DNA from: an uncultured virus (IMG/VR IMGVR_UViG_3300026488_000238)
Lineage: Duplodnaviria > Heunggongvirae > Uroviricota > Caudoviricetes
DNA: 64,000 nt
Direction: 5' to 3' (one strand)
Virus record (IMG/VR): IMGVR_UViG_3300026488_000238
Shown here: in pieces, positions 1 through 64,000 of the stretch
Layout: the number at the start of each line of letters is the position of its first letter
Position numbering within the stretch: the first letter of the stretch is position 1
Notes under the pieces: generated by a model
Database searches by the model: none
Told to the model about the DNA's origin: nothing
Seen by the model: only the letters and a program-made list of their open reading frames with translations
Made by a program: the position numbers and the translations under genes

Positions 1-1
1 T

Positions 2-898
2 ATTGAACATAATAGTTTTCCATTTTCATATTTTATTAAACGCTTAAAAGAAGAAAATAAAGAATTAAAAGAAGAAAACAAAGAGCTAAGGCAAAAAGCA
101 AGTGTACTCGAAAGGAAAGAAAAGTGGCGCGAGAGATTAGATGATGTTTTTAATTTATTGCGTAAAATCAATAGACCCTTAAAGTATGCTATTGACGATG
201 TTTTATACGAAAATAAGAGCATCCGTCAACAGCCTGAATTAGCCGCCGCTGTTGTCTTTGATATAATAAATGATTACATTAAAACAAAACAACCGGAAGA
301 AAAAGCGCAACTAAAAGGCATACTTTCTTCGCTTGCAACATTAAATGATGGTATTTTAATCGTTACTGATCCAATAACAGGAAAGATGCAACTTGATAAT
401 GGCAATAAATACCTTACCATTAGCGGCTCAGTGCCAGATATGCCCGGCGCTTATTATGTAACAATATCAGATGAAGCACATAATATTGCAAAACAATTAT
501 ATGACACTTTCTATAGTGTGTTAGCTAAAGAAACAGGTCAAGATGTTGAAAAATACAAGCAACGTTTAAAAGAATTACAAAATCAAGTAGAAGAATTGCA
601 GCAACAAAATGTTAGTCTTATTTATCAAAATCAACAAATGCAGGAAGAATTAAATGTATTGCATAAAAAATTAAGAGAATATCAGAAGAACCACAAGCAA
701 TTAGTTGAAAAATTACAAAAGACGGAGCAAAATATTGTGCCGCAAGCGTTAGCGGTTGCCCTCTTAACAGAAGACGACGAATTGGAAGCATTTATACAAC
801 GTTCTTTTCCAGATAAATATGAGCAGCATTACGAACGAGCGCAAGAATTGGCAAAAATGTTGCAAGAAATTGCACAACAAAATGGATGGGCAATTTAG
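2..898 (+). CDS. Coiled-coil hypothetical protein, 5'-truncated by the window edge
   Basis: The frame of ORF 158..898 is open back to position 2 (IEHNSFPFSYFIKRLKEENKELKEENKELRQK...). 21-bp heptad duplication at 44-85; long Q/E/K-rich coiled coil. Confidence 0.8.
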   Translation: MEHNSFPFSYFIKRLKEENKELKEENKELRQKASVLERKEKWRERLDDVFNLLRKINRPLKYAIDDVLYENKSIRQQPELAAAVVFDIINDYIKTKQPEEKAQLKGILSSLATLNDGILIVTDPITGKMQLDNGNKYLTISGSVPDMPGAYYVTISDEAHNIAKQLYDTFYSVLAKETGQDVEKYKQRLKELQNQVEELQQQNVSLIYQNQQMQEELNVLHKKLREYQKNHKQLVEKLQKTEQNIVPQALAVALLTEDDELEAFIQRSFPDKYEQHYERAQELAKMLQEIAQQNGWAI

Positions 899-901
899 TA
901 A

Positions 902-1066
902 TTATATTAATTTTTGTTTAAGTTTTTCAATGCGTTTTTGTAGGATCTGATTATCTTTTTCAATATCACGATGTTTTTGTTTAATACGTTCTTGCAACAA
1001 GCGCTTGCATTCTTCGAGTTGTTGTTTGTTAAGTTTTTCTGTTTCATAACAATCTTCTATATGCAT
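902..1066 (-). CDS. 54-aa small coiled-coil protein (MHIEDCYETEKLNKQQLEECKRLLQERIKQKHRDIEKDNQILQKRIEKLNKKLI)
   Basis: Not in the ORF track. AAGGAGGTGA RBS upstream on the minus strand; fills the gap between two genes; charged helical composition. Confidence 0.6.
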   Translation of the reverse strand: MHIEDCYETEKLNKQQLEECKRLLQERIKQKHRDIEKDNQILQKRIEKLKQKLI

Positions 1067-1181
1067 AAATATTCATTCACCTCCTTCGCTATATTTAATA
1101 TATTGATAAGAAGCGTTTTTATGGTATAAATTTTTGGTATAATAAAAATAGTGGAAAATGTGAGAGGAGGGCATACTAAAG

Positions 1182-2465
1182 ATGGCTATATATATTCGCC
1201 CATCTCAGTTGGTAACATTAGGCGGACACTATCAGCGATGCAAACTGCAGCCGTTATTGATATTGGCACACGCTCCATCGACAATACAGGTACAATATAT
1301 AAATTATGGCAATATGCAAGATGCTATTGTTGCTTCCCAGGCAGACATAATGAGAACGCAAAGAAAGTCATTCATTCTTAAGGCCGCAGAAGTACCGGTG
1401 ACAACCACGCTTTCAGAAGTGCTGAAATTTCTTAAAACAATTGACGCTTATCAAGATACACAGCAAGCTATAGCAGAAATTGAAGCTAAAATACAGCAAG
1501 GAAAAGGAAAATACGGGGACTGGTTTGATATTATTTTTGCTGGGCTTATTGATGCATTGGGCTACGATAGAGAAAAAGATGCGTGGATTGTATTTGAAGC
1601 AAAGGCTACGAATCTCGGCACCAATGCAGATGAAGAATTAAATATTTTCAAAGAAAAAAGATGGTATTATCTTTTACAAATAATACTTTATTTATCAGCG
1701 GTTAAAAATGGCCATTTTCCACGCCATTTTGAGCCAATGAAATTTGTTGATAAACTTATTAACATTCCGCGCACAGAAAACACTATGTCACAATGGCATA
1801 AAAATCAGCGTGTTGAAGGTTATTTTGTATTTCGCAACACCAACCAAGACGCTGTCCAATCCTATATTTTGCAAGATCACATAATTAATTGGCGTGATAT
1901 TTATGAGCAGAGGCGCAATGAAGTATTTACAATGTTTAATAATTTAATAGACACAGTGATAGATGCTATAGAATTTGCAAAAAGCATTATGGAACTTGAA
2001 TATGCTAGAGAAAACTTTTATTACACGCCACCGTTAATTGCTGCCACAATAGATGCCAATGCAATGGAAGATATTGATGCAATTCCATTATTTCAATATC
2101 ACAATAACTCAATTCATAAAATCATAAGAAATACTTTGAAATACTACACACCTTTTAGAAAAGCATTACAGGCAGCGATCAGCGACGATGGCTTAATTAT
2201 TCGTGAAGAAGCTACACAGATACTGCGCAGGCTAAAAAGTGGTGAAGATATTAATAGTATTCTTAAAACTTTTATCGGTAAAGCTATAACAGATGATGGT
2301 AGGCCGCCAAAATGTTCTTGGTGTAGCTTTTATGATTCCTGCCCCCATGCGCGTTTAATTAGCCATCTTGAAGAATTGGCTGTAGATGGTAGATATAATA
2401 TTCAATTAGCTGTTGAGCGCATTGCCTATCATGGGCTTAATCCACATCAACAATCATTATTTTAA
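1182..2465 (+). CDS. Cas4/AddB-like PD-(D/E)XK nuclease with 4-Cys Fe-S motif
   Basis: N-terminal RPSQL...C, GLID...VFEAK catalytic motifs, QxxxY motif (LQIILY), C-terminal CSWCSFYDSC; GGAGG RBS. Confidence 0.8.
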   Translation: MAIYIRPSQLVTLGGHYQRCKLQPLLILAHAPSTIQVQYINYGNMQDAIVASQADIMRTQRKSFILKAAEVPVTTTLSEVLKFLKTIDAYQDTQQAIAEIEAKIQQGKGKYGDWFDIIFAGLIDALGYDREKDAWIVFEAKATNLGTNADEELNIFKEKRWYYLLQIILYLSAVKNGHFPRHFEPMKFVDKLINIPRTENTMSQWHKNQRVEGYFVFRNTNQDAVQSYILQDHIINWRDIYEQRRNEVFTMFNNLIDTVIDAIEFAKSIMELEYARENFYYTPPLIAATIDANAMEDIDAIPLFQYHNNSIHKIIRNTLKYYTPFRKALQAAISDDGLIIREEATQILRRLKSGEDINSILKTFIGKAITDDGRPPKCSWCSFYDSCPHARLISHLEELAVDGRYNIQLAVERIAYHGLNPHQQSLF

Positions 2466-2491
2466 AATGGAAAGGAGTGTGATATAATATT

Positions 2492-2944
2492 ATGCAGGAG
2501 CGAATTTTAACAGTAAAAATTAAGAAACTAAAAGAGTGTGCAAAGTTGCCACATTATGCAAGCCTAGAGGCAGCCGGAGCAGATTTGCGCGCATGCATAG
2601 AGAAACCAATAGCTTTGCATCCAGGAGAAAGAATGCTTATTCCGACGGGATTTAGTATGGAATTGCCGTATGGGTGGGAGGCACAGATAAGACCCAGGAG
2701 TGGTTTAGCTTTTAAACATGGGATTACAGTTTTAAATGCGCCGGGAACAATTGATTCTGATTATCGTGGAGAAGTAAAAGTGCTGCTAATAAATTTGGGC
2801 AATGAGCCATTTATTATTGAGCCTGGCATGCGCATTGCTCAAATGGTGATAGCGCCGGTGCAGCAAGCAAAATTTATAGAGGTAGAAGAATTAAGCGAAA
2901 GCCATCGCGGTGAAGGTGGCTTTGGCAGCACAGGCACAAAATAG
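2492..2944 (+). CDS. dut: Trimeric dUTP diphosphatase
   Basis: All dUTPase motifs: [34 protein letters not shown]. Confidence 0.98.
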
Positions 2945-2969
2945 ATAAAAGGAGAGGTGAGTATACATT

Positions 2970-3998
2970 ATGGGAAATGATGTAACAAAAAGATTAGATG
3001 CATTTATCAAAGAGGCAAGAAAACAAATGGGTAATGAAGTTGTCGTGCGATTTAGTGAAGGCGCCCTTGAAAAGCCGAAGGTTGTGTCTACGGGGGCGCT
3101 TAATCTTGATGTAGCGTTAGGTATTGGTGGCATTCCTCTTGGAAGAGTAACAGAAATTTATGGAAATGAAGGTTCTGGTAAAACCACCCTTGCTTTGCAT
3201 GTCGCAGCGGAAGCGATGAAAAAAGGTATGCCAGTATTGTATATTGACGCTGAGAATGCCCTTGACCCTTCATATGCGCAGGCTATTGGTATGGATACCG
3301 AAAGCGATTTGTTTATTCTTTCACAGCCTGACGATGCAGAGACGGCCTTGCAGCTTGCAGAAAAGTTTGCCGCCACCGTTGGAGAAGGTGTTATTATTGT
3401 TGATTCTGTTGCTGCCTTGGTGACGCGTCAGGAATTGCAAGGGGATATTGGTGATAGCACTGTAGCAGTCTTGGCCCGTTTGCTATCTGCTTCCCTGCGT
3501 AGGCTTGTTAGACTGCTTGCTCAAAATCAAACGGCGCTGATTTTTATTAATCAAATTCGTGAAAAAGTTGGCGTTATGTATGGCAATCCAGAAACAACAC
3601 CAGGCGGACGCGCTTTGAAATTCTATTCATCTATTAGGCTTGAAGTGCGCAGGCAGTCACAAATTAAGAAAGGAACAGATGTTATCGGGCATGAGGTAAA
3701 AGTAAAGGTAGTTAAGAATAAACTATATCCGCCTTATAAAGAAGCTGTGCTTCGCATTATTTATGGCCAAGGCATTGATAAACTTTATTCTTTGTTGGAA
3801 GCGGCTTTGGCTCTTGAAGTAATTACGCGTCATGGCAGTTATTATGATTTTGGCGAAGAGCGTTTGGCACAAGGAAAGGAAAGTTTGCTTCGTGTTATAG
3901 CTAGCGATGAGAAACTGCAGGAAGAAATTAGAAATGCAGCGCTGAAAAAAGTGGCAGAAATGCTCGGCAATACTGAGGAACAAAAAGAGGAAAATTAA
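2970..3998 (+). CDS. recA: Recombinase RecA
   Basis: STGALNLDVALGIGGIPLGR, Walker A GNEGSGKTT, IVDSVAAL, FINQIREKVGVMYGNPETTPGGRALKFYSS. Confidence 0.98.
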   Translation: MGNDVTKRLDAFIKEARKQMGNEVVVRFSEGALEKPKVVSTGALNLDVALGIGGIPLGRVTEIYGNEGSGKTTLALHVAAEAMKKGMPVLYIDAENALDPSYAQAIGMDTESDLFILSQPDDAETALQLAEKFAATVGEGVIIVDSVAALVTRQELQGDIGDSTVAVLARLLSASLRRLVRLLAQNQTALIFINQIREKVGVMYGNPETTPGGRALKFYSSIRLEVRRQSQIKKGTDVIGHEVKVKVVKNKLYPPYKEAVLRIIYGQGIDKLYSLLEAALALEVITRHGSYYDFGEERLAQGKESLLRVIASDEKLQEEIRNAALKKVAEMLGNTEEQKEEN

Positions 3999-4020
3999 AA
4001 TTTTTGTCAATAGTTTTTGT

Positions 4021-4803
4021 TTATCCAGTTTTTACCAATAAAGAAAGATTATCTAGTAAATAGCGTTCAACAAATGAAAAATCCTCATTAAATAATTGCA
4101 GGGCGCAAATATTAAATGTGCGAGTGGTGTTTTTCACTATATGATTGGCCTCATTATTGTATATTCTTAATTGTTTCAAAAACCATTGGCGAACATGGTC
4201 AGATATCATATATCCTTCAATTTCTTTTTCATAGTTTGTTAACAGCGGAAATGTTTCACCATTGTACTTAACATATAAGATAGAATTAGATGTCCAAAAA
4301 TAAATATCACCGTGATCTGACAAGAAACGCTGATATGTGTCGTCGTATAACACCATCCACGGCTCAAATTTTATTAACATATTTGCAACAGCTGATAAAA
4401 CCGGCATTTTGCTGACACAATCAATTGCTTTTTGCATAATTTGTTTATGTTGCGCCTCAAAAAACATTGCTTGTCTATTGAGTTTTCTCCCCATTTCTAA
4501 TGCCTCTAGATGTGTAATAATTTTCCCGTCTGCAAACGAATAATAAACGCCGTCTTGGAGAACATGTATAGATTTCTTATAATAATGTTTAAATTGTGCT
4601 AACGATAGGCGCAAAGCTGGAATTGCCTGGACTTGGAATGGATAGTTGTTCATTTCTGTATAAAGTATTGCGACATTTGGCCTCGGCGGGAAAGCAAGCG
4701 GCGCAGGAAACTCGGAATGGGTCATTAATAATTCTAATATGTTCATGTATAAAATTAAATCATGTTCACCATATTGTAACTGAAACCGTAAACGCAAATT
4801 CAA
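4021..4803 (-). CDS. Hypothetical protein
   Basis: 260-aa ORF with TTG start and AAAGGAGG RBS; no recognisable motif. Confidence 0.8.
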   Translation of the reverse strand: MNLRLRFQLQYGEHDLILYMNILELLMTHSEFPAPLAFPPRPNVAILYTEMNNYPFQVQAIPALRLSLAQFKHYYKKSIHVLQDGVYYSFADGKIITHLEALEMGRKLNRQAMFFEAQHKQIMQKAIDCVSKMPVLSAVANMLIKFEPWMVLYDDTYQRFLSDHGDIYFWTSNSILYVKYNGETFPLLTNYEKEIEGYMISDHVRQWFLKQLRIYNNEANHIVKNTTRTFNICALQLFNEDFSFVERYLLDNLSLLVKTG

Positions 4804-4918
4804 AATAATCCCTCCTTTCAGTTTTTTTAAATTAACTTTAAATATCCGTTATAAATATAAGTCCAAGACTGCAATCGTATATTTAAGACAGAACAACAAC
4901 TTTAAGAGGTGATGAAAA

Positions 4919-6040
4919 TTGAATAGAAAAAAGTTTGTTTTCTTATTAATCGCAATAGCAGTTGTAATAACCGGAATTTTTCTTTTTAATAAGCAAAGTA
5001 ACAAGGTAAATATTAAGAATTATGAGCCTTTGGTGCCAATACCTAAAAATGTTAATATCTTTGCGTATGTTACAGGGCAAGAAATTGTTCAGCCGGTCAG
5101 AAATCTATTAGGATTAAACCCTGATGTACCCTTAAAACGCGCAGGAATTTATATTAGCAAACAAGGCAATATTTTTTATTATGTTGAGCTACCACAAAAT
5201 ATTAATGTGAATAAATCCGTACATAATTTGTGGATAATTCACCATTCATTAGCGGAGGGGATAGACAATTCTTATACTGTGCGCACGGATTTTGGTGCAT
5301 GGTATATTCAAGCAGACGACAATATTTTGTTGATTTCTCCTGTTAAAGGAATTACATGGCAATTTGCGCGCATTAATAAAGGCGAAATATTAGGAAAAAA
5401 AGTACAAATAATATCGACAGAAACAGCCACTGATTTTTCTGTCGTTTTATTGGCAGAAAAAATACCGCTTAAAAATGTAGCAACTGGGGCATGGATAAGT
5501 GAAGAACAAACATTCTTAGTACCTGTAGCGTCAATGACATTAAGCAATAACGGCTATATCATAGGCGGGCCTTATTTTGCAAAGTTTATACAGGGCTTTT
5601 TAGATCTAACGGTAGAAGATGTGAAAAATATTGTTATTTCGTGGAATATGTCACCGCAAACTCCAAATGCGATATTTAATGGTGCAATCAATCTTGAAGA
5701 CATTATTATGCAGCAAAATATGGGGCATTTTGCAATTGGTATTGATGGCAAATGGAAAGAAGGAAATTGGACTGGAATTCTTACTGCTACCAATCCTGTA
5801 CAGCTATCTGAGGATGTTGCATTACAATACGCAGAAAAACAAGGGCTTAAATATGTTCTGTTGCAGTGGAAAACAGGTGGAATTAAATGGAAAGAGATAA
5901 ATTGCTCAGCGCAAAGCGTTTGTGGTAATTTTTCAATAGGTAGGCCATATGCACAATTTCCAATATATATTAACGTTATTTTATCGCGCGATGGTGGTTT
6001 GGCAATGAAATTGTACGGTAAGAAAATACGAAAACCTTAA
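4919..6040 (+). CDS. Membrane-anchored extracytoplasmic hypothetical protein
   Basis: Basic N-terminus followed by one hydrophobic helix; beta-rich remainder; GAGGTGA RBS. Confidence 0.8.
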   Translation: MNRKKFVFLLIAIAVVITGIFLFNKQSNKVNIKNYEPLVPIPKNVNIFAYVTGQEIVQPVRNLLGLNPDVPLKRAGIYISKQGNIFYYVELPQNINVNKSVHNLWIIHHSLAEGIDNSYTVRTDFGAWYIQADDNILLISPVKGITWQFARINKGEILGKKVQIISTETATDFSVVLLAEKIPLKNVATGAWISEEQTFLVPVASMTLSNNGYIIGGPYFAKFIQGFLDLTVEDVKNIVISWNMSPQTPNAIFNGAINLEDIIMQQNMGHFAIGIDGKWKEGNWTGILTATNPVQLSEDVALQYAEKQGLKYVLLQWKTGGIKWKEINCSAQSVCGNFSIGRPYAQFPIYINVILSRDGGLAMKLYGKKIRKP

Positions 6041-6102
6041 TTTAGAAAGAAAGTTTTAGCCTATTATTAATGTGTAAGAAAACAAGGGAGGTGTAATTTT
6101 AA

Positions 6103-8028
6103 ATGATAACTAACATTATAAGAATTGATGAAAAAATGGTTTCTGATTTTTCTAGGGTTTTATCTACGCTTACTAATATACAAGAGATCAATATGAATAC
6201 ATGTCAAGATTTAGCTAACGCTATTGCGCCCATTCTTAATGATTATAATTTCCAGCAAACAATGCCACAAACATATGTTAAGTTGCAAGAATTACACAAT
6301 ATTTTAACAGATCAAAAAATGTTTATTAACGATAAACGTTCATTTATGAAGGAGTTAAAAAGAGCTATAGAAGAACTTGATAAAGTGGCGACAGATGAAA
6401 TGATGAATTATCCAAGTACATTCAATATTCTAAATAGAGAATACAGACTGCTTGATGAATCTATTAACGCTATACAACGTCAAAGATTAGGGCAGTTGGC
6501 TGAATTGGAATATGCTAATTTATTTTTATTAGGAGCACATGTAGCAAAACATATTGACGTTTCTTTACAAATATCACAGGAATTAAAAGACATTCTCGGC
6601 AGATATGAAAGCAAATATCAATATACGATTAAAGAAGGAAGATTATATTGGCATATCAAAAACGGTGCTTTGCCGCAAATAATGCAAAACCGCTATCTTG
6701 ATTATTCGATCACGGAACAAGAAAGCATGATAATGCACCGTTTTCTTGATATGGATAGCTACAATCATGGCCTAAAAAGAGTTAATGGGAAGTTACAAAA
6801 CACTAAAGAGAATTTAAAACAAATGGCCGCGATGTTTCTTAAAGATAAAGATATGCCTGTGAATTTTGATGGGCAAGCAGGTGTAATTGTTGCGCTGCCA
6901 TATATAAGAAATATTAGCGCTTTAAGAACTGTATTAGCTGCGACATTGCAAGAACAGGATTTGTTAACAGAAGATGTTGAAATTCGTTTACGTGGAGATA
7001 ATGCGGTTTTAGGAACATTAGTATTGTCTGTTCACGGAGAGACTGTTTTTCTAGTGGGAAAAAATATAGGTGACATCGATAAAGAAAAATATATAACAGA
7101 CATATGGGCGACTGTATTTTTAACACCTAGGGCAGAATTAATAGTTGTTGGTAATTTCACAGATGCAGATGAGTTTAAAAAAGATGTGATAGGCAAAATC
7201 ACGCGCGATATTGTGCCGGCAATTAATCAAATGCATGATAAATTCTGGATTAGCCGTGTTGCATTCAGTGATATTAACAATTTACCAGATGAATCTATGC
7301 TTAAAATGAAAAACCTAATTTTACGATGGAATGCATCAACAGATAGGCAAAAGGCGGCAATTATTGCGGAATTGATAAGTTTATATTTTGCATCTGTTGA
7401 CAGTCTTTTATTAGCCTCCAATCACCTCGCTGACGGAAACGGTATTAAAACATTTCTTCAAATTGAAAGTATATTGGACACATATGCGGCTGTAGAAGCG
7501 TATCGATCATTGACCCGTGTGTTAGAAAACAGACGCATGCGCGCTGAAGGCTTTCTTGCAAGGCTGAATAACATCCAATATCCTACAATGAAAACAATAT
7601 TGGAAGAGCCCGGCGTGCGTGATGCAGTAATTACGTCATTAAATAACATATTAAATGACTCTAGACAAAGACAAATTTTAATGCAAGCTCCACAACTATT
7701 AGGCTTATTGCTGGAATACAATTTACGTCAAACAATGCCTATCATGAGGGAAACTAATACTTATATTGCTTTGTTAATAACGTATATCACATTCATTGTT
7801 GGAATTGGAAACATATTCTTTACTACAGGAGAAGATATATTATCAGTTATTGAGGCTTTAAGGGAACATATTAGAGGCAATACTAATATTGAACTATTTA
7901 AAGTAATGATAGAGACTGAAAATCTGTTGCAGTTAGCTGTGGCAAGCACTATTGCAAACATGTCGGAAAAAGCGCAAAGATTATTAAATAATTACATCGA
8001 AATGCTGCTGTATAGTGCGTACAAATAA
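6103..8028 (+). CDS. Large alpha-helical hypothetical protein
   Basis: 641-aa ORF with GGAGGTG RBS; no motif recognised. Confidence 0.8.
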   Translation: MITNIIRIDEKMVSDFSRVLSTLTNIQEINMNTCQDLANAIAPILNDYNFQQTMPQTYVKLQELHNILTDQKMFINDKRSFMKELKRAIEELDKVATDEMMNYPSTFNILNREYRLLDESINAIQRQRLGQLAELEYANLFLLGAHVAKHIDVSLQISQELKDILGRYESKYQYTIKEGRLYWHIKNGALPQIMQNRYLDYSITEQESMIMHRFLDMDSYNHGLKRVNGKLQNTKENLKQMAAMFLKDKDMPVNFDGQAGVIVALPYIRNISALRTVLAATLQEQDLLTEDVEIRLRGDNAVLGTLVLSVHGETVFLVGKNIGDIDKEKYITDIWATVFLTPRAELIVVGNFTDADEFKKDVIGKITRDIVPAINQMHDKFWISRVAFSDINNLPDESMLKMKNLILRWNASTDRQKAAIIAELISLYFASVDSLLLASNHLADGNGIKTFLQIESILDTYAAVEAYRSLTRVLENRRMRAEGFLARLNNIQYPTMKTILEEPGVRDAVITSLNNILNDSRQRQILMQAPQLLGLLLEYNLRQTMPIMRETNTYIALLITYITFIVGIGNIFFTTGEDILSVIEALREHIRGNTNIELFKVMIETENLLQLAVASTIANMSEKAQRLLNNYIEMLLYSAYK

Positions 8029-8046
8029 GAAGGAGGTGTAATAAAT

Positions 8047-9126
8047 ATGCTAAAACCAATTGATAAGGCGCGATATCCTGGGATTGTTCATTTACAAGAA
8101 GAAATTCAGCAGCAATTCCAGGACAAAGCGCCATCATTGTTGATAGTAAAAATACCTGAGGATCAACGAGAACGTTTACAAGTTGATGATTTTTTAACAA
8201 TTGATTATCCCGTAGCCATGATGTTAAAAATGTTTGGTATTGAGAATGATAATGATGCGATGAATATTGCTATTGGATTGAGAAAAAACGGATTATTAGT
8301 AGTGGATGAAAAGAAATTTACAGAAATATTAAAGCAAATAGCTGATAAACACCAAACAACGGAGCCTGCACATTTTAGTAATGTTTTACACCATGCTTTG
8401 GCTGTTGCAGTTAACGAAATAAACAAACATGAAGATATTATAAAAGATGTATCATCAGAGACGATAAAAGGGCTACAAAAACTTAATAATATTGTAAAAT
8501 TTCACAATATCGTTAATGAAATCGCGAATTTAACTAATAGAAACATAATTGGTGCGGCGCTTAATAGTCAACATATTTTTGATACATACTTAACTCCATT
8601 ATTTAAAAATGGACAAGAAGATATAATATACTTATCGGATTATACAACAAAAGACTTAGAATTTCTTGAACAACTATTAAAACAGCCGGAAAATGCTTCA
8701 ATATTACGAGAAGACATCGACAAATTGGTAAGTCTTAATCAAAAACGTGTAATTAATGATGTTAAGCGTTCATTAACAGGTGGAATACAGATTGCTACAT
8801 TTGCTCCATTGAAAGAAAGTAAAAAAATAATACGACTTAGTCTTGAAGAGCTTGAAATGTTAATAACGCTAAATAAACTAGCACAATCCACGGCTAAAAT
8901 TAGCGCAACTGTTGCCGCCGCACAGGAAGGAGGATTACTTACACACAAATGGGTTAATAAAGACAATGATATTATTCAAATTGATGAAAAACAAGTTATG
9001 GAAGTCGATAAAACAAAACGCTTGCATGTTGCCACACCTTCTGGAGATATTAAATCCGTATTAAAACCTGATGATGATGAATTAGAAAAAGAACAGCAGC
9101 AAAATACTGGAGGAATGTCCCTTTAA
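8047..9126 (+). CDS. Hypothetical protein with relaxase-like C-terminal tail (...EKEQQQNTGGMSL)
   Basis: 359-aa ORF with AAGGAGGTG RBS; no signal peptide. Confidence 0.8.
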   Translation: MLKPIDKARYPGIVHLQEEIQQQFQDKAPSLLIVKIPEDQRERLQVDDFLTIDYPVAMMLKMFGIENDNDAMNIAIGLRKNGLLVVDEKKFTEILKQIADKHQTTEPAHFSNVLHHALAVAVNEINKHEDIIKDVSSETIKGLQKLNNIVKFHNIVNEIANLTNRNIIGAALNSQHIFDTYLTPLFKNGQEDIIYLSDYTTKDLEFLEQLLKQPENASILREDIDKLVSLNQKRVINDVKRSLTGGIQIATFAPLKESKKIIRLSLEELEMLITLNKLAQSTAKISATVAAAQEGGLLTHKWVNKDNDIIQIDEKQVMEVDKTKRLHVATPSGDIKSVLKPDDDELEKEQQQNTGGMSL

Positions 9127-9154
9127 TTATATTTATCCATGTTTCCTTTTTGTA

Positions 9155-9228
9155 TAACGTTTTGTTAAAGATCTTTTAAGATTATATTTAACATGAAATA
9201 ACGTTACGCTACTGTTAAGCTAACGTTA
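9155..9228. promoter_or_regulatory. Helically phased array of TAACGTTA-like boxes upstream of the pilin-like gene
   Basis: TAACGTTT 9155, TAAGATTA 9177, TAACGTTA 9199, TACTGTTA 9210, TAACGTTA 9221: spacings of 22, 22, 11 and 11 bp. Confidence 0.5.
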
Positions 9229-9267
9229 AAAATTTTATTCTAATCTTGAAAGGAGGGAGTGATCCTC

Positions 9268-9954
9268 ATGGAAATGGTATTAAGTTTTAACTGGAAAGGA
9301 TTTGCCGTATGGGTAATGCTATTTGCTGTTATTGCTAGCATGATGGGAGGCGCTACACCCGTTGGAATGTTCAGTGTTATGCACCATGCGTATGCTGGAA
9401 ACAAAGACGAAACTAGTAGCACAAGTATTATTACCACAATTCTGGACGTTATGCAAACTGTTGGCTTGCTTACTAGTGAAGAAGATAAGAAATACAAATT
9501 AAGCACCGGAGCATGGATAATAATGATTATTCTTGGTATGTTAGCCGGCTATTTCTATGCTTTTAGAGGTATGCAGGGACAAAACTTATTGCAAACTCTA
9601 TTTGCGTTTGCCGGTATTACAATTGTGGTTGCTCTCGTGCTTGGCGTATTATTGGCTATGGCACTAAACTTAGCTGCGGGTTCAAAAGTGACAGTATCCT
9701 CTGGTCTAGGAAGCGGCAAAGACTCTATCTCCACTTACCTTAAGCTTCTTGGCGTGGCACTTGGTATTTTCTGGGGCTTCCAACTCGTCGACGTCAAAAA
9801 CAGTGGTTTGGATATTCAAAAGATTCTTATTATTGGCGGAACTGGTGTTGCCGGATGGATGCTCGGTTTCGCTGTCGGTTGGGCAGTGGATAAATTCTTC
9901 AGCAGTGCAAGCAGCAAAGGTGGTCTTGAAGGAAACTGGTTAAAGAGTAAATAA
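9268..9954 (+). CDS. Signal-peptide membrane protein with two VirB2/TrbC-like hydrophobic hairpins (candidate tandem conjugative pilin)
   Basis: AAGGAGG RBS favours ATG 9268. Leader ends in AYA|G, followed by two pairs of Gly-rich hydrophobic helices, each split by a short polar loop. Confidence 0.5.
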   Translation: MEMVLSFNWKGFAVWVMLFAVIASMMGGATPVGMFSVMHHAYAGNKDETSSTSIITTILDVMQTVGLLTSEEDKKYKLSTGAWIIMIILGMLAGYFYAFRGMQGQNLLQTLFAFAGITIVVALVLGVLLAMALNLAAGSKVTVSSGLGSGKDSISTYLKLLGVALGIFWGFQLVDVKNSGLDIQKILIIGGTGVAGWMLGFAVGWAVDKFFSSASSKGGLEGNWLKSK

Positions 9955-9997
9955 TCAATTTGTTCCTTTTTGTAATTTTTGTCTGTATATTTAAAAC

Positions 9998-10540
9998 ATG
10001 AAAGAGGAAAAAAAAGTTTCACCAAAATTTAATATCAAAAAATGGGCTTTTAATTCATTTGTTGTTGATACAGTTATTATATTGCTATATTTTGCTTGGA
10101 TATTCATAGCATCATCTTGGTGGATGTATTGGATAGGTGTTATTGTGTTATCAATTATTGCGGGCTTAGTGTCAGATAGTGAACACATAATCGTATCGAT
10201 AGTAATTAGCTTAATAATAATGATAGCGCTTACGATGTTTATATATCCATGGTTATTTTTACATTACAATTTAGCCGCGCAATATCAGTGTCTTGGCCCT
10301 CTTGTGAATGATAGCGATGTGATAACGCATTTGGTGCAATATAAAGAAATGATAGTAACTAGCACATTTACCATTTTTCCCGATAATCATAAAATACATG
10401 GCGACTTTTCATGCATTCCACAAAAGAAGTTAGTGTATGTTAGATTAAACAATATGTCCGCTACTATTCTTGAATCAGAAATTAAAACTGCAAGCATAAC
10501 TACACAAAAAACGCATCCGGGACGACAAATTATTCGTTAA
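9998..10540 (+). CDS. Membrane protein (about 3 N-terminal TM helices plus small soluble domain)
   Basis: Hydrophobic segments in residues ~20-90. Confidence 0.75.
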   Translation: MKEEKKVSPKFNIKKWAFNSFVVDTVIILLYFAWIFIASSWWMYWIGVIVLSIIAGLVSDSEHIIVSIVISLIIMIALTMFIYPWLFLHYNLAAQYQCLGPLVNDSDVITHLVQYKEMIVTSTFTIFPDNHKIHGDFSCIPQKKLVYVRLNNMSATILESEIKTASITTQKTHPGRQIIR

Positions 10541-11099
10541 TTTGTTCTAGTATTTGCAATATTTTTTGCGATTGCTTGGAAGATATTGTAAATATTAATC
10601 TTCCATAGTATGCAGAAGGATTTGTATTTGTTATTTTTTCCCAATTATTAACAATATCATAATTTCCGACAAAAGCGGCGAGAACAATTTTTCTTGTTTC
10701 ATCTACAATAATTGTAATAGGTACTGCATATCTTGTATCACCGGCTTGTGAAAACAAAGTATCGTATATCATTTCTGCCACGGCTTCTTTTTCTTTTGCA
10801 CTAACATCGATAAAAACATAAGGAATATTTAATGTTTTAAGCGCACTTATCATTGTATTTGTGTGTTCACAATATTTAACGCCGAAAACATACGCATGCA
10901 GCTTTACTTTTTTGCCTTGTATTGTAACCGTTGAAGTCGGTAGTGTTGTAGCACTATCAGAATTAGAAAAAGTGGGAATACTACTAGGAGAATCGGTATC
11001 AATAGCTGGTGATGAATGTGTAAGTAAATATGTGCTAGTAAAAAGGCCGCCAATTAATATAGCGGCGGCCACTAACAGCGTTGAAATAAATTTTTTCAT
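10530..11099 (-). CDS. Exported glutaredoxin/thioredoxin-fold protein with CxxT motif
   Basis: Signal/anchor helix, S/T-rich linker, then YVFGVKYCEHT...LNIPYVFIDV...AVPITII (glutaredoxin-like, with cis-Pro VP motif). Confidence 0.65.
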   Translation of the reverse strand: MKKFISTLLVAAAILIGGLFTSTYLLTHSSPAIDTDSPSSIPTFSNSDSATTLPTSTVTIQGKKVKLHAYVFGVKYCEHTNTMISALKTLNIPYVFIDVSAKEKEAVAEMIYDTLFSQAGDTRYAVPITIIVDETRKIVLAAFVGNYDIVNNWEKITNTNPSAYYGRLIFTISSKQSQKILQILEQINE

Positions 11100-11105
11100 A
11101 TCACA

Positions 11106-12872
11106 TCACTTTTTACTTTTCTTTTTCTTTCCTGAAGTTTTTGAGTTTTCTTCTGCTTTTACTTTTTTATTACGAATAAAGGCGTTAATTAATGGGTGCT
11201 TTGAAATATAATATATATTTTCATGTTCTATCCAGTTGTTGAGATCTGTTAATTTTACTAATAAATAGCCTTGACCTTTTATCTTGTGTGGAATAGTACC
11301 CTCGATATACAGGCCATATTCTCCTATTAGCTCTATAGCCCATTCAGGCATTTCTTCTACCGCAAATACAATTGGCTGTTCGGGTAAATCGTAACATACT
11401 TTTTCATCATTCCCATCCATGACATAAATAATGCCGGCAATTTCATCGGCAAATTTTTCAAGAAAGTCAATGGCTACAGAATGCTCAATCTCTGCCATTA
11501 GTTTTTCTTCGTCCGGCGATATGTTTTCTTCCTTTGTCTTGATTTCCTCAACGGGCATTGGTTTTTTTTCTTCCTTTGTTATAGAATCGGTCTTTTCTTT
11601 TGTTTCAGCCACAGTTTCGCTTTCTTTTGTGGACTCTTCTTCCTCTATATCAGGTAAAGTAATTTGTTCATTATATTCATCATTTTTTGGCTCTGCATTT
11701 TCCTGTTTTGATTCTGATGCGGGAAGTGTTTCTTCTTTCTTTTTAGATCCACCAGTTAGGATGTCCAATACTTCTTGCTTCTTTTGGGTGGTTTCTGTGT
11801 TTGGTTTATTTGGGGCAATATTTTCATCTATTATTAAGGTTGGTTCTGCTGTGTGTTGGTGTAGTTCGGCAGATTGAATGTTATTATTAACTGTTTGCGT
11901 AATAATTTTACTTTGTACCGTGTCATCATTACGATCAACAATTACCGCGCTCGCTTCTGCTTCGGAATTTTGATGTTTTTCAATTGTCACATCTTCAACT
12001 CTATTACTACCAGCAGCCTTTACCTCTTCGCCGGCAACATCAAGAGTTTTTTCACCTGCATGCACTTGTACTTTCTCAGATTGAATATGCACAGAAGCTT
12101 CTTTTACTTTTATATCTTCATCATTTGTGCCTGAAAAGCCCTCCAATGTAGCCACTATTTTGTTATCTTCCTCTTCAAGTTCTTCTGTTTTCTTGGGCAA
12201 AGCCTCACGCTTTAATGTCGCTATGTCAGATAAGCGTTCACTGTACATATAATCTGCCATATATGACTCAAGAATGCTGTATGTAACATTGTGATAATAT
12301 TTTTCTATTTCACTGACAATGAATTTAACTTTGTCTTTATCATCAAGCGCGGCGGAATTAACAATTGCTTCAACTGTTATTCTTTCATTAAATGATAAAT
12401 TGCTAATAACTACATCCTGAGGCAAATTCTCCTTGTGTTTTAAAATAATACGAAAACCATTATCTTTTGAATCTGTTTCAGTCCAACCATATTTTGTCAG
12501 TGCTGTCCATACTGGGCCCAATATTGTTTTGTCTGTTTCATTGATTACAATGTATTTCAAATGTCTTTTAATCCACAAATCATCAATTGCAGCAGCAAGA
12601 TCTGCGAGATCGCTTAAGCTAAGTGGTACCCTTGTTTTAACAATTATTTTATATGCATCATAATTTGTGTCCCATATAACATCTACCATTCCACCATGCT
12701 TTTTGTCTAGCCTGTCTTCATCTTCAACATCAATAGTGTCCACGATAAACAATGTATCAGCATTTTCAGGTGTATCAATTATTTGAGCCGGCATAATGCC
12801 CATAATCATTTCTCCTAGCTGTTTATTCAATGATTCGTCATATGCTACTTTAACATAAATCTTGCCTACCAA
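11106..12872 (-). CDS. Acidic hypothetical protein with long E/K/T-rich disordered centre
   Basis: 588-aa ORF, TTG start with GGAGGTGA RBS. Confidence 0.8.
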   Translation of the reverse strand: MVGKIYVKVAYDESLNKQLGEMIMGIMPAQIIDTPENADTLFIVDTIDVEDEDRLDKKHGGMVDVIWDTNYDAYKIIVKTRVPLSLSDLADLAAAIDDLWIKRHLKYIVINETDKTILGPVWTALTKYGWTETDSKDNGFRIILKHKENLPQDVVISNLSFNERITVEAIVNSAALDDKDKVKFIVSEIEKYYHNVTYSILESYMADYMYSERLSDIATLKREALPKKTEELEEEDNKIVATLEGFSGTNDEDIKVKEASVHIQSEKVQVHAGEKTLDVAGEEVKAAGSNRVEDVTIEKHQNSEAEASAVIVDRNDDTVQSKIITQTVNNNIQSAELHQHTAEPTLIIDENIAPNKPNTETTQKKQEVLDILTGGSKKKEETLPASESKQENAEPKNDEYNEQITLPDIEEEESTKESETVAETKEKTDSITKEEKKPMPVEEIKTKEENISPDEEKLMAEIEHSVAIDFLEKFADEIAGIIYVMDGNDEKVCYDLPEQPIVFAVEEMPEWAIELIGEYGLYIEGTIPHKIKGQGYLLVKLTDLNNWIEHENIYYISKHPLINAFIRNKKVKAEENSKTSGKKKKSKK

Positions 12873-12874
12873 AT

Positions 12875-13060
12875 TTATTCACCTCCCGTGTTAACTTCAT
12901 CAGTTACTGTAACCGCATAAAAATAGTGATTTGTATACTTGCTTACATAAGATAGAATTTCCTTATGTCGCGTTGTGTTGTTGGGGATTAATAATATATA
13001 CGCCCCCTCTGGTATTTTTTGCACATCAGTCACATCATCTACTAATATAAGGGGTAGCAT
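12875..13060 (-). CDS. Small hypothetical protein
   Basis: 61 aa with GGAGGAG RBS, tightly packed in a minus-strand operon. Confidence 0.7.
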   Translation of the reverse strand: MLPLILVDDVTDVQKIPEGAYILLIPNNTTRHKEILSYVSKYTNHYFYAVTVTDEVNTGGE

Positions 13061-13075
13061 AATGCTCCTCCCCCT

Positions 13076-13657
13076 TTATCTGTTGTATAAGAATTCATAT
13101 ATTCTTTCAAGCTCTCCCTGAGGTAATAACCCAAGAATTAAAACTCTCGGCATCCATACTTCAGGATCCTCAATAACAATATATTGATCAGGATCATCCG
13201 ATGGAGCCATAGATATACTTACATCTGCAACCGTAATATCAACCGAATGCTCTTTATCAAAGATAGTGTAAGTTCTCTCATAAGTTTCTCTCATTCCAGA
13301 TGTGATTAAATTATAATAAGCCTCTAACATGATTTGTGTATCCAAATATAATTTTCCTAAATAATAACCTACAGAATAACTGATTTCATTATTCTTTTTG
13401 CGCTTTGATATTTTTACAATTAATCCTCCGGGAATTTTAACAGCAACAGAGCCTATCGTGGAACCATATTCTCCCTTTTTTTCAATACTTTCTGCAAAAT
13501 CCGCCCACGCTGTCGGGTCGTATTGCATAGGGTCGGAACGATAATCAATAGCTAACTTTGCAATAGTAGCTAAAATTTCCGGCGATAGAATGTTGTTATA
13601 AATTGCAACATCACCATCAGGCGTAACCTCAAAGCGCATTTTAGATATCCATAACAT
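13076..13657 (-). CDS. Hypothetical protein
   Basis: 193 aa with AAAGGAGGT RBS. Confidence 0.8.
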   Translation of the reverse strand: MLWISKMRFEVTPDGDVAIYNNILSPEILATIAKLAIDYRSDPMQYDPTAWADFAESIEKKGEYGSTIGSVAVKIPGGLIVKISKRKKNNEISYSVGYYLGKLYLDTQIMLEAYYNLITSGMRETYERTYTIFDKEHSVDITVADVSISMAPSDDPDQYIVIEDPEVWMPRVLILGLLPQGELERIYEFLYNR

Positions 13658-13718
13658 AGTGACAGACCTCCTTTTTACTAAATTTTATTGCTATGTTAAT
13701 TATATCGCTAAAAGTTTT

Positions 13719-14135
13719 TTATTTATAGCGCACATCCATATCACAGACAAGAATTAATTGTCCAACTCCACCTCCACTTTTGATATCGCACTTATGATCA
13801 ATAAAATATTGTCTTTCTGCCGGTGTTAAAGAGGCAATAAATCGCGCTTTGATAGCGTTATATGAATCTAATCCTATTCCCATGGGCCCCACAGCTGCTT
13901 CATCACTTGCCGGATTAAATGATTCAATGGCTGTTTTAATTGTGGTATTGTATTCCTTTGCATAGAAGTTTTTCCAATCTCTATAAAGCGCCCATCCTGC
14001 CGTGCTATGATTATAAGCTGAAACAGCATAAGTTGAGCCATAACTTAAAATTAATAATCCAGCCGTGATAGCTAATAATAGCCCTATTATTTGTACCAAC
14101 CCCCATCCTTTCATTAAACTATCAAATAAATACAT
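13719..14135 (-). CDS. Type IV prepilin-like protein
   Basis: Class III signal-like KG|WGLVQIIGLLLAITAGLLIL (Q in place of E5); Cys pair near the C-terminus. Confidence 0.55.
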   Translation of the reverse strand: MYLFDSLMKGWGLVQIIGLLLAITAGLLILSYGSTYAVSAYNHSTAGWALYRDWKNFYAKEYNTTIKTAIESFNPASDEAAVGPMGIGLDSYNAIKARFIASLTPAERQYFIDHKCDIKSGGGVGQLILVCDMDVRYK

Positions 14136-14142
14136 GTTTATA

Positions 14143-14694
14143 TCACCTCACTATAACGTGACATTGTGCGTCATTTTTATTGTTTTTAACAACTGCCCAG
14201 GAAATCCAATAATATCTAGTAATTCCAGCGTTTTTATAATAAACCTGCAATAACATAAAATGATCTAATCCCCAATTTCTCGCCTGAGCATTGTAACCGT
14301 TAAATTGTTTATAATAATGGCTTGCCGCACTTAAATTGCTGTTATTAGGATCTAAATCAACCCACGATAACTCAACATCAATTCCAATATTATTTTGGAT
14401 ATCCTTAAATATCTTTTCCCATTCACTCATTGCTAAATACCAATTTTGATCATTAGGATCATTTGCTTTTATAACATTAAAAATCACATCGCCATTAGGG
14501 ATTGAACTAATATCAACATAATTAAGGCTTACTTTATCCATTGCAATTGAACATGCAACAGCGCCAACTGAATATGGCACGGTATTCCAATTAGCCGTTT
14601 CCATAGGGGCAACGTATCCCGGCATTAAAAAAGCCATTGAAGCCATAATGATAAACACACTTATGCCTAATAATAGCACGGAATAACCCTTCAT
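14143..14694 (-). CDS. Minor type IV prepilin-like protein
   Basis: MKG|YSVLLLGISVFIIMASMAFL N-terminus with no E5; two Cys; pilin-sized. Confidence 0.5.
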   Translation of the reverse strand: MKGYSVLLLGISVFIIMASMAFLMPGYVAPMETANWNTVPYSVGAVACSIAMDKVSLNYVDISSIPNGDVIFNVIKANDPNDQNWYLAMSEWEKIFKDIQNNIGIDVELSWVDLDPNNSNLSAASHYYKQFNGYNAQARNWGLDHFMLLQVYYKNAGITRYYWISWAVVKNNKNDAQCHVIVR

Positions 14695-14706
14695 CGTCTC
14701 ACCCCT

Positions 14707-15123
14707 TTATCTTGCTACTGGTACCCAAATTTCATAATTGCCGATTCCGACTCTATAAACAAGTGTTGGACACGCTTGCAAAACGTTTTCATAACTTGAT
14801 TTATTGCGTGCAAATTGGGCAAATGGCGTGTTTAATACATTTCTGCCTTGCCACGCTACACTGGCTAATTCACCATAATAACTTACTCCATCAATTGTAT
14901 ATGGCCGTGTTATTAATAATAAACCGCGTGGATGCGGCGTGGGCTCATCGCTAGTCCAAATAGCATTATTTGCTGTAACATATGCAGTTTGCTGTATAAT
15001 AAATGTCTCAGTGGCAGGAATGCTATAGACCTGAATAATTGTCCATAGCCAACTTGTCATTAGAAAAAAGGCAATAATCATAAGCAATCCGACGGCGTGA
15101 TATATTAAATCTTCATAAGACAT
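14707..15123 (-). CDS. Pilin-like single-TM protein
   Basis: Start corrected to ATG 15123 (AAGGAGGG RBS); MSYEDL followed by a hydrophobic helix; first gene of the three-gene pilin-like cluster. Confidence 0.45.
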   Translation of the reverse strand: MSYEDLIYHAVGLLMIIAFFLMTSWLWTIIQVYSIPATETFIIQQTAYVTANNAIWTSDEPTPHPRGLLLITRPYTIDGVSYYGELASVAWQGRNVLNTPFAQFARNKSSYENVLQACPTLVYRVGIGNYEIWVPVAR

Positions 15124-15272
15124 TGTTTTTCCCTCCTTATGTAAACAGTAAGATAATACCCATTTTAAATATAAAACTTGTTGTCGTAAATGACATGTGA
15201 ATATTGCCATTATAAGAGCTGATAACGCTTATATTTTAAAAGAAGATTAACAAAATAAGGAGGCGAATATTT

Positions 15273-17876
15273 ATGGCAACTGAACATGTATTTAGAATTA
15301 AATTGCCGCCGGCAGCTTTTACTACAAATAATAAGGCACAAGTGGCTCAATGGGTAATGAGTGATAAAACTACAAGAATGGTGAGGTATTTCTTTGCTCG
15401 TAATACCAAAGTTAATATTTCCAACAAAATGATTAAGATTTACGATCCACGCGATGATTCTCGGCAAATATTAAATGATCAAATAGTTTTTAATTTTTAT
15501 GAAGAGGATGATTTTATTTTACCGGGCAATAGTGGCTTCACAAAGCAAATGGCGGCGGCCGTAGCTAATTCTACTGTTCGCGAAGTTGATGATTTAACGC
15601 CCATGGATTTTGAAAGCATTTTCTTGCCAGGGAAAAGGTTTAATTACACGTTAAAAGGCGAATATCTTGTGTTAAGTTCCAAACAAAAAATAAATCCGCA
15701 AAAAATAGAAGAAGAGTATAACATGTTAGCAAACAGATATGATGCGGAATATTCTGCATCGAGAAAAAAGGCGTGGCGCGAACTGAAAAGAGTGCAAATG
15801 TTGCATTGGTTTGTTAATTTCCCGGTTGTATTCGGCTTTGATTTGTATGATTTACCGGCAGAAGTTACTGGGCAAAATATTCTTGAAGTAATTACTGATG
15901 TCATGAATCAGACAGGCTCACCCTTTATTGTTTTATATCAAGGGCGCTTATTATCTCCGGATGAAGAAGTGTTATTCAAGAAGGTTTACATTGGCGAAAT
16001 GCAAAAGGCGGCAATGAATGAGCAAAAAGATGTTACAAGGCAAGTAGAAACAGCGACAAAAGCCCAATTGTATGCACAGATATTAACTGAGGCCTTACAT
16101 GAAAAACAAGAAAAGCTAATGGAAGCAAAAATTTCTTTCTTTGTCTTTACCCACCCGGCAGCAACTGAAACAATGAAAAAAACATTGGAGCAATTATATG
16201 CAGTTATTACCTCTACAAGAGAATTTCTTGTGCATAAATTGATAAATGAGGAGCTGGTAGAACGATTTGCGCTGCTATTCCCTAATGCCGTTAAGGAAGA
16301 TCACGATATTCAGGGCTTTGTTACTACTGATGGAATATTTGCAGCAGCCGGGCCGTTTGTAGGCACAAATCTTGAGTTTGGTCGTTATCCATTTGGTAAA
16401 TCTTTTAGAATTCACCCGATGACAACTAATTTCACAGATGCGCAAGAAGCTGGTGCTGCATTTTTTGATCCAATTGAAGCATATCACGATAAAATAAGCC
16501 CTAATGCACATATTATTGTATCTGGTGCATCAGGTTCAGGTAAATCAATGACAGTAAAAGGATTAATACGACGTTTTTCTTTGAAATACGGAGATCGTAT
16601 GCATATTGTTATTGCAGACGCTTCGGGCGAATATACATTAGGAAATGCAATGTTTATGCGTTTCTTGGAAGGTGAAATATACGATTCACAAGCAAAAGAA
16701 GATAGTTTATACGAAGGCGTACCAAGACACCCATTGCTTATTAATCCGATGACAATTGCCGCTGAATTATGGGATAATCCGTCTCTTGATAAACTAAACC
16801 TTGTGCGTGCAGCAATTGATAGATTAGACCAATTTTTAAAAATTGTTGTTGAAAATTTAGATGATTATCAGCGTGGTTTGGTTTTGAATATGGCAAAAGA
16901 GTTGTATTTCCTTGGTCCACCGGTAATTACTGGATATAAATATGATGAGTATGGCGTACGTATACCGGTTATTTCATATCTTTATTGGAATCAATACATA
17001 GAAGCCGTGCAAAAGGCTATGCCCGATCGTACTCCTGACCAACTGGTTGATATTATTTATCAATTAGTGGATACGAGCACTTCCGGAGACAATGGGGTGC
17101 AGCCTATTTACAGATCACCAACATTACAAGATTTATTAATTGTAATGGAAGCTCGTGGTTTAACACGTTCTTCAATATATACAACACTTTATAAAATGGT
17201 GAACGGTGGCGCCGGTGCTATTCTTGGCAGCGAATCAACACATATTTCACTGGATAAGAAGTTAGTAGGTCTTTACGTACCTAATAATATCGATGGTGTG
17301 CCAATACAAGTGCCAACACATGTATTCTATGTTACATTAATTAATCAAATGGTAATGGAATGGGAACACAGATATAATGCTGATCCTTCCTGGCGTGAAC
17401 ATCACTTAATGGTGGTGCTTGATGAGTTTTGGCAGTACTTGGAAACAGACGCCTACGGGCAGGTAAAATTAGCCGATATTCTTGATAGATGGATAAGATT
17501 TGAAAGAAAATTTAACATTTCTTTCATATTGCTCTCTCAGAACTTCCAAGATGACTTTGTCAAAAAACTTCCTGCGCTCTATCAAAACAGTGCTATTAAA
17601 TTAATAGGTAAACAAGAAAAGAGTAGCGAAGATGCAATGGCGGCGGTGACAGGAACTGGAGTGGGTGGCTTACCTATTAATGTTTTAGAAATGATGACTC
17701 AGTTAACGCCTGGACACTTCTTTATTAATACGCCACAGGGAACATCGTTAACATATGTTTCATTGTCACCGCTAGAAATGGCGCTGTATGACACATCTGG
17801 CGCTTATGTGCTTGAAGATGTAATGACGATTGAGGATGTTAGGAAAGGAGGTCAGTCTTATGAAGAAGTCTTTTAA
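15273..17876 (+). CDS. virB4: VirB4/TraC-family type IV secretion ATPase
   Basis: HIIVSGASGSGKS Walker A, VVLDEFWQY Walker B, RKFNISFILLSQ motif, C-terminal PGHFF; 867 aa. Confidence 0.88.
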   Translation: MATEHVFRIKLPPAAFTTNNKAQVAQWVMSDKTTRMVRYFFARNTKVNISNKMIKIYDPRDDSRQILNDQIVFNFYEEDDFILPGNSGFTKQMAAAVANSTVREVDDLTPMDFESIFLPGKRFNYTLKGEYLVLSSKQKINPQKIEEEYNMLANRYDAEYSASRKKAWRELKRVQMLHWFVNFPVVFGFDLYDLPAEVTGQNILEVITDVMNQTGSPFIVLYQGRLLSPDEEVLFKKVYIGEMQKAAMNEQKDVTRQVETATKAQLYAQILTEALHEKQEKLMEAKISFFVFTHPAATETMKKTLEQLYAVITSTREFLVHKLINEELVERFALLFPNAVKEDHDIQGFVTTDGIFAAAGPFVGTNLEFGRYPFGKSFRIHPMTTNFTDAQEAGAAFFDPIEAYHDKISPNAHIIVSGASGSGKSMTVKGLIRRFSLKYGDRMHIVIADASGEYTLGNAMFMRFLEGEIYDSQAKEDSLYEGVPRHPLLINPMTIAAELWDNPSLDKLNLVRAAIDRLDQFLKIVVENLDDYQRGLVLNMAKELYFLGPPVITGYKYDEYGVRIPVISYLYWNQYIEAVQKAMPDRTPDQLVDIIYQLVDTSTSGDNGVQPIYRSPTLQDLLIVMEARGLTRSSIYTTLYKMVNGGAGAILGSESTHISLDKKLVGLYVPNNIDGVPIQVPTHVFYVTLINQMVMEWEHRYNADPSWREHHLMVVLDEFWQYLETDAYGQVKLADILDRWIRFERKFNISFILLSQNFQDDFVKKLPALYQNSAIKLIGKQEKSSEDAMAAVTGTGVGGLPINVLEMMTQLTPGHFFINTPQGTSLTYVSLSPLEMALYDTSGAYVLEDVMTIEDVRKGGQSYEEVF

Positions 17877-19161
17877 TCGATTATTTGCCGGAATAGCGAT
17901 ATTGCTTTTAATAATGGGCTATATTTCAATAGCATTATTGCCTATAGCATCTGCGAAAGGGCTGGATGGTAATTACGATGAAGACGATATGATGATGATT
18001 GCATCGTCAATGTTCTTTGCAACTTGTAATAATGGTGAAAAATATGTAATTGTAACGCCTGATGATGTGTGGACTGCATTTCAGACGGCAGGAAACAATG
18101 TTGGCGACATACCAAAACCGTTAAGTTTTACTACTAATATTGGTGCTAGCGGCTATGGAATGGTCGCAAATAATGATTTGGCAAAAATTTTAACTTCACA
18201 TTGTGATGATGCTAAGCCTATTAGCCCAATAAAAATAGGAGATACAACTTATGACATTACTTTTAAAGTTAATAATAGCATTGCTGATGAATATCTTTCA
18301 GCAGGAGACAGTCAAGATACAACAACAGATACACAACAGGGATCAACAGATACGGAAACATATCCATTTAAAGATAGTGAATGGGTTAAAATGGTTAATA
18401 ATATTAAGGGCGACGAATCAGATCAAATAAAAGAACAAATAAACAAAAGTATTTTTGGAAAAATAGGTTTTACTATATCTCCTGCAACGGCTGGCTACTT
18501 AATGGCCCTTGTTATAGCAGTTAGCATCATAGGTGAAATGATAAAGCAAGCTCAAACACAGCAATTAACACCGGCGCATTTTTTAAAAATTATCGTTGCG
18601 GCTACTGGACAGTATCTAAAAGTCGCCATATTAGGCATGTTTATATTATATTTGGTTAACAATAGAGGAAGTTTCAATGGTGGATTAGCAGTTCACTTTA
18701 TGACAGAGATAGCGTGGCAAATGGCGACTATGTTTACACTGTGGGCACTCAATGCTTCATGGGCAATTATAGCGAATTTTATTGCTAAAATTGCATCAGT
18801 TGCGGCATTCATATTGTTCGCATGGATTTATTATAAAGTAATTAAAATTATTGCATATGTATACGTAGCTAATTTCTTTGTTATAGCAAAATTAATGGTA
18901 ATTTCTGTTATATATCCATTGGTGGAATTTAGGTTTGTTCCTACCCTCTCTGGATATGTAACAAGGCTTATTGATACATCGATACAATCATTCTTTAGTT
19001 ATTCTATTACACTTGCCCTGCTTGCTTCAATTACTACCACGCTTGTTACAAAAACGGCCGGCAATGTTAACCCAGTATTCTTTGCATTTTTATTTATGGG
19101 CGTAATAGGAGTAATTTCTGAAATTCTTGCAAATCAAGTTAAGAATTTATCTACATTCTAA
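17860..19161 (+). CDS. VirB6/TrbL-like polytopic membrane protein
   Basis: Overlaps the virB4 stop; AAAGGAGGT RBS before ATG 17860; signal peptide (ASA|K), exported N-domain, about 6-7 C-terminal TM helices. Confidence 0.6.
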   Translation: MKKSFNRLFAGIAILLLIMGYISIALLPIASAKGLDGNYDEDDMMMIASSMFFATCNNGEKYVIVTPDDVWTAFQTAGNNVGDIPKPLSFTTNIGASGYGMVANNDLAKILTSHCDDAKPISPIKIGDTTYDITFKVNNSIADEYLSAGDSQDTTTDTQQGSTDTETYPFKDSEWVKMVNNIKGDESDQIKEQINKSIFGKIGFTISPATAGYLMALVIAVSIIGEMIKQAQTQQLTPAHFLKIIVAATGQYLKVAILGMFILYLVNNRGSFNGGLAVHFMTEIAWQMATMFTLWALNASWAIIANFIAKIASVAAFILFAWIYYKVIKIIAYVYVANFFVIAKLMVISVIYPLVEFRFVPTLSGYVTRLIDTSIQSFFSYSITLALLASITTTLVTKTAGNVNPVFFAFLFMGVIGVISEILANQVKNLSTF

Positions 19162-19196
19162 GATAAAGCACTAATCAAAGGAGGGGGTAATGCCGC

Positions 19197-22100
19197 ATGA
19201 ATGATAAAATACCAAAAATAAATTTTAACATAGACCAAGCGGTAAAAAACATCAAAATTGATGTTTCTAATATTGATATTAATAAAGTTGATATTCAAAA
19301 TACGGTTCAAAAGCTTAATGCTAAAGTGCCAAAAAATGTTAATATTACAATTTCTCCAAATATTACTCAACAAACAATTGCTAATATTAAGATATCTCCA
19401 AATATTATGCAAACTCAACAGAATATATCCATTCCTGCTAATGTATTAGACAATATTTCAAAAACAGCAGCCACAATAAGCCAACAACAAGCACATATTA
19501 CTGCTTCGCCTATTCCGCCAACTATGCCTCAACATGCAACAGAACCAACAACGTCGTACTATGATATTTCTTCCGGTGAATTCATAGGCGAAGAACCTGA
19601 AAATATTCCACAGCCTGACACGTCGGAAACATATACACAACAACAAACAAATTTCTCTGAAACTAACAATATAATACGCGATAGCTGGCACGAAGTAATG
19701 GTAGATAGAATATGGGAAAACATCCATGATAGTGGTTTCCTTAGATATGGCATTGCTACAAATCCAGATAATTTTGATTCTGTAGTACAAGAGGCTATTA
19801 GCACACTATCAGAGCCCGGCACAACGGGAATGTGGAAAATTGAGGCCAGACATACTTTAGAAGACGCTGTCACCGCTAATCCACAATTGCAGGCAGATAT
19901 TGTAATGACAAGTATGCACATGGAAGGCAGTTATGTTCTCGATAGTAAAACCGTTAATAGTTTAAAGCAAGAATTGAATATTGAAAAGATTATCGACTCA
20001 GAAGAGTTAGATTCTATAATGAATGCTTCTATATTTGCACCAGATGACCCAAATCGCACATTTCAAGAGGATTTTAACGCGTTAATGCATGGCCATAACA
20101 TTCTTCATAGTGATTTAAAACATTATGGCGCTGAATTATTGGAACACTATAACACAAATTATATTCCGGGCCTGTTAGATCAATATGATGCCCTTCAAGA
20201 TAAAATTGCTGAAATAGACGCTCATCTTCAAACTGTAACATCACAAATTGCAGAGGTAGAACAGGCTATCTTTACACAGGGAAAAACGCCAGATGAAGTT
20301 ATTGATATTGTGAATAAAGCAGAAATTGTTAAAGCTGATATTGAAACAATACAACAACTTGAACACATTCCACAACAATACGAAAATGTTAAACGACAAA
20401 TCGCACATGCATTAAAGATTAATCCTGAAGATATTGAAAATGTACAAACTCTTTTGGCAAAATATCAAGATAAAATTCAATCTGATCCTGTTTTACAGCA
20501 AAAAGTGGCGGAACTTCAAAAGCTTGAAGAAGATCTAAAGAAATATAACAATGCTATGCAAAATGTAACCACGCAGTTACAAATTCAGGCTAATGAAGCT
20601 GAACAATTTGCTACTCATTTTAATACTTTGCATCAATTAGTAACAGAAGCGCAAGAAACAAGTAAAGAATTAGTAGAACTTACAACAAAAGCGAACAATA
20701 TTAGGACAGTAGTTAACGAGTATACAAAATTACTATACGAAAACATGCCGGCATATGTTAGACATGAAATTGAAGGTATTGTTGATGTAAACATGTTTAG
20801 TGAAAATTCTCCGATCAACAGGGCGGCCGTTGAACAAGTAATTTACTTTGCAAACAAAGCCGGCTGGCATATGGAAGATGTGTCTCGTATGGTATTCCAG
20901 AATCCTGACGTCATGGTCGCTTTGCGCACAGCATATATAACAAAGGGAAAATATATTGTTCCACCTAATCGTTTTACAATGGAAAAGCTTGTCGGAGAGC
21001 GTGCAAAGAAAGTATTATCACAAATATTAGAACATACCACAGATCCAAATAAGATATTGGCCTATGCAGCGTCTATTAAAGAAAAATATGGGGTAGCCGG
21101 GCAACTTGTAGCTGATCACATTATAGCTCATACCGTCTCTTTGGCAAATGGATATGTGCTTTTAAAGGCACAATTAGAGCTTAGCCACGTTGATGTTACT
21201 AGCTATACTGCGATGGCCCGTTATCTTAAGACACATTCTCAATCTGGACAAGCGGCCACAGCAAGAGTATTTTTAAAAACATTGGGGGTGGATTTGGACA
21301 AAGCTTCTGAACAAGAAATAGCGATAGCATTGCGTAAAATGAATACAATACATAAAGCCGTTCGCAAAAACAAGACATTCAAAAAGGTAGCAAAACGTTT
21401 TGAAAAACTTAACAAAGTAAAAATGGTAGACCATGACTATCTCGTGCTTGATCGAATTATAGATAATGCGCCAGATTTAGAAACGGCAGTAAAAGAATCA
21501 ATGAAATACGTAATGCGACAAGTAGCATTGGAATTTCTTAAGGCTACCGGTGTTAATATTAAGACGTATGGAAAACGATTTATTATTAAGCAATTGAATG
21601 AAACAACAGCCGGTGAGGCATTGAAAACTCTTGCGCGAGATACAAAGCTTTTCATGGCAAAAACAGCTAATACAGCAATTTCATCGGCTGCCGGCATTGG
21701 AACATTTACGCTAAAAACTTTCATGAATGTTGATGGAAATGTGTTTGAATTTTCATTAATTATTAGTAATACCTTATGGGACAAACTACAGGCCACAATA
21801 ATGGCAAATGAATTTCTTAAAATTAGGGTATTATATGCAGAACAATGGCTTAAAAATAAGGCGTTATTGGCAGCCGAATACTTTAGCGCAATTGCCGCAA
21901 GAAATCAAATGGTGGCAAATATTTTGTTATCTGCTCGCATGGGAATAATGTATGTTAAAGGAGCATTTTATTTTCTCTTTAAAGGTTTAGGCGATGTAGC
22001 GTCAATGTATTACAAAGCTTTTAAATTTATAGCTATAACACCATTTAAAGCTAGCGCTGGAATGCTAAAAATTGCAAGAATTGCAACGTATAAGTTAGGC

Positions 22101-25100
22101 AGGCCTGCTTTTGCCTTTTTGCGCAGAATTGGAGTATTTAAATTTGCCCGAGCTTTTACAAAAGGCATTGGCCGATTTGCTACAAGGGGAGTACAGCTTA
22201 AGCGCAAATGGGATAGATTTAAAAAGCAATTTGACCAATTTATGGAAAATCCAATTGAGTATGCCTTTAAGCAATTAGTTGTTAAGAGAGCAGCTAGGGC
22301 AACAATGAAAGTCGGCAAAAAACTAGTAAAGGCAACGGGAAAAATTGCGATGCAAACGGCAAGATTGGCAGCACATGCTTTATTGGCAATAATGAATTTC
22401 TTAATTTCTGTCGTTGTGGCAATAGCTAGCGCTATAGGTTGGTTAGGTATGCTTATTGCCATATTATTAATCTTATTGGTGATATTGTTAGGATTATTTG
22501 GTTTTGGCGCCCCTAATACTGTTGGATGGACAGAAGTAACCGTTGATAATGTAATGTTAACATTGCTTACGCGGCGATATTCAATAGCATCAATTGACCC
22601 AATTAATACATGGTTATCTATACAAGCGCATGAGGGTGATTTGCCATTCCCAGAAAAATTTTATTCTGGCAAAAACAAAGGATTTTTAAATATCGATGGC
22701 AAGGAGTTATATTATAGTTTTGACATACCTGGAGAACAATATCTTACTTATTTATCACAAATTCAGGATGCGGCAGCACAATTGCAAGAAATAACAAATG
22801 TTACTGATACATATATGAACCAGGTGCAACCAATTATTAAAGAAATTATGGGTGGTAGTAACTATGGAATATCCACGGATACATCTCCATATGTGGAAGA
22901 ATATGGGAAATACCTTAATATTAATGGCACAGCCAGAACAACAACTTATGAAAATTTAACATCGTATTATGCAACGACTGATTACTATAGAGATGTAATT
23001 CCTTATGATGGCAAAAAAGGCTATATGCTTTTTAGTAATTATGATTTAAATGTTATTATCCACACGCATCCGCGCGTCATTTTTACCAATGATCCGTTTA
23101 ATCCAAAATTAATTAATATGAACGGCAATGTTAAAAAAATGTTAAGACTCTTTAAGGAATACCACAATAATGAGCCGCTAAATACTTATGCTGGATATGG
23201 TCCTGATGGAACAAAACATGATGGAAACTATGTTGGAGTGCAATTCCTTCCTGGGGTTACGTATTCAGACGGAATATGGTATCTTGATAAGATAGAAGCA
23301 GCACAACAGCCAGGGCAAAATAATATATATCATTTTACACAAATTGGAAGAATAGAGGCGTCTTATAGTTATTACGACGCGGCATCCAACGTAGTTATTC
23401 CAGACAAGAAACAATGCAATCTGCATAATTCGCATAGTAAAATAATATTCGAATGTTATAACATCGGTGGAAGGGGAAACGCTAGTATTCACTTAGTTAA
23501 GAGTGGTTATATTGTATATCGTGGCAGAATTATTATATATACACCTAAAGGAAACTTGCATTTTAATGTAGGATATATCGTGCCCGACGTTGCCAAACAT
23601 GTTTATGATTCGCCATTATCTTTAGATCTAGTATCTATGATGTCAGCCGTTACAAAATTAGAGCTGTATAAAGAAGTAACACTTAATCGTATCGCTGCAG
23701 TTTTCAATAATACAGTGCGCTTTGGCCAAATGGTAGAGGCAACTTATTATAATATCGACTCTTCTTTGGACCAACAAGAAGATGTGGCAAAAATGCTGAT
23801 GTCTATCCAAGATGCTATGACTAACTCTTTCGGACACAAGAAAATAGGAACGATGTGGACATATCAATCTCCTTTGATGGGCTTTGCGTTTGGCCCAGAT
23901 TACAACATTCTCGATGGTAAAAAATATTTAAGCAATGGTTATAAAAAAGTATTACAAGATATGTATATGGTTTGGGTAAATAGAGACAAAAATGAATTAT
24001 ATCTAGATTCCCGCAGCGCTATCAATACAATGTTATACATGCTTAATTATGCGGCTTATAAGAGTGTATTGAATCACGGAGTATGTTCTCCTAAAGCAGC
24101 TGAAACAGAATTAGCATGGAATATTTGCGATAAAGCTCCGGGGGACATAGTCGGCGGTATAAATGCGATAACTCAACCATTTGTCGGTAAACTTAATGAG
24201 TTTAATTTTGTTAATGGCAGTGAGAAAAAAGCATTTAAAACTCTTGCCGATGTTGCTCGTTACAGTTTTGGACAGCAGAATAACAATAATTTAGTATTTA
24301 ATATAGATTCGCCAGGTGTCACTCTATTTGGTGGAAGTAAAACAAGCTTTTCTCAATCGCTAATGGTGTATTCGTTATATCAATTGTATTTACACATGAA
24401 ACTTGCCGAAACGGCCAGATTGCAAAAACAAGTCGCAAGTTCTCCGTATTTAGGAGTAGAAGCTATTCATTTTGACGTTGACCCGATCGCTAAATGGTTG
24501 CCGTCTGACGAAGCTAGCCAATGGAATAGTATTAAACAACGAATATTCCGCTACATTATGGAACATGGATGGAGCCGCACCATTTATAACGTTATAGGCC
24601 AAATGGGTAATTTCTTGGAAGGCATTATACAAAGTATCTTTGGCAAATCGGCATCTATAGAAACTCAGCTTGTAGAAAAGTATTATCTCGATCTCATTGC
24701 TTCTAATGTGGACATAGATACAGCAGTTGGTTTGTGGAAAGGAGAAAACTCTGCATATAATAAATCGATAAACATATTAGAAGAAAATGCGTCATTATTC
24801 AGTAATCTTTACAATTTACCTGCATGGGCTGGTATTATACCAATTAATCCACAATTCTTAACTGACAGCAATAAAAAAGTTAGACAATTGCGAAATGGAT
24901 TACTTAACTCGTATTATGATGGTATTATGGCCGACAAAGGGACAATGGGATTAATTATTCCAGAAATGAGTCTTATGCAAAAAGATTTGACAACGGATGA
25001 TAGTGATCAAAAGTTCGGTTTTGCCGGGCCGATTATAGTAGCTGATCAAGCAGATAAAAGTGAGTTAACTGACATTTTCCATACTCTTGCCTACAAAACA

Positions 25101-28100
25101 GTTCCGCCTATTACAAAAGGATGGAAAAACTATGGCGAATTCAAACTTAATGGTCTTAATGTTGGCGATATTGTGGTAGTGCATACTCTTGCAGAAAAAG
25201 AAGAAGATATTTCAAAGGCAGGAATACCAACACTTGCTTTACTTGATAGATTGCCGCGATTAGATACCGGCGCAAGTTGGATTTCTCTATATCAACTAGT
25301 ATTAGCATACAAAGTAAGATATGATAAACCATCTGAAACATGGGCAGAATTTGCACCCAAACATGAGGCAGTACGTGAGGAAGTAAAAGAATTTGTAGAT
25401 TCATATACACCACCACCAAATTGCTTTGTCTCAGTAATTGAAGAAGGCGCAGATACAACATATATTGATTTTGCTAGCCCTATTAATATACCGACAAATC
25501 TTATGTATACTACATATTATGACACATCATTTGGCATAGAATATAACAAATCTACGTATTCTGATGCGGACATTAAACGAGACGAGTTCGCTAAAATAAC
25601 TTTGCCGTCTAATGATGTTAATACTGTGTTTAATGATGCATTGTTACAAGCAATAATGTCAAATAGTAAAATTAGTAGGCCTTGGAGTAGTGGCAATGAA
25701 ATTGCAAACACTGGTATTGAAAGTTATTTAGATACAAAAGAAGTAAAGACAAAAGCGAATACTGATGCTTACAGATGGACAATTACTCTTACATGTTGCC
25801 ATACCAATGAAGAGGGAAAGAGAGTCTGTGATGATCCAGTAACATTGGCAAAATATAAAGCCGACTACGAATCTAAGGAATTTACATTAAATAGTTACAC
25901 TTCAAAAGACAAAGATTATTTTGATGGTCTTGAATATGTAAAATTAGCTGAAAACATCGATAAAATGCGATATCCTGTCACCGACGCTTATTCTGCGCTA
26001 AGAGCCTCATATTATCATCCTGTGCCAATGCTTGGTAATATAATGACAATTACTGACGTATTTATGAAAATCTTGCCTTCAATTTCCAGTGTGCAGCAAG
26101 TAATGACAGGCGCTTTGCTTATGGTTAATAGAGACATGATATCGCAAGTCAATAAGTACAGCCCAAGTCAATGGACAACGTTAAGATGGTCTACAGATTC
26201 TATGAATATTACTGACGATTTCAGTCTTAGTAAGGACCTTAGTATTGATAAAATTACATTTGATAAAGCACAAAATATGCTTAAGGTACAATCAACGGTT
26301 AAATCTGTTGTTGAAATAAAATGTGACAATAATAGCGCAATAGGCGGCGGAATGTGTTCTGAAACATCTACTACCGTTGTTAGAAATGACAAAATTATAG
26401 GCGCAATGCTTGGATACGGCGTAAACAACATAACCGTTAACAATGATGAGCCTCAATTATCATCAACACAAACAATTGTCGCTAATTTAAAAAATAATGT
26501 AAACAGCTATAAAGATATGCTATGGTATCACTACCTTATTAATAATAAACTGATCGAAACGCCAGTCGAATCGCGAAAATATGTTAAAACGTATCATCAA
26601 TATACCTTTGCGTGGAATTATATACCAACCTTGCTTGGCAGTATTTATCTTGGATTCTCTGGCATCAATAATTTTGCAGAAGGAACATGGGATATAGGTG
26701 AGCAATCTATGTCTAAAGAACAGTATTTTGACATTGTTAAATTTGCGTGGAGTACACCGTACACAAATACCCGCGCCGTGTTAAAAGATAATCTGAAATT
26801 ATCATTGCCTGTATATATCGGAAAATACGCAACATATCCACAGGTTGAGAAGCCTGTCAAAGATTGGCAAACTGAACAATCATATCAGGCCATGCTACAG
26901 GATCAACAAAATATAAAAAGATTAGATGTATACGCTATTAGCCGTTTAGTGCCAAATACATATCCGGTGTCCCCAATATTCGTATTTTCTGCTGAGAGAT
27001 TCAAAAATGGCGCTAAACCATTGCACGTGCCTGTCCCGATAGATGTTTTATTCATATACACTAATAATGATGATGTACCGCTTCGAAAATACTTTGAAAA
27101 GAAAGAAAAAGAAAACGTTTTTACCCAACTTGCTGGTCGTTATAACGATCCACATGTTAAAGAGCTGTTATTAAAACGAGTTATCGGAGACGCTGCTTTT
27201 AATGCTATTATGGAAAACCTTGATGAAGAGGAAAAGGCAAAATATCTATCAATGGTTAAAGTAGAAACTGTCCCTTATAAAGTAACAGATTACCGAACGA
27301 GTGGAGCAATTAGAACAACTATGTCAGCATATTTAATACGATTGCTGATACCGGGTTATATTGCAGTTCCTATAGCATTTGATTCTGCGGGATATAAAGC
27401 AATATATCAGCTATATGACTCCACATCCTTTGTTGGCGCAGATTTCTTCACTAGCTCCGATTTCTATAATGTTGATACACATCAAGGCGCCGACTTAAGA
27501 GGAACATATCTTAAATTCTTGAAGGGTACAAGTAAACATTATACTGATTTAGTAAGATATGCCTTAAACACACATCGAAATGCCTTGAAATACAGCAAAG
27601 GACCGGACTTTGTAGATGCTATGGCATATGTAGGCTATCCATTCTCATTCCCTGTTTATCAATATGCATTGCTTTATAGTAGTGATAAGGGGCTAGATAA
27701 AATCATACCTAGCGGAGCTGCATTAGAACGAGCTGAAACAGAAGCCCTTAAAGAATACCAAGAGACAGAAGATGGATCAAATAACGATAATAATAATAAA
27801 GACTTACTTAAAGACCTGTTAGATAAAGTAGGAAAACAGAAACCGGGTGAATCTAAAAGGGCATGGGAAGAATTGTTCCCGATAGCTGCTAACGCATGGA
27901 ATAAAATGTATCAAGTAAGCGTATCTTTTGCAGATTATTATGCATGGCAAAACTTTGAAGCGTTATTAACAGTTGCAAAATACAAAGCGGCAACTAATAG
28001 CGGGTATTCATATTCATATTTCTCTCCTACAGCAGACATGATGAATTTGATTATTTATACGGATCCACTATTACAAAAAGCCCTTGTTGATGTTGACCAA

Positions 28101-29000
28101 TATGTCGATGAGTTGACTAAGTTAACACCAGAATCTTATGCCTTTGAGATTGATAGTAATCATGTATTTTATCCAGTGTGGGCTGGTGGCGAATTCTGGG
28201 TACCATATACAGGAACTATTACAATGTCAGATGGGACACAAATTTATTTCAGGCAGCCGGTTGATGATGCTGGACATCATGGTAGCGTAGGATTAAGCTT
28301 ATATGGTGTAGCATTGTGGGCTACAATGTTTGATCCAAAAATTGAAGCATTTATGTCTGTTGGAACTAAATGGGATGTTAATAAATGGCGTAATACTCTT
28401 CGCACTCAGGCATCCTTATGGGACGAGATATTAAGGTCTGATTCAATGTTACATAATAGAATTGGTACACAAGAACTTGCGAAGATTGAAAGCGCTATGC
28501 AATTAAAAGACATTCCTGATAACAAAACATTTGATAAAATTGCGTCACAGCTTCCATGGCGCACGGAAATTTCACCAATATTTACAAATCTTGCCCAATA
28601 TAATTGGAAAAATGCACCTGGAAAGATGTCATTTGAGAGAGTTGTCATAGTTAATGGAGGCTCCTCAATAAATGACATACATCTACGAAGAGAAGGTATT
28701 GAAAACTGGAGTCCATATTGGAAAATGCTATCACCATATTATAACGTTTCATCTAATTACCCATTCGCTAACATTACTGTTTGGTATTACAATAATGATG
28801 TGAGGTTAAAAGCATTTTATGATGGCAGATACAGTGCCGGTGGAGATTTAAGCAAGCCAGAAAGTACAGATGAAGATGCTACTAATGAAGAATATAAGTA
28901 TTTCAGAATATTTACGCCAATACCGGCAGAATATATGGTGGGACGCTTCTACGGAGACTTGTTTGATATTCAATTTGTTTGGGGCTCACTTTGGCACTAA
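19197..29000 (+). CDS. Giant 3,267-aa single-pass membrane protein in the virB4 operon
   Basis: Uninterrupted ORF. N-terminal low-complexity and coiled-coil region, then a K/R/A-rich amphipathic stretch, a long hydrophobic segment at about aa 1060-1105, and ~2,150 aa of Y/N/D-rich predicted extracellular sequence. Confidence 0.85.
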   Translation: MNDKIPKINFNIDQAVKNIKIDVSNIDINKVDIQNTVQKLNAKVPKNVNITISPNITQQTIANIKISPNIMQTQQNISIPANVLDNISKTAATISQQQAHITASPIPPTMPQHATEPTTSYYDISSGEFIGEEPENIPQPDTSETYTQQQTNFSETNNIIRDSWHEVMVDRIWENIHDSGFLRYGIATNPDNFDSVVQEAISTLSEPGTTGMWKIEARHTLEDAVTANPQLQADIVMTSMHMEGSYVLDSKTVNSLKQELNIEKIIDSEELDSIMNASIFAPDDPNRTFQEDFNALMHGHNILHSDLKHYGAELLEHYNTNYIPGLLDQYDALQDKIAEIDAHLQTVTSQIAEVEQAIFTQGKTPDEVIDIVNKAEIVKADIETIQQLEHIPQQYENVKRQIAHALKINPEDIENVQTLLAKYQDKIQSDPVLQQKVAELQKLEEDLKKYNNAMQNVTTQLQIQANEAEQFATHFNTLHQLVTEAQETSKELVELTTKANNIRTVVNEYTKLLYENMPAYVRHEIEGIVDVNMFSENSPINRAAVEQVIYFANKAGWHMEDVSRMVFQNPDVMVALRTAYITKGKYIVPPNRFTMEKLVGERAKKVLSQILEHTTDPNKILAYAASIKEKYGVAGQLVADHIIAHTVSLANGYVLLKAQLELSHVDVTSYTAMARYLKTHSQSGQAATARVFLKTLGVDLDKASEQEIAIALRKMNTIHKAVRKNKTFKKVAKRFEKLNKVKMVDHDYLVLDRIIDNAPDLETAVKESMKYVMRQVALEFLKATGVNIKTYGKRFIIKQLNETTAGEALKTLARDTKLFMAKTANTAISSAAGIGTFTLKTFMNVDGNVFEFSLIISNTLWDKLQATIMANEFLKIRVLYAEQWLKNKALLAAEYFSAIAARNQMVANILLSARMGIMYVKGAFYFLFKGLGDVASMYYKAFKFIAITPFKASAGMLKIARIATYKLGRPAFAFLRRIGVFKFARAFTKGIGRFATRGVQLKRKWDRFKKQFDQFMENPIEYAFKQLVVKRAARATMKVGKKLVKATGKIAMQTARLAAHALLAIMNFLISVVVAIASAIGWLGMLIAILLILLVILLGLFGFGAPNTVGWTEVTVDNVMLTLLTRRYSIASIDPINTWLSIQAHEGDLPFPEKFYSGKNKGFLNIDGKELYYSFDIPGEQYLTYLSQIQDAAAQLQEITNVTDTYMNQVQPIIKEIMGGSNYGISTDTSPYVEEYGKYLNINGTARTTTYENLTSYYATTDYYRDVIPYDGKKGYMLFSNYDLNVIIHTHPRVIFTNDPFNPKLINMNGNVKKMLRLFKEYHNNEPLNTYAGYGPDGTKHDGNYVGVQFLPGVTYSDGIWYLDKIEAAQQPGQNNIYHFTQIGRIEASYSYYDAASNVVIPDKKQCNLHNSHSKIIFECYNIGGRGNASIHLVKSGYIVYRGRIIIYTPKGNLHFNVGYIVPDVAKHVYDSPLSLDLVSMMSAVTKLELYKEVTLNRIAAVFNNTVRFGQMVEATYYNIDSSLDQQEDVAKMLMSIQDAMTNSFGHKKIGTMWTYQSPLMGFAFGPDYNILDGKKYLSNGYKKVLQDMYMVWVNRDKNELYLDSRSAINTMLYMLNYAAYKSVLNHGVCSPKAAETELAWNICDKAPGDIVGGINAITQPFVGKLNEFNFVNGSEKKAFKTLADVARYSFGQQNNNNLVFNIDSPGVTLFGGSKTSFSQSLMVYSLYQLYLHMKLAETARLQKQVASSPYLGVEAIHFDVDPIAKWLPSDEASQWNSIKQRIFRYIMEHGWSRTIYNVIGQMGNFLEGIIQSIFGKSASIETQLVEKYYLDLIASNVDIDTAVGLWKGENSAYNKSINILEENASLFSNLYNLPAWAGIIPINPQFLTDSNKKVRQLRNGLLNSYYDGIMADKGTMGLIIPEMSLMQKDLTTDDSDQKFGFAGPIIVADQADKSELTDIFHTLAYKTVPPITKGWKNYGEFKLNGLNVGDIVVVHTLAEKEEDISKAGIPTLALLDRLPRLDTGASWISLYQLVLAYKVRYDKPSETWAEFAPKHEAVREEVKEFVDSYTPPPNCFVSVIEEGADTTYIDFASPINIPTNLMYTTYYDTSFGIEYNKSTYSDADIKRDEFAKITLPSNDVNTVFNDALLQAIMSNSKISRPWSSGNEIANTGIESYLDTKEVKTKANTDAYRWTITLTCCHTNEEGKRVCDDPVTLAKYKADYESKEFTLNSYTSKDKDYFDGLEYVKLAENIDKMRYPVTDAYSALRASYYHPVPMLGNIMTITDVFMKILPSISSVQQVMTGALLMVNRDMISQVNKYSPSQWTTLRWSTDSMNITDDFSLSKDLSIDKITFDKAQNMLKVQSTVKSVVEIKCDNNSAIGGGMCSETSTTVVRNDKIIGAMLGYGVNNITVNNDEPQLSSTQTIVANLKNNVNSYKDMLWYHYLINNKLIETPVESRKYVKTYHQYTFAWNYIPTLLGSIYLGFSGINNFAEGTWDIGEQSMSKEQYFDIVKFAWSTPYTNTRAVLKDNLKLSLPVYIGKYATYPQVEKPVKDWQTEQSYQAMLQDQQNIKRLDVYAISRLVPNTYPVSPIFVFSAERFKNGAKPLHVPVPIDVLFIYTNNDDVPLRKYFEKKEKENVFTQLAGRYNDPHVKELLLKRVIGDAAFNAIMENLDEEEKAKYLSMVKVETVPYKVTDYRTSGAIRTTMSAYLIRLLIPGYIAVPIAFDSAGYKAIYQLYDSTSFVGADFFTSSDFYNVDTHQGADLRGTYLKFLKGTSKHYTDLVRYALNTHRNALKYSKGPDFVDAMAYVGYPFSFPVYQYALLYSSDKGLDKIIPSGAALERAETEALKEYQETEDGSNNDNNNKDLLKDLLDKVGKQKPGESKRAWEELFPIAANAWNKMYQVSVSFADYYAWQNFEALLTVAKYKAATNSGYSYSYFSPTADMMNLIIYTDPLLQKALVDVDQYVDELTKLTPESYAFEIDSNHVFYPVWAGGEFWVPYTGTITMSDGTQIYFRQPVDDAGHHGSVGLSLYGVALWATMFDPKIEAFMSVGTKWDVNKWRNTLRTQASLWDEILRSDSMLHNRIGTQELAKIESAMQLKDIPDNKTFDKIASQLPWRTEISPIFTNLAQYNWKNAPGKMSFERVVIVNGGSSINDIHLRREGIENWSPYWKMLSPYYNVSSNYPFANITVWYYNNDVRLKAFYDGRYSAGGDLSKPESTDEDATNEEYKYFRIFTPIPAEYMVGRFYGDLFDIQFVWGSLWH

Positions 29001-29050
29001 TACAATTTAAATTCCCTCCGATTTTTGTTTAAAAAAGGAGGGACGTTGCT

Positions 29051-29320
29051 TTGATAGTCAATACAATACCTTTGCATTATGGAAGATTATGGATAGATAT
29101 AGCTAGTCAAAATATCGCAAATGCCAATGTGTCAAATTATACAGCGAAACAACTTGGTGGCAGTCCTGAAACTCCGATTATTGAAGACACAAATGAGCCC
29201 GTGGATCTTGCGAAAGAATTAATAGAACTACGTATTGCAACTGTTTATTATAAAGCAAATGCGTTAGCAATTAAAACAAAAATTGAATTATATGATTATG
29301 TGTTGGATTTGTTTGTCTGA
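29051..29320 (+). CDS. Minimal flagellar basal-body rod (FlgB/FlgC-like) protein
   Basis: N-terminal rod signature IASQNIANANVSNY and C-terminal VDLAKELIEL..A...YKANALAIKT; TTG start with AAGGAGG RBS. Confidence 0.75.
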   Translation: MIVNTIPLHYGRLWIDIASQNIANANVSNYTAKQLGGSPETPIIEDTNEPVDLAKELIELRIATVYYKANALAIKTKIELYDYVLDLFV

Positions 29321-29866
29321 TCTATGTTTTAACCAACAATCAAGGCATAATGGAACATATTTTTCAGCGCCGCCAACGTCTACTGTTTTTCCGTCATCAA
29401 CAAGTTTATGGGTATATCCTGCATCTTTGCCACACTCCACGCATACAGCCTTTAATTTCAATACTTCGTCGGCTATGGCTAACAAATATGGCATCGGTCC
29501 AAAAGGCTCGCCACGATAATCCATGTCTAATCCTGTAACATATACATGCAGGCCTCGTGTATATGCTAAATGACGCACAATGTCTACTATTTTATTGTTA
29601 AAAAATTGTGCTTCTTCAATACCGACTACGTCTGCATTTTCTATATAATACAATAATTGCCTTGGTTTTTCGGTCGGAATAGGTATTGCTTCAAATTCGT
29701 CACCGTCATGGGTAACAATATTGCGTTCATGATAACGAGCATCAATTTGTGGCTTAAATACAATAATTTTTTGTCCAGCGATCTTATGCCTTTTAAGTTT
29801 ACGAATTAATTCCGTAGTTTTCCCTGCGAACATTGGGCCTGTGATAACCGTTATTTTTCCTGCCAT
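29288..29866 (-). CDS. tdk: Thymidine kinase
   Basis: GPMFAGKTTELIR, KPQIDARY, IEEAQFF, GLDMDYRGEPFG, Zn ligands CVEC...CLDC. Confidence 0.97.
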   Translation of the reverse strand: MAGKITVITGPMFAGKTTELIRKLKRHKIAGQKIIVFKPQIDARYHERNIVTHDGDEFEAIPIPTEKPRQLLYYIENADVVGIEEAQFFNNKIVDIVRHLAYTRGLHVYVTGLDMDYRGEPFGPMPYLLAIADEVLKLKAVCVECGKDAGYTHKLVDDGKTVDVGGAEKYVPLCLDCWLKHRSDKQIQHIII

Positions 29867-30020
29867 TACTATGCATACCTCCTTTGATAAGGTGTGTTTT
29901 TATTATACAATAATCACCTTAAATATGAAAAGGATTGTCAATGAAATTGGTGAATAATAGCAAAAATATTCGCTGAAGTGTTGCAGCAATCCTGGCTAAA
30001 ATAGCAATAGCCTATAAACT

Positions 30021-30419
30021 TTAAAGCGATATTAGTTTTTTTGTGATTTCATCTACCATGTAGTCAAAACTATTATTATCCCATTTAATAATATCATCAG
30101 CGGTGATTTTAACGAGAAAGCTTTCGTTTTCATTAACTTTTGGTTGATTTTCCACATCACCAATAACAATCCAATCATCAGCAATTCGCCATGTCGGCTG
30201 GGCAAGAAGAATTGGCAGATCTAATAAAGCAGCTAAACTATTATAAATTCTAGCTTTACTTAATTCAGTTAGCGCAATAGTTTCAAGCATTTCTTTAATT
30301 GCTTTTTGTGGCCTTACATAATCACGAGCTATTATCTGTGCCTTTAAAATAATGGCATTCAGTGTGTCCATGTCTCGTGTTACTGGTACTTTGACAGTAA
30401 TAGAAATTTTTTTGTCCAT
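30021..30419 (-). CDS. Hypothetical protein
   Basis: 132 aa with AAAGGAGGTG RBS. Confidence 0.75.
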   Translation of the reverse strand: MDKKISITVKVPVTRDMDTLNAIILKAQIIARDYVRPQKAIKEMLETIALTELSKARIYNSLAALLDLPILLAQPTWRIADDWIVIGDVENQPKVNENESFLVKITADDIIKWDNNSFDYMVDEITKKLISL

Positions 30420-30568
30420 TAATAAGCACCTCCTTTATCAATAAAAATATGCGTTTTTTACAACGTTTACACTTTTTTTGCATATTGTAACATGTTAGCT
30501 GGTATATTTAGAATTCGATGTATATCAGTCGTAGACTAAAAAACTCAGCATAGGAGGTGAGTGATATT

Positions 30569-30667
30569 ATGTTGCATAAACTACAGGAGATGGCTAAGCG
30601 ATTAATGGAGCGCATAAATGAAGAAAAATTCAGAATTAACACACACAATAACAGTCAGATGAAGTAA
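30569..30667 (+). CDS. 32-aa small protein (MLHKLQEMAKRLMERINEEKFRINTHNNSQMK)
   Basis: Perfect AGGAGGTGA RBS before the ATG; not in the ORF track. Confidence 0.55.
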   Translation: MLHKLQEMAKRLMERINEEKFRINTHNNSQMK

Positions 30668-30711
30668 ATATGCTATAATGTGTAAAATTGCATAAAGGGG
30701 GGTGAAAGCAT

Positions 30712-30771
30712 ATGAGGGCATTATGGTGCCGCATTTTTCTTCACGCGTGGGCCGAGTTACTCATAAGATAA
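30712..30771 (+). CDS. 19-aa hydrophobic peptide (MRALWCRIFLHAWAELLIR)
   Basis: Own extended -10 (TGCTATAAT 30671), AAGGGGGGTGA RBS, and a terminator overlapping the stop. Confidence 0.5.
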   Translation: MRALWCRIFLHAWAELLIR

Positions 30772-30790
30772 TGGTGACTCGGCCTTTTTT
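30750..30790 (+). terminator. Rho-independent terminator
   Basis: GGCCGAGTTAC / GTGACTCGGCC 11-bp stem (one G-U pair) followed by T6. Confidence 0.85.
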
Positions 30791-30863
30791 GGTATTCAAA
30801 GCTGCCAAACTTTATTTGTTATAATTTATTGTGAAAGTCATTGTATCAAGGGAGGTAAGTTAT

Positions 30864-32621
30864 ATGGACATATCAAAATTGTCTCGTATTAGTTTAATTA
30901 TCATTTTCGTATTAATTGGGCTATTGTTTTTTACATCAACCCATGCTCCGGAGCGATATATCACACAAATGGGCGATGTTGTGCAAAAGATAAAAGATGG
31001 CGAAGAAGTTTATGTTTATAATGATCTCATAATGGTAGATAGATATAGACTACCATTAGACTCTTTGCCTGAATTACAAAAAATAGCTACACCGGGGCAG
31101 ATTTATATTGTTGGTACAAACAGCTTTGCATACGGCACTGTTAACTTAATTGTATATGCTATCTTTGCCACTTTACTTGTATTGTTTATTTTATCCCGTG
31201 TTGCAATAAGCTCTGGCAGTTCTCCGTTTAATTTTGCGCGTTTTCAGAGCAAAGATAAAACAAATATTCCCAAAATATCATTTAATGATGTTGCCGGAAT
31301 TGATAAAATTAAAAAAGAGATTACAGATATTGTTGATTTTCTTAAAAACCCTGAAAAATATGAGAAACTCGGGGCGCGTGTACCGCGTGGTGTGTTATTA
31401 GAAGGTCCTCCTGGTGTTGGAAAAACCTTAATAGCAAAAGCAATAGCACACGAAGCTAATGTGCCTTTTTATTTTGCGGCAGGAGCAGAATTTCAAGAGC
31501 TCTTTGTTGGTGTAGGTGCAGCAAGAATACGTGATCTTTTTAAACAAGCGAGAGACAATGCGCCGGCTATTATTTTTATTGATGAAATTGACACGTTAGG
31601 AATGCGTCGTGGTAGTCAAGGAGTACACGCAGAAGATAGTAAAACATTAACTCAATTATTGACAGAAATGGATGGCATTATAGATAGCAAAAAGCCTATT
31701 GTAGTAATTGGTGCCACAAACAGGGCAGATTTGTTAGACCCAGCATTGTTAAGGCCTAAGCGGTTTGATAAAATAATTCATGTGCCTTTGCCCGATAAAC
31801 CAGCGCGAAGGCAGATATTAGCAGTACATATTAAAAACAAGCCCATAGAAGGTAATGTTGACGAAATGCTAGATAAATTAGCCAGCATGACAACAGGCTT
31901 TAGCGGTGCTGACTTAGAAAATTTAATAAATGAAGCGGCATTAATTGCGGCCACTGAAGGAAAAGAAAAAATACAATGGCAACATCTTAAACAGGCATAT
32001 GATAAAATTACGATAGGAATAGGCACAGATAGACGTTTAGACGAAAACACGAAGCGCCGAGTTGCGTATCATGAAACGGGGCATGCAATAAATGCATGGA
32101 TTGTAGGAAAACATATTGATAGAATTTCAATTTTACCCTCCTCTCGTGCATTGGGATATGTTAGAACGCAAGAAGAAGAGGATAAATATATTATGACATT
32201 TTCCGATTTAATGAAGGAATTAATTATGTTATTAGGTGGCCGCGCAGCAGAGGAAATTTTCTTTGGTGAGCCGTCTACCGGTGCAGCAAATGATTTAGAG
32301 CGTGCGACAAAAATAGCAAAAGATATGGTACTAAAATACGGATTTTTTGATTTGGTGGTTTATGAAAATGAAGTTAATGCATGGTATTCTGAAAAATTAT
32401 TGCACAAACAAGATGTTGAAGAAATTGTTAAAAAGATTTTACAGAAAGCGATGCAAATAGCTAAAGATAATATTATTAAGCATAAAGAACGCTTCCAAGC
32501 AATTGCTGAATATGTATTAGTAAAAGAAATTGTAGAGGATAAAGAAATTCCAGATTTATTTAAAGACATTAATAGCGGAGGGTGTTGTGATGCCTTGGAT
32601 TGGCAAAAAATTATTAGCTAA
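30864..32621 (+). CDS. ftsH: ATP-dependent zinc metalloprotease FtsH
   Basis: Two N-terminal TMs, [34 protein letters not shown] zinc motif, STGAANDL. Start corrected to ATG 30864 by the GGAGGT RBS. Confidence 0.96.
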
Positions 32622-33021
32622 ACTATTAATTTTGCTTTTTGTTATGATATTTGCGACACAGCCATGCCATCGCGTACCTCATGCTGCTATTGATTATAAA
32701 ATAGTTGATAGATATATTGAAGGCTTTATTGAGTTTTATAATGGTGATGATGCTATCGATGTGCAAAAGTTAAAAGCTACTTTAATATTATCGGATGCTG
32801 ATGCACGATTTTTTTATTACAAAGGCATTAGCGATGAAACAAAGTGGTTTTATGCGCTGCCGGCAGTGAACAAAATTCCTGCTTGTGAAAAGAAAAAATT
32901 ATTTATGTTTCGCATCCCATTACCACAACCCGGCGAATATTTATTACAAGGTTGCATTTTATTAAATGATGACACATATTGCTTTAAGTATAATATAAAG
33001 TGGGAAAGCAATTTGCGCTAA
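32587..33021 (+). CDS. Exported hypothetical protein
   Basis: Overlaps the ftsH end; N-terminal hydrophobic signal. Confidence 0.7.
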   Translation: MMPWIGKKLLAKLLILLFVMIFATQPCHRVPHAAIDYKIVDRYIEGFIEFYNGDDAIDVQKLKATLILSDADARFFYYKGISDETKWFYALPAVNKIPACEKKKLFMFRIPLPQPGEYLLQGCILLNDDTYCFKYNIKWESNLR

Positions 33022-33034
33022 GGAGGCGTATATA

Positions 33035-33349
33035 ATGAAAGGAGAACAGATAATTCAAGCATTATCAGGTGTATTTGAGTCTAATATTGTTTCTAGTTTT
33101 AATATTTTGCCTGATAAAGAATATCAGGATTCACATGCACTTATTCGCACAGAGTGGCGAAAAAACGAATTATGTATGCATATCACAATTATTTTGGATG
33201 ACAATATTCTTTTTGATGAGTGCACAATAAGATCTTCTGATCCTGCATTCATGATGCGATTGCGAAAAAAGATGATTCAATTTTATGAAAAGAACGGAAT
33301 TGCAGTAAGACGGAAAAATACTGCGCAATTTGAAACAACATCATATTAA
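33035..33349 (+). CDS. Hypothetical protein
   Basis: 104 aa with AAGGAGG RBS. Confidence 0.75.
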   Translation: MKGEQIIQALSGVFESNIVSSFNILPDKEYQDSHALIRTEWRKNELCMHITIILDDNILFDECTIRSSDPAFMMRLRKKMIQFYEKNGIAVRRKNTAQFETTSY

Positions 33350-33367
33350 GGAGGTGTCATAAACACT

Positions 33368-35095
33368 ATGAAAAATAAACATATTATTGCGATTATCTTA
33401 ATTGTTGGTTTTGTTTTAGCTTTGTGGCTAGGTGTAGGAACAAAAAATAATTCTGTGCCAAGTAACAATGATACGCCGTCGCAAGATACTCAGCCACAGA
33501 TAACGCATGAATTACGCACATACATTATAGAAAATCGCGGCAGTACTATTACTCTTAACGGAGAAGTATATAAAACAAACAGTAAATTAATTTTCGCTAA
33601 AGGATTCAAAGATTCGCAGCCATTCATTGTTTATGTAAAAGATAGAAAGCTTTATGCAGGTTTATTGGGCGAAGAAGTGGTAACGGCATCAGATGTAGAT
33701 CCTGTTTACCTTTCTAACCCATGGATAATCGTGCGGGGGAAAGATGAAAATTCTTTTGCTATTATAGGAACGATGAATAATCATTTCATTTTGGTGAATA
33801 ATCGTAAGCCAACTTTCGCATATTATGGCGCTTGTTGTAATTCTACTCGATATACACGCATACAAGCAACAGCAGATTCTGTTTGGTATACTCTTGACGG
33901 ATATATATATGAAATAACATACGACGGAACTGTTTTGCATAAAATACGCACAGATTTGTCAGATTCTATTATTTCTTTCTATGCATCGCAGAAATATGTA
34001 GCAGTAATTTATCCAGAAAAAGTGGAATTTTATTCACTAGATGGCGAATTAAAGAAAGATTATAAAGGAAAGAAACTATTTAAAAATCCGCAATATGAAT
34101 ACAGCCCAATTTATTCTGTTACGCAATTTGGGCTAGCTATGCCAATCCGTGATGGTAAATATATTAAAGTGGTTACTCTAAATGATGAAGGGTTGCATGA
34201 ATATTCAATAAAAGTAAATGCAACAGAAATTGATAATTCAATAACGAAAATTTATTATAATGGCAAAATAATAGGAATTCACATTATACCTTTAAAGAAA
34301 ATTAGTAATATCGTTTATGTATTTGATACTAGCGGCAAATTATTGATAAAACTAAGAGGAGCAAATATTGAGGGTATTACTGAGAATAAATTATTTATAC
34401 ACGCGACAAAAGAAAATGAAAAGATAATATTTATGGCGAATGATAATGGCGCTATTTCAAAACAATCCTTTAAACTTGGCAATGATTCACTATTCTACAC
34501 ACAAGTTGGCGATAGTATTGGCTTTTATTGGAATAATAAAAAGCTAATTCCACAATTGATTTCCATTAATCAACATATAGATAATATTGTTGCTGTAAAC
34601 ACTTACGATAATGAAGGAGTAAAATTTTATCATACAGATGCTTTATATACTGACAGCGGCCAATTAGCGCTTATGCAAATTAATAATATCCATGGTCTTA
34701 CGTTTATTTATGCAATTTATCCTGACGGTAAAATTGAAAAATGGCTTGATGGAGAAACAGATAACGTAGTAATGAGTTATACACATCCTTACACTTATGC
34801 AATAGATAATGCCGGGACAGAATTGCGCACAATAGATGGCTATTCCGTTGTAAAACACGAAGATGGATCATGGACAGTTGCAAAAGTGGGAAAAGATAAG
34901 GCTGCAGTGTTATTGTTTACAAACAGCAGCGGAACGACGTATGCATTGCTAGTGCGAGGCAATAAAGTATTAAAATCTACACAATCATTTGTATATTGTC
35001 TATATGCTGATAAATATGGTATTTATACGCAAACTGGGATTAATGAACTATTTCCTATTTTTATGGGCTACGGTTACGTTACTGTGCGCAAGTGA
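33368..35095 (+). CDS. Membrane-anchored beta-rich (probable beta-propeller) protein
   Basis: N-terminal TM; repeated short strands ending D-x-x-G-K (YSLDGE, FDTSGK, YPDGK). Confidence 0.7.
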   Translation: MKNKHIIAIILIVGFVLALWLGVGTKNNSVPSNNDTPSQDTQPQITHELRTYIIENRGSTITLNGEVYKTNSKLIFAKGFKDSQPFIVYVKDRKLYAGLLGEEVVTASDVDPVYLSNPWIIVRGKDENSFAIIGTMNNHFILVNNRKPTFAYYGACCNSTRYTRIQATADSVWYTLDGYIYEITYDGTVLHKIRTDLSDSIISFYASQKYVAVIYPEKVEFYSLDGELKKDYKGKKLFKNPQYEYSPIYSVTQFGLAMPIRDGKYIKVVTLNDEGLHEYSIKVNATEIDNSITKIYYNGKIIGIHIIPLKKISNIVYVFDTSGKLLIKLRGANIEGITENKLFIHATKENEKIIFMANDNGAISKQSFKLGNDSLFYTQVGDSIGFYWNNKKLIPQLISINQHIDNIVAVNTYDNEGVKFYHTDALYTDSGQLALMQINNIHGLTFIYAIYPDGKIEKWLDGETDNVVMSYTHPYTYAIDNAGTELRTIDGYSVVKHEDGSWTVAKVGKDKAAVLLFTNSSGTTYALLVRGNKVLKSTQSFVYCLYADKYGIYTQTGINELFPIFMGYGYVTVRK

Positions 35096-35335
35096 CATAA
35101 ATTTGCATTTTTGTGACATGTTTTTGTGCTATATTTATATTGTGAGGAAAAAAACGGCTGAAGCAAAATTAGACAAAAACGGAGTTATTAGCCTCATGCT
35201 AACACGAGCAACCACTTTTGTATTCTTTCCCATATGCAAAATGTGTAATTTTAATGCTATTGAAATTAATGAGGAGGTGATAAGCCGTCAAACAAGCCAG
35301 CACTGGAAAACGACTCAGAAAGGAGCTGGTAATGT

Positions 35336-35815
35336 ATGGTAATCTTTGAAAAAGCAGTAGATGAAATTTATGGTAAGTATTTTATGATTCAAATTAAACT
35401 AATTAGATCGCTGCACGAAGATGGCTGGCACACACACGCTTATTTAGTGAAATTCTACAAAATTGAAAACGGTTATTTGTCCTTTATTACACAATTAGCA
35501 TATCCTGCCACAAATAAAAGAACATATACGCCTCATAATCTTGTTTCACTTACTGAGACCTTGTTGCGCGCAGTAAATTACTCAGCAGAAGTTTATCGTA
35601 TTCGCAATAACATTTATATTAACAACAAAATAATTCCAAAAAAAGTGGTATGGTTAGAAAGTTGGCTTAAAAATAGTCAGTTATCAGAAATGTGGAATAA
35701 ATATTTGCATTTTTTGGAGGAAGCAATAGATCAGCCAAATATTCCAAGATGGGAATTAAATGCGGCAACAAGCGCATATATTCGTGTTCCTATTGCTGCG
35801 ACGATATTGCCTTAA
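35336..35815 (+). CDS. Hypothetical protein
   Basis: 159 aa with AAAGGAG RBS. Confidence 0.7.
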   Translation: MVIFEKAVDEIYGKYFMIQIKLIRSLHEDGWHTHAYLVKFYKIENGYLSFITQLAYPATNKRTYTPHNLVSLTETLLRAVNYSAEVYRIRNNIYINNKIIPKKVVWLESWLKNSQLSEMWNKYLHFLEEAIDQPNIPRWELNAATSAYIRVPIAATILP

Positions 35816-35824
35816 TACAAAAAC

Positions 35825-36121
35825 TTATTTTTTGTTATCCTTTGCCTGTATAGTATCGCGAAAAACACATGGATATTTTTGCACTATCTCACCAACAAAT
35901 TTTACAAGATCAAGGGGATAATATATGCGCCTTTTAGTATTATCACTAGGCAAAACAAGCCGAAAATACATTTCCGGCAAATTTTTTGATTTGGGTATAA
36001 TGCCAAAATATTTAGCTATTTTTAGTCTTAAACGATTGATGTATCTATGTTTAGGATTGAGGCGAAAATAAAGAATACCTTTAACTTTATCGGTAATATC
36101 TTCGCCATTTAATACTGCCAT
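35825..36121 (-). CDS. Hypothetical protein, possibly the 3' part of a frameshifted gene
   Basis: 98-aa ORF with no RBS of its own; its frame stays open 33 codons upstream; the RBS lies at ~36297-36306 in front of a different frame. Confidence 0.5.
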   Translation of the reverse strand: MAVLNGEDITDKVKGILYFRLNPKHRYINRLRLKIAKYFGIIPKSKNLPEMYFRLVLPSDNTKRRIYYPLDLVKFVGEIVQKYPCVFRDTIQAKDNKK

Positions 36122-36415
36122 GAATAAAAATTCATAATATGCCTTTTCAGATGAAGTTTCTGGATTTGTATTGTCAGGCGCATCAGGAGAATGCGGATAT
36201 AACCTCGGCCGATTTGATTTCTATTAACCCAATATTTTCTACTATTGTCATTGCCATTGTTTTGCCTTCATAATGCTTGTATTTGTTTTTTATTTCTCAC
36301 CCCCTTAACAGTTAAATTATATCATGTTAAACAATATTTTTTGATGTTAGTACTGATCATATACACTATAATTAACATGTAAATATTTCTACATACAAAG
36401 GAGGGATAAATTATT

Positions 36416-37711
36416 ATGCGAAAAAAATGGGTAATTATGCTAATCGGAGTATTAGTATTATCGTTTGTGCTTGTGGGTTGTGGAGGGCCAAGACAAGTAT
36501 CTAACGTAGTAAAACCAAAGCCGAAGCCAACATTATACAAAGAATTTAGCTTTGCTGACAAATATATTCCGGCAGATGTATATGCATTTGGATTTGTTAG
36601 AGCTGAAAAGGCTGACGCAGTAGAATTTACACGAGTTATGAATATTATCAGCGCAGAGGAAGCGTCAAATACTCTAGAAGGCGCTTATTTCGTTATCGGA
36701 TTTACAAAAGACCAATTTGACCAAGCAAAGAAAGAGCCAGGCAAATCGGCAATGGAAAATGCTTTCATAACAGGAAAGATTATCTTTGACAAAGAGCTAA
36801 CAGACAATGAAAAAGATAAAGTATTAGCTTCTATTTTAGGCGATGGATATGAAAAGCAAGATCAGACATATGTTTCTGCTGATGGTAGTAAGATTGCTAT
36901 AATTGAGAAAAATGTAATCATTTACGGCACGCGTCCTGGTGACAAAATAGAAAAAGGTATTACTAGCAATGCTGATTTCAAAAAATATGTAAATAAAGGA
37001 TACAAGATCGGTCTTATTACGCCAGATAATCAGGTACTTGGTTCATTTACATTAAATAAAGGAAATTTCCAGCTTTACGTAAGCGCCACTGGTAAAAATG
37101 TGCAAGATTTATTAAAACAAGAATTTGGTATGCGTTCTGTTTACTTGTTAAAAAACGAAAACGCCATGGTAGCCATTTCTTTACCGTTTGCTAAATATAT
37201 GATAGACAAATCAGTAGAAAATGGCGTTAAAGAATTTCAAGAATTTCAAATCTTTTTAACACCATTTGAAAAAGTTAATGATTCTTACTTATCTGTGTCA
37301 GCTATTGTAAAAGATATTAAAAATTGGCAAAAAGATACACAATTTCTTATGGCAATAAAAGCAGATAAACTCGATACTATTAAGGCACTTGAAGGCATGC
37401 TTGGTATTAAAGTAGAGAAGGAGAAAGAGTGGTATAACATGGGCGGCGCGTGGACTTATGTAGAATACAAAGACAACAATACTGCTTTATATAGTGGAGC
37501 AACAACAGCTGACAAGCCATCAAAAGCGCCATCGTATTATGTAAAGAAATTTAATAAGCCTTTATACTTTGTTTTACACTTGAATAACAAAGGCATAAAA
37601 ATTGATGACGAAACCACAGCTGATGTAAACATGGAAGGCAATATGTATAAAGATGGAGATAAACTATCATTTACGCTTGATATTAAATACGCTTTTAATC
37701 AGGCAAAATAA
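36416..37711 (+). CDS. Lipoprotein
   Basis: MRKK, hydrophobic core and lipobox LVG|C; AAAGGAGG RBS. Confidence 0.85.
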   Translation: MRKKWVIMLIGVLVLSFVLVGCGGPRQVSNVVKPKPKPTLYKEFSFADKYIPADVYAFGFVRAEKADAVEFTRVMNIISAEEASNTLEGAYFVIGFTKDQFDQAKKEPGKSAMENAFITGKIIFDKELTDNEKDKVLASILGDGYEKQDQTYVSADGSKIAIIEKNVIIYGTRPGDKIEKGITSNADFKKYVNKGYKIGLITPDNQVLGSFTLNKGNFQLYVSATGKNVQDLLKQEFGMRSVYLLKNENAMVAISLPFAKYMIDKSVENGVKEFQEFQIFLTPFEKVNDSYLSVSAIVKDIKNWQKDTQFLMAIKADKLDTIKALEGMLGIKVEKEKEWYNMGGAWTYVEYKDNNTALYSGATTADKPSKAPSYYVKKFNKPLYFVLHLNNKGIKIDDETTADVNMEGNMYKDGDKLSFTLDIKYAFNQAK

Positions 37712-37758
37712 CAATATTTTTGCGTTTTTGTTATCCTTTTTAAAAAGGGGGGATAAAA

Positions 37759-39090
37759 TTGACTAGACAAATTAAGATAATATTAATGCTGCTGTTAATT
37801 CTTTTGATAACTATGCAATACGTATGGCCTGTGCTTGCAGAATATGTGCCTGCTGCGTGCCCGGTAACAGATTTTATTAAGGATATAAGAAAAATAACTT
37901 TCACAGCATATACTCCTAATGCAGCGATAGCAAGAATAGAATTAATGGATAATATAACAGCAAGTATTACAATGCGATATGGATCTTGTACACGACACTG
38001 GACACAAGAACAAAAATTAGCTTATTATATGTGCGACAACGGACGCTGGCCAGACGATAACCGGGCTTATCTTATAATAGACACTTATTATCATGGTCAG
38101 TTGTTAGCCCACAAAAAGTACATCCAATGGATTCCCGCCCCAGATTCGATAAAGGCATGGCAGACGACAAGATTGACTACTTATAGCAGTACATATCATG
38201 CCACACAGGGACAATTGATATATCGTGGTCTCGTAAAACCGTCATTTTTAGCAGCAACAGGACAATGTAATAACTATCATATTAGGTACATTAATGATTT
38301 ACTCACATCAGATCTGCGTTTTAATGTACAATGGTTTAATAATACATCTCCACCATCCTGCTTTTATTCATCAAGTCCTGGCATTTGGAGTAGAATAGGC
38401 AGCTATGATGTTACCGATGAACATCATATGACACATTCTGGTCATGGATGGTATGCTCCGTTATATTACTATGAATTTCCCTACAGTTTCGATGTTACAA
38501 CTAATAATCATTATGTTACAATATCGACCAGATTATCACAATATCAGGGGCATGCTTGCTTTTGTGCTGCACCATATATTGTTCGTAGCCCTTACAACAA
38601 TAAATTAGGACCAACCAAATGGTGGCGTGGGTCTGCATATACGTATACATTCAACATGCCAGCCACTTTTTCTTCCTTATTAACGGCTTATGTATCATGG
38701 GACTGGATTATAACTACTGCCCGCAACTTGGCTTATGTTGGAACAAACAATTGGCAAGATGGTTTAGATTATATTGCAACACATTATGATCCTGAAATAT
38801 ATCTTTATGGTTACACGCCGTATATTCCAATTGAGATTAATAATACCGAAATTCTTTTCAAACCCAACCGCACCGACAATGATTTCCATCATTTTGTATC
38901 ACCATACATTTTAGAGGTTTGGAATGTTGATAAAACAAAAAAAGTGGCTATGATAGACAGTGTTATTACTGATGAAAATACAATCTCACATATAAAGCTT
39001 TCACAGGGAACATATTGGCTGCATTTATTACACAACGCGTACTCGACCCATAACGAAGTAGAAATTTGGCGCAAAATTACTATACGCTAA
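37759..39090 (+). CDS. Secreted Tyr/Trp/His/Cys-rich beta protein (adhesin-like)
   Basis: Signal peptide ending VLA|E; aromatic, Thr and Cys-rich composition. Confidence 0.75.
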   Translation: MTRQIKIILMLLLILLITMQYVWPVLAEYVPAACPVTDFIKDIRKITFTAYTPNAAIARIELMDNITASITMRYGSCTRHWTQEQKLAYYMCDNGRWPDDNRAYLIIDTYYHGQLLAHKKYIQWIPAPDSIKAWQTTRLTTYSSTYHATQGQLIYRGLVKPSFLAATGQCNNYHIRYINDLLTSDLRFNVQWFNNTSPPSCFYSSSPGIWSRIGSYDVTDEHHMTHSGHGWYAPLYYYEFPYSFDVTTNNHYVTISTRLSQYQGHACFCAAPYIVRSPYNNKLGPTKWWRGSAYTYTFNMPATFSSLLTAYVSWDWIITTARNLAYVGTNNWQDGLDYIATHYDPEIYLYGYTPYIPIEINNTEILFKPNRTDNDFHHFVSPYILEVWNVDKTKKVAMIDSVITDENTISHIKLSQGTYWLHLLHNAYSTHNEVEIWRKITIR

Positions 39091-39142
39091 GCCGTCTCCA
39101 CATGTTATAATTTATCAAGAACAGATTGCAAGCGAGAGGTGA

Positions 39143-41332
<2,190 letters not shown>

Positions 41333-41381
41333 ACTTCTCTTTAAAATTGCTATTATTTTTGTAAAAGGAGGGGATGTAAAC

Positions 41382-41867
41382 ATGAACGTTTTCAAGAAAA
41401 TGAAACAAAATTCTTTAAAAAGGCGCGCAAAAATGTATACCGAGATGTTGAAAGACACCCCATTAGTTGTGGAATACAAAGAAGATACTAATCAATTTCG
41501 TGTTATTGGGGTAGATGGCACTGTTGTTGCAGCTATTGATGCAAACAATAAAGATCAGGTGTGGAATCTTGAGGCCTCTATTGCAATGACATCGCTTAAG
41601 ACAACAAAACCAATTGTATTAAAGAGACTTATAGGCTCTGCTATTGGTGCGCTTGGCTCCATATATTTGTTGGGAATTATTAATCCATTGCTTGCCGTTG
41701 CAGGCTCTGTCGGATTTGCAGCATATGGGGCAAAAGAAGCTGTGCGCGGTTATTCTATGATAGACGTAGCATTTAAACACCGTGACGAGAATGTTATATT
41801 CCAAAAAATGAAAGAATATCTTGAACAACACCCATTATTAAGCGAACAATTCCAAGCTGCTAAATAA
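41382..41867 (+). CDS. Small membrane protein with Gly/Ala-rich hydrophobic hairpin
   Basis: LIGSAIGALGSIYLLGIINPLLAVAGSVGFAAYG segment; strong RBS. Confidence 0.75.
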   Translation: MNVFKKMKQNSLKRRAKMYTEMLKDTPLVVEYKEDTNQFRVIGVDGTVVAAIDANNKDQVWNLEASIAMTSLKTTKPIVLKRLIGSAIGALGSIYLLGIINPLLAVAGSVGFAAYGAKEAVRGYSMIDVAFKHRDENVIFQKMKEYLEQHPLLSEQFQAAK

Positions 41868-41951
41868 TAAAAAGCTTTTTTGTTTATATGTTTTTTGATG
41901 ATATTAGACTAATTCTGCGTGATATAATTATAGAGAAAAGGGGGGGTTATT

Positions 41952-42740
41952 TTGCTATACTTTGCAGATCTTTATATTGTTAATAAAACAAAGAACAACT
42001 TTGATTATGTGCACGAATCCATTTCTATTCTTATTTATTTTGGTGCAAACCGGCAGGATAACGAAGTTAATTATAGTTTTATCGTTCAGAACGGTAGAAA
42101 TGGCAAATTTTGTGCAGGAATTAATAAGGTTTTAGAATGCGCATGGAGTGAAGAAGTGAAAAAATTAATCAAAGAGTTTTATTACAATGCAATTGTTGGA
42201 TATATTGATGGAAAGCATTATACTGTTGGAACACCAGAACATCGTAAATTTAATGGCAATACTTATTATGGCTTTCTTACATTGGGCGGCGTAAAAGAAC
42301 AACATAATATTAGCTTTACTGCTTATCGCGGTGGAGATGTAGATGGATATTGGTTTTCTTTAAAAAAGGAAATCTCCGCAAATTATGCCGATGATGAATT
42401 GCTCGTGGCCGATATCGCAGCAAAAAGGGCTATTTATATTGATGTTAACGCGTCTGACCATACTGTGCAATTTTGGCGCATTAGATATGGTGAGGATAGC
42501 CTTATTAGTTTATTGAAAAACAATGGCTTTGTTGAAGGTAGAGATTTCGCTATAGAATCAACACTTGAATTAGGCGCTGATGCCACATATTTCGTTGATG
42601 CAGCTGTCGCAAGCTTGTTTCGCGATTATGATATAATTGTATGGGATAATGTTGATATTCAGGTTATTGACAAAAAAGTCGTAACAAACTTGCGCACTAT
42701 GGAGGTGCCAAAAGATACGATATTTTTCAGGACTTTTTAA
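41952..42740 (+). CDS. Hypothetical protein
   Basis: 262 aa, TTG start, G-rich RBS, upstream TGATATAAT. Confidence 0.75.
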   Translation: MLYFADLYIVNKTKNNFDYVHESISILIYFGANRQDNEVNYSFIVQNGRNGKFCAGINKVLECAWSEEVKKLIKEFYYNAIVGYIDGKHYTVGTPEHRKFNGNTYYGFLTLGGVKEQHNISFTAYRGGDVDGYWFSLKKEISANYADDELLVADIAAKRAIYIDVNASDHTVQFWRIRYGEDSLISLLKNNGFVEGRDFAIESTLELGADATYFVDAAVASLFRDYDIIVWDNVDIQVIDKKVVTNLRTMEVPKDTIFFRTF

Positions 42741-42931
42741 ACTGACAGAAAGAGATTTCTGTGATTTCATATAGCAAATACACGCTTATGACGACATGAT
42801 ATGTTCTAATAATGACTTACCAAGGAAAAAGTTAATTGAATATAGGGCAGAGAAAGATAATAAAAATAATAAATCATTACAGAGCTAACAATAAGCGGTA
42901 TACTTTATTAAATAGAGAGGTGAGTAGCCAA

Positions 42932-43972
42932 TTGAATGCCGGCAAATTTATTGAAGCAATTAACAAAAACGTGCCAATTGTTGAAGTAATTACTAGTTAT
43001 GGCTTTTCTCCAAAGAAGGTAGGTAAAGGATACCTTATGCATTGTCCTTTTCATGACGATGAGAATCCATCTTTTTATATACGTCCAGATGCTAATAGAT
43101 TTCTTTGTTTTGCCGCTAGTTGTGGGGCGAGGGGCGGGCCTGTGGAATTTGTAGCAAGAATAGAAGGCATTAGTAAGGAGCAAGCGGCGGCAAGGCTAGC
43201 AGAGCAATATGATTTACCGGTACCGAATGATATAAAGTATATTACACCGCAATGGATTATTGATGCATATGAGGAGGGGTATGAAATAGCCAAGAAAAAT
43301 TCTGGTGTAGATGATATTGTATTTCCTGTAACAGATAAAACATTGCTACAGCGTTTGCGCTTGGCGGAGCCTGTGTATTTTGTGCCGGTATGTGCTGACG
43401 AATATTGTTATAGTATTAGCGATGTAATTTACTTTCCAATAAAGTTGGCTAAATATGCGGTTTTACATGCTAATTTTGTTGCGTCAGTTAAGACTCTTTC
43501 AGGCAGGCCGGCTCTTTCTTTTGGCAGAGCGGCGGTGAAGCAATTTATTAAGAAAAAAGTAATTAAATACGCATGGAGCCCTGCAGCGTTTTTGCAAGCG
43601 GCTAAACGAGGAAGCGTTGCATTGTTGTGGAGTATTGGTAATAGAACGTTAGATTCGGTGCCCCCTTATATAGCTAAACGTGTTGCGTGGCTTTCAAGGC
43701 GTTATAACGTGTCGCAGCAAGTGTTGTTAACATGGGCAATGTTTGCAGATTATTTGAGAGAGCAAGAAATTGATACAGTTTCAATATTCTTTGGCAATGA
43801 AAGAGATTGGGAGGATAGTAAATATATAACAGATTTTTGGATGCCACATCTTGCCGCATTTGTTGCAATATTAAGCACATATAGAATTTTGCCCGATTTT
43901 AATTCTTTAACACCTCTTGATAACGAGGAAATGCAAAAGCAATTTATGTCTATATTATATAAAGAGGTGTAG
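42932..43972 (+). CDS. CHC2 zinc-finger protein (DnaG-type N-terminus, no recognisable TOPRIM catalytic motifs)
   Basis: CPFHDDENPSF...FLCFAASCGARG...FVARIEGIS...AAARLAEQY. Start moved to TTG 42932 by the GAGGTGA RBS. Confidence 0.8.
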   Translation: MNAGKFIEAINKNVPIVEVITSYGFSPKKVGKGYLMHCPFHDDENPSFYIRPDANRFLCFAASCGARGGPVEFVARIEGISKEQAAARLAEQYDLPVPNDIKYITPQWIIDAYEEGYEIAKKNSGVDDIVFPVTDKTLLQRLRLAEPVYFVPVCADEYCYSISDVIYFPIKLAKYAVLHANFVASVKTLSGRPALSFGRAAVKQFIKKKVIKYAWSPAAFLQAAKRGSVALLWSIGNRTLDSVPPYIAKRVAWLSRRYNVSQQVLLTWAMFADYLREQEIDTVSIFFGNERDWEDSKYITDFWMPHLAAFVAILSTYRILPDFNSLTPLDNEEMQKQFMSILYKEV

Positions 43973-43978
43973 AGTGCA

Positions 43979-44764
43979 ATGAGTTTACAAGATCGTTTAT
44001 TTGCAGTAATTAATTTTTTTCTGTTATTGTTAATTCTTTATGTGGTTCTTGCAGTGTTTCTTTTTAATACTCATGGCCGTTTGTTGGTCGCAGAATACAA
44101 TAATCGTTATGCTTTATTTTATGCTACTCCAGAGCCCAAAGAAAGCGCGTCCATTTATGGCATTAGCAAGGTGTGGCTGGCTACAATTGAAGTTGACTAT
44201 TATACACCGCAGTTAACAGATTGGGAATTTAAAAATAATTGCGATATTGAATTTCTCAATGATGTATATTCTGTGCATTGTTTTTTAACACCGCAGGCAT
44301 ATCTATCCTTTCAATATAAAGATAATAAAAACGTTGTAAAGATTGGCTATTTATGGAGGGTAGATAATCCACACAATGATACAAGATATTCGTTCATAAA
44401 TTGCAATAAAACAGTGGGAAAGCTTGCGGCGGCAGAATGTGACGGAAATATTAAGTTTTGGATGGCTAGTACTATTTACTATGAACCAGTCAGAGGAAAC
44501 GTAATAAATCTTGAAAGTTGTAATAATTTTATTTCTTCAAATGTATGTATTGTTAAAATACCAGGAACATTAGATGCTTATAAATGGAATCTTTATTATG
44601 TTGATCCGTTAATGCGCGTGCACAAAGAATTACATGGAGATATTAAAATTATTGGCACGAATTGGCTTTCAATGCTGATAATTTACAGCGCAGCGTGGAC
44701 TTTGGCAGTTTTTATTGTAATGAATATTTTGTTAGATATTAAGGACATGATAGAATACAATTGA
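43979..44764 (+). CDS. Membrane protein with N- and C-terminal TMs and a Cys-containing extracellular loop
   Basis: Two hydrophobic helices flank a domain with six Cys. Confidence 0.75.
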   Translation: MSLQDRLFAVINFFLLLLILYVVLAVFLFNTHGRLLVAEYNNRYALFYATPEPKESASIYGISKVWLATIEVDYYTPQLTDWEFKNNCDIEFLNDVYSVHCFLTPQAYLSFQYKDNKNVVKIGYLWRVDNPHNDTRYSFINCNKTVGKLAAAECDGNIKFWMASTIYYEPVRGNVINLESCNNFISSNVCIVKIPGTLDAYKWNLYYVDPLMRVHKELHGDIKIIGTNWLSMLIIYSAAWTLAVFIVMNILLDIKDMIEYN

Positions 44765-44797
44765 GCTTTAATAATGGTATACTTATAATGAAAGGGT

Positions 44798-44874
44798 GGG
44801 GCCGTAGCTCAGATTGGGAGAGCGTCTGCTTCGCACGCAGAAGGTCGGGGGTTCAAATCCCCTCGGCTCCACCA
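44798..44874 (+). tRNA. tRNA-Ala(CGC)
   Basis: Acceptor GGGGCCG/CGGCTCC with the G3:U70 Ala determinant; anticodon arm TCTGC-TTCGCAC-GCAGA; GTTCAAATC T-loop; encoded CCA. Confidence 0.97.
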
Positions 44875-44901
44875 ATTGCAGAAAATAGCTTATAATTTGG
44901 C

Positions 44902-44977
44902 GGGCCGTTAGCTCAACTGGCAGAGCAACGGACTCTTAATCCGGAGGTTGCAGGTTCGATTCCTGCACGGCCCACCA
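44902..44977 (+). tRNA. tRNA-Lys(CTT)
   Basis: Acceptor GGGCCGT/ACGGCCC; anticodon loop CTCTTAA; GTTCGATTC T-loop; encoded CCA. Confidence 0.97.
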
Positions 44978-44997
44978 AATAAAGGGGGATAAGCATC

Positions 44998-46473
44998 TTG
45001 CGCAGAGGGTGGAATTTGTTTGGAGATATAAAACCAATTAACACTTTTCTTCCATGGTTACCCTTTTATCGAAGTCAAATTATAGTACAACCTTCATGGA
45101 TTATTGAAAAAATGCATATTAACATGCCTGATGTTGTTTTGTTAGTATTAACAGATCTTTTAAAATCGCAAATTTCATATAACGTATTGGATTTACCTTT
45201 GTGCGTGCGATGGAGGGCGCTTAATGCAATATTTTGGCCAAACTTCTCAAGTTTCAAAATAACCAATTTGTCTGTTACTTTAGATGATTTGTTATTTGAT
45301 TATAATAACTTTGTTTGTTATCGTCTTACCGGCATTTTAAAATATCTTTTTCCTATATATGCAAAGTGGAAAAATCCGAATCGTGAGTATCCAGAATACA
45401 AAATTAAGAAAAGCATCGCTGCCATATTGCCCTATACAGACAGGCTTAAAAAGGTGGCGGATCAAAAGTTTGTGGAATGGATTATTTCTACAGCAATAGA
45501 AAATAATATTGAACCAGATCCTATTTCCATGGCATATGCCGTAGGATCAGACGCAATAACTAATGCATCGCTGCTGCCACTTTATTTGATGCCACACAAT
45601 CAATGGTTTAATGTCGATCATTCTGCGCCATTAAGCAAATATGTAACTGTTGATGATATTATTGATCGTATTGAAATAGACAATCTTACCCCTATTGATA
45701 TTCTAATATTGCACGGAATTTTGCATGATATGTCATACGATGAGATTATTCAAATGCATAAGGACATTGAACACAAAGGAGTGGAATCCCTGTTGGAACT
45801 TACTGATGAAATTTTTGAAGCATTATTTCATAACGTGCGCCTTCCTTCTATGTCACCGTATTTATCAAATGTTGACAATAAAATAAAGGCTAAAACTTTA
45901 ACACTATCGGAAAAATCTAATACAATAGGCCGTTACCAAACTGTAACATTTTTTACAGTTTTATCGAAAAAAGGATACCTAATGCAGTATAGTGATTATA
46001 TGCCAATTGTTACCGGAACGTATTTAAAAAATAATGAACGTCAGAAATTTTATATGTTCTTGTTTCGCTCGTTGATAAAAGACCGAGCTGTTGTCTACAA
46101 TCTTTTACAAACCAGACCGCGCTATCTATATTCGTTTTTGAAGTCTATATGGAATGTAGCTGATCAGCAAGAGAAATGGCAAATTTTTAAATATTTTCCA
46201 ATACCAATAGCTTTATTATTGTGGTTCGATGTGCAAGAAGTTGTTTCAAAGCAGGTTATTGAAATAATGGTAAACAGTACTTGGTATGAGAATGATGAAG
46301 TGTTAATTGCATTAATCATCTATGCCATGCAAGATGATATACAAGGAAATATTTATGAAGTTGCAAAAGAAAAATGTGCATTTTTAAGTAATTATCATAT
46401 TAATGTAGATGTGGGACAGGTATTGCGTACTATTGCAGCTTTAAGAAGACAACAAAAGACGAATGCAAAATAA
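44998..46473 (+). CDS. Hypothetical alpha-helical protein
   Basis: 491 aa, TTG start with AAAGGGGG RBS directly after tRNA-Lys. Confidence 0.75.
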   Translation: MRRGWNLFGDIKPINTFLPWLPFYRSQIIVQPSWIIEKMHINMPDVVLLVLTDLLKSQISYNVLDLPLCVRWRALNAIFWPNFSSFKITNLSVTLDDLLFDYNNFVCYRLTGILKYLFPIYAKWKNPNREYPEYKIKKSIAAILPYTDRLKKVADQKFVEWIISTAIENNIEPDPISMAYAVGSDAITNASLLPLYLMPHNQWFNVDHSAPLSKYVTVDDIIDRIEIDNLTPIDILILHGILHDMSYDEIIQMHKDIEHKGVESLLELTDEIFEALFHNVRLPSMSPYLSNVDNKIKAKTLTLSEKSNTIGRYQTVTFFTVLSKKGYLMQYSDYMPIVTGTYLKNNERQKFYMFLFRSLIKDRAVVYNLLQTRPRYLYSFLKSIWNVADQQEKWQIFKYFPIPIALLLWFDVQEVVSKQVIEIMVNSTWYENDEVLIALIIYAMQDDIQGNIYEVAKEKCAFLSNYHINVDVGQVLRTIAALRRQQKTNAK

Positions 46474-46568
46474 TTTGAAAGTTTATTTTTGTGCGGCAAC
46501 ATGTAAGTAAATTTTTGTATTGAAAATGTATGCTTGACTTCTATAATAGGATGTGGGGTGATATAAAT

Positions 46569-47792
46569 ATGGTATATGTGTTTGATATGGTAACTAATCA
46601 CTTTTTAGAGTATTTTTTGTTTACTTACAAGAAAGCAGAAGAGCTATTAAAAACTTGCAAAGTTAATACTGCAAAAGAAGCGGTGACACGTGCAAAAAAC
46701 ATGTATAGTATTAAAAGTGCTAGCGAAATCTCTAATTTTTGGGATTTATTTAAAGAAGCGATGTATGAAGACATTGCGCAACGACAGAAATTATTTGGTA
46801 ATCAGGAATTATTGTGGGAGACTGTGTTTTCCTTATCTACAAATAATTATCCCGGTGCTATTTTTCCGCCGCCAATAGGAATGGAATATTTATTATTCAC
46901 CCGTAATTTGTTAACAGAAAACGATCGGGATAAATTTATCAAATCTTTCTATAATGGAAATGTGTTCTGGCCAGATACAAATATTCTTACTCTTGATCCC
47001 GCAACTTATATCGAAGCAGAAATAAGCGATGCATTAGTTGAACGCATTAATGCTATTTTTGCAAAAATTAAGGAAGATTTAGCGACCGTAGATCTCGTAT
47101 CACCAAATTGGTTATTATTCTTGGCGGCGGTATTTGATGACGTGGAATATATGCCAGAAGGTATTAGAAATCAGGCTATTCAATGTGGCGCAGCAATTAT
47201 AAGAAAAGACCCGGCTATTATTGGAAGCGTTTTTACTCGTCGCCCTGATAAATATTATCGTTTTATGCCTACAGTATTGGCTCAATTAGAAATGGAAGAA
47301 ATTGTGTCGCTAATCCCGGCTAATAATTGGATTGATGAGTTATTTCTTAGCTTTTACGAATATGATGGTAATAACTATGCTTTGCGCGATCGATACATTG
47401 ACATCATAACCGAAAAAGTAATTCAGTTTGCTTCACCGCGGGATGTGGCTATTAAATATATGCTTTGGATAAAAGAGTTTTCTAGCAGTCCACTGTTTTA
47501 TTTTCTTAAAGCTTTATCAGAAGGAAAAATACAGTGGGATTGGTTTGATGAATTTTTAACACACATTGCGAACAAGAAAGCTACGCAGAAACAGTATAAA
47601 TCTATCCTTAAAGGCGTTGAGCGTTTCATAAATCAATATATCAAAAATGTTGATGATAAATTTGAAATAGAACAGCCGCCAAAATTTTCCGGGCGTATTA
47701 AAAAACATGAGTGGCAAAAATTCATTGACGAATGGCTAAGAGATATTGCACTACAAATATATCCTCAGAATAGCTCGGCGTTGCATTTATAA
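46569..47792 (+). CDS. Hypothetical protein ending ...NSSALHL
   Basis: Start moved to ATG 46569 by the GGGGTGA RBS. Confidence 0.75.
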   Translation: MVYVFDMVTNHFLEYFLFTYKKAEELLKTCKVNTAKEAVTRAKNMYSIKSASEISNFWDLFKEAMYEDIAQRQKLFGNQELLWETVFSLSTNNYPGAIFPPPIGMEYLLFTRNLLTENDRDKFIKSFYNGNVFWPDTNILTLDPATYIEAEISDALVERINAIFAKIKEDLATVDLVSPNWLLFLAAVFDDVEYMPEGIRNQAIQCGAAIIRKDPAIIGSVFTRRPDKYYRFMPTVLAQLEMEEIVSLIPANNWIDELFLSFYEYDGNNYALRDRYIDIITEKVIQFASPRDVAIKYMLWIKEFSSSPLFYFLKALSEGKIQWDWFDEFLTHIANKKATQKQYKSILKGVERFINQYIKNVDDKFEIEQPPKFSGRIKKHEWQKFIDEWLRDIALQIYPQNSSALHL

Positions 47793-47999
47793 AAAAGCAC
47801 ATGTATAAAGTAGAGTTTTCTGGATGGACGCAAATTTGATGGTTTTGCTGTTTGATTTATAAGATTTTAATTTATTTTTACAAAATTGTAATCCCTGGTA
47901 ACAAAGAATATGTTTGTTTTTTTTGTGGTTGTAACATGTTATTAATGATGCTATATTGTTTTATAATTAACAAGAGAATTTATGTGAGGGGGTGCATAT

Positions 48000-49343
48000 A
48001 TGTTTAATTTTTTTAGAAAAAAGAAACAGCAGCCAAAGAAACAAGAAACGTTTGACTTAACGATATCAGTACCGACTTATTTTGTAGATAATGAATTTTA
48101 CGAAGTAACGCTTGACAATTATGGCGCTGAAAAATGGCAAATATTTGAATTTCGCGATTTGCCTCCGATTGTGCCGGAACAGTATTCTGATGTGTTTATG
48201 ATATCGCTAAAAAAGAACGATGTAAGTTATCAACATGTATTGAAAATATTAGCCAACAAATATTCTATTTCTCCATCTTATTCTTTTGAAGTGCAACATA
48301 CACCAAATGCACATTTAATGTGGAAATTGTTTGGCTCTTTTAGTGCGCAGTGGATGCCGGAACAATTTGAAGAAATAACACCTGACACGCTATTTGTGCG
48401 CCGTCAATTGAAAATGTTTATAATAGGAATGAAATTACATATTGACACCGGAGCCTACAAGCTAGATGCAATGTATACTTTGTTAGACCCCAATTTAAAA
48501 CAAGAAGAGATGCTATTTTGGGCTCGTAATCTTTTTAATTCTGTTGGTCAATTTGTGCCAATAACCCCTAGCGAGGCATTAGATATGGCAATACATAAAT
48601 TAGCACTAACGCCCTCTATTTCGGCAAATTATGAGCGATTTCGCGCAAATTGGGCGTGGCTTGACTTGCAAACGGAAATAGAGCATGTATCATTTGTTAC
48701 TTCGTATGAAAAGGGATTAATTACTTTGAACACAAAAAATGCAATAGATCAAATGGTTACAGGTACGCGTCCGATTACAATAGCCCATATTGCAAGCCTT
48801 GACCGCCTTCTTATTTTTTCAGATTGGATTTATTCAATTGACACTACAACATTGGATTACGAGGTTGGTAAACAATTTAAAATAACAGACGGATCGCGGT
48901 TAATAGTGGAATATCCCGGCATATGGGGGGCAGTCCTTGAAATTTTGCAAGAACAAGGTATTATTGAACAAAGCAATGTTAAGGTTGATTATCTTAACGA
49001 ACATTCTACAGATCAATATAAAGTATATAAAATAAGCGGTGATATGTGGGATATTATTGCAGTCACTGGAAATATAATGTTTGGATACGATAAAAAGATG
49101 TTTTTGCAATATTCAAATACAGAAAACGGCCTTCAGCGTGCCAGGGAAGAGGGATTAAATGATGAGCTTGCAAATATTATTGCAACACTAGCAGACGAAA
49201 ATCCATATACACCTATATATCTCTATAACATGCCGGCCATAGGTGGTTTAGGCAATGAATTATTAGACAACCTTAAACATAGTGCAGATATAGCCGCAAA
49301 ATTTGTGCCACCGGAAATGGAAACAAATATGTTACATTTGTAA
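48000..49343 (+). CDS. Hypothetical protein (MFNFFRKKK N-terminus, ends ...ETNMLHL)
   Basis: 447 aa; own promoter TTGTAA-17-TATATT at 47929-47957; GAGGGGGTG RBS. Confidence 0.8.
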   Translation: MFNFFRKKKQQPKKQETFDLTISVPTYFVDNEFYEVTLDNYGAEKWQIFEFRDLPPIVPEQYSDVFMISLKKNDVSYQHVLKILANKYSISPSYSFEVQHTPNAHLMWKLFGSFSAQWMPEQFEEITPDTLFVRRQLKMFIIGMKLHIDTGAYKLDAMYTLLDPNLKQEEMLFWARNLFNSVGQFVPITPSEALDMAIHKLALTPSISANYERFRANWAWLDLQTEIEHVSFVTSYEKGLITLNTKNAIDQMVTGTRPITIAHIASLDRLLIFSDWIYSIDTTTLDYEVGKQFKITDGSRLIVEYPGIWGAVLEILQEQGIIEQSNVKVDYLNEHSTDQYKVYKISGDMWDIIAVTGNIMFGYDKKMFLQYSNTENGLQRAREEGLNDELANIIATLADENPYTPIYLYNMPAIGGLGNELLDNLKHSADIAAKFVPPEMETNMLHL

Positions 49344-49454
49344 AGCGTTCTTTTTTCTGTTGTTTTTGTGAAGGCCTTTCTGTTTTTTTGTTGGAAAGTC
49401 ATATTCTATATTATTAAGTGTAATCCCATTAAAATAGGAGGTGCAAGAGATAAC

Positions 49455-52400
49455 ATGCCTTATAAGTACGAATCGCATCTAGAACATGTTTTACGAGCAA
49501 TGTTTTATTTGTTAGCGCCGATTTCACAGGTAACCACTCACGCAGGAAGAACAGATCTTTTTATAAATGCCATGGCTATAGAGATTAAAAATGAAGTAGA
49601 CAATACCACCGATCATAACGCCAAAGAGCAAGCCACCAGATATATTGGTTCCCATTGGGTAATTACTATTGGCGTGGCGAAGAAAGGCAGAGGCAAAGAA
49701 TATTTACAAGTTCGCGTGCCTAAGAAAATATGGAAAGAGCTTAATATTTCTCCAACAGTAGCAGTTGATAATAAAAACACAGTTATTGAAGACCCTGAGG
49801 ACCCTGATTACATAGTTGCAAATTTTGCCGAAGAAGACGCTTACCAGCTGGTGATGGCGTTATTAGACTGGATTTTAACAAATGCGCCTCACATTTTCAA
49901 TGATATAACACTGCGCCCATTCTATGACCCGTATGCGATAACAAGCGGTAAAAGTTTATTAGATAGTTTTATTCTAGATAGGGCACAAGCGATGGGGATT
50001 GATTTACCATTAGAAAACGGACAATGGACTGATAAGAAAACTGCAGAATTATTAACCTCTCAAGACATATTCATAAAACCAGAAGAAAACACATTTGAAA
50101 ATCCTACCATTGCACGCCGATTACAGGAAGACTTAAGAGAATTAGTGAAAATGATCGTATTTGCTGACAATAAAGATGCTTTAGAAAAAGCATGGGCAAA
50201 ATATAATTCAATAGTTGACAAATACGACTTTAAAAGAAACGAAGAATTGTGGCGCAATATTATAGAGCCTTATCAAAAATTAGTAGTTATGGCGTATGGC
50301 ATTGAAACATTAGCAATTCATTCCGGCGTGCAAATAGCAATGAATTCCTTTACAAATCGCAATATCCAATTAATCAAAAGCAAGACAAAGGAAAGAATTA
50401 ATACGCAAAAACAAAACATTTTAACATTGGAAGCATATACTAGATTTTTCAACACTTTTGCCACCAAATATGGGCATATGGTAGATGCTCTCTTTATTAA
50501 TGCTTTGCTTCATGTCCACAATAATAGCGATCGCTTTGTTATTACCAAAAAAGACAATTCATATCTGCTGTTTTCCGCATTTGCAAAAGAAAATATTGAC
50601 AATGAAAAAATAAAGGATGAAATTGTCCTTTCTCAAATACCGACGCACATTTTAACGGATATACAAGCCGCTATGTCTACAATTCTTTCTGGCATCTTCA
50701 CATTTGGAGACCCGGGCAAAGCAATTAGTGTACAAGTTGGAAAAAATATATCCGCGGAAATTATGTACAAAAACGGTCAAATAATGGTTATGGCTACGAG
50801 CGGATTGCCGAAAGTGTTTGATGAGTTAATAGTTGGCAGGTGGATGAATTATAGAGAATTGGCATTTATTTACAAAGATGATGTAGTTGTTAAAAAATTA
50901 GAAGAACGTAATAAAGCAAGAAAAAGGAAGACGTCGGAGAAAACAAAAGAAAACATTAGAGAAATTATGCATATGATAGTAACAGCGGCGGCAGCGCTAG
51001 ATCTTATACATGGAGATTATACGAGGCTGCATTTGATTGCAGATATGTTAAGAAATTACTCTAACACGGTTCTATACTTTGCCTTTAAAGGTGAGATAAC
51101 AAGTCAAGAAACATTTGATAAATTAATTTCTAACGTTTTCAAAAAACTTCCGCCAAATGTAACGGACGAAGAAAAGTTAAAGTCGTTTGCTTATGGATAC
51201 TTAGATAAAATGGGGAAAGATTTATCTGAAGCGGAAAAAGACGAATTTGTCCAACAGTTTGCTGAGTCTGTAATTAATCGTTCTATACCGAATTTTTCAG
51301 ACAATAATAACTACAATGTATTAATGGTTTCAGCTTTGTATTCATTAATGGGACAATTAACGTTAGCAGATGCATTATCACGAGTGCAGCAAGGTGAAGA
51401 TATTAGCGTTGTTTACCATAAATGGTTTATTTCAGACATTCTCACGCCACTATCAAACGGACTTGAAGACTATACAAGTGAATTCACATTTATGGGACTA
51501 AACAAAGAGGAAATCGAGTTATTAAGCATTGTTGGATCAAATTATGCTGTGACACACAAAGACATTGAAGCGTCGTTAGAAGTGTTTAGAAAATATGCTG
51601 TTGAAGGGCGGCATAAAGAAGCGGCAATAATACTGTTAAAAGCGCTTGGGAAGTTAAAAGGAGAAGAAGAATTAAATAGTTCTAATTTCAGTCGACTAGA
51701 TGCTCAGTATTTTATTGCGGTGGCTAATCTTGCTGAGATGGCGTTGACTAGAGGCTTGCTCGATGACGAATTAATAAAAGTGTTTCTGCCAGTACTAACT
51801 ATTGGCATCGGAAAAGCCAGAATAAAGAAAATGGCGGACGTTGTGGCGCAAATTTATGGAATACGTGGCAAGCTCTTGGAAAAACAAGCGATAACTAAAT
51901 TGCAAACACAAAATACCGGCACACAAAAGGCTAATAAAAAGATATTGAAAGAATTCACTTCTTTGGTTGGCGGAGCCTTTGTTGCGCAAATGTTAGGATA
52001 TGATGATGTCGGTGAACAATTATGGAAAAATGCTGAAGAAATTATGCGTAAGTATGCAATAGATAAAGAAACTATTGATGCAATTGTAAAAAATATTAAT
52101 ACGATTGCTGATAAAATTCAAAAACGCCCTAAACTTGTTGCCGCCATGCAAACGGAGATATCAAGAGAACAAATTTTATCAGATGTAGAAAAAGAAGTTG
52201 ATGTGGCCGCAGAACTGGTCGACGCCGGGCTGGCACATTATGAAAGGGTTATAAATGATTTGGAAAAGAAGCTGAAAGAAAAGGATAAAAAGCTAAAGGA
52301 AAAAGACGAGGTAATTAAAGAAAAAGACGAGGCAATCAAAGAAAAAGAAAAGAAACTAAAAAGTGTAGAATTACGATTAAATAAAACGCAACAGGATCTT

Positions 52401-52706
52401 TATAAAAGTTTGCAATTGTTAGCTAAACCGATTCTTAATCAATATTTATCTGCAGATGCCGGGCTTAATCAACAAGAAGAATTAATTGCAGCATATTTTA
52501 TCGCCAAAAAACGATTATTTTTTGATGATAATGCTCGGGCGTTTTGTCAATTGGTAGAAACAAATTTTAAAAATCTTATAGAAGCGCATAAAGACATTGT
52601 TTTGCGGGTGCTTGCCGTGAAAATGCCTGAATATTTTGGAAAAGAAGAGAATAATCAAAACGCTATTGAAGACAGCATAAAAGACAATTGGAATTTAAGC
52701 AGATAG
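49455..52706 (+). CDS. Large protein with N-terminal PD-(D/E)XK-like nuclease motif and C-terminal coiled coil
   Basis: ATG 49455 follows AGGAGGTG. E...GRTDLF....IEIK......AKEQATRY matches the restriction-endonuclease-fold D..ExK / QxxxY pattern; KEKD heptad repeats near the C-terminus. Confidence 0.65.
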   Translation: MPYKYESHLEHVLRAMFYLLAPISQVTTHAGRTDLFINAMAIEIKNEVDNTTDHNAKEQATRYIGSHWVITIGVAKKGRGKEYLQVRVPKKIWKELNISPTVAVDNKNTVIEDPEDPDYIVANFAEEDAYQLVMALLDWILTNAPHIFNDITLRPFYDPYAITSGKSLLDSFILDRAQAMGIDLPLENGQWTDKKTAELLTSQDIFIKPEENTFENPTIARRLQEDLRELVKMIVFADNKDALEKAWAKYNSIVDKYDFKRNEELWRNIIEPYQKLVVMAYGIETLAIHSGVQIAMNSFTNRNIQLIKSKTKERINTQKQNILTLEAYTRFFNTFATKYGHMVDALFINALLHVHNNSDRFVITKKDNSYLLFSAFAKENIDNEKIKDEIVLSQIPTHILTDIQAAMSTILSGIFTFGDPGKAISVQVGKNISAEIMYKNGQIMVMATSGLPKVFDELIVGRWMNYRELAFIYKDDVVVKKLEERNKARKRKTSEKTKENIREIMHMIVTAAAALDLIHGDYTRLHLIADMLRNYSNTVLYFAFKGEITSQETFDKLISNVFKKLPPNVTDEEKLKSFAYGYLDKMGKDLSEAEKDEFVQQFAESVINRSIPNFSDNNNYNVLMVSALYSLMGQLTLADALSRVQQGEDISVVYHKWFISDILTPLSNGLEDYTSEFTFMGLNKEEIELLSIVGSNYAVTHKDIEASLEVFRKYAVEGRHKEAAIILLKALGKLKGEEELNSSNFSRLDAQYFIAVANLAEMALTRGLLDDELIKVFLPVLTIGIGKARIKKMADVVAQIYGIRGKLLEKQAITKLQTQNTGTQKANKKILKEFTSLVGGAFVAQMLGYDDVGEQLWKNAEEIMRKYAIDKETIDAIVKNINTIADKIQKRPKLVAAMQTEISREQILSDVEKEVDVAAELVDAGLAHYERVINDLEKKLKEKDKKLKEKDEVIKEKDEAIKEKEKKLKSVELRLNKTQQDLYKSLQLLAKPILNQYLSADAGLNQQEELIAAYFIAKKRLFFDDNARAFCQLVETNFKNLIEAHKDIVLRVLAVKMPEYFGKEENNQNAIEDSIKDNWNLSR
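52272..52355 (+). repeat. Four degenerate in-frame 21-bp tandem repeats (L/I-KEKD-xx heptads)
   Basis: ctgaaagaaaaggataaaaag / ctaaaggaaaaagacgaggta / attaaagaaaaagacgaggca / atcaaagaaaaagaaaagaaa. Confidence 0.75.
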
Positions 52707-52712
52707 GGATTT

Positions 52713-52789
52713 TGGTCGGGGTGGTGGGAGTCGAACCCACGCCCCCCTGGTCCCGAACCAGGTGCGCTGCCTTACTGCGCTACACCCCG
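52713..52789 (-). tRNA. tRNA-Pro(CGG)
   Basis: Reverse complement CGGGGTG...CCTGG-TTCGGGA-CCAGG...GTTCGACTC...CACCCCG-ACCA; C1:G72 and A73 typical of bacterial tRNA-Pro. Confidence 0.97.
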
Positions 52790-52796
52790 AACACAT

Positions 52797-52873
52797 TGGA
52801 GCCCAGAGCGGGACTCGAACCCGCGCCCTGGTGATTACGAATCACCCGCTCTTCCTCACTGAGCTATCTGGGC
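52797..52873 (-). tRNA. tRNA-Thr(CGT)
   Basis: Reverse complement GCCCAGA...GGTGA-TTCGTAA-TCACC...TCTGGGC-TCCA. Confidence 0.97.
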
Positions 52874-52879
52874 ATTTAT

Positions 52880-52972
52880 TGGCGGAGCGGGAGGGATTCG
52901 AACCCTCGGAACAGCTTTGAACTGTTCACCCGCTTAGCAGGCGGGCACCTTTGGCCTCTCGGTCACCGCTCC
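52880..52972 (-). tRNA. tRNA-Ser(GCT)
   Basis: Reverse complement GGAGCGG...CCCGC-CTGCTAA-GCGGG, long variable arm GAACAG-TTCAAAG-CTGTTC, G73, CCA. Confidence 0.97.
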
Positions 52973-52987
52973 GTCTTGCTCACAATA

Positions 52988-52996
52988 ATTATACCA
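52988..52996 (-). promoter_or_regulatory. Extended -10 promoter (TGGTATAAT) of the Ser-Thr-Pro tRNA operon
   Basis: Perfect TGnTATAAT 15 nt upstream of tRNA-Ser on the minus strand. Confidence 0.7.
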
Positions 52997-53117
52997 CATA
53001 ATGCTAGTGAATGCTATATTGTTTTTGTATTATTAAAGTTTTAAGGTAATGAAAACATATGTTGTGCAAAAGTATAATTACAGTGAAAAAAGATAAAATT
53101 TTAAGGAGGGATTAAAG

Positions 53118-54338
53118 TTGGACCATCGCTTGTATATACCATTATCGCACAGAGGAAAAGTATGGCAAAGTGCTTTCGTATATCCGACTGATGAAGAAGA
53201 TGCATTGGTAGTATCAGGTTTTCTTAAAATTCAGCCTATGATTCGAATGTATTCTTATGGCTTTTTATTTTTCATAAAAGTGCCGAGAGGAGATATTTTT
53301 AGCGGTGGTATAGGAAATTCTTATAAATACGCAGTATTAACGTATTATGTGCCAGTAATAACGTTAATTCCTGTTGCTTCAAACATTTCCATGGCGGGGC
53401 ATATGATAGGCATACTAACATATGAAAGTCTTAACAATTATATGATTTTTAGGGTGCAAGGAGTTACGCCTGCGTCTGTATTAGCCTTCACTGCCGCAGC
53501 AAATAAATATGCAGAAGTGCCGTTAAATTATAAGCCTTTACAATACAGTGGGGCAGAGAAAATTATTGCAATGCCAGCGTATGTAACAATTTTGCGCACA
53601 TTAAACTCTAATGTAATTCCGGCCATTTCACAATTTGCTGAAGAAGTTGGTTATTTTCAAAAACCTACTGCGTCCACATCCTATCCAACATTTCTTTCTA
53701 AATCGTCGTTTATTTTACTATCTGCATTAGCCGGGTCAGTATCACCAGATGAAACACCTTATCAAACGTCTATCTATTATTATTTTTCTGATAGGCCGCG
53801 TGATATTGATGATTTGCATCCGTATGAATTAACAAAGCGCATACTGCCTATAGGCTCACAAAGCGGAGATCCTGCTACATGGCCTTATGTAGACGGTATT
53901 AATACGGATAAAATTTTAAACGATATTTATACATTGTATTTTGCGATTACAAAGCCGCTCAATGATGGTAGAGACATGTTAAAAATGATTTTCTGGGGCG
54001 CTGTTGATGAAGGAACTTTACGGAAAACAAAAGAAATGTTAGACGAAGTGCTTGCATCTGGCCCAGCTCAATCTAAAAAATCTGTTAAAAAAGTAGATCC
54101 ATTTATTGCGGCTTCTAAAAACTTCAATATTCTACGAGATCACGGCGCTTTGGCGTTTCAATTTAATCCTTATCTGCTGTTTTCTTCAATGATAACACCA
54201 ACTTTTGGCAATGTAATAAAAATGTACACAAATAGCAAAGATACTTTTTATTTACCTTTATATCCAAGCGACATTAAAGTGAGGGCGATATCTCAAAATG
54301 TACCGGAAGAGTTTCGTGATGTTTACAGAACAACATAA
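53118..54338 (+). CDS. Hypothetical protein, first gene of the coupling-protein/pilus operon
   Basis: 406 aa, TTG start with AAGGAGG RBS. Confidence 0.8.
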   Translation: MDHRLYIPLSHRGKVWQSAFVYPTDEEDALVVSGFLKIQPMIRMYSYGFLFFIKVPRGDIFSGGIGNSYKYAVLTYYVPVITLIPVASNISMAGHMIGILTYESLNNYMIFRVQGVTPASVLAFTAAANKYAEVPLNYKPLQYSGAEKIIAMPAYVTILRTLNSNVIPAISQFAEEVGYFQKPTASTSYPTFLSKSSFILLSALAGSVSPDETPYQTSIYYYFSDRPRDIDDLHPYELTKRILPIGSQSGDPATWPYVDGINTDKILNDIYTLYFAITKPLNDGRDMLKMIFWGAVDEGTLRKTKEMLDEVLASGPAQSKKSVKKVDPFIAASKNFNILRDHGALAFQFNPYLLFSSMITPTFGNVIKMYTNSKDTFYLPLYPSDIKVRAISQNVPEEFRDVYRTT

Positions 54339-54361
54339 AAAAGGTGGTGATTATGTAAGCC

Positions 54362-57300
54362 ATGGATATAAAAACCGTAATAGGAGAGCCATTTATTAAA
54401 GCCATAAAAGTATGGTGGTATTTATGGCAGCACACGTTTGGGATTCCGAGTGTTGGTAACGTAACAGACCATTTGCCATCGGTAAATATTGGTAACACGC
54501 AAACGGCGCTAATACTAATATTAAAAGGTTTGTTATTTTTAGTTTTGCTGTGGTTGGCATGGAAAGTTATTAGTTTTATATGGTTTGAAATGTATGACGC
54601 ACGCCCAAAGGTATGGTTTAAAATTATTCCTGCTGCCAAAGCTACATTTCAAGTAGACATGGTAAAAAGGCTAATAAATACTTCGTATCAATTAGCAGTG
54701 CCTGACAGTGCTTCGTGGTGGGATTATATTAAATATCGCATAGTACCGCCGCCATCAATTACGTGGCAATACACACCGCTGGGCATTTATCTGGGCGTGC
54801 CAAAAGAATACGAGCATACATTTACAGAAGTGCTTGAAGAAATGAGCGCTGGCAATAAAAAATTCGCATATGTCAAATATATGTTTCAGCCTTATGACAT
54901 GAAAAATGTAGCGCTTGTGAAACTGAAAAAAATCGTATTAGAGCAAGATTCAGTAAAGATTGAAGACTGGAGCGTATCTGATGAAGCAGTTGAGGGAACT
55001 CCACAAAGTAGACTAGAAAAGGGTATTGATACTGTTATTGATCCGGCCTCTCAGTTGTTGCATTATGCCGTTAAAACTGGTGAAGCGATGCAAATTACTT
55101 TTAGGCCTTTGTGGAAAACCTCTATTTGGACAAGAAAAAGTAAAGGTAAATTCTTATTAAAAATAAGATATCGAGGGCGTGATATTGTATCGCAATTGCC
55201 GCCGGTTGCTGAGTTTACTACTACAATGAGGGTGCCAATTCTTGGTAAATTATGGGATTTTCGCGCATATAACGGCGCTGTTGGCAGTATTTTTGAGCCA
55301 GCTGTTATATTGCCTTCTGAAAATGAGTTGGCTACTTTTATGTTATTCCCGGCAAACGCTTCGACGGTGGCCACTGAATCAGAAGAGGCTAATTTACCGT
55401 TTGCATCTTTAGATTACTTTTTCTTTAAGTATCTTGGAAAAATACCAAAGCGTAAATTAGCACGCAGTAAGATGGCTGTTAAACTTATTAAGAAAATGTA
55501 TCAGGATTTAACTGATTTTATAGAGGCCCCTTCTATATATGACGAAGAAATAAAAGGATTACCAAAGGGAAACGCTCTAATTGACATGTTAATGAATGAT
55601 ATGACAAAAGATTATCAAAAATATATAAGCACCCATTCCACCATTCCAAAGAAAGTAAAAGAATTACCGCTCTATAAGCGCCTTCCTAATGAAAAAGTAA
55701 TTGTTAATATTCCAAAGGTGTTGAAAAAAGTAGAAAAAGCATTACAAAAGAAGCGTTTAAGTGAAAAAGAGGCGAGTAAATTAGCATTTTTAATGGCTAC
55801 GATAAAAACTAAGATCGTTGAGCATCCAACGCCTAATTTGTTAACAGAACTAGCGTTTACGTCTCCGCCGGGCAAGCCAGATGATGCCTCTACAAAAGCA
55901 GCCATAAAAGTCGGTTATGCGCTAAATAAAGGTGAAATTACTGATGTTGGCATACTTCGCTATTCGCCCAATAAAAAGTATGTAAAACAGTTCACTGATT
56001 CAAAAGGTAAAGTTATTACTATTCAATCTAACGCTGACACAGTAAGGGCTCCTCATATTCATGTTATAGGTGCTACCGGTTCAGGTAAGTCAGCATTTCT
56101 TAAGGCTTTTTCAATAGAGGCATTATATAAAGGCTCCACTGTTATTTTATTAGAGCCACACAATGACATGTCTATTGATATTTACAATTATGCGCCGGAT
56201 TTTACAGATCCAGTGTTTCTTATGCCTGGTTATCGTGGTTTGCGCCTATTGCCAAAAGTAGATTTAACAGATCCAAATATTCATCAGAACTATGATGCAA
56301 TTATTAACATTATTATTCAAGGCTTCAGAGGTTTCTTTGCGACGAGAGAAAGATCTGGTAGTCCTGTAACAATGTGGTCTAAGAATGTAGAAGACGCAAT
56401 ATCTGCAGCATTTCAAACGGTGGGCTTATTAGATAATCCTACTGTTGATGATTTAATTAGCGTGTTAGTTGATGTTGATTATCGTCAACAAATTCTTACG
56501 CATGCTGCGCAGGATTATCGCTTACGTCCGATAGTGCAAAATATTCAAGAAAAAATGTATGCATTAGAGGGGATATTTAACACTAAAGGAGAACATGCAG
56601 CAGCCTTAAGAGCTAGTATTTTAGGTAAATTAGAAACACTTAAAAGGACAGACACTCATAAGCAATTCTTAGTTGGTGATTTTGATTTTGATGAAATATT
56701 CTTCACGCCGCAGCCCAGGCTTGTTGCTATTACATTTCCTTTACAATTTGACAGCGAATACATTATGCTTGTATCGTCTTTTATTTTCTCCAAAATAACA
56801 CAATATGCTTATAAACGCAAAGATTGGGTAGAAAATGATTGGCCTTTAATTTACTTTGTAATAGATGAGGCGCGCTCTATGTTTTCTTCGCCTTTGTTGC
56901 TTAGTAAAATGTTAAATGAGTTGCGTAAGTTCGGCGTAGGCATTGTAGTTTCTCACCAGAGCTTTGCGCAATTTGGCATAGAAAAAGATGCATTTGCTGC
57001 GGCGATGTCTGCTGCTCCACAAAGAATTATTCTTAATGTTGATTCTAAAGAAGATGTCGAACAATTGCGTAGTGTTTTAAAGGACAATATTAACATGCTT
57101 GGAACGTTAGCAGTAGGAGACTATTTACATGTTCACAAAACAGTCTATAGAGCGCATGCGTATTGGTATAAAGATAGATTCCCCAAATTGCGTGATTTAC
57201 AGCTTGACGATGTACAAATGCGCATACCGCTTGATATTCTTGGCGCGCGTGTATTTTTCCCATCTGTATTAGAGGAAGCTAATGTTGTCATTGATACAGA

Positions 57301-57934
57301 GCCGTATTATACAAAATTGTATGGATGGAATAAATTAGCTGTTCCTAAGCAAATAGAAGAGGAGTGGGACAAATATACAGAGGACGTTCTTTATCCAGAA
57401 GCAGCCCCAATTTCTCTCATTCATCTTGGATTAATAGCTAGCAACAAGAAAAATCCATGGTGGCTTGAAAAGTTTGGCTTTGCTTACCTACAACGCCGAG
57501 ACAGATTAGATACGAAAAATAAAGAATATACTGATATTATGAAAGAGCCAATTCTCTTTGGACAAGTGCATGATGACTTAATATTAGTAGTGCCGCTAAT
57601 TAAAGACAATGTGCGCCCTGATGACGATATATTTGATAATCTCAAGTCATTATTGACAATGCTTGTGTCTAGTTCTAAATTCCAGTATGCCTTATTCCCT
57701 ATTACACCGGAAGATGTTATCCAAAATGTAGAAACAAAGAGATTACAAATTTATATTTATGTTGGGCGTACTAAATCAGTTACGGAAACCGAATTTAATA
57801 ATTTCTTAAAACGCATTATAGTTAATGTAGATGCCACGAGCAAGACAATGAGGCGACAAGGCAAACGTCCTGAAGATGTTTTACATGTTATACCGTTGCC
57901 GACGGAAAAAGAATTATTTAAAAAGGGGGAATGA
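54362..57934 (+). CDS. VirD4/TraG-like type IV coupling ATPase (HerA/FtsK superfamily) with N-terminal TM and extra C-terminal domain
   Basis: PHIHVIGATGSGKS Walker A, LLEPH, YFVIDEA Walker B, ELRKFGVGIVVSHQSFAQ motif; TM at about aa 48-75. Confidence 0.8.
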   Translation: MDIKTVIGEPFIKAIKVWWYLWQHTFGIPSVGNVTDHLPSVNIGNTQTALILILKGLLFLVLLWLAWKVISFIWFEMYDARPKVWFKIIPAAKATFQVDMVKRLINTSYQLAVPDSASWWDYIKYRIVPPPSITWQYTPLGIYLGVPKEYEHTFTEVLEEMSAGNKKFAYVKYMFQPYDMKNVALVKLKKIVLEQDSVKIEDWSVSDEAVEGTPQSRLEKGIDTVIDPASQLLHYAVKTGEAMQITFRPLWKTSIWTRKSKGKFLLKIRYRGRDIVSQLPPVAEFTTTMRVPILGKLWDFRAYNGAVGSIFEPAVILPSENELATFMLFPANASTVATESEEANLPFASLDYFFFKYLGKIPKRKLARSKMAVKLIKKMYQDLTDFIEAPSIYDEEIKGLPKGNALIDMLMNDMTKDYQKYISTHSTIPKKVKELPLYKRLPNEKVIVNIPKVLKKVEKALQKKRLSEKEASKLAFLMATIKTKIVEHPTPNLLTELAFTSPPGKPDDASTKAAIKVGYALNKGEITDVGILRYSPNKKYVKQFTDSKGKVITIQSNADTVRAPHIHVIGATGSGKSAFLKAFSIEALYKGSTVILLEPHNDMSIDIYNYAPDFTDPVFLMPGYRGLRLLPKVDLTDPNIHQNYDAIINIIIQGFRGFFATRERSGSPVTMWSKNVEDAISAAFQTVGLLDNPTVDDLISVLVDVDYRQQILTHAAQDYRLRPIVQNIQEKMYALEGIFNTKGEHAAALRASILGKLETLKRTDTHKQFLVGDFDFDEIFFTPQPRLVAITFPLQFDSEYIMLVSSFIFSKITQYAYKRKDWVENDWPLIYFVIDEARSMFSSPLLLSKMLNELRKFGVGIVVSHQSFAQFGIEKDAFAAAMSAAPQRIILNVDSKEDVEQLRSVLKDNINMLGTLAVGDYLHVHKTVYRAHAYWYKDRFPKLRDLQLDDVQMRIPLDILGARVFFPSVLEEANVVIDTEPYYTKLYGWNKLAVPKQIEEEWDKYTEDVLYPEAAPISLIHLGLIASNKKNPWWLEKFGFAYLQRRDRLDTKNKEYTDIMKEPILFGQVHDDLILVVPLIKDNVRPDDDIFDNLKSLLTMLVSSSKFQYALFPITPEDVIQNVETKRLQIYIYVGRTKSVTETEFNNFLKRIIVNVDATSKTMRRQGKRPEDVLHVIPLPTEKELFKKGE

Positions 57935-57940
57935 GATGAA

Positions 57941-59635
57941 ATGAGCGTATTTTTCATAGATAAAAAGGCGTATAATCAATTACATCGTGATCCGGATTTT
58001 CAAGGTGTTGATTTGGTTGTTGTAAAAAAGTGGGATGTAAGCGTTACGGCGCAAAATATTATTGATTATCTTGAAGAAAAGGGTGGTCTATTGCCGGAAA
58101 CGATAGAAAAGATTAATAATATTGTTGTTGCCGGCTATAACATGCCTGAAGGTTTTGATTCCGATGTAGTATTAGCTTTGCGCGATACCATAACAGATGA
58201 AGAATTATATCAAGTATTAGTAGATCACTTATTTTTTGAGTCTATTCCATCCAATTATAAAGCAAGCAGTATTTTGATTTCTTACACATACAGCTCGGCG
58301 TTTGTAGAAGAATTGCAAGAACTATCATTTCAAGAGGAATTTAGTGATATTACAGATATTGTAGATACGGTTGCTGACCTTGCAGAAGACAAAAAAGTTA
58401 AGCAAACTGTTAAGAAATTGCGCAAAGTTAGTAAGAAAAAGCAACCTAAGAAAAAGAAAGCAAAGAAAAAGACTGCGCAGAAATATGATGTTTATCTCTT
58501 GCCACAACACAGTTATTTAAATGGCCGATTATTTAACTATCAAACATTCATAATAGAAGATAGTTATGACAATATCATTTATAATCTTAGATTACGCAAA
58601 GGAACATTTAAGAGTTTGTCTGAAACGGCAACATATGCAATTATTACTCCATATCAAAACAAATTTGTTGTTGTTATTCCTGAAGTCACTGATAAGAAAT
58701 TGTTATCAGATCATAAAATTTCAGTTCCTTTTATGTATTTCTTAACTAAAGAAGAATCTGAAAGTGCTAAAGGTTACATTATTGTAGAAAAATCGCACTC
58801 TTCTGCGGCTTCGGCTTATGACATGACATTTATAAGCAAAGTAGGCGATTATGTGGTTTACTTTGATATTGCATATAAATTAAGCACATCCAATCCTTTT
58901 ACTAGTATTGATGAATATTTGGCAAATCTTCCCTCTCAAAACATTGAAATTGTTTTAACAGATCCACAGTCGCGTAGTGCGATAGCAAACGCTTTACAAA
59001 GCAAAAATACGCCGCCGCAATTAAAGGGTGCCACAGTAAAGATGCTTGACGATTATGATGGGATTATTTTAAAAGAGTCGTCTGTTTCAACAACCTTTGA
59101 TAAGCCTTATCTTGCTTCAGATGTGCCATCGTTTAAGAAAGTTGGTAAATTTGACTTAAAAACATTCATATATAGTGACGCGGTTTACTCTGATACTATT
59201 AGCGCTTTGAAGAGTGCAATTGTTATTTTACTTGTTGCTGGAATTATGTCTGGCTTTTCATTTGCGGCGGATAATGTAAGAACAAGATTAGATCAATATA
59301 AATCTTATCTATCGCAACAATATTATGCAGTGCAGCAATCGCCAGTTGTGCAAAACATAAATGAATTACAGCAATATTTGCAAACAGTAAACTTTGATCA
59401 ATCAACATCAATAGTAATTAAAAGAATGTATGAATTATTTGGCACAAATCTTCGCAGGCTAGTATATTCGCCGAAAGATAAAGAAATTATTATTGAGTTA
59501 TCTACAATTTCAGGCCTATCGCCGACAGATTATATTATGACGCTGATGAAATCTGATATTGTTGATTATATTCAGCCGCCAAAAACTCTTAGCTCAGGCG
59601 AAGGCACTATCAGGCTTATGATTAAGTTGAAATAA
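57941..59635 (+). CDS. Bitopic membrane protein, possible PilM-PilN (GspL-like) fusion
   Basis: Large cytoplasmic region, one TM at about aa 425-442, then coiled coil and small alpha/beta domain; lies upstream of the pilus ATPases. Confidence 0.45.
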   Translation: MSVFFIDKKAYNQLHRDPDFQGVDLVVVKKWDVSVTAQNIIDYLEEKGGLLPETIEKINNIVVAGYNMPEGFDSDVVLALRDTITDEELYQVLVDHLFFESIPSNYKASSILISYTYSSAFVEELQELSFQEEFSDITDIVDTVADLAEDKKVKQTVKKLRKVSKKKQPKKKKAKKKTAQKYDVYLLPQHSYLNGRLFNYQTFIIEDSYDNIIYNLRLRKGTFKSLSETATYAIITPYQNKFVVVIPEVTDKKLLSDHKISVPFMYFLTKEESESAKGYIIVEKSHSSAASAYDMTFISKVGDYVVYFDIAYKLSTSNPFTSIDEYLANLPSQNIEIVLTDPQSRSAIANALQSKNTPPQLKGATVKMLDDYDGIILKESSVSTTFDKPYLASDVPSFKKVGKFDLKTFIYSDAVYSDTISALKSAIVILLVAGIMSGFSFAADNVRTRLDQYKSYLSQQYYAVQQSPVVQNINELQQYLQTVNFDQSTSIVIKRMYELFGTNLRRLVYSPKDKEIIIELSTISGLSPTDYIMTLMKSDIVDYIQPPKTLSSGEGTIRLMIKLK

Positions 59636-59655
59636 AGAGAAGGGGTGATGGAATA

Positions 59656-60492
59656 GTGTGGAATATAATTATTCTGATAATAATCGGCATTTACGCATGG
59701 GTGATGGTGTCAAATGTTTATAAACACTATGGGCGATTATCCACCGCAATTATAGTAACATTTCCCGCATTAGCTGCATTGATTATTCTGTATATGTTTA
59801 CAGCGCCATTTATAACTAACACTTTTGATTCGATTAAAATAAATCATGAAAGTTATGCATTAAGAGAACAGATTGAACAACAGATACAGACTGCGCTTAA
59901 CGATGTTAATAATAGAATAACCACTAATGATTTGGAAAAATTAAAGAATTATATAGTTTTTTCAGAAGGGGCTTATTTCAGAGTTGGTTATATCTTTGAT
60001 AAATTAAATATCACATCTGGACAAATTGATTTCGCGCCGGCAAAGAGAAAGCAAGTAGTTGGTGATATATATCAACACACAATTGGTTATAGCGATCAAT
60101 CTGATAGCATTGTTAGTAACGGTGGAAATCCTGGGATTTTAGACGTGATACAGAGATTGTCAAAGTTCTTTATTGTTGATAATGTTAGCATTGTAGGGCG
60201 TGAAACTTACTTATATATGTGTCCCGGACGCGAAGGTTGGTCAATTGTGCCTTGTAAGAATCCGATAGATAGAAAAACCGTTTTTACTTGGAATTATTCG
60301 CTAAAATTACTGCAATACGAATATGGTAAGGACCCAAATATCAAAAATGTAGATGTAGACGTATATAACATGAGTGGCGATAAAATAGATGGGCCAATTA
60401 AACTTTCAGATGCCCTTGAAAAATATGGACAAATTGGTGGAGTTGTCATTGTAAAAGCACACAAGGAGGCGGTAAATAATGGGCAAAAATAG
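59656..60492 (+). CDS. PilO-like membrane protein
   Basis: Two N-terminal TMs, coiled coil, then a ferredoxin-like pattern (ILDVIQRLSKFFIVDNVSI); operon context. Confidence 0.45.
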   Translation: MWNIIILIIIGIYAWVMVSNVYKHYGRLSTAIIVTFPALAALIILYMFTAPFITNTFDSIKINHESYALREQIEQQIQTALNDVNNRITTNDLEKLKNYIVFSEGAYFRVGYIFDKLNITSGQIDFAPAKRKQVVGDIYQHTIGYSDQSDSIVSNGGNPGILDVIQRLSKFFIVDNVSIVGRETYLYMCPGREGWSIVPCKNPIDRKTVFTWNYSLKLLQYEYGKDPNIKNVDVDVYNMSGDKIDGPIKLSDALEKYGQIGGVVIVKAHKEAVNNGQK

Positions 60493-61507
60493 TAAAATTG
60501 GTGTAGTAATTCCTAATATTTATCAAATCGGAGCAGCAGTTGATCAAAATGTAGATTTAGAGTTAGTTTATTCTGTTTTAAAGCAAGATAAAAAAGAATA
60601 CAATGGCGTATTGATATTATCAAATAAAAACAAGCATAATGTAATGCCTTATTCACAATTCTTGCGCATGATTAGAACATTATCTAGCGTAATTTTAATT
60701 ACATTTGATTCACAAACACTGGAGACCTTTATGCGGGAAAAATTGGGAATTACTAACCAAATGCAAATTAATGCTGTTTTAATGCGCTATCGTGGCATTA
60801 TCACTAAAATTGCACAAGAGTTGCAAAAGACTAGATTAGTATTCATCATTAATGCCAAAGACGCAATAAAGCTTGGTATTCTTGCAAAAAATCCACAAGA
60901 CGCCGGCCTTGTATTGCAACGTATCGATAATCCTAATCCTGTATCGATGGAAGACATTGTGGAATTGTTAACTGGAATTGCTCGTATTGTAAACGAAGTG
61001 GATATTATTTACAAACAAGGATTGTCTGCTATTACAAATAATGAAGATAGCAGATACTTTATAGCGTTTCCATCAAAATTTAAGCAATTTATAAACAAAA
61101 TTAAGAAAGCAGAAGAGCGTGGAGAAATTTATGCAGTAGAATATTTGCTTCCGACAGTTTGGACAGCCACAATGACTACGACGTATGAAGATCGTAAGAA
61201 GAATCTTTTATCCTACTCGATAATCGTGTTAATATTAGCGTTAACGCTATTTTTCCCGAAATTTTCTGTAACTACATCGTTTGGAAACTCAACAGATGTT
61301 ACCATGGTTAATCTTTGGGGAAAAATAATCACGCCGCCGACAGTGCGAGTGTTTGATAAAATATACGACAACGATTTAAAGAAATTAACAGTAGATATTC
61401 CGACGCCAAAAGAGTTTAAAGGACTAGATATCTTATTTATTCCTCCGTCAGGTGGTGAACAGCAAAGTGCGACAGGCAATCAAACAGCTACTACAAATAA
61501 TCACTAA
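60479..61507 (+). CDS. Membrane protein in the pilus operon (possible platform/accessory component)
   Basis: Helical cytoplasmic region and one TM near aa 245-260; overlaps both neighbours. Confidence 0.55.
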   Translation: MGKNSKIGVVIPNIYQIGAAVDQNVDLELVYSVLKQDKKEYNGVLILSNKNKHNVMPYSQFLRMIRTLSSVILITFDSQTLETFMREKLGITNQMQINAVLMRYRGIITKIAQELQKTRLVFIINAKDAIKLGILAKNPQDAGLVLQRIDNPNPVSMEDIVELLTGIARIVNEVDIIYKQGLSAITNNEDSRYFIAFPSKFKQFINKIKKAEERGEIYAVEYLLPTVWTATMTTTYEDRKKNLLSYSIIVLILALTLFFPKFSVTTSFGNSTDVTMVNLWGKIITPPTVRVFDKIYDNDLKKLTVDIPTPKEFKGLDILFIPPSGGEQQSATGNQTATTNNH

Positions 61508-62534
61508 GTGGAACACCGATATTATTTTTCCAACGTTTATGTTAAACGGCGATTTAAAATTGCAACAAATAGATATGTTTTGGCGTGTTGAAAATGGAAA
61601 TGAGGGAACGCAGCTTGTATCTGACACTTTTTTTCTTCGCACACATGGACAAACACAAAAAATAAAAGTAGAAGACAAATTGCGTATTAATATTCCAGAA
61701 CAACTAATTACAATTTACACAGATATTGAACACGCTTGGGAATATGCTCGATTTTTCATAAGACACAAAGGATATGGTTGGCGTTATACTATCTCATGGG
61801 CGGCAAATACGGATATGCTTTTCATTACTGGAAGAATTTTAAAACAATTTGACACAAAAATATATGGAAATCTTGATGAAAAGGTAATCCAAAACATTTT
61901 AGAACATGGTGGCTTAACACTTATTGCCGGTGATTATAAACAGGGTAAAACAACTTTAGCGTATACATTATTAAGAAAATTCATAGGTACAGAATTAAGG
62001 GCAGTATCTACCTTAGAAGATCCAATAGAACAGGTTTTACCTCCGCCGGCGAGACAGAGAGACATTGCAGAAATGCATTGGGTAAAGTACATTCCTTTGG
62101 TAATGCGAGAAGGCGCTGAAATAGTATTTTTTGGAGAAATCACAACGGGGAGGACGGCTTATTTAATGATGCAATATGCTGTTTCAGGTTTACCAACATT
62201 AGCAACGATACACGCTTCGGCGCCGGATCAGATATTACCACGCTTTGCTGAATTAATTCGCAGTGAAAGAGAAGGAGAATTTCCATTTTCCTTTATTACA
62301 CAAACGCTATGGGTTAAATTAGAACATATTAATGGGGAACTTGTGCAAATTATAGACTGGATGGATTGGTATTCTGTAAGAAAAATGGGACTGCCGCCAA
62401 CAGAGCACGCATATGGTAGGCTTCCTATGGTTAATATCAGAAACTCTATAGACAATTCGCCACCAGTTTACGGCCAAGTGTATATTTCTTATGAACAGTA
62501 TAAAAACATGGTGCTTAATATGCTACAATCATAA
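61467..62534 (+). CDS. PilT-like secretion/pilus ATPase (divergent)
   Basis: GLTLIAGDYKQGKTT Walker A, Asp box TLEDPIE, MREGAEIVFFGEI Walker B, His box TLATIHA. Likely start is GTG 61467 after GGTGGTGA. Confidence 0.8.
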   Translation: MRQAIKQLLQIITKWNTDIIFPTFMLNGDLKLQQIDMFWRVENGNEGTQLVSDTFFLRTHGQTQKIKVEDKLRINIPEQLITIYTDIEHAWEYARFFIRHKGYGWRYTISWAANTDMLFITGRILKQFDTKIYGNLDEKVIQNILEHGGLTLIAGDYKQGKTTLAYTLLRKFIGTELRAVSTLEDPIEQVLPPPARQRDIAEMHWVKYIPLVMREGAEIVFFGEITTGRTAYLMMQYAVSGLPTLATIHASAPDQILPRFAELIRSEREGEFPFSFITQTLWVKLEHINGELVQIIDWMDWYSVRKMGLPPTEHAYGRLPMVNIRNSIDNSPPVYGQVYISYEQYKNMVLNMLQS

Positions 62535-62551
62535 AAGGAGGGGAATAACAG

Positions 62552-64000
62552 GTGGCCAATAAATACTATACGGCGTTTACCGTAATAGAAACGGATAATG
62601 TTGTAGAACATCAGGAAAACATTATCCTTGATCAAACAGTAAGAGAATATCGTTCACCATTTCTTGTTGCTGAGGAAAAAATTATGATACGTGCATCGGA
62701 TAATGTGCACAATGAAATATTTAGCATGTTTGAAAGCTCTCGCATTTTCACAATAGATTCAGAAAATGATGATCTATATTATATTACTATCAACAAGCCG
62801 GATGTAATCAAGAATGTTGCATTTCATTATCGTGAGGCTCTAAAGAAAGTAGATATTAAAGATTTTGATTTCTCTGAATTCTTTAAAGCTGTTATAAATG
62901 ATGTCTTAAAAAATGGTAATATTGTGCGATTTGGTATTGGACTAAATGCAGATAAAATAGCGTGGAATATTGATAACATTGATATATTAGGAGATGTTTC
63001 CTCTCTGCCGGATGCTGCTACACCAGAATTAATAGTACATACGCCACTTAGCAAGGATTTAATAGAAAACAAACAGCTAATTAATCTTAATATTTTCACA
63101 ATCACGCGTAAAGAGAATGACGGCATATACGTATATGTGGCATTAGATACTCCGATTCGTTTCCAAGATACTTTTAAGGTATTCTTAATGGAATTAAAAA
63201 AAGAGAACAAGCCAGTATTCTTTTACTTTTTACCGCCGGGAATTTATCAAGCTTTATTAATGCGTGTGTTTCATACGTGGTTACAAACTTTAGATAAAGT
63301 AGAATTATTATTTGAGTTCCATCATACGATTGCCAAAGAAATATTGGGACACGCTGAACGATCGATAGAGTCATTTAAAACAATAGTTGATAAAGCTCTG
63401 CAAATGAAATTTAATGAGATTAAATTCCGTGTGTTGCATCAAAAAAATGATATACCGCAAAAAGTAAACATATACTTTAGTGATGGCACTCAGCATGTGT
63501 TTTACAAATCAGAATATCTTCCAATTTATTATAAACAGTTTTTATCTCTTATTGAGAATGTAGATATAACACTGGCGCAATTATTAGATAAACCCTATGA
63601 TTTTTCTATAACAATTGGCAACCAAGATTTGCGTGTAGCAACGATACCAATTGGTAGAACAGCGATTCTTGCGCGTAATTCTGGGATTCTTGCACCCTCA
63701 ATGACAGTGAGAATCAGAACAGCGCAGAGTGTGCTTGATTCATTGTATAAAATGGGTCATGCTCCTACCGTTTATCCACGTTTTGCTTTATATATTATGC
63801 CAAATCAATTTTCACCGCGCCCAGTATCTGGCGCTATTTATCTTGCCGGTGAAATGCATTCAGGTAAATCAACATTTGCAATAACATTTCAAAAGATGTT
63901 ATTTAATAAAGGTGTTGTTGACGTATTTGCGATGGAAGACCCGATTGAAGAAGTAGTTGAAGAATTTTCGCAATTTGACTTATCTGTTCAAGCTGAGAGT
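62552..64000 (+). CDS. PilB/GspE-like pilus assembly ATPase, 3'-truncated by the window edge
   Basis: Absent from the ORF track because it has no stop. GTG after AAAGGAGGGG, open for 483 codons: MANKYYTAF...DLRVATIP...MTVRIR...GAIYLAGEMHSGKST...AMEDPIE. Confidence 0.85.
   Translation, partial: MANKYYTAFTVIETDNVVEHQENIILDQTVREYRSPFLVAEEKIMIRASDNVHNEIFSMFESSRIFTIDSENDDLYYITINKPDVIKNVAFHYREALKKVDIKDFDFSEFFKAVINDVLKNGNIVRFGIGLNADKIAWNIDNIDILGDVSSLPDAATPELIVHTPLSKDLIENKQLINLNIFTITRKENDGIYVYVALDTPIRFQDTFKVFLMELKKENKPVFFYFLPPGIYQALLMRVFHTWLQTLDKVELLFEFHHTIAKEILGHAERSIESFKTIVDKALQMKFNEIKFRVLHQKNDIPQKVNIYFSDGTQHVFYKSEYLPIYYKQFLSLIENVDITLAQLLDKPYDFSITIGNQDLRVATIPIGRTAILARNSGILAPSMTVRIRTAQSVLDSLYKMGHAPTVYPRFALYIMPNQFSPRPVSGAIYLAGEMHSGKSTFAITFQKMLFNKGVVDVFAMEDPIEEVVEEFSQFDLSVQAES

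Follow-up and report, generated by a model that had tools for sequence, protein, structure and literature searches.

In Gram-positive conjugation systems, VirB1 homologues are membrane-anchored proteins with extracellular enzyme domains, according to the accessible parts of two studies (PMC12857230; PMC12102498). PrgK of pCF10, the CD1108 family (NF045974), Tn916 Orf14, and the Bacillota family represented by protein P0008 (genomes G227, G033, and others) all sit just behind virB4 or virB6. They lack a signal peptide and combine a cytoplasmic N-terminal part that varies in length with a basic run before one transmembrane (TM) helix in N-in orientation. The giant protein described here, which is encoded in a 64,000-nucleotide stretch of DNA (hereafter the window), and its orthologue P0006 share this slot and, by prediction, this build. 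However, their outer parts are ~2,100 aa long, compared with 300–600 aa in the VirB1-like hydrolases; no SLT, muramidase, M23, NlpC/P60, or CHAP domain is detected in them, and the stalk domain of VirB1-like families has no match in either giant.

Proteins of the VirB1 type may also mediate cell contact. The lactococcal VirB1-like proteins TraAd/TrsAd cause cell clumping and resemble the giant in their N-terminal anchor, although they differ from it in having only 423–434 aa and in keeping recognizable hydrolase and CHAP domains (PMC11067333, in part). Inactive VirB1 adhesins have been proposed in the accessible part of PMC12857230, which also names as an open question the route of DNA through the envelope in conjugation systems that have no outer-membrane core complex or pilus.

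Other described systems are comparable in size or context. The extended VirB6-4 proteins of Anaplasma, with 4,322 and 9,935 aa, demonstrate that giant membrane subunits of type IV secretion systems (T4SSs) exist; however, these are polytopic proteins that are extended at the C-terminus and belong to a diderm effector system, whereas the VirB6-like gene in the window is separate and of normal size (PMC7648143, in part). The four to six or more TM helices of an extended VirB6 also differ from the single hydrophobic block of the giant. In the integrative and conjugative elements (ICEs) of Mycoplasma, CDS19 is an essential, conserved membrane protein encoded in the cds5–cds19 channel module with the virB4-like cds17 in a wall-less host (PMC6030558, in part). 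CDS19 is likened to the giant by context rather than by size or topology, and the giant has no sequence match to the Mycoplasma ICE models in NCBIfam. Conjugative Hodor megaplasmids encode giant surface proteins along with a barely recognizable VirB6, but those giants have a signal peptide, S-layer/MBG repeats, and a sortase anchor, and are found in a separate operon in elements of gut hosts (PMC12934698, in part). Finally, the giant has neither the signal peptide nor the LPxTG with TM segment of PrgB-type sortase-anchored adhesins. Our literature search, which had incomplete coverage, found no description of the giant or its element. The reading that we favor, tentatively and at somewhat less than an even chance, is that the giant is a VirB1-slot subunit in which a very large ectodomain, non-catalytic and serving mating-pair contact, has taken the place of the hydrolase domains.

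Genomic Context and Gene Integrity

The first-pass annotation had described a 3,267-aa ORF as the third gene of a virB4–virB6 operon, and the coordinates, spacing, and strand agree with this order (Table 1). The virB6-like gene overlaps the upstream ATPase gene, and its stop codon is separated by 35 nt from the start of the giant gene on the same strand. The giant ORF begins with ATG, with a GGAGG-type site 10–17 nt upstream. The product of the first gene is a divergent VirB4/TraC-like ATPase by NCBIfam matches that stay well under the model cut-offs (E 2.5e-12), and its best match is a Mycoplasma ICE model. The virB6-like product has an N-terminal hydrophobic segment, a soluble part of ~170 aa, and ~5 further segments. 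Because it has about six hydrophobic segments but no family match at E ≤ 0.05 in Pfam or NCBIfam, the name "virB6" is a topological label. A scan for promoters and terminators gave results near chance level.

Table 1. Coordinates of the giant gene, its parts, and other transfer-related features in the window.
Feature	Coordinates	Strand	Basis and remarks
Divergent VirB4/TraC-like ATPase, 867 aa	15273..17876	+	NCBIfam VirB4_plasma/TraC/CD1110 sub-threshold; 43% identical orthologue P0002
virB6-like polytopic membrane protein	17860..19161	+	Hydropathy; ORF listed from TTG 17830
Giant gene, 3,267 aa	19197..29000	+	ORF call; orthologue P0006, 2,976 aa
aa 1–1053, Cys-free N-part, predicted cytoplasmic; low-complexity start, coiled coil ~320–510, basic amphipathic from ~700	19197..22355	+	
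aa 1054–1111, hydrophobic block, one strong TM helix after a marginal one	22356..22529	+	Conserved in P0006
aa 1112–3267, predicted extracellular, non-repetitive, Tyr 7%, all 10 Cys, no recognized domain	22530..28997	+	
Strain-variable stretch, aa 1261–1453	22977..23555	+	Two alleles, depth 72 and 31, 26/219 nt differ; listed changes mostly silent
Conserved block, aa 1700–1888	24294..24860	+	z = 9.0; 31% identity over 84 aa
Conserved block, aa 2444–2742	26526..27422	+	z = 8–9; 24–25% identity over about 300 aa
VirD4/TraD-like coupling ATPase, 1,190 aa, long N-part	54362..57934	+	Sub-threshold TraD/CedD/TrwB matches
ComGA/PilB-like pilus ATPase	61452..62534	+	Family scans

The giant ORF is genuine; fusion during assembly, which had been raised as a way in which the annotation could fail, does not explain it. 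The DNA is present in at least six runs of hydrothermal-vent metagenomes, with no RNA data set among the matches listed; it contains only short chance repeats and has uniform codon-position GC over the ORF. In run X1, possibly the source of the sequence, the depth along the ORF is flat (~88–108), and overlapping contigs span 16526–28442, while the pieces listed leave 28442–28656 uncovered; three other runs provide patchy coverage at low depth. Among the 40 strain differences listed (of 137 in total), 32 are inside the giant ORF and alter 29 codons, with 22 silent changes, seven missense changes, and no stop, some of these at low depth. A fusion is rejected given the flat depth, the tiling contigs, the mostly silent variants, and an independent collinear orthologue.

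Contigs of the deep run break at 16526–16550, 22977–23555, and 28442–28656. At the first of these, the virB4 of a second element shares sequence with the window. The latter two are within the outer part of the giant, and this grouping of contig breaks and strain variation provides a weak hint of surface variation. Loose ends near 23918–23951 were considered as a further allele and are read instead as a short chance match.

Several neighboring genes have features of their own. Directly behind the giant, an 89-aa ORF (29051–29320, +) resembles flagellar rod/hook proteins (FlgB, E 1e-4; FlgC, E 9e-4) with their N-terminal and C-terminal ends fused together, which is odd for a mobile element; by eye, its ribosome site can pair as a hairpin with the sequence after the stop codon of the giant. 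Divergent from virB4, three small genes (13719–15210, −) each encode an N-terminal hydrophobic helix and have no family matches in Pfam or NCBIfam. Two of these products start with K-G followed by hydrophobic residues, which by eye we take to be similar to class III (pilin) signal peptides. Further upstream, a gene at 10530–11099 (−) encodes a protein that is anchored in the membrane, resembles glutaredoxin/thioredoxin (Pfam E 2e-4), and has only one Cys; it could aid disulfide formation in exported proteins.

Domain Organization and Predicted Topology

The hydrophobic block is the only one in the giant by hydropathy, and it includes a marginal helix (aa 1062–1080) and a strong helix (aa 1083–1101). 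As the first-pass annotation had noted, a basic run precedes this segment; it begins at aa 1031, and the 30 aa ahead of the block contain eight K/R and no D/E. The corresponding 30 aa in P0006 contain eight K/R and at most one D/E, and are likewise followed by a strong TM helix after a marginal one. PrgK has a comparable charge asymmetry ahead of its TM helix. All cysteines are located after the TM block (10 of 10 in the giant and 14 of 14 in P0006), mostly in pairs spaced 5–24 residues apart, and the C-terminal parts of both giants are rich in aromatic residues, with enrichment in Tyr and Trp. The K/R asymmetry, the position of the cysteines, and the Tyr/Trp-rich C-terminal parts support an N-in, C-out topology with disulfides outside. 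Given the marginal first helix, a hairpin of two TM helices instead of a single one is possible.

The description of the first ~1,060 aa as cytoplasmic and coiled-coil fits a Cys-free helical N-part that is predicted to be cytoplasmic, although the coiled coil covers only part of it. Coiled-coil-like heptads are found at ~aa 320–470, and weak matches to Rad50/SMC-type coils at aa 323–512. The long C-terminal part is indeed non-repetitive, as self-BLAST revealed no internal repeats. Neither giant has a signal peptide. A sortase anchor was also not found in the giant, which has no N- or C-terminal hydrophobic segment and no LPxTG.

Orthologous Locus and Sequence Conservation

A search for homologues beside virB4 genes, which had been proposed as a check on the annotation, identified an orthologue in the same slot of another element. 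Among 8,000 scored candidates, the window VirB4 has one relative (43% identity), encoded in locus L001; among the metagenome matches listed there is at least this one locus, which has 30% GC compared with ~35% in the window. In L001, virB4 is followed by a gene for a 486-aa polytopic protein, by an additional gene for a 516-aa bitopic protein, and then by a giant gene with the full product P0006. The giants are thus found behind their own virB4 and virB6-like genes in both known elements, and the virB6-like product has a weak pairwise match (E 7e-7) to its 486-aa positional counterpart in L001. The 516-aa product (L001 14124–15674, +) has a Thr/Ser-rich linker and a VirB8-like position, and it has neither a counterpart in the window by tblastn nor a convincing family. 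When 16 ORFs of L001 were compared with the window by tblastn, matches were confined to dUTPase, VirB4, and the giant; the thioredoxin-like gene upstream in the window does not match the gene at the same place in L001. The two elements co-occur in run X1 at similar depths, with ~73–76 for the element of L001 (at window 16383–17731) compared with ~100.

The two giants are collinear over aa 407–781/132–499, 914–1140/713–920, 1700–1888/1386–1595, and 2276–2742/2048–2493 (giant/P0006), with z-scores of 6–9 relative to locally (window-) shuffled controls. By the same measure, aa 1112–1690 (z 0) and 2760–3267 (z 2) have no detectable conservation, and the C-terminal 500 aa of the giant are among its least conserved parts (z 2.0). 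A profile built from both giants and covering aa 1690–2548 found only P0006 among 1.84 billion representatives. Homologues of the giant were also not found in plasmids, in 50,697 phage records, or by pattern scans of IMG/VR, and pattern scans for the VirB4 in GTDB and IMG/VR found nothing. A word-index search with aa 1000–3267, which was limited to near lengths, returned none among 7,225 candidates and missed the real orthologue too. The ESM Atlas gave no usable match, a result that indicates neither novelty nor absence. By sequence comparison, the outer part is a two-member family, which the first-pass annotation had not recognized.

This conservation bears on two alternatives. It is improbable that the giant is a cargo surface protein or an exported substrate that is merely located in the operon. 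Megaplasmids do bear very large surface proteins that are not part of the T4SS core, as in Hodors (PMC12934698, in part), and the genes downstream of the giant are unrelated. However, the slot is kept in two elements with VirB4s that are only 43% identical and with different flanking genes, and the giant combines a VirB1-like anchor with the absence of a signal peptide or sortase tail. Rather unlikely as well is a structural conduit, in which oligomers of the ectodomain would form a DNA tube or scaffold through a thick or unusual envelope, in the manner of VirB8/VirB10, and the N-part would couple to VirB4/VirD4. Large domains on either side of a single TM helix, a size that could span tens of nm, and the lack of any VirB8/9/10 family match in the window are consistent with a conduit, as is the suggestion that the VirB10 job in Gram-positive systems is probably done by an unidentified subunit (PMC12857230, in part). 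On the other hand, low conservation is unlike that of a DNA channel, and the separate bitopic gene ahead of the L001 giant could be the VirB8 equivalent. Moreover, the giant matches no channel family and no NTF2-like (VirB8-type) domain in Pfam, a fold that is usually detected only by structure.

Comparison with VirB1-Like Proteins

The net charge in the 100 aa before the TM helix is +20 to +30 in PrgK and six CD1108-family proteins, and +22 and +19 in the giants. In a small control of 13 proteins with a strong internal TM helix, the giant, PrgK, and the orthologue took the top three places for positive charge ahead of that helix. An HMM of the CD1108/PrgK TM region did not find the giants. 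Conversely, a profile of the basic run and TM segment of the giants matched in 22 of 301 Bacillota genomes at E ≤ 0.05, and one of the 15 loci inspected, that of the third-best match, encodes the SLT+M23 protein P0008 in the order virB4, membrane gene, virB1. The E value of this match (0.0037 per genome over 301 genomes) is at chance level. The P0008 family is present in 8 of 30 genomes of its Bacillota class, with SLT and/or M23 in five of six further members scanned. The VirB4 profile of the giants' elements matched in five of these 30 genomes (four within ~3–4 kb of virB1 genes), in the Walker A region only, and in 1 of 301 genomes of the phylum sample. The loci L110 and L123 (G227 and G033) belong to an ICE-like family in this small class, in which virB4 and membrane genes accompany a virB1 of the SLT+M23 type; L123 has a pilus-type ATPase nearby.

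A full stalk HMM of a Bacillota VirB1-like family ranked the giant first among 1,967 ORFs (20.3 bits, basic run and TM segment only); P0006 ranked third, with CD1108 proteins in second and fourth place. With TM-only HMMs, the giant falls to rank 30–79 because of the composition correction in HMMER, and P0006 holds third or fourth place. Alignment of the anchor/stalk region by hhalign had a probability of 47% over 45 columns. A likeness between P0008 and the giants in a Cys-tipped hairpin was not supported by a family HMM.

These patterns suggest that the shared architecture of basic run plus TM helix is specific enough to pick out VirB1-like proteins, short of proof of descent. The likeness was found partly in a circular manner and is largely compositional, so homology of the giants to VirB1 is not proven. 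Accordingly, the slot and the basic-run-plus-TM match of the original comparison with VirB1-like wall hydrolases stand, but common ancestry does not follow from them. The giant lies beside virB4 and virB6 (the latter by topology only) in a conjugation cluster and has a predicted N-in/C-out membrane anchor. It has no extracellular lytic domain by sequence, and the CD1108 family model (NF045974) in NCBIfam matches neither the whole protein nor its fragments. With no lytic domain detected, the giant does not belong to VirB1 as defined; it may still work in that position.

Search for Lytic and Adhesin Domains

No NlpC/P60, CHAP, SLT, or M23 domain had been recognized at first sight, and searches with Pfam, NCBIfam, PHROGs, PDB, and VirB1-derived HMMs all concur. 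For both giants, whole and in fragments, the four databases returned only coiled-coil noise and scattered weak matches that differed between the two giants, and giant fragments had no lytic domain in Pfam even at E ≤ 1. Searched with HMMs of the SLT+M23 and CD1108 ectodomains, or with PrgK by phmmer, the giants scored below the best of 200 shuffles. Likewise, no adhesin repeat or fold was found in the giant; a standard lytic or adhesin domain that would account for its outer part is not detected by sequence.

The main rival to a non-catalytic ectodomain is that the giant is a true, very divergent VirB1, with a long stalk and at least one domain, of unrecognized sequence, that degrades the wall or an S-layer. 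This rival is possible although unlikely, and it ranks first among the alternatives because no other lytic gene was seen: lytic families are absent from all 44 ORFs of the window and all 14 of L001 (both contigs being partial), so the lytic job may still be that of the giant. The exact VirB1 slot and anchor build are consistent with it, and the blocks aa 1700–1888 and 2444–2742 could be enzyme cores. Within the former, a conserved Glu is followed after 14–16 residues by W-x-G-x-x-P-I-x-P (aa 1863–1885), which by eye we take to recall the motif spacing of a lysozyme fold. However, this candidate lacks the Gln of GLMQ and is unsupported by Pfam, the PDB profile, and the ectodomain HMMs. The catalytic consensus motifs are not conserved in both giants, and the profile searches and shuffled controls above also argue against an enzyme. 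Since AlphaFold2 models from two-row alignments of the giants had low confidence (pLDDT 26.4 and 31.4), the giants may still contain a cryptic enzyme fold. The non-catalytic reading is favored because SLT and M23 are easily detected in the nearest VirB1-like proteins and absent from the matches of the giants, and because the C-terminus, the usual site of the VirB1 enzyme, is poorly conserved in the giants.

Carrier Element and Host

In a Pfam scan of all 44 ORFs in the window, 29 matched no family at E ≤ 0.05. Recognized genes encode RecA, dUTPase, thymidine kinase, FtsH, an NAD-dependent ligase, a primase zinc finger, a VirD4-like ATPase, and a pilus ATPase. The latter two are part of a second transfer cluster (53118–62534, +) with three bitopic membrane proteins, which is possibly a divergent type IV pilus system. 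A relaxase, VirB8–10, and a lytic enzyme were not recognized in the window, which is from a 72-kb and probably partial contig. The carrier is most likely a large conjugative plasmid-like element.

A phage tape-measure or ejection protein, or an assembly artefact, is very improbable. The long helical N-part with a hydrophobic block fits a phage protein, and RecA, ligase, thymidine kinase, dUTPase, and tRNAs are also present in jumbo phages. Nevertheless, the window contains no phage structural genes: 37 of its ORFs have no structural PHROG match except for the Walker A of two ATPases to a terminase profile. Fragments of the giant have no structural PHROG match either, and the searches of phage records and IMG/VR described above were negative; the flat depth and the independent orthologue argue against an artefact.

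The host is bacterial. Five bacterial-type tRNAs (Ala-CGC, Lys-CTT, Pro-CGG, Thr-CGT, and Ser-GCT) are located at 44798–44977 (+) and 52713–52972 (−); four have C at the wobble position in an AT-rich element, and an extended −10 promoter-like site lies ahead of the minus-strand cluster. BLAST of the tRNAs gave no pointer to the host, the matches of the ligase scan have only 37–38% identity, and RecA has at most 50% to any match. For FtsH, the best PDB match scores 409 bits against 378, a gap too small to name a host; we take the 409-bit entries to be from Thermotoga and the 378-bit entries to be from Aquifex. Orphan genes are also present. A 427-aa orphan (1182–2465, +) without a Pfam match has, by eye, what we presume to be PD-(D/E)xK nuclease-like and C-terminal Cys-cluster motifs similar to those of Cas4/AddB. 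A 1,112-aa orphan (49368–52706, +) ends in a coiled coil and starts with a region that by eye is similar to restriction enzymes, and in a group of large orphan genes (44998–49343, +) those at 46530–47792 and 48000–49343 both end in LHL.

Proposed Role of the Giant Protein

From sequence features, we infer the topology of the giant, its membership in a T4SS complex, and its contact function. The first-pass interpretation is thus supported in part, for the slot and the build, while a channel, adhesin, or envelope-breaching function and an unusual host envelope stay hypothetical. In the favored reading, the giant would occupy the VirB1 slot in a conjugation (type IV secretion) machine of monoderm type that has strongly diverged, encoded by a large mobile element in a bacterium from hydrothermal vents. 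It would be synthesized without a signal peptide; the helical N-part of ~1,050 aa would remain cytoplasmic, the basic run would rest on the inner membrane face, and a single helix would span the membrane. A disulfide-stapled ectodomain of ~2,150 aa would then be displayed outside the cell, in place of the small SLT/M23/NlpC/CHAP enzymes. This large non-catalytic ectodomain may span the donor envelope and hold or recognize the recipient surface, and thereby serve in mating-pair contact and stabilization. A contact role is favored because VirB1-type proteins can act as adhesins (PMC11067333, in part). Against it, no adhesin repeat or fold is seen, and the pilus ATPase and pilin-like genes of the element itself could supply adhesion.

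A broader and more speculative proposal, which we consider unlikely as a whole, is that vent thermophiles harbor a new class of large conjugative elements in which the wall-hydrolase subunit has been replaced by a ~2,100-residue ectodomain with folds that are entirely new. Such an ectodomain would act as an envelope-spanning conduit or a recipient-recognition device suited to an unusual host envelope (sheath, S-layer, or toga), with the 1,000-residue cytoplasmic arm coupling to the ATPases. If true, it would account for the part of monoderm-type T4SSs that crosses the wall and has so far been missing.

The giant is conserved in the VirB1 slot, its predicted ectodomain is four- to sevenfold the usual length, and no known domain is recognized in it, which makes it a direct candidate for a new solution to envelope crossing. 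Its ectodomain represents ~2,100 residues of uncharted and probably thermostable folds, and the two known elements represent a family of large conjugative vent elements without earlier description. Because the outer part is like nothing known and is found in only one other vent element, it may be a new cell-contact or envelope-crossing part.
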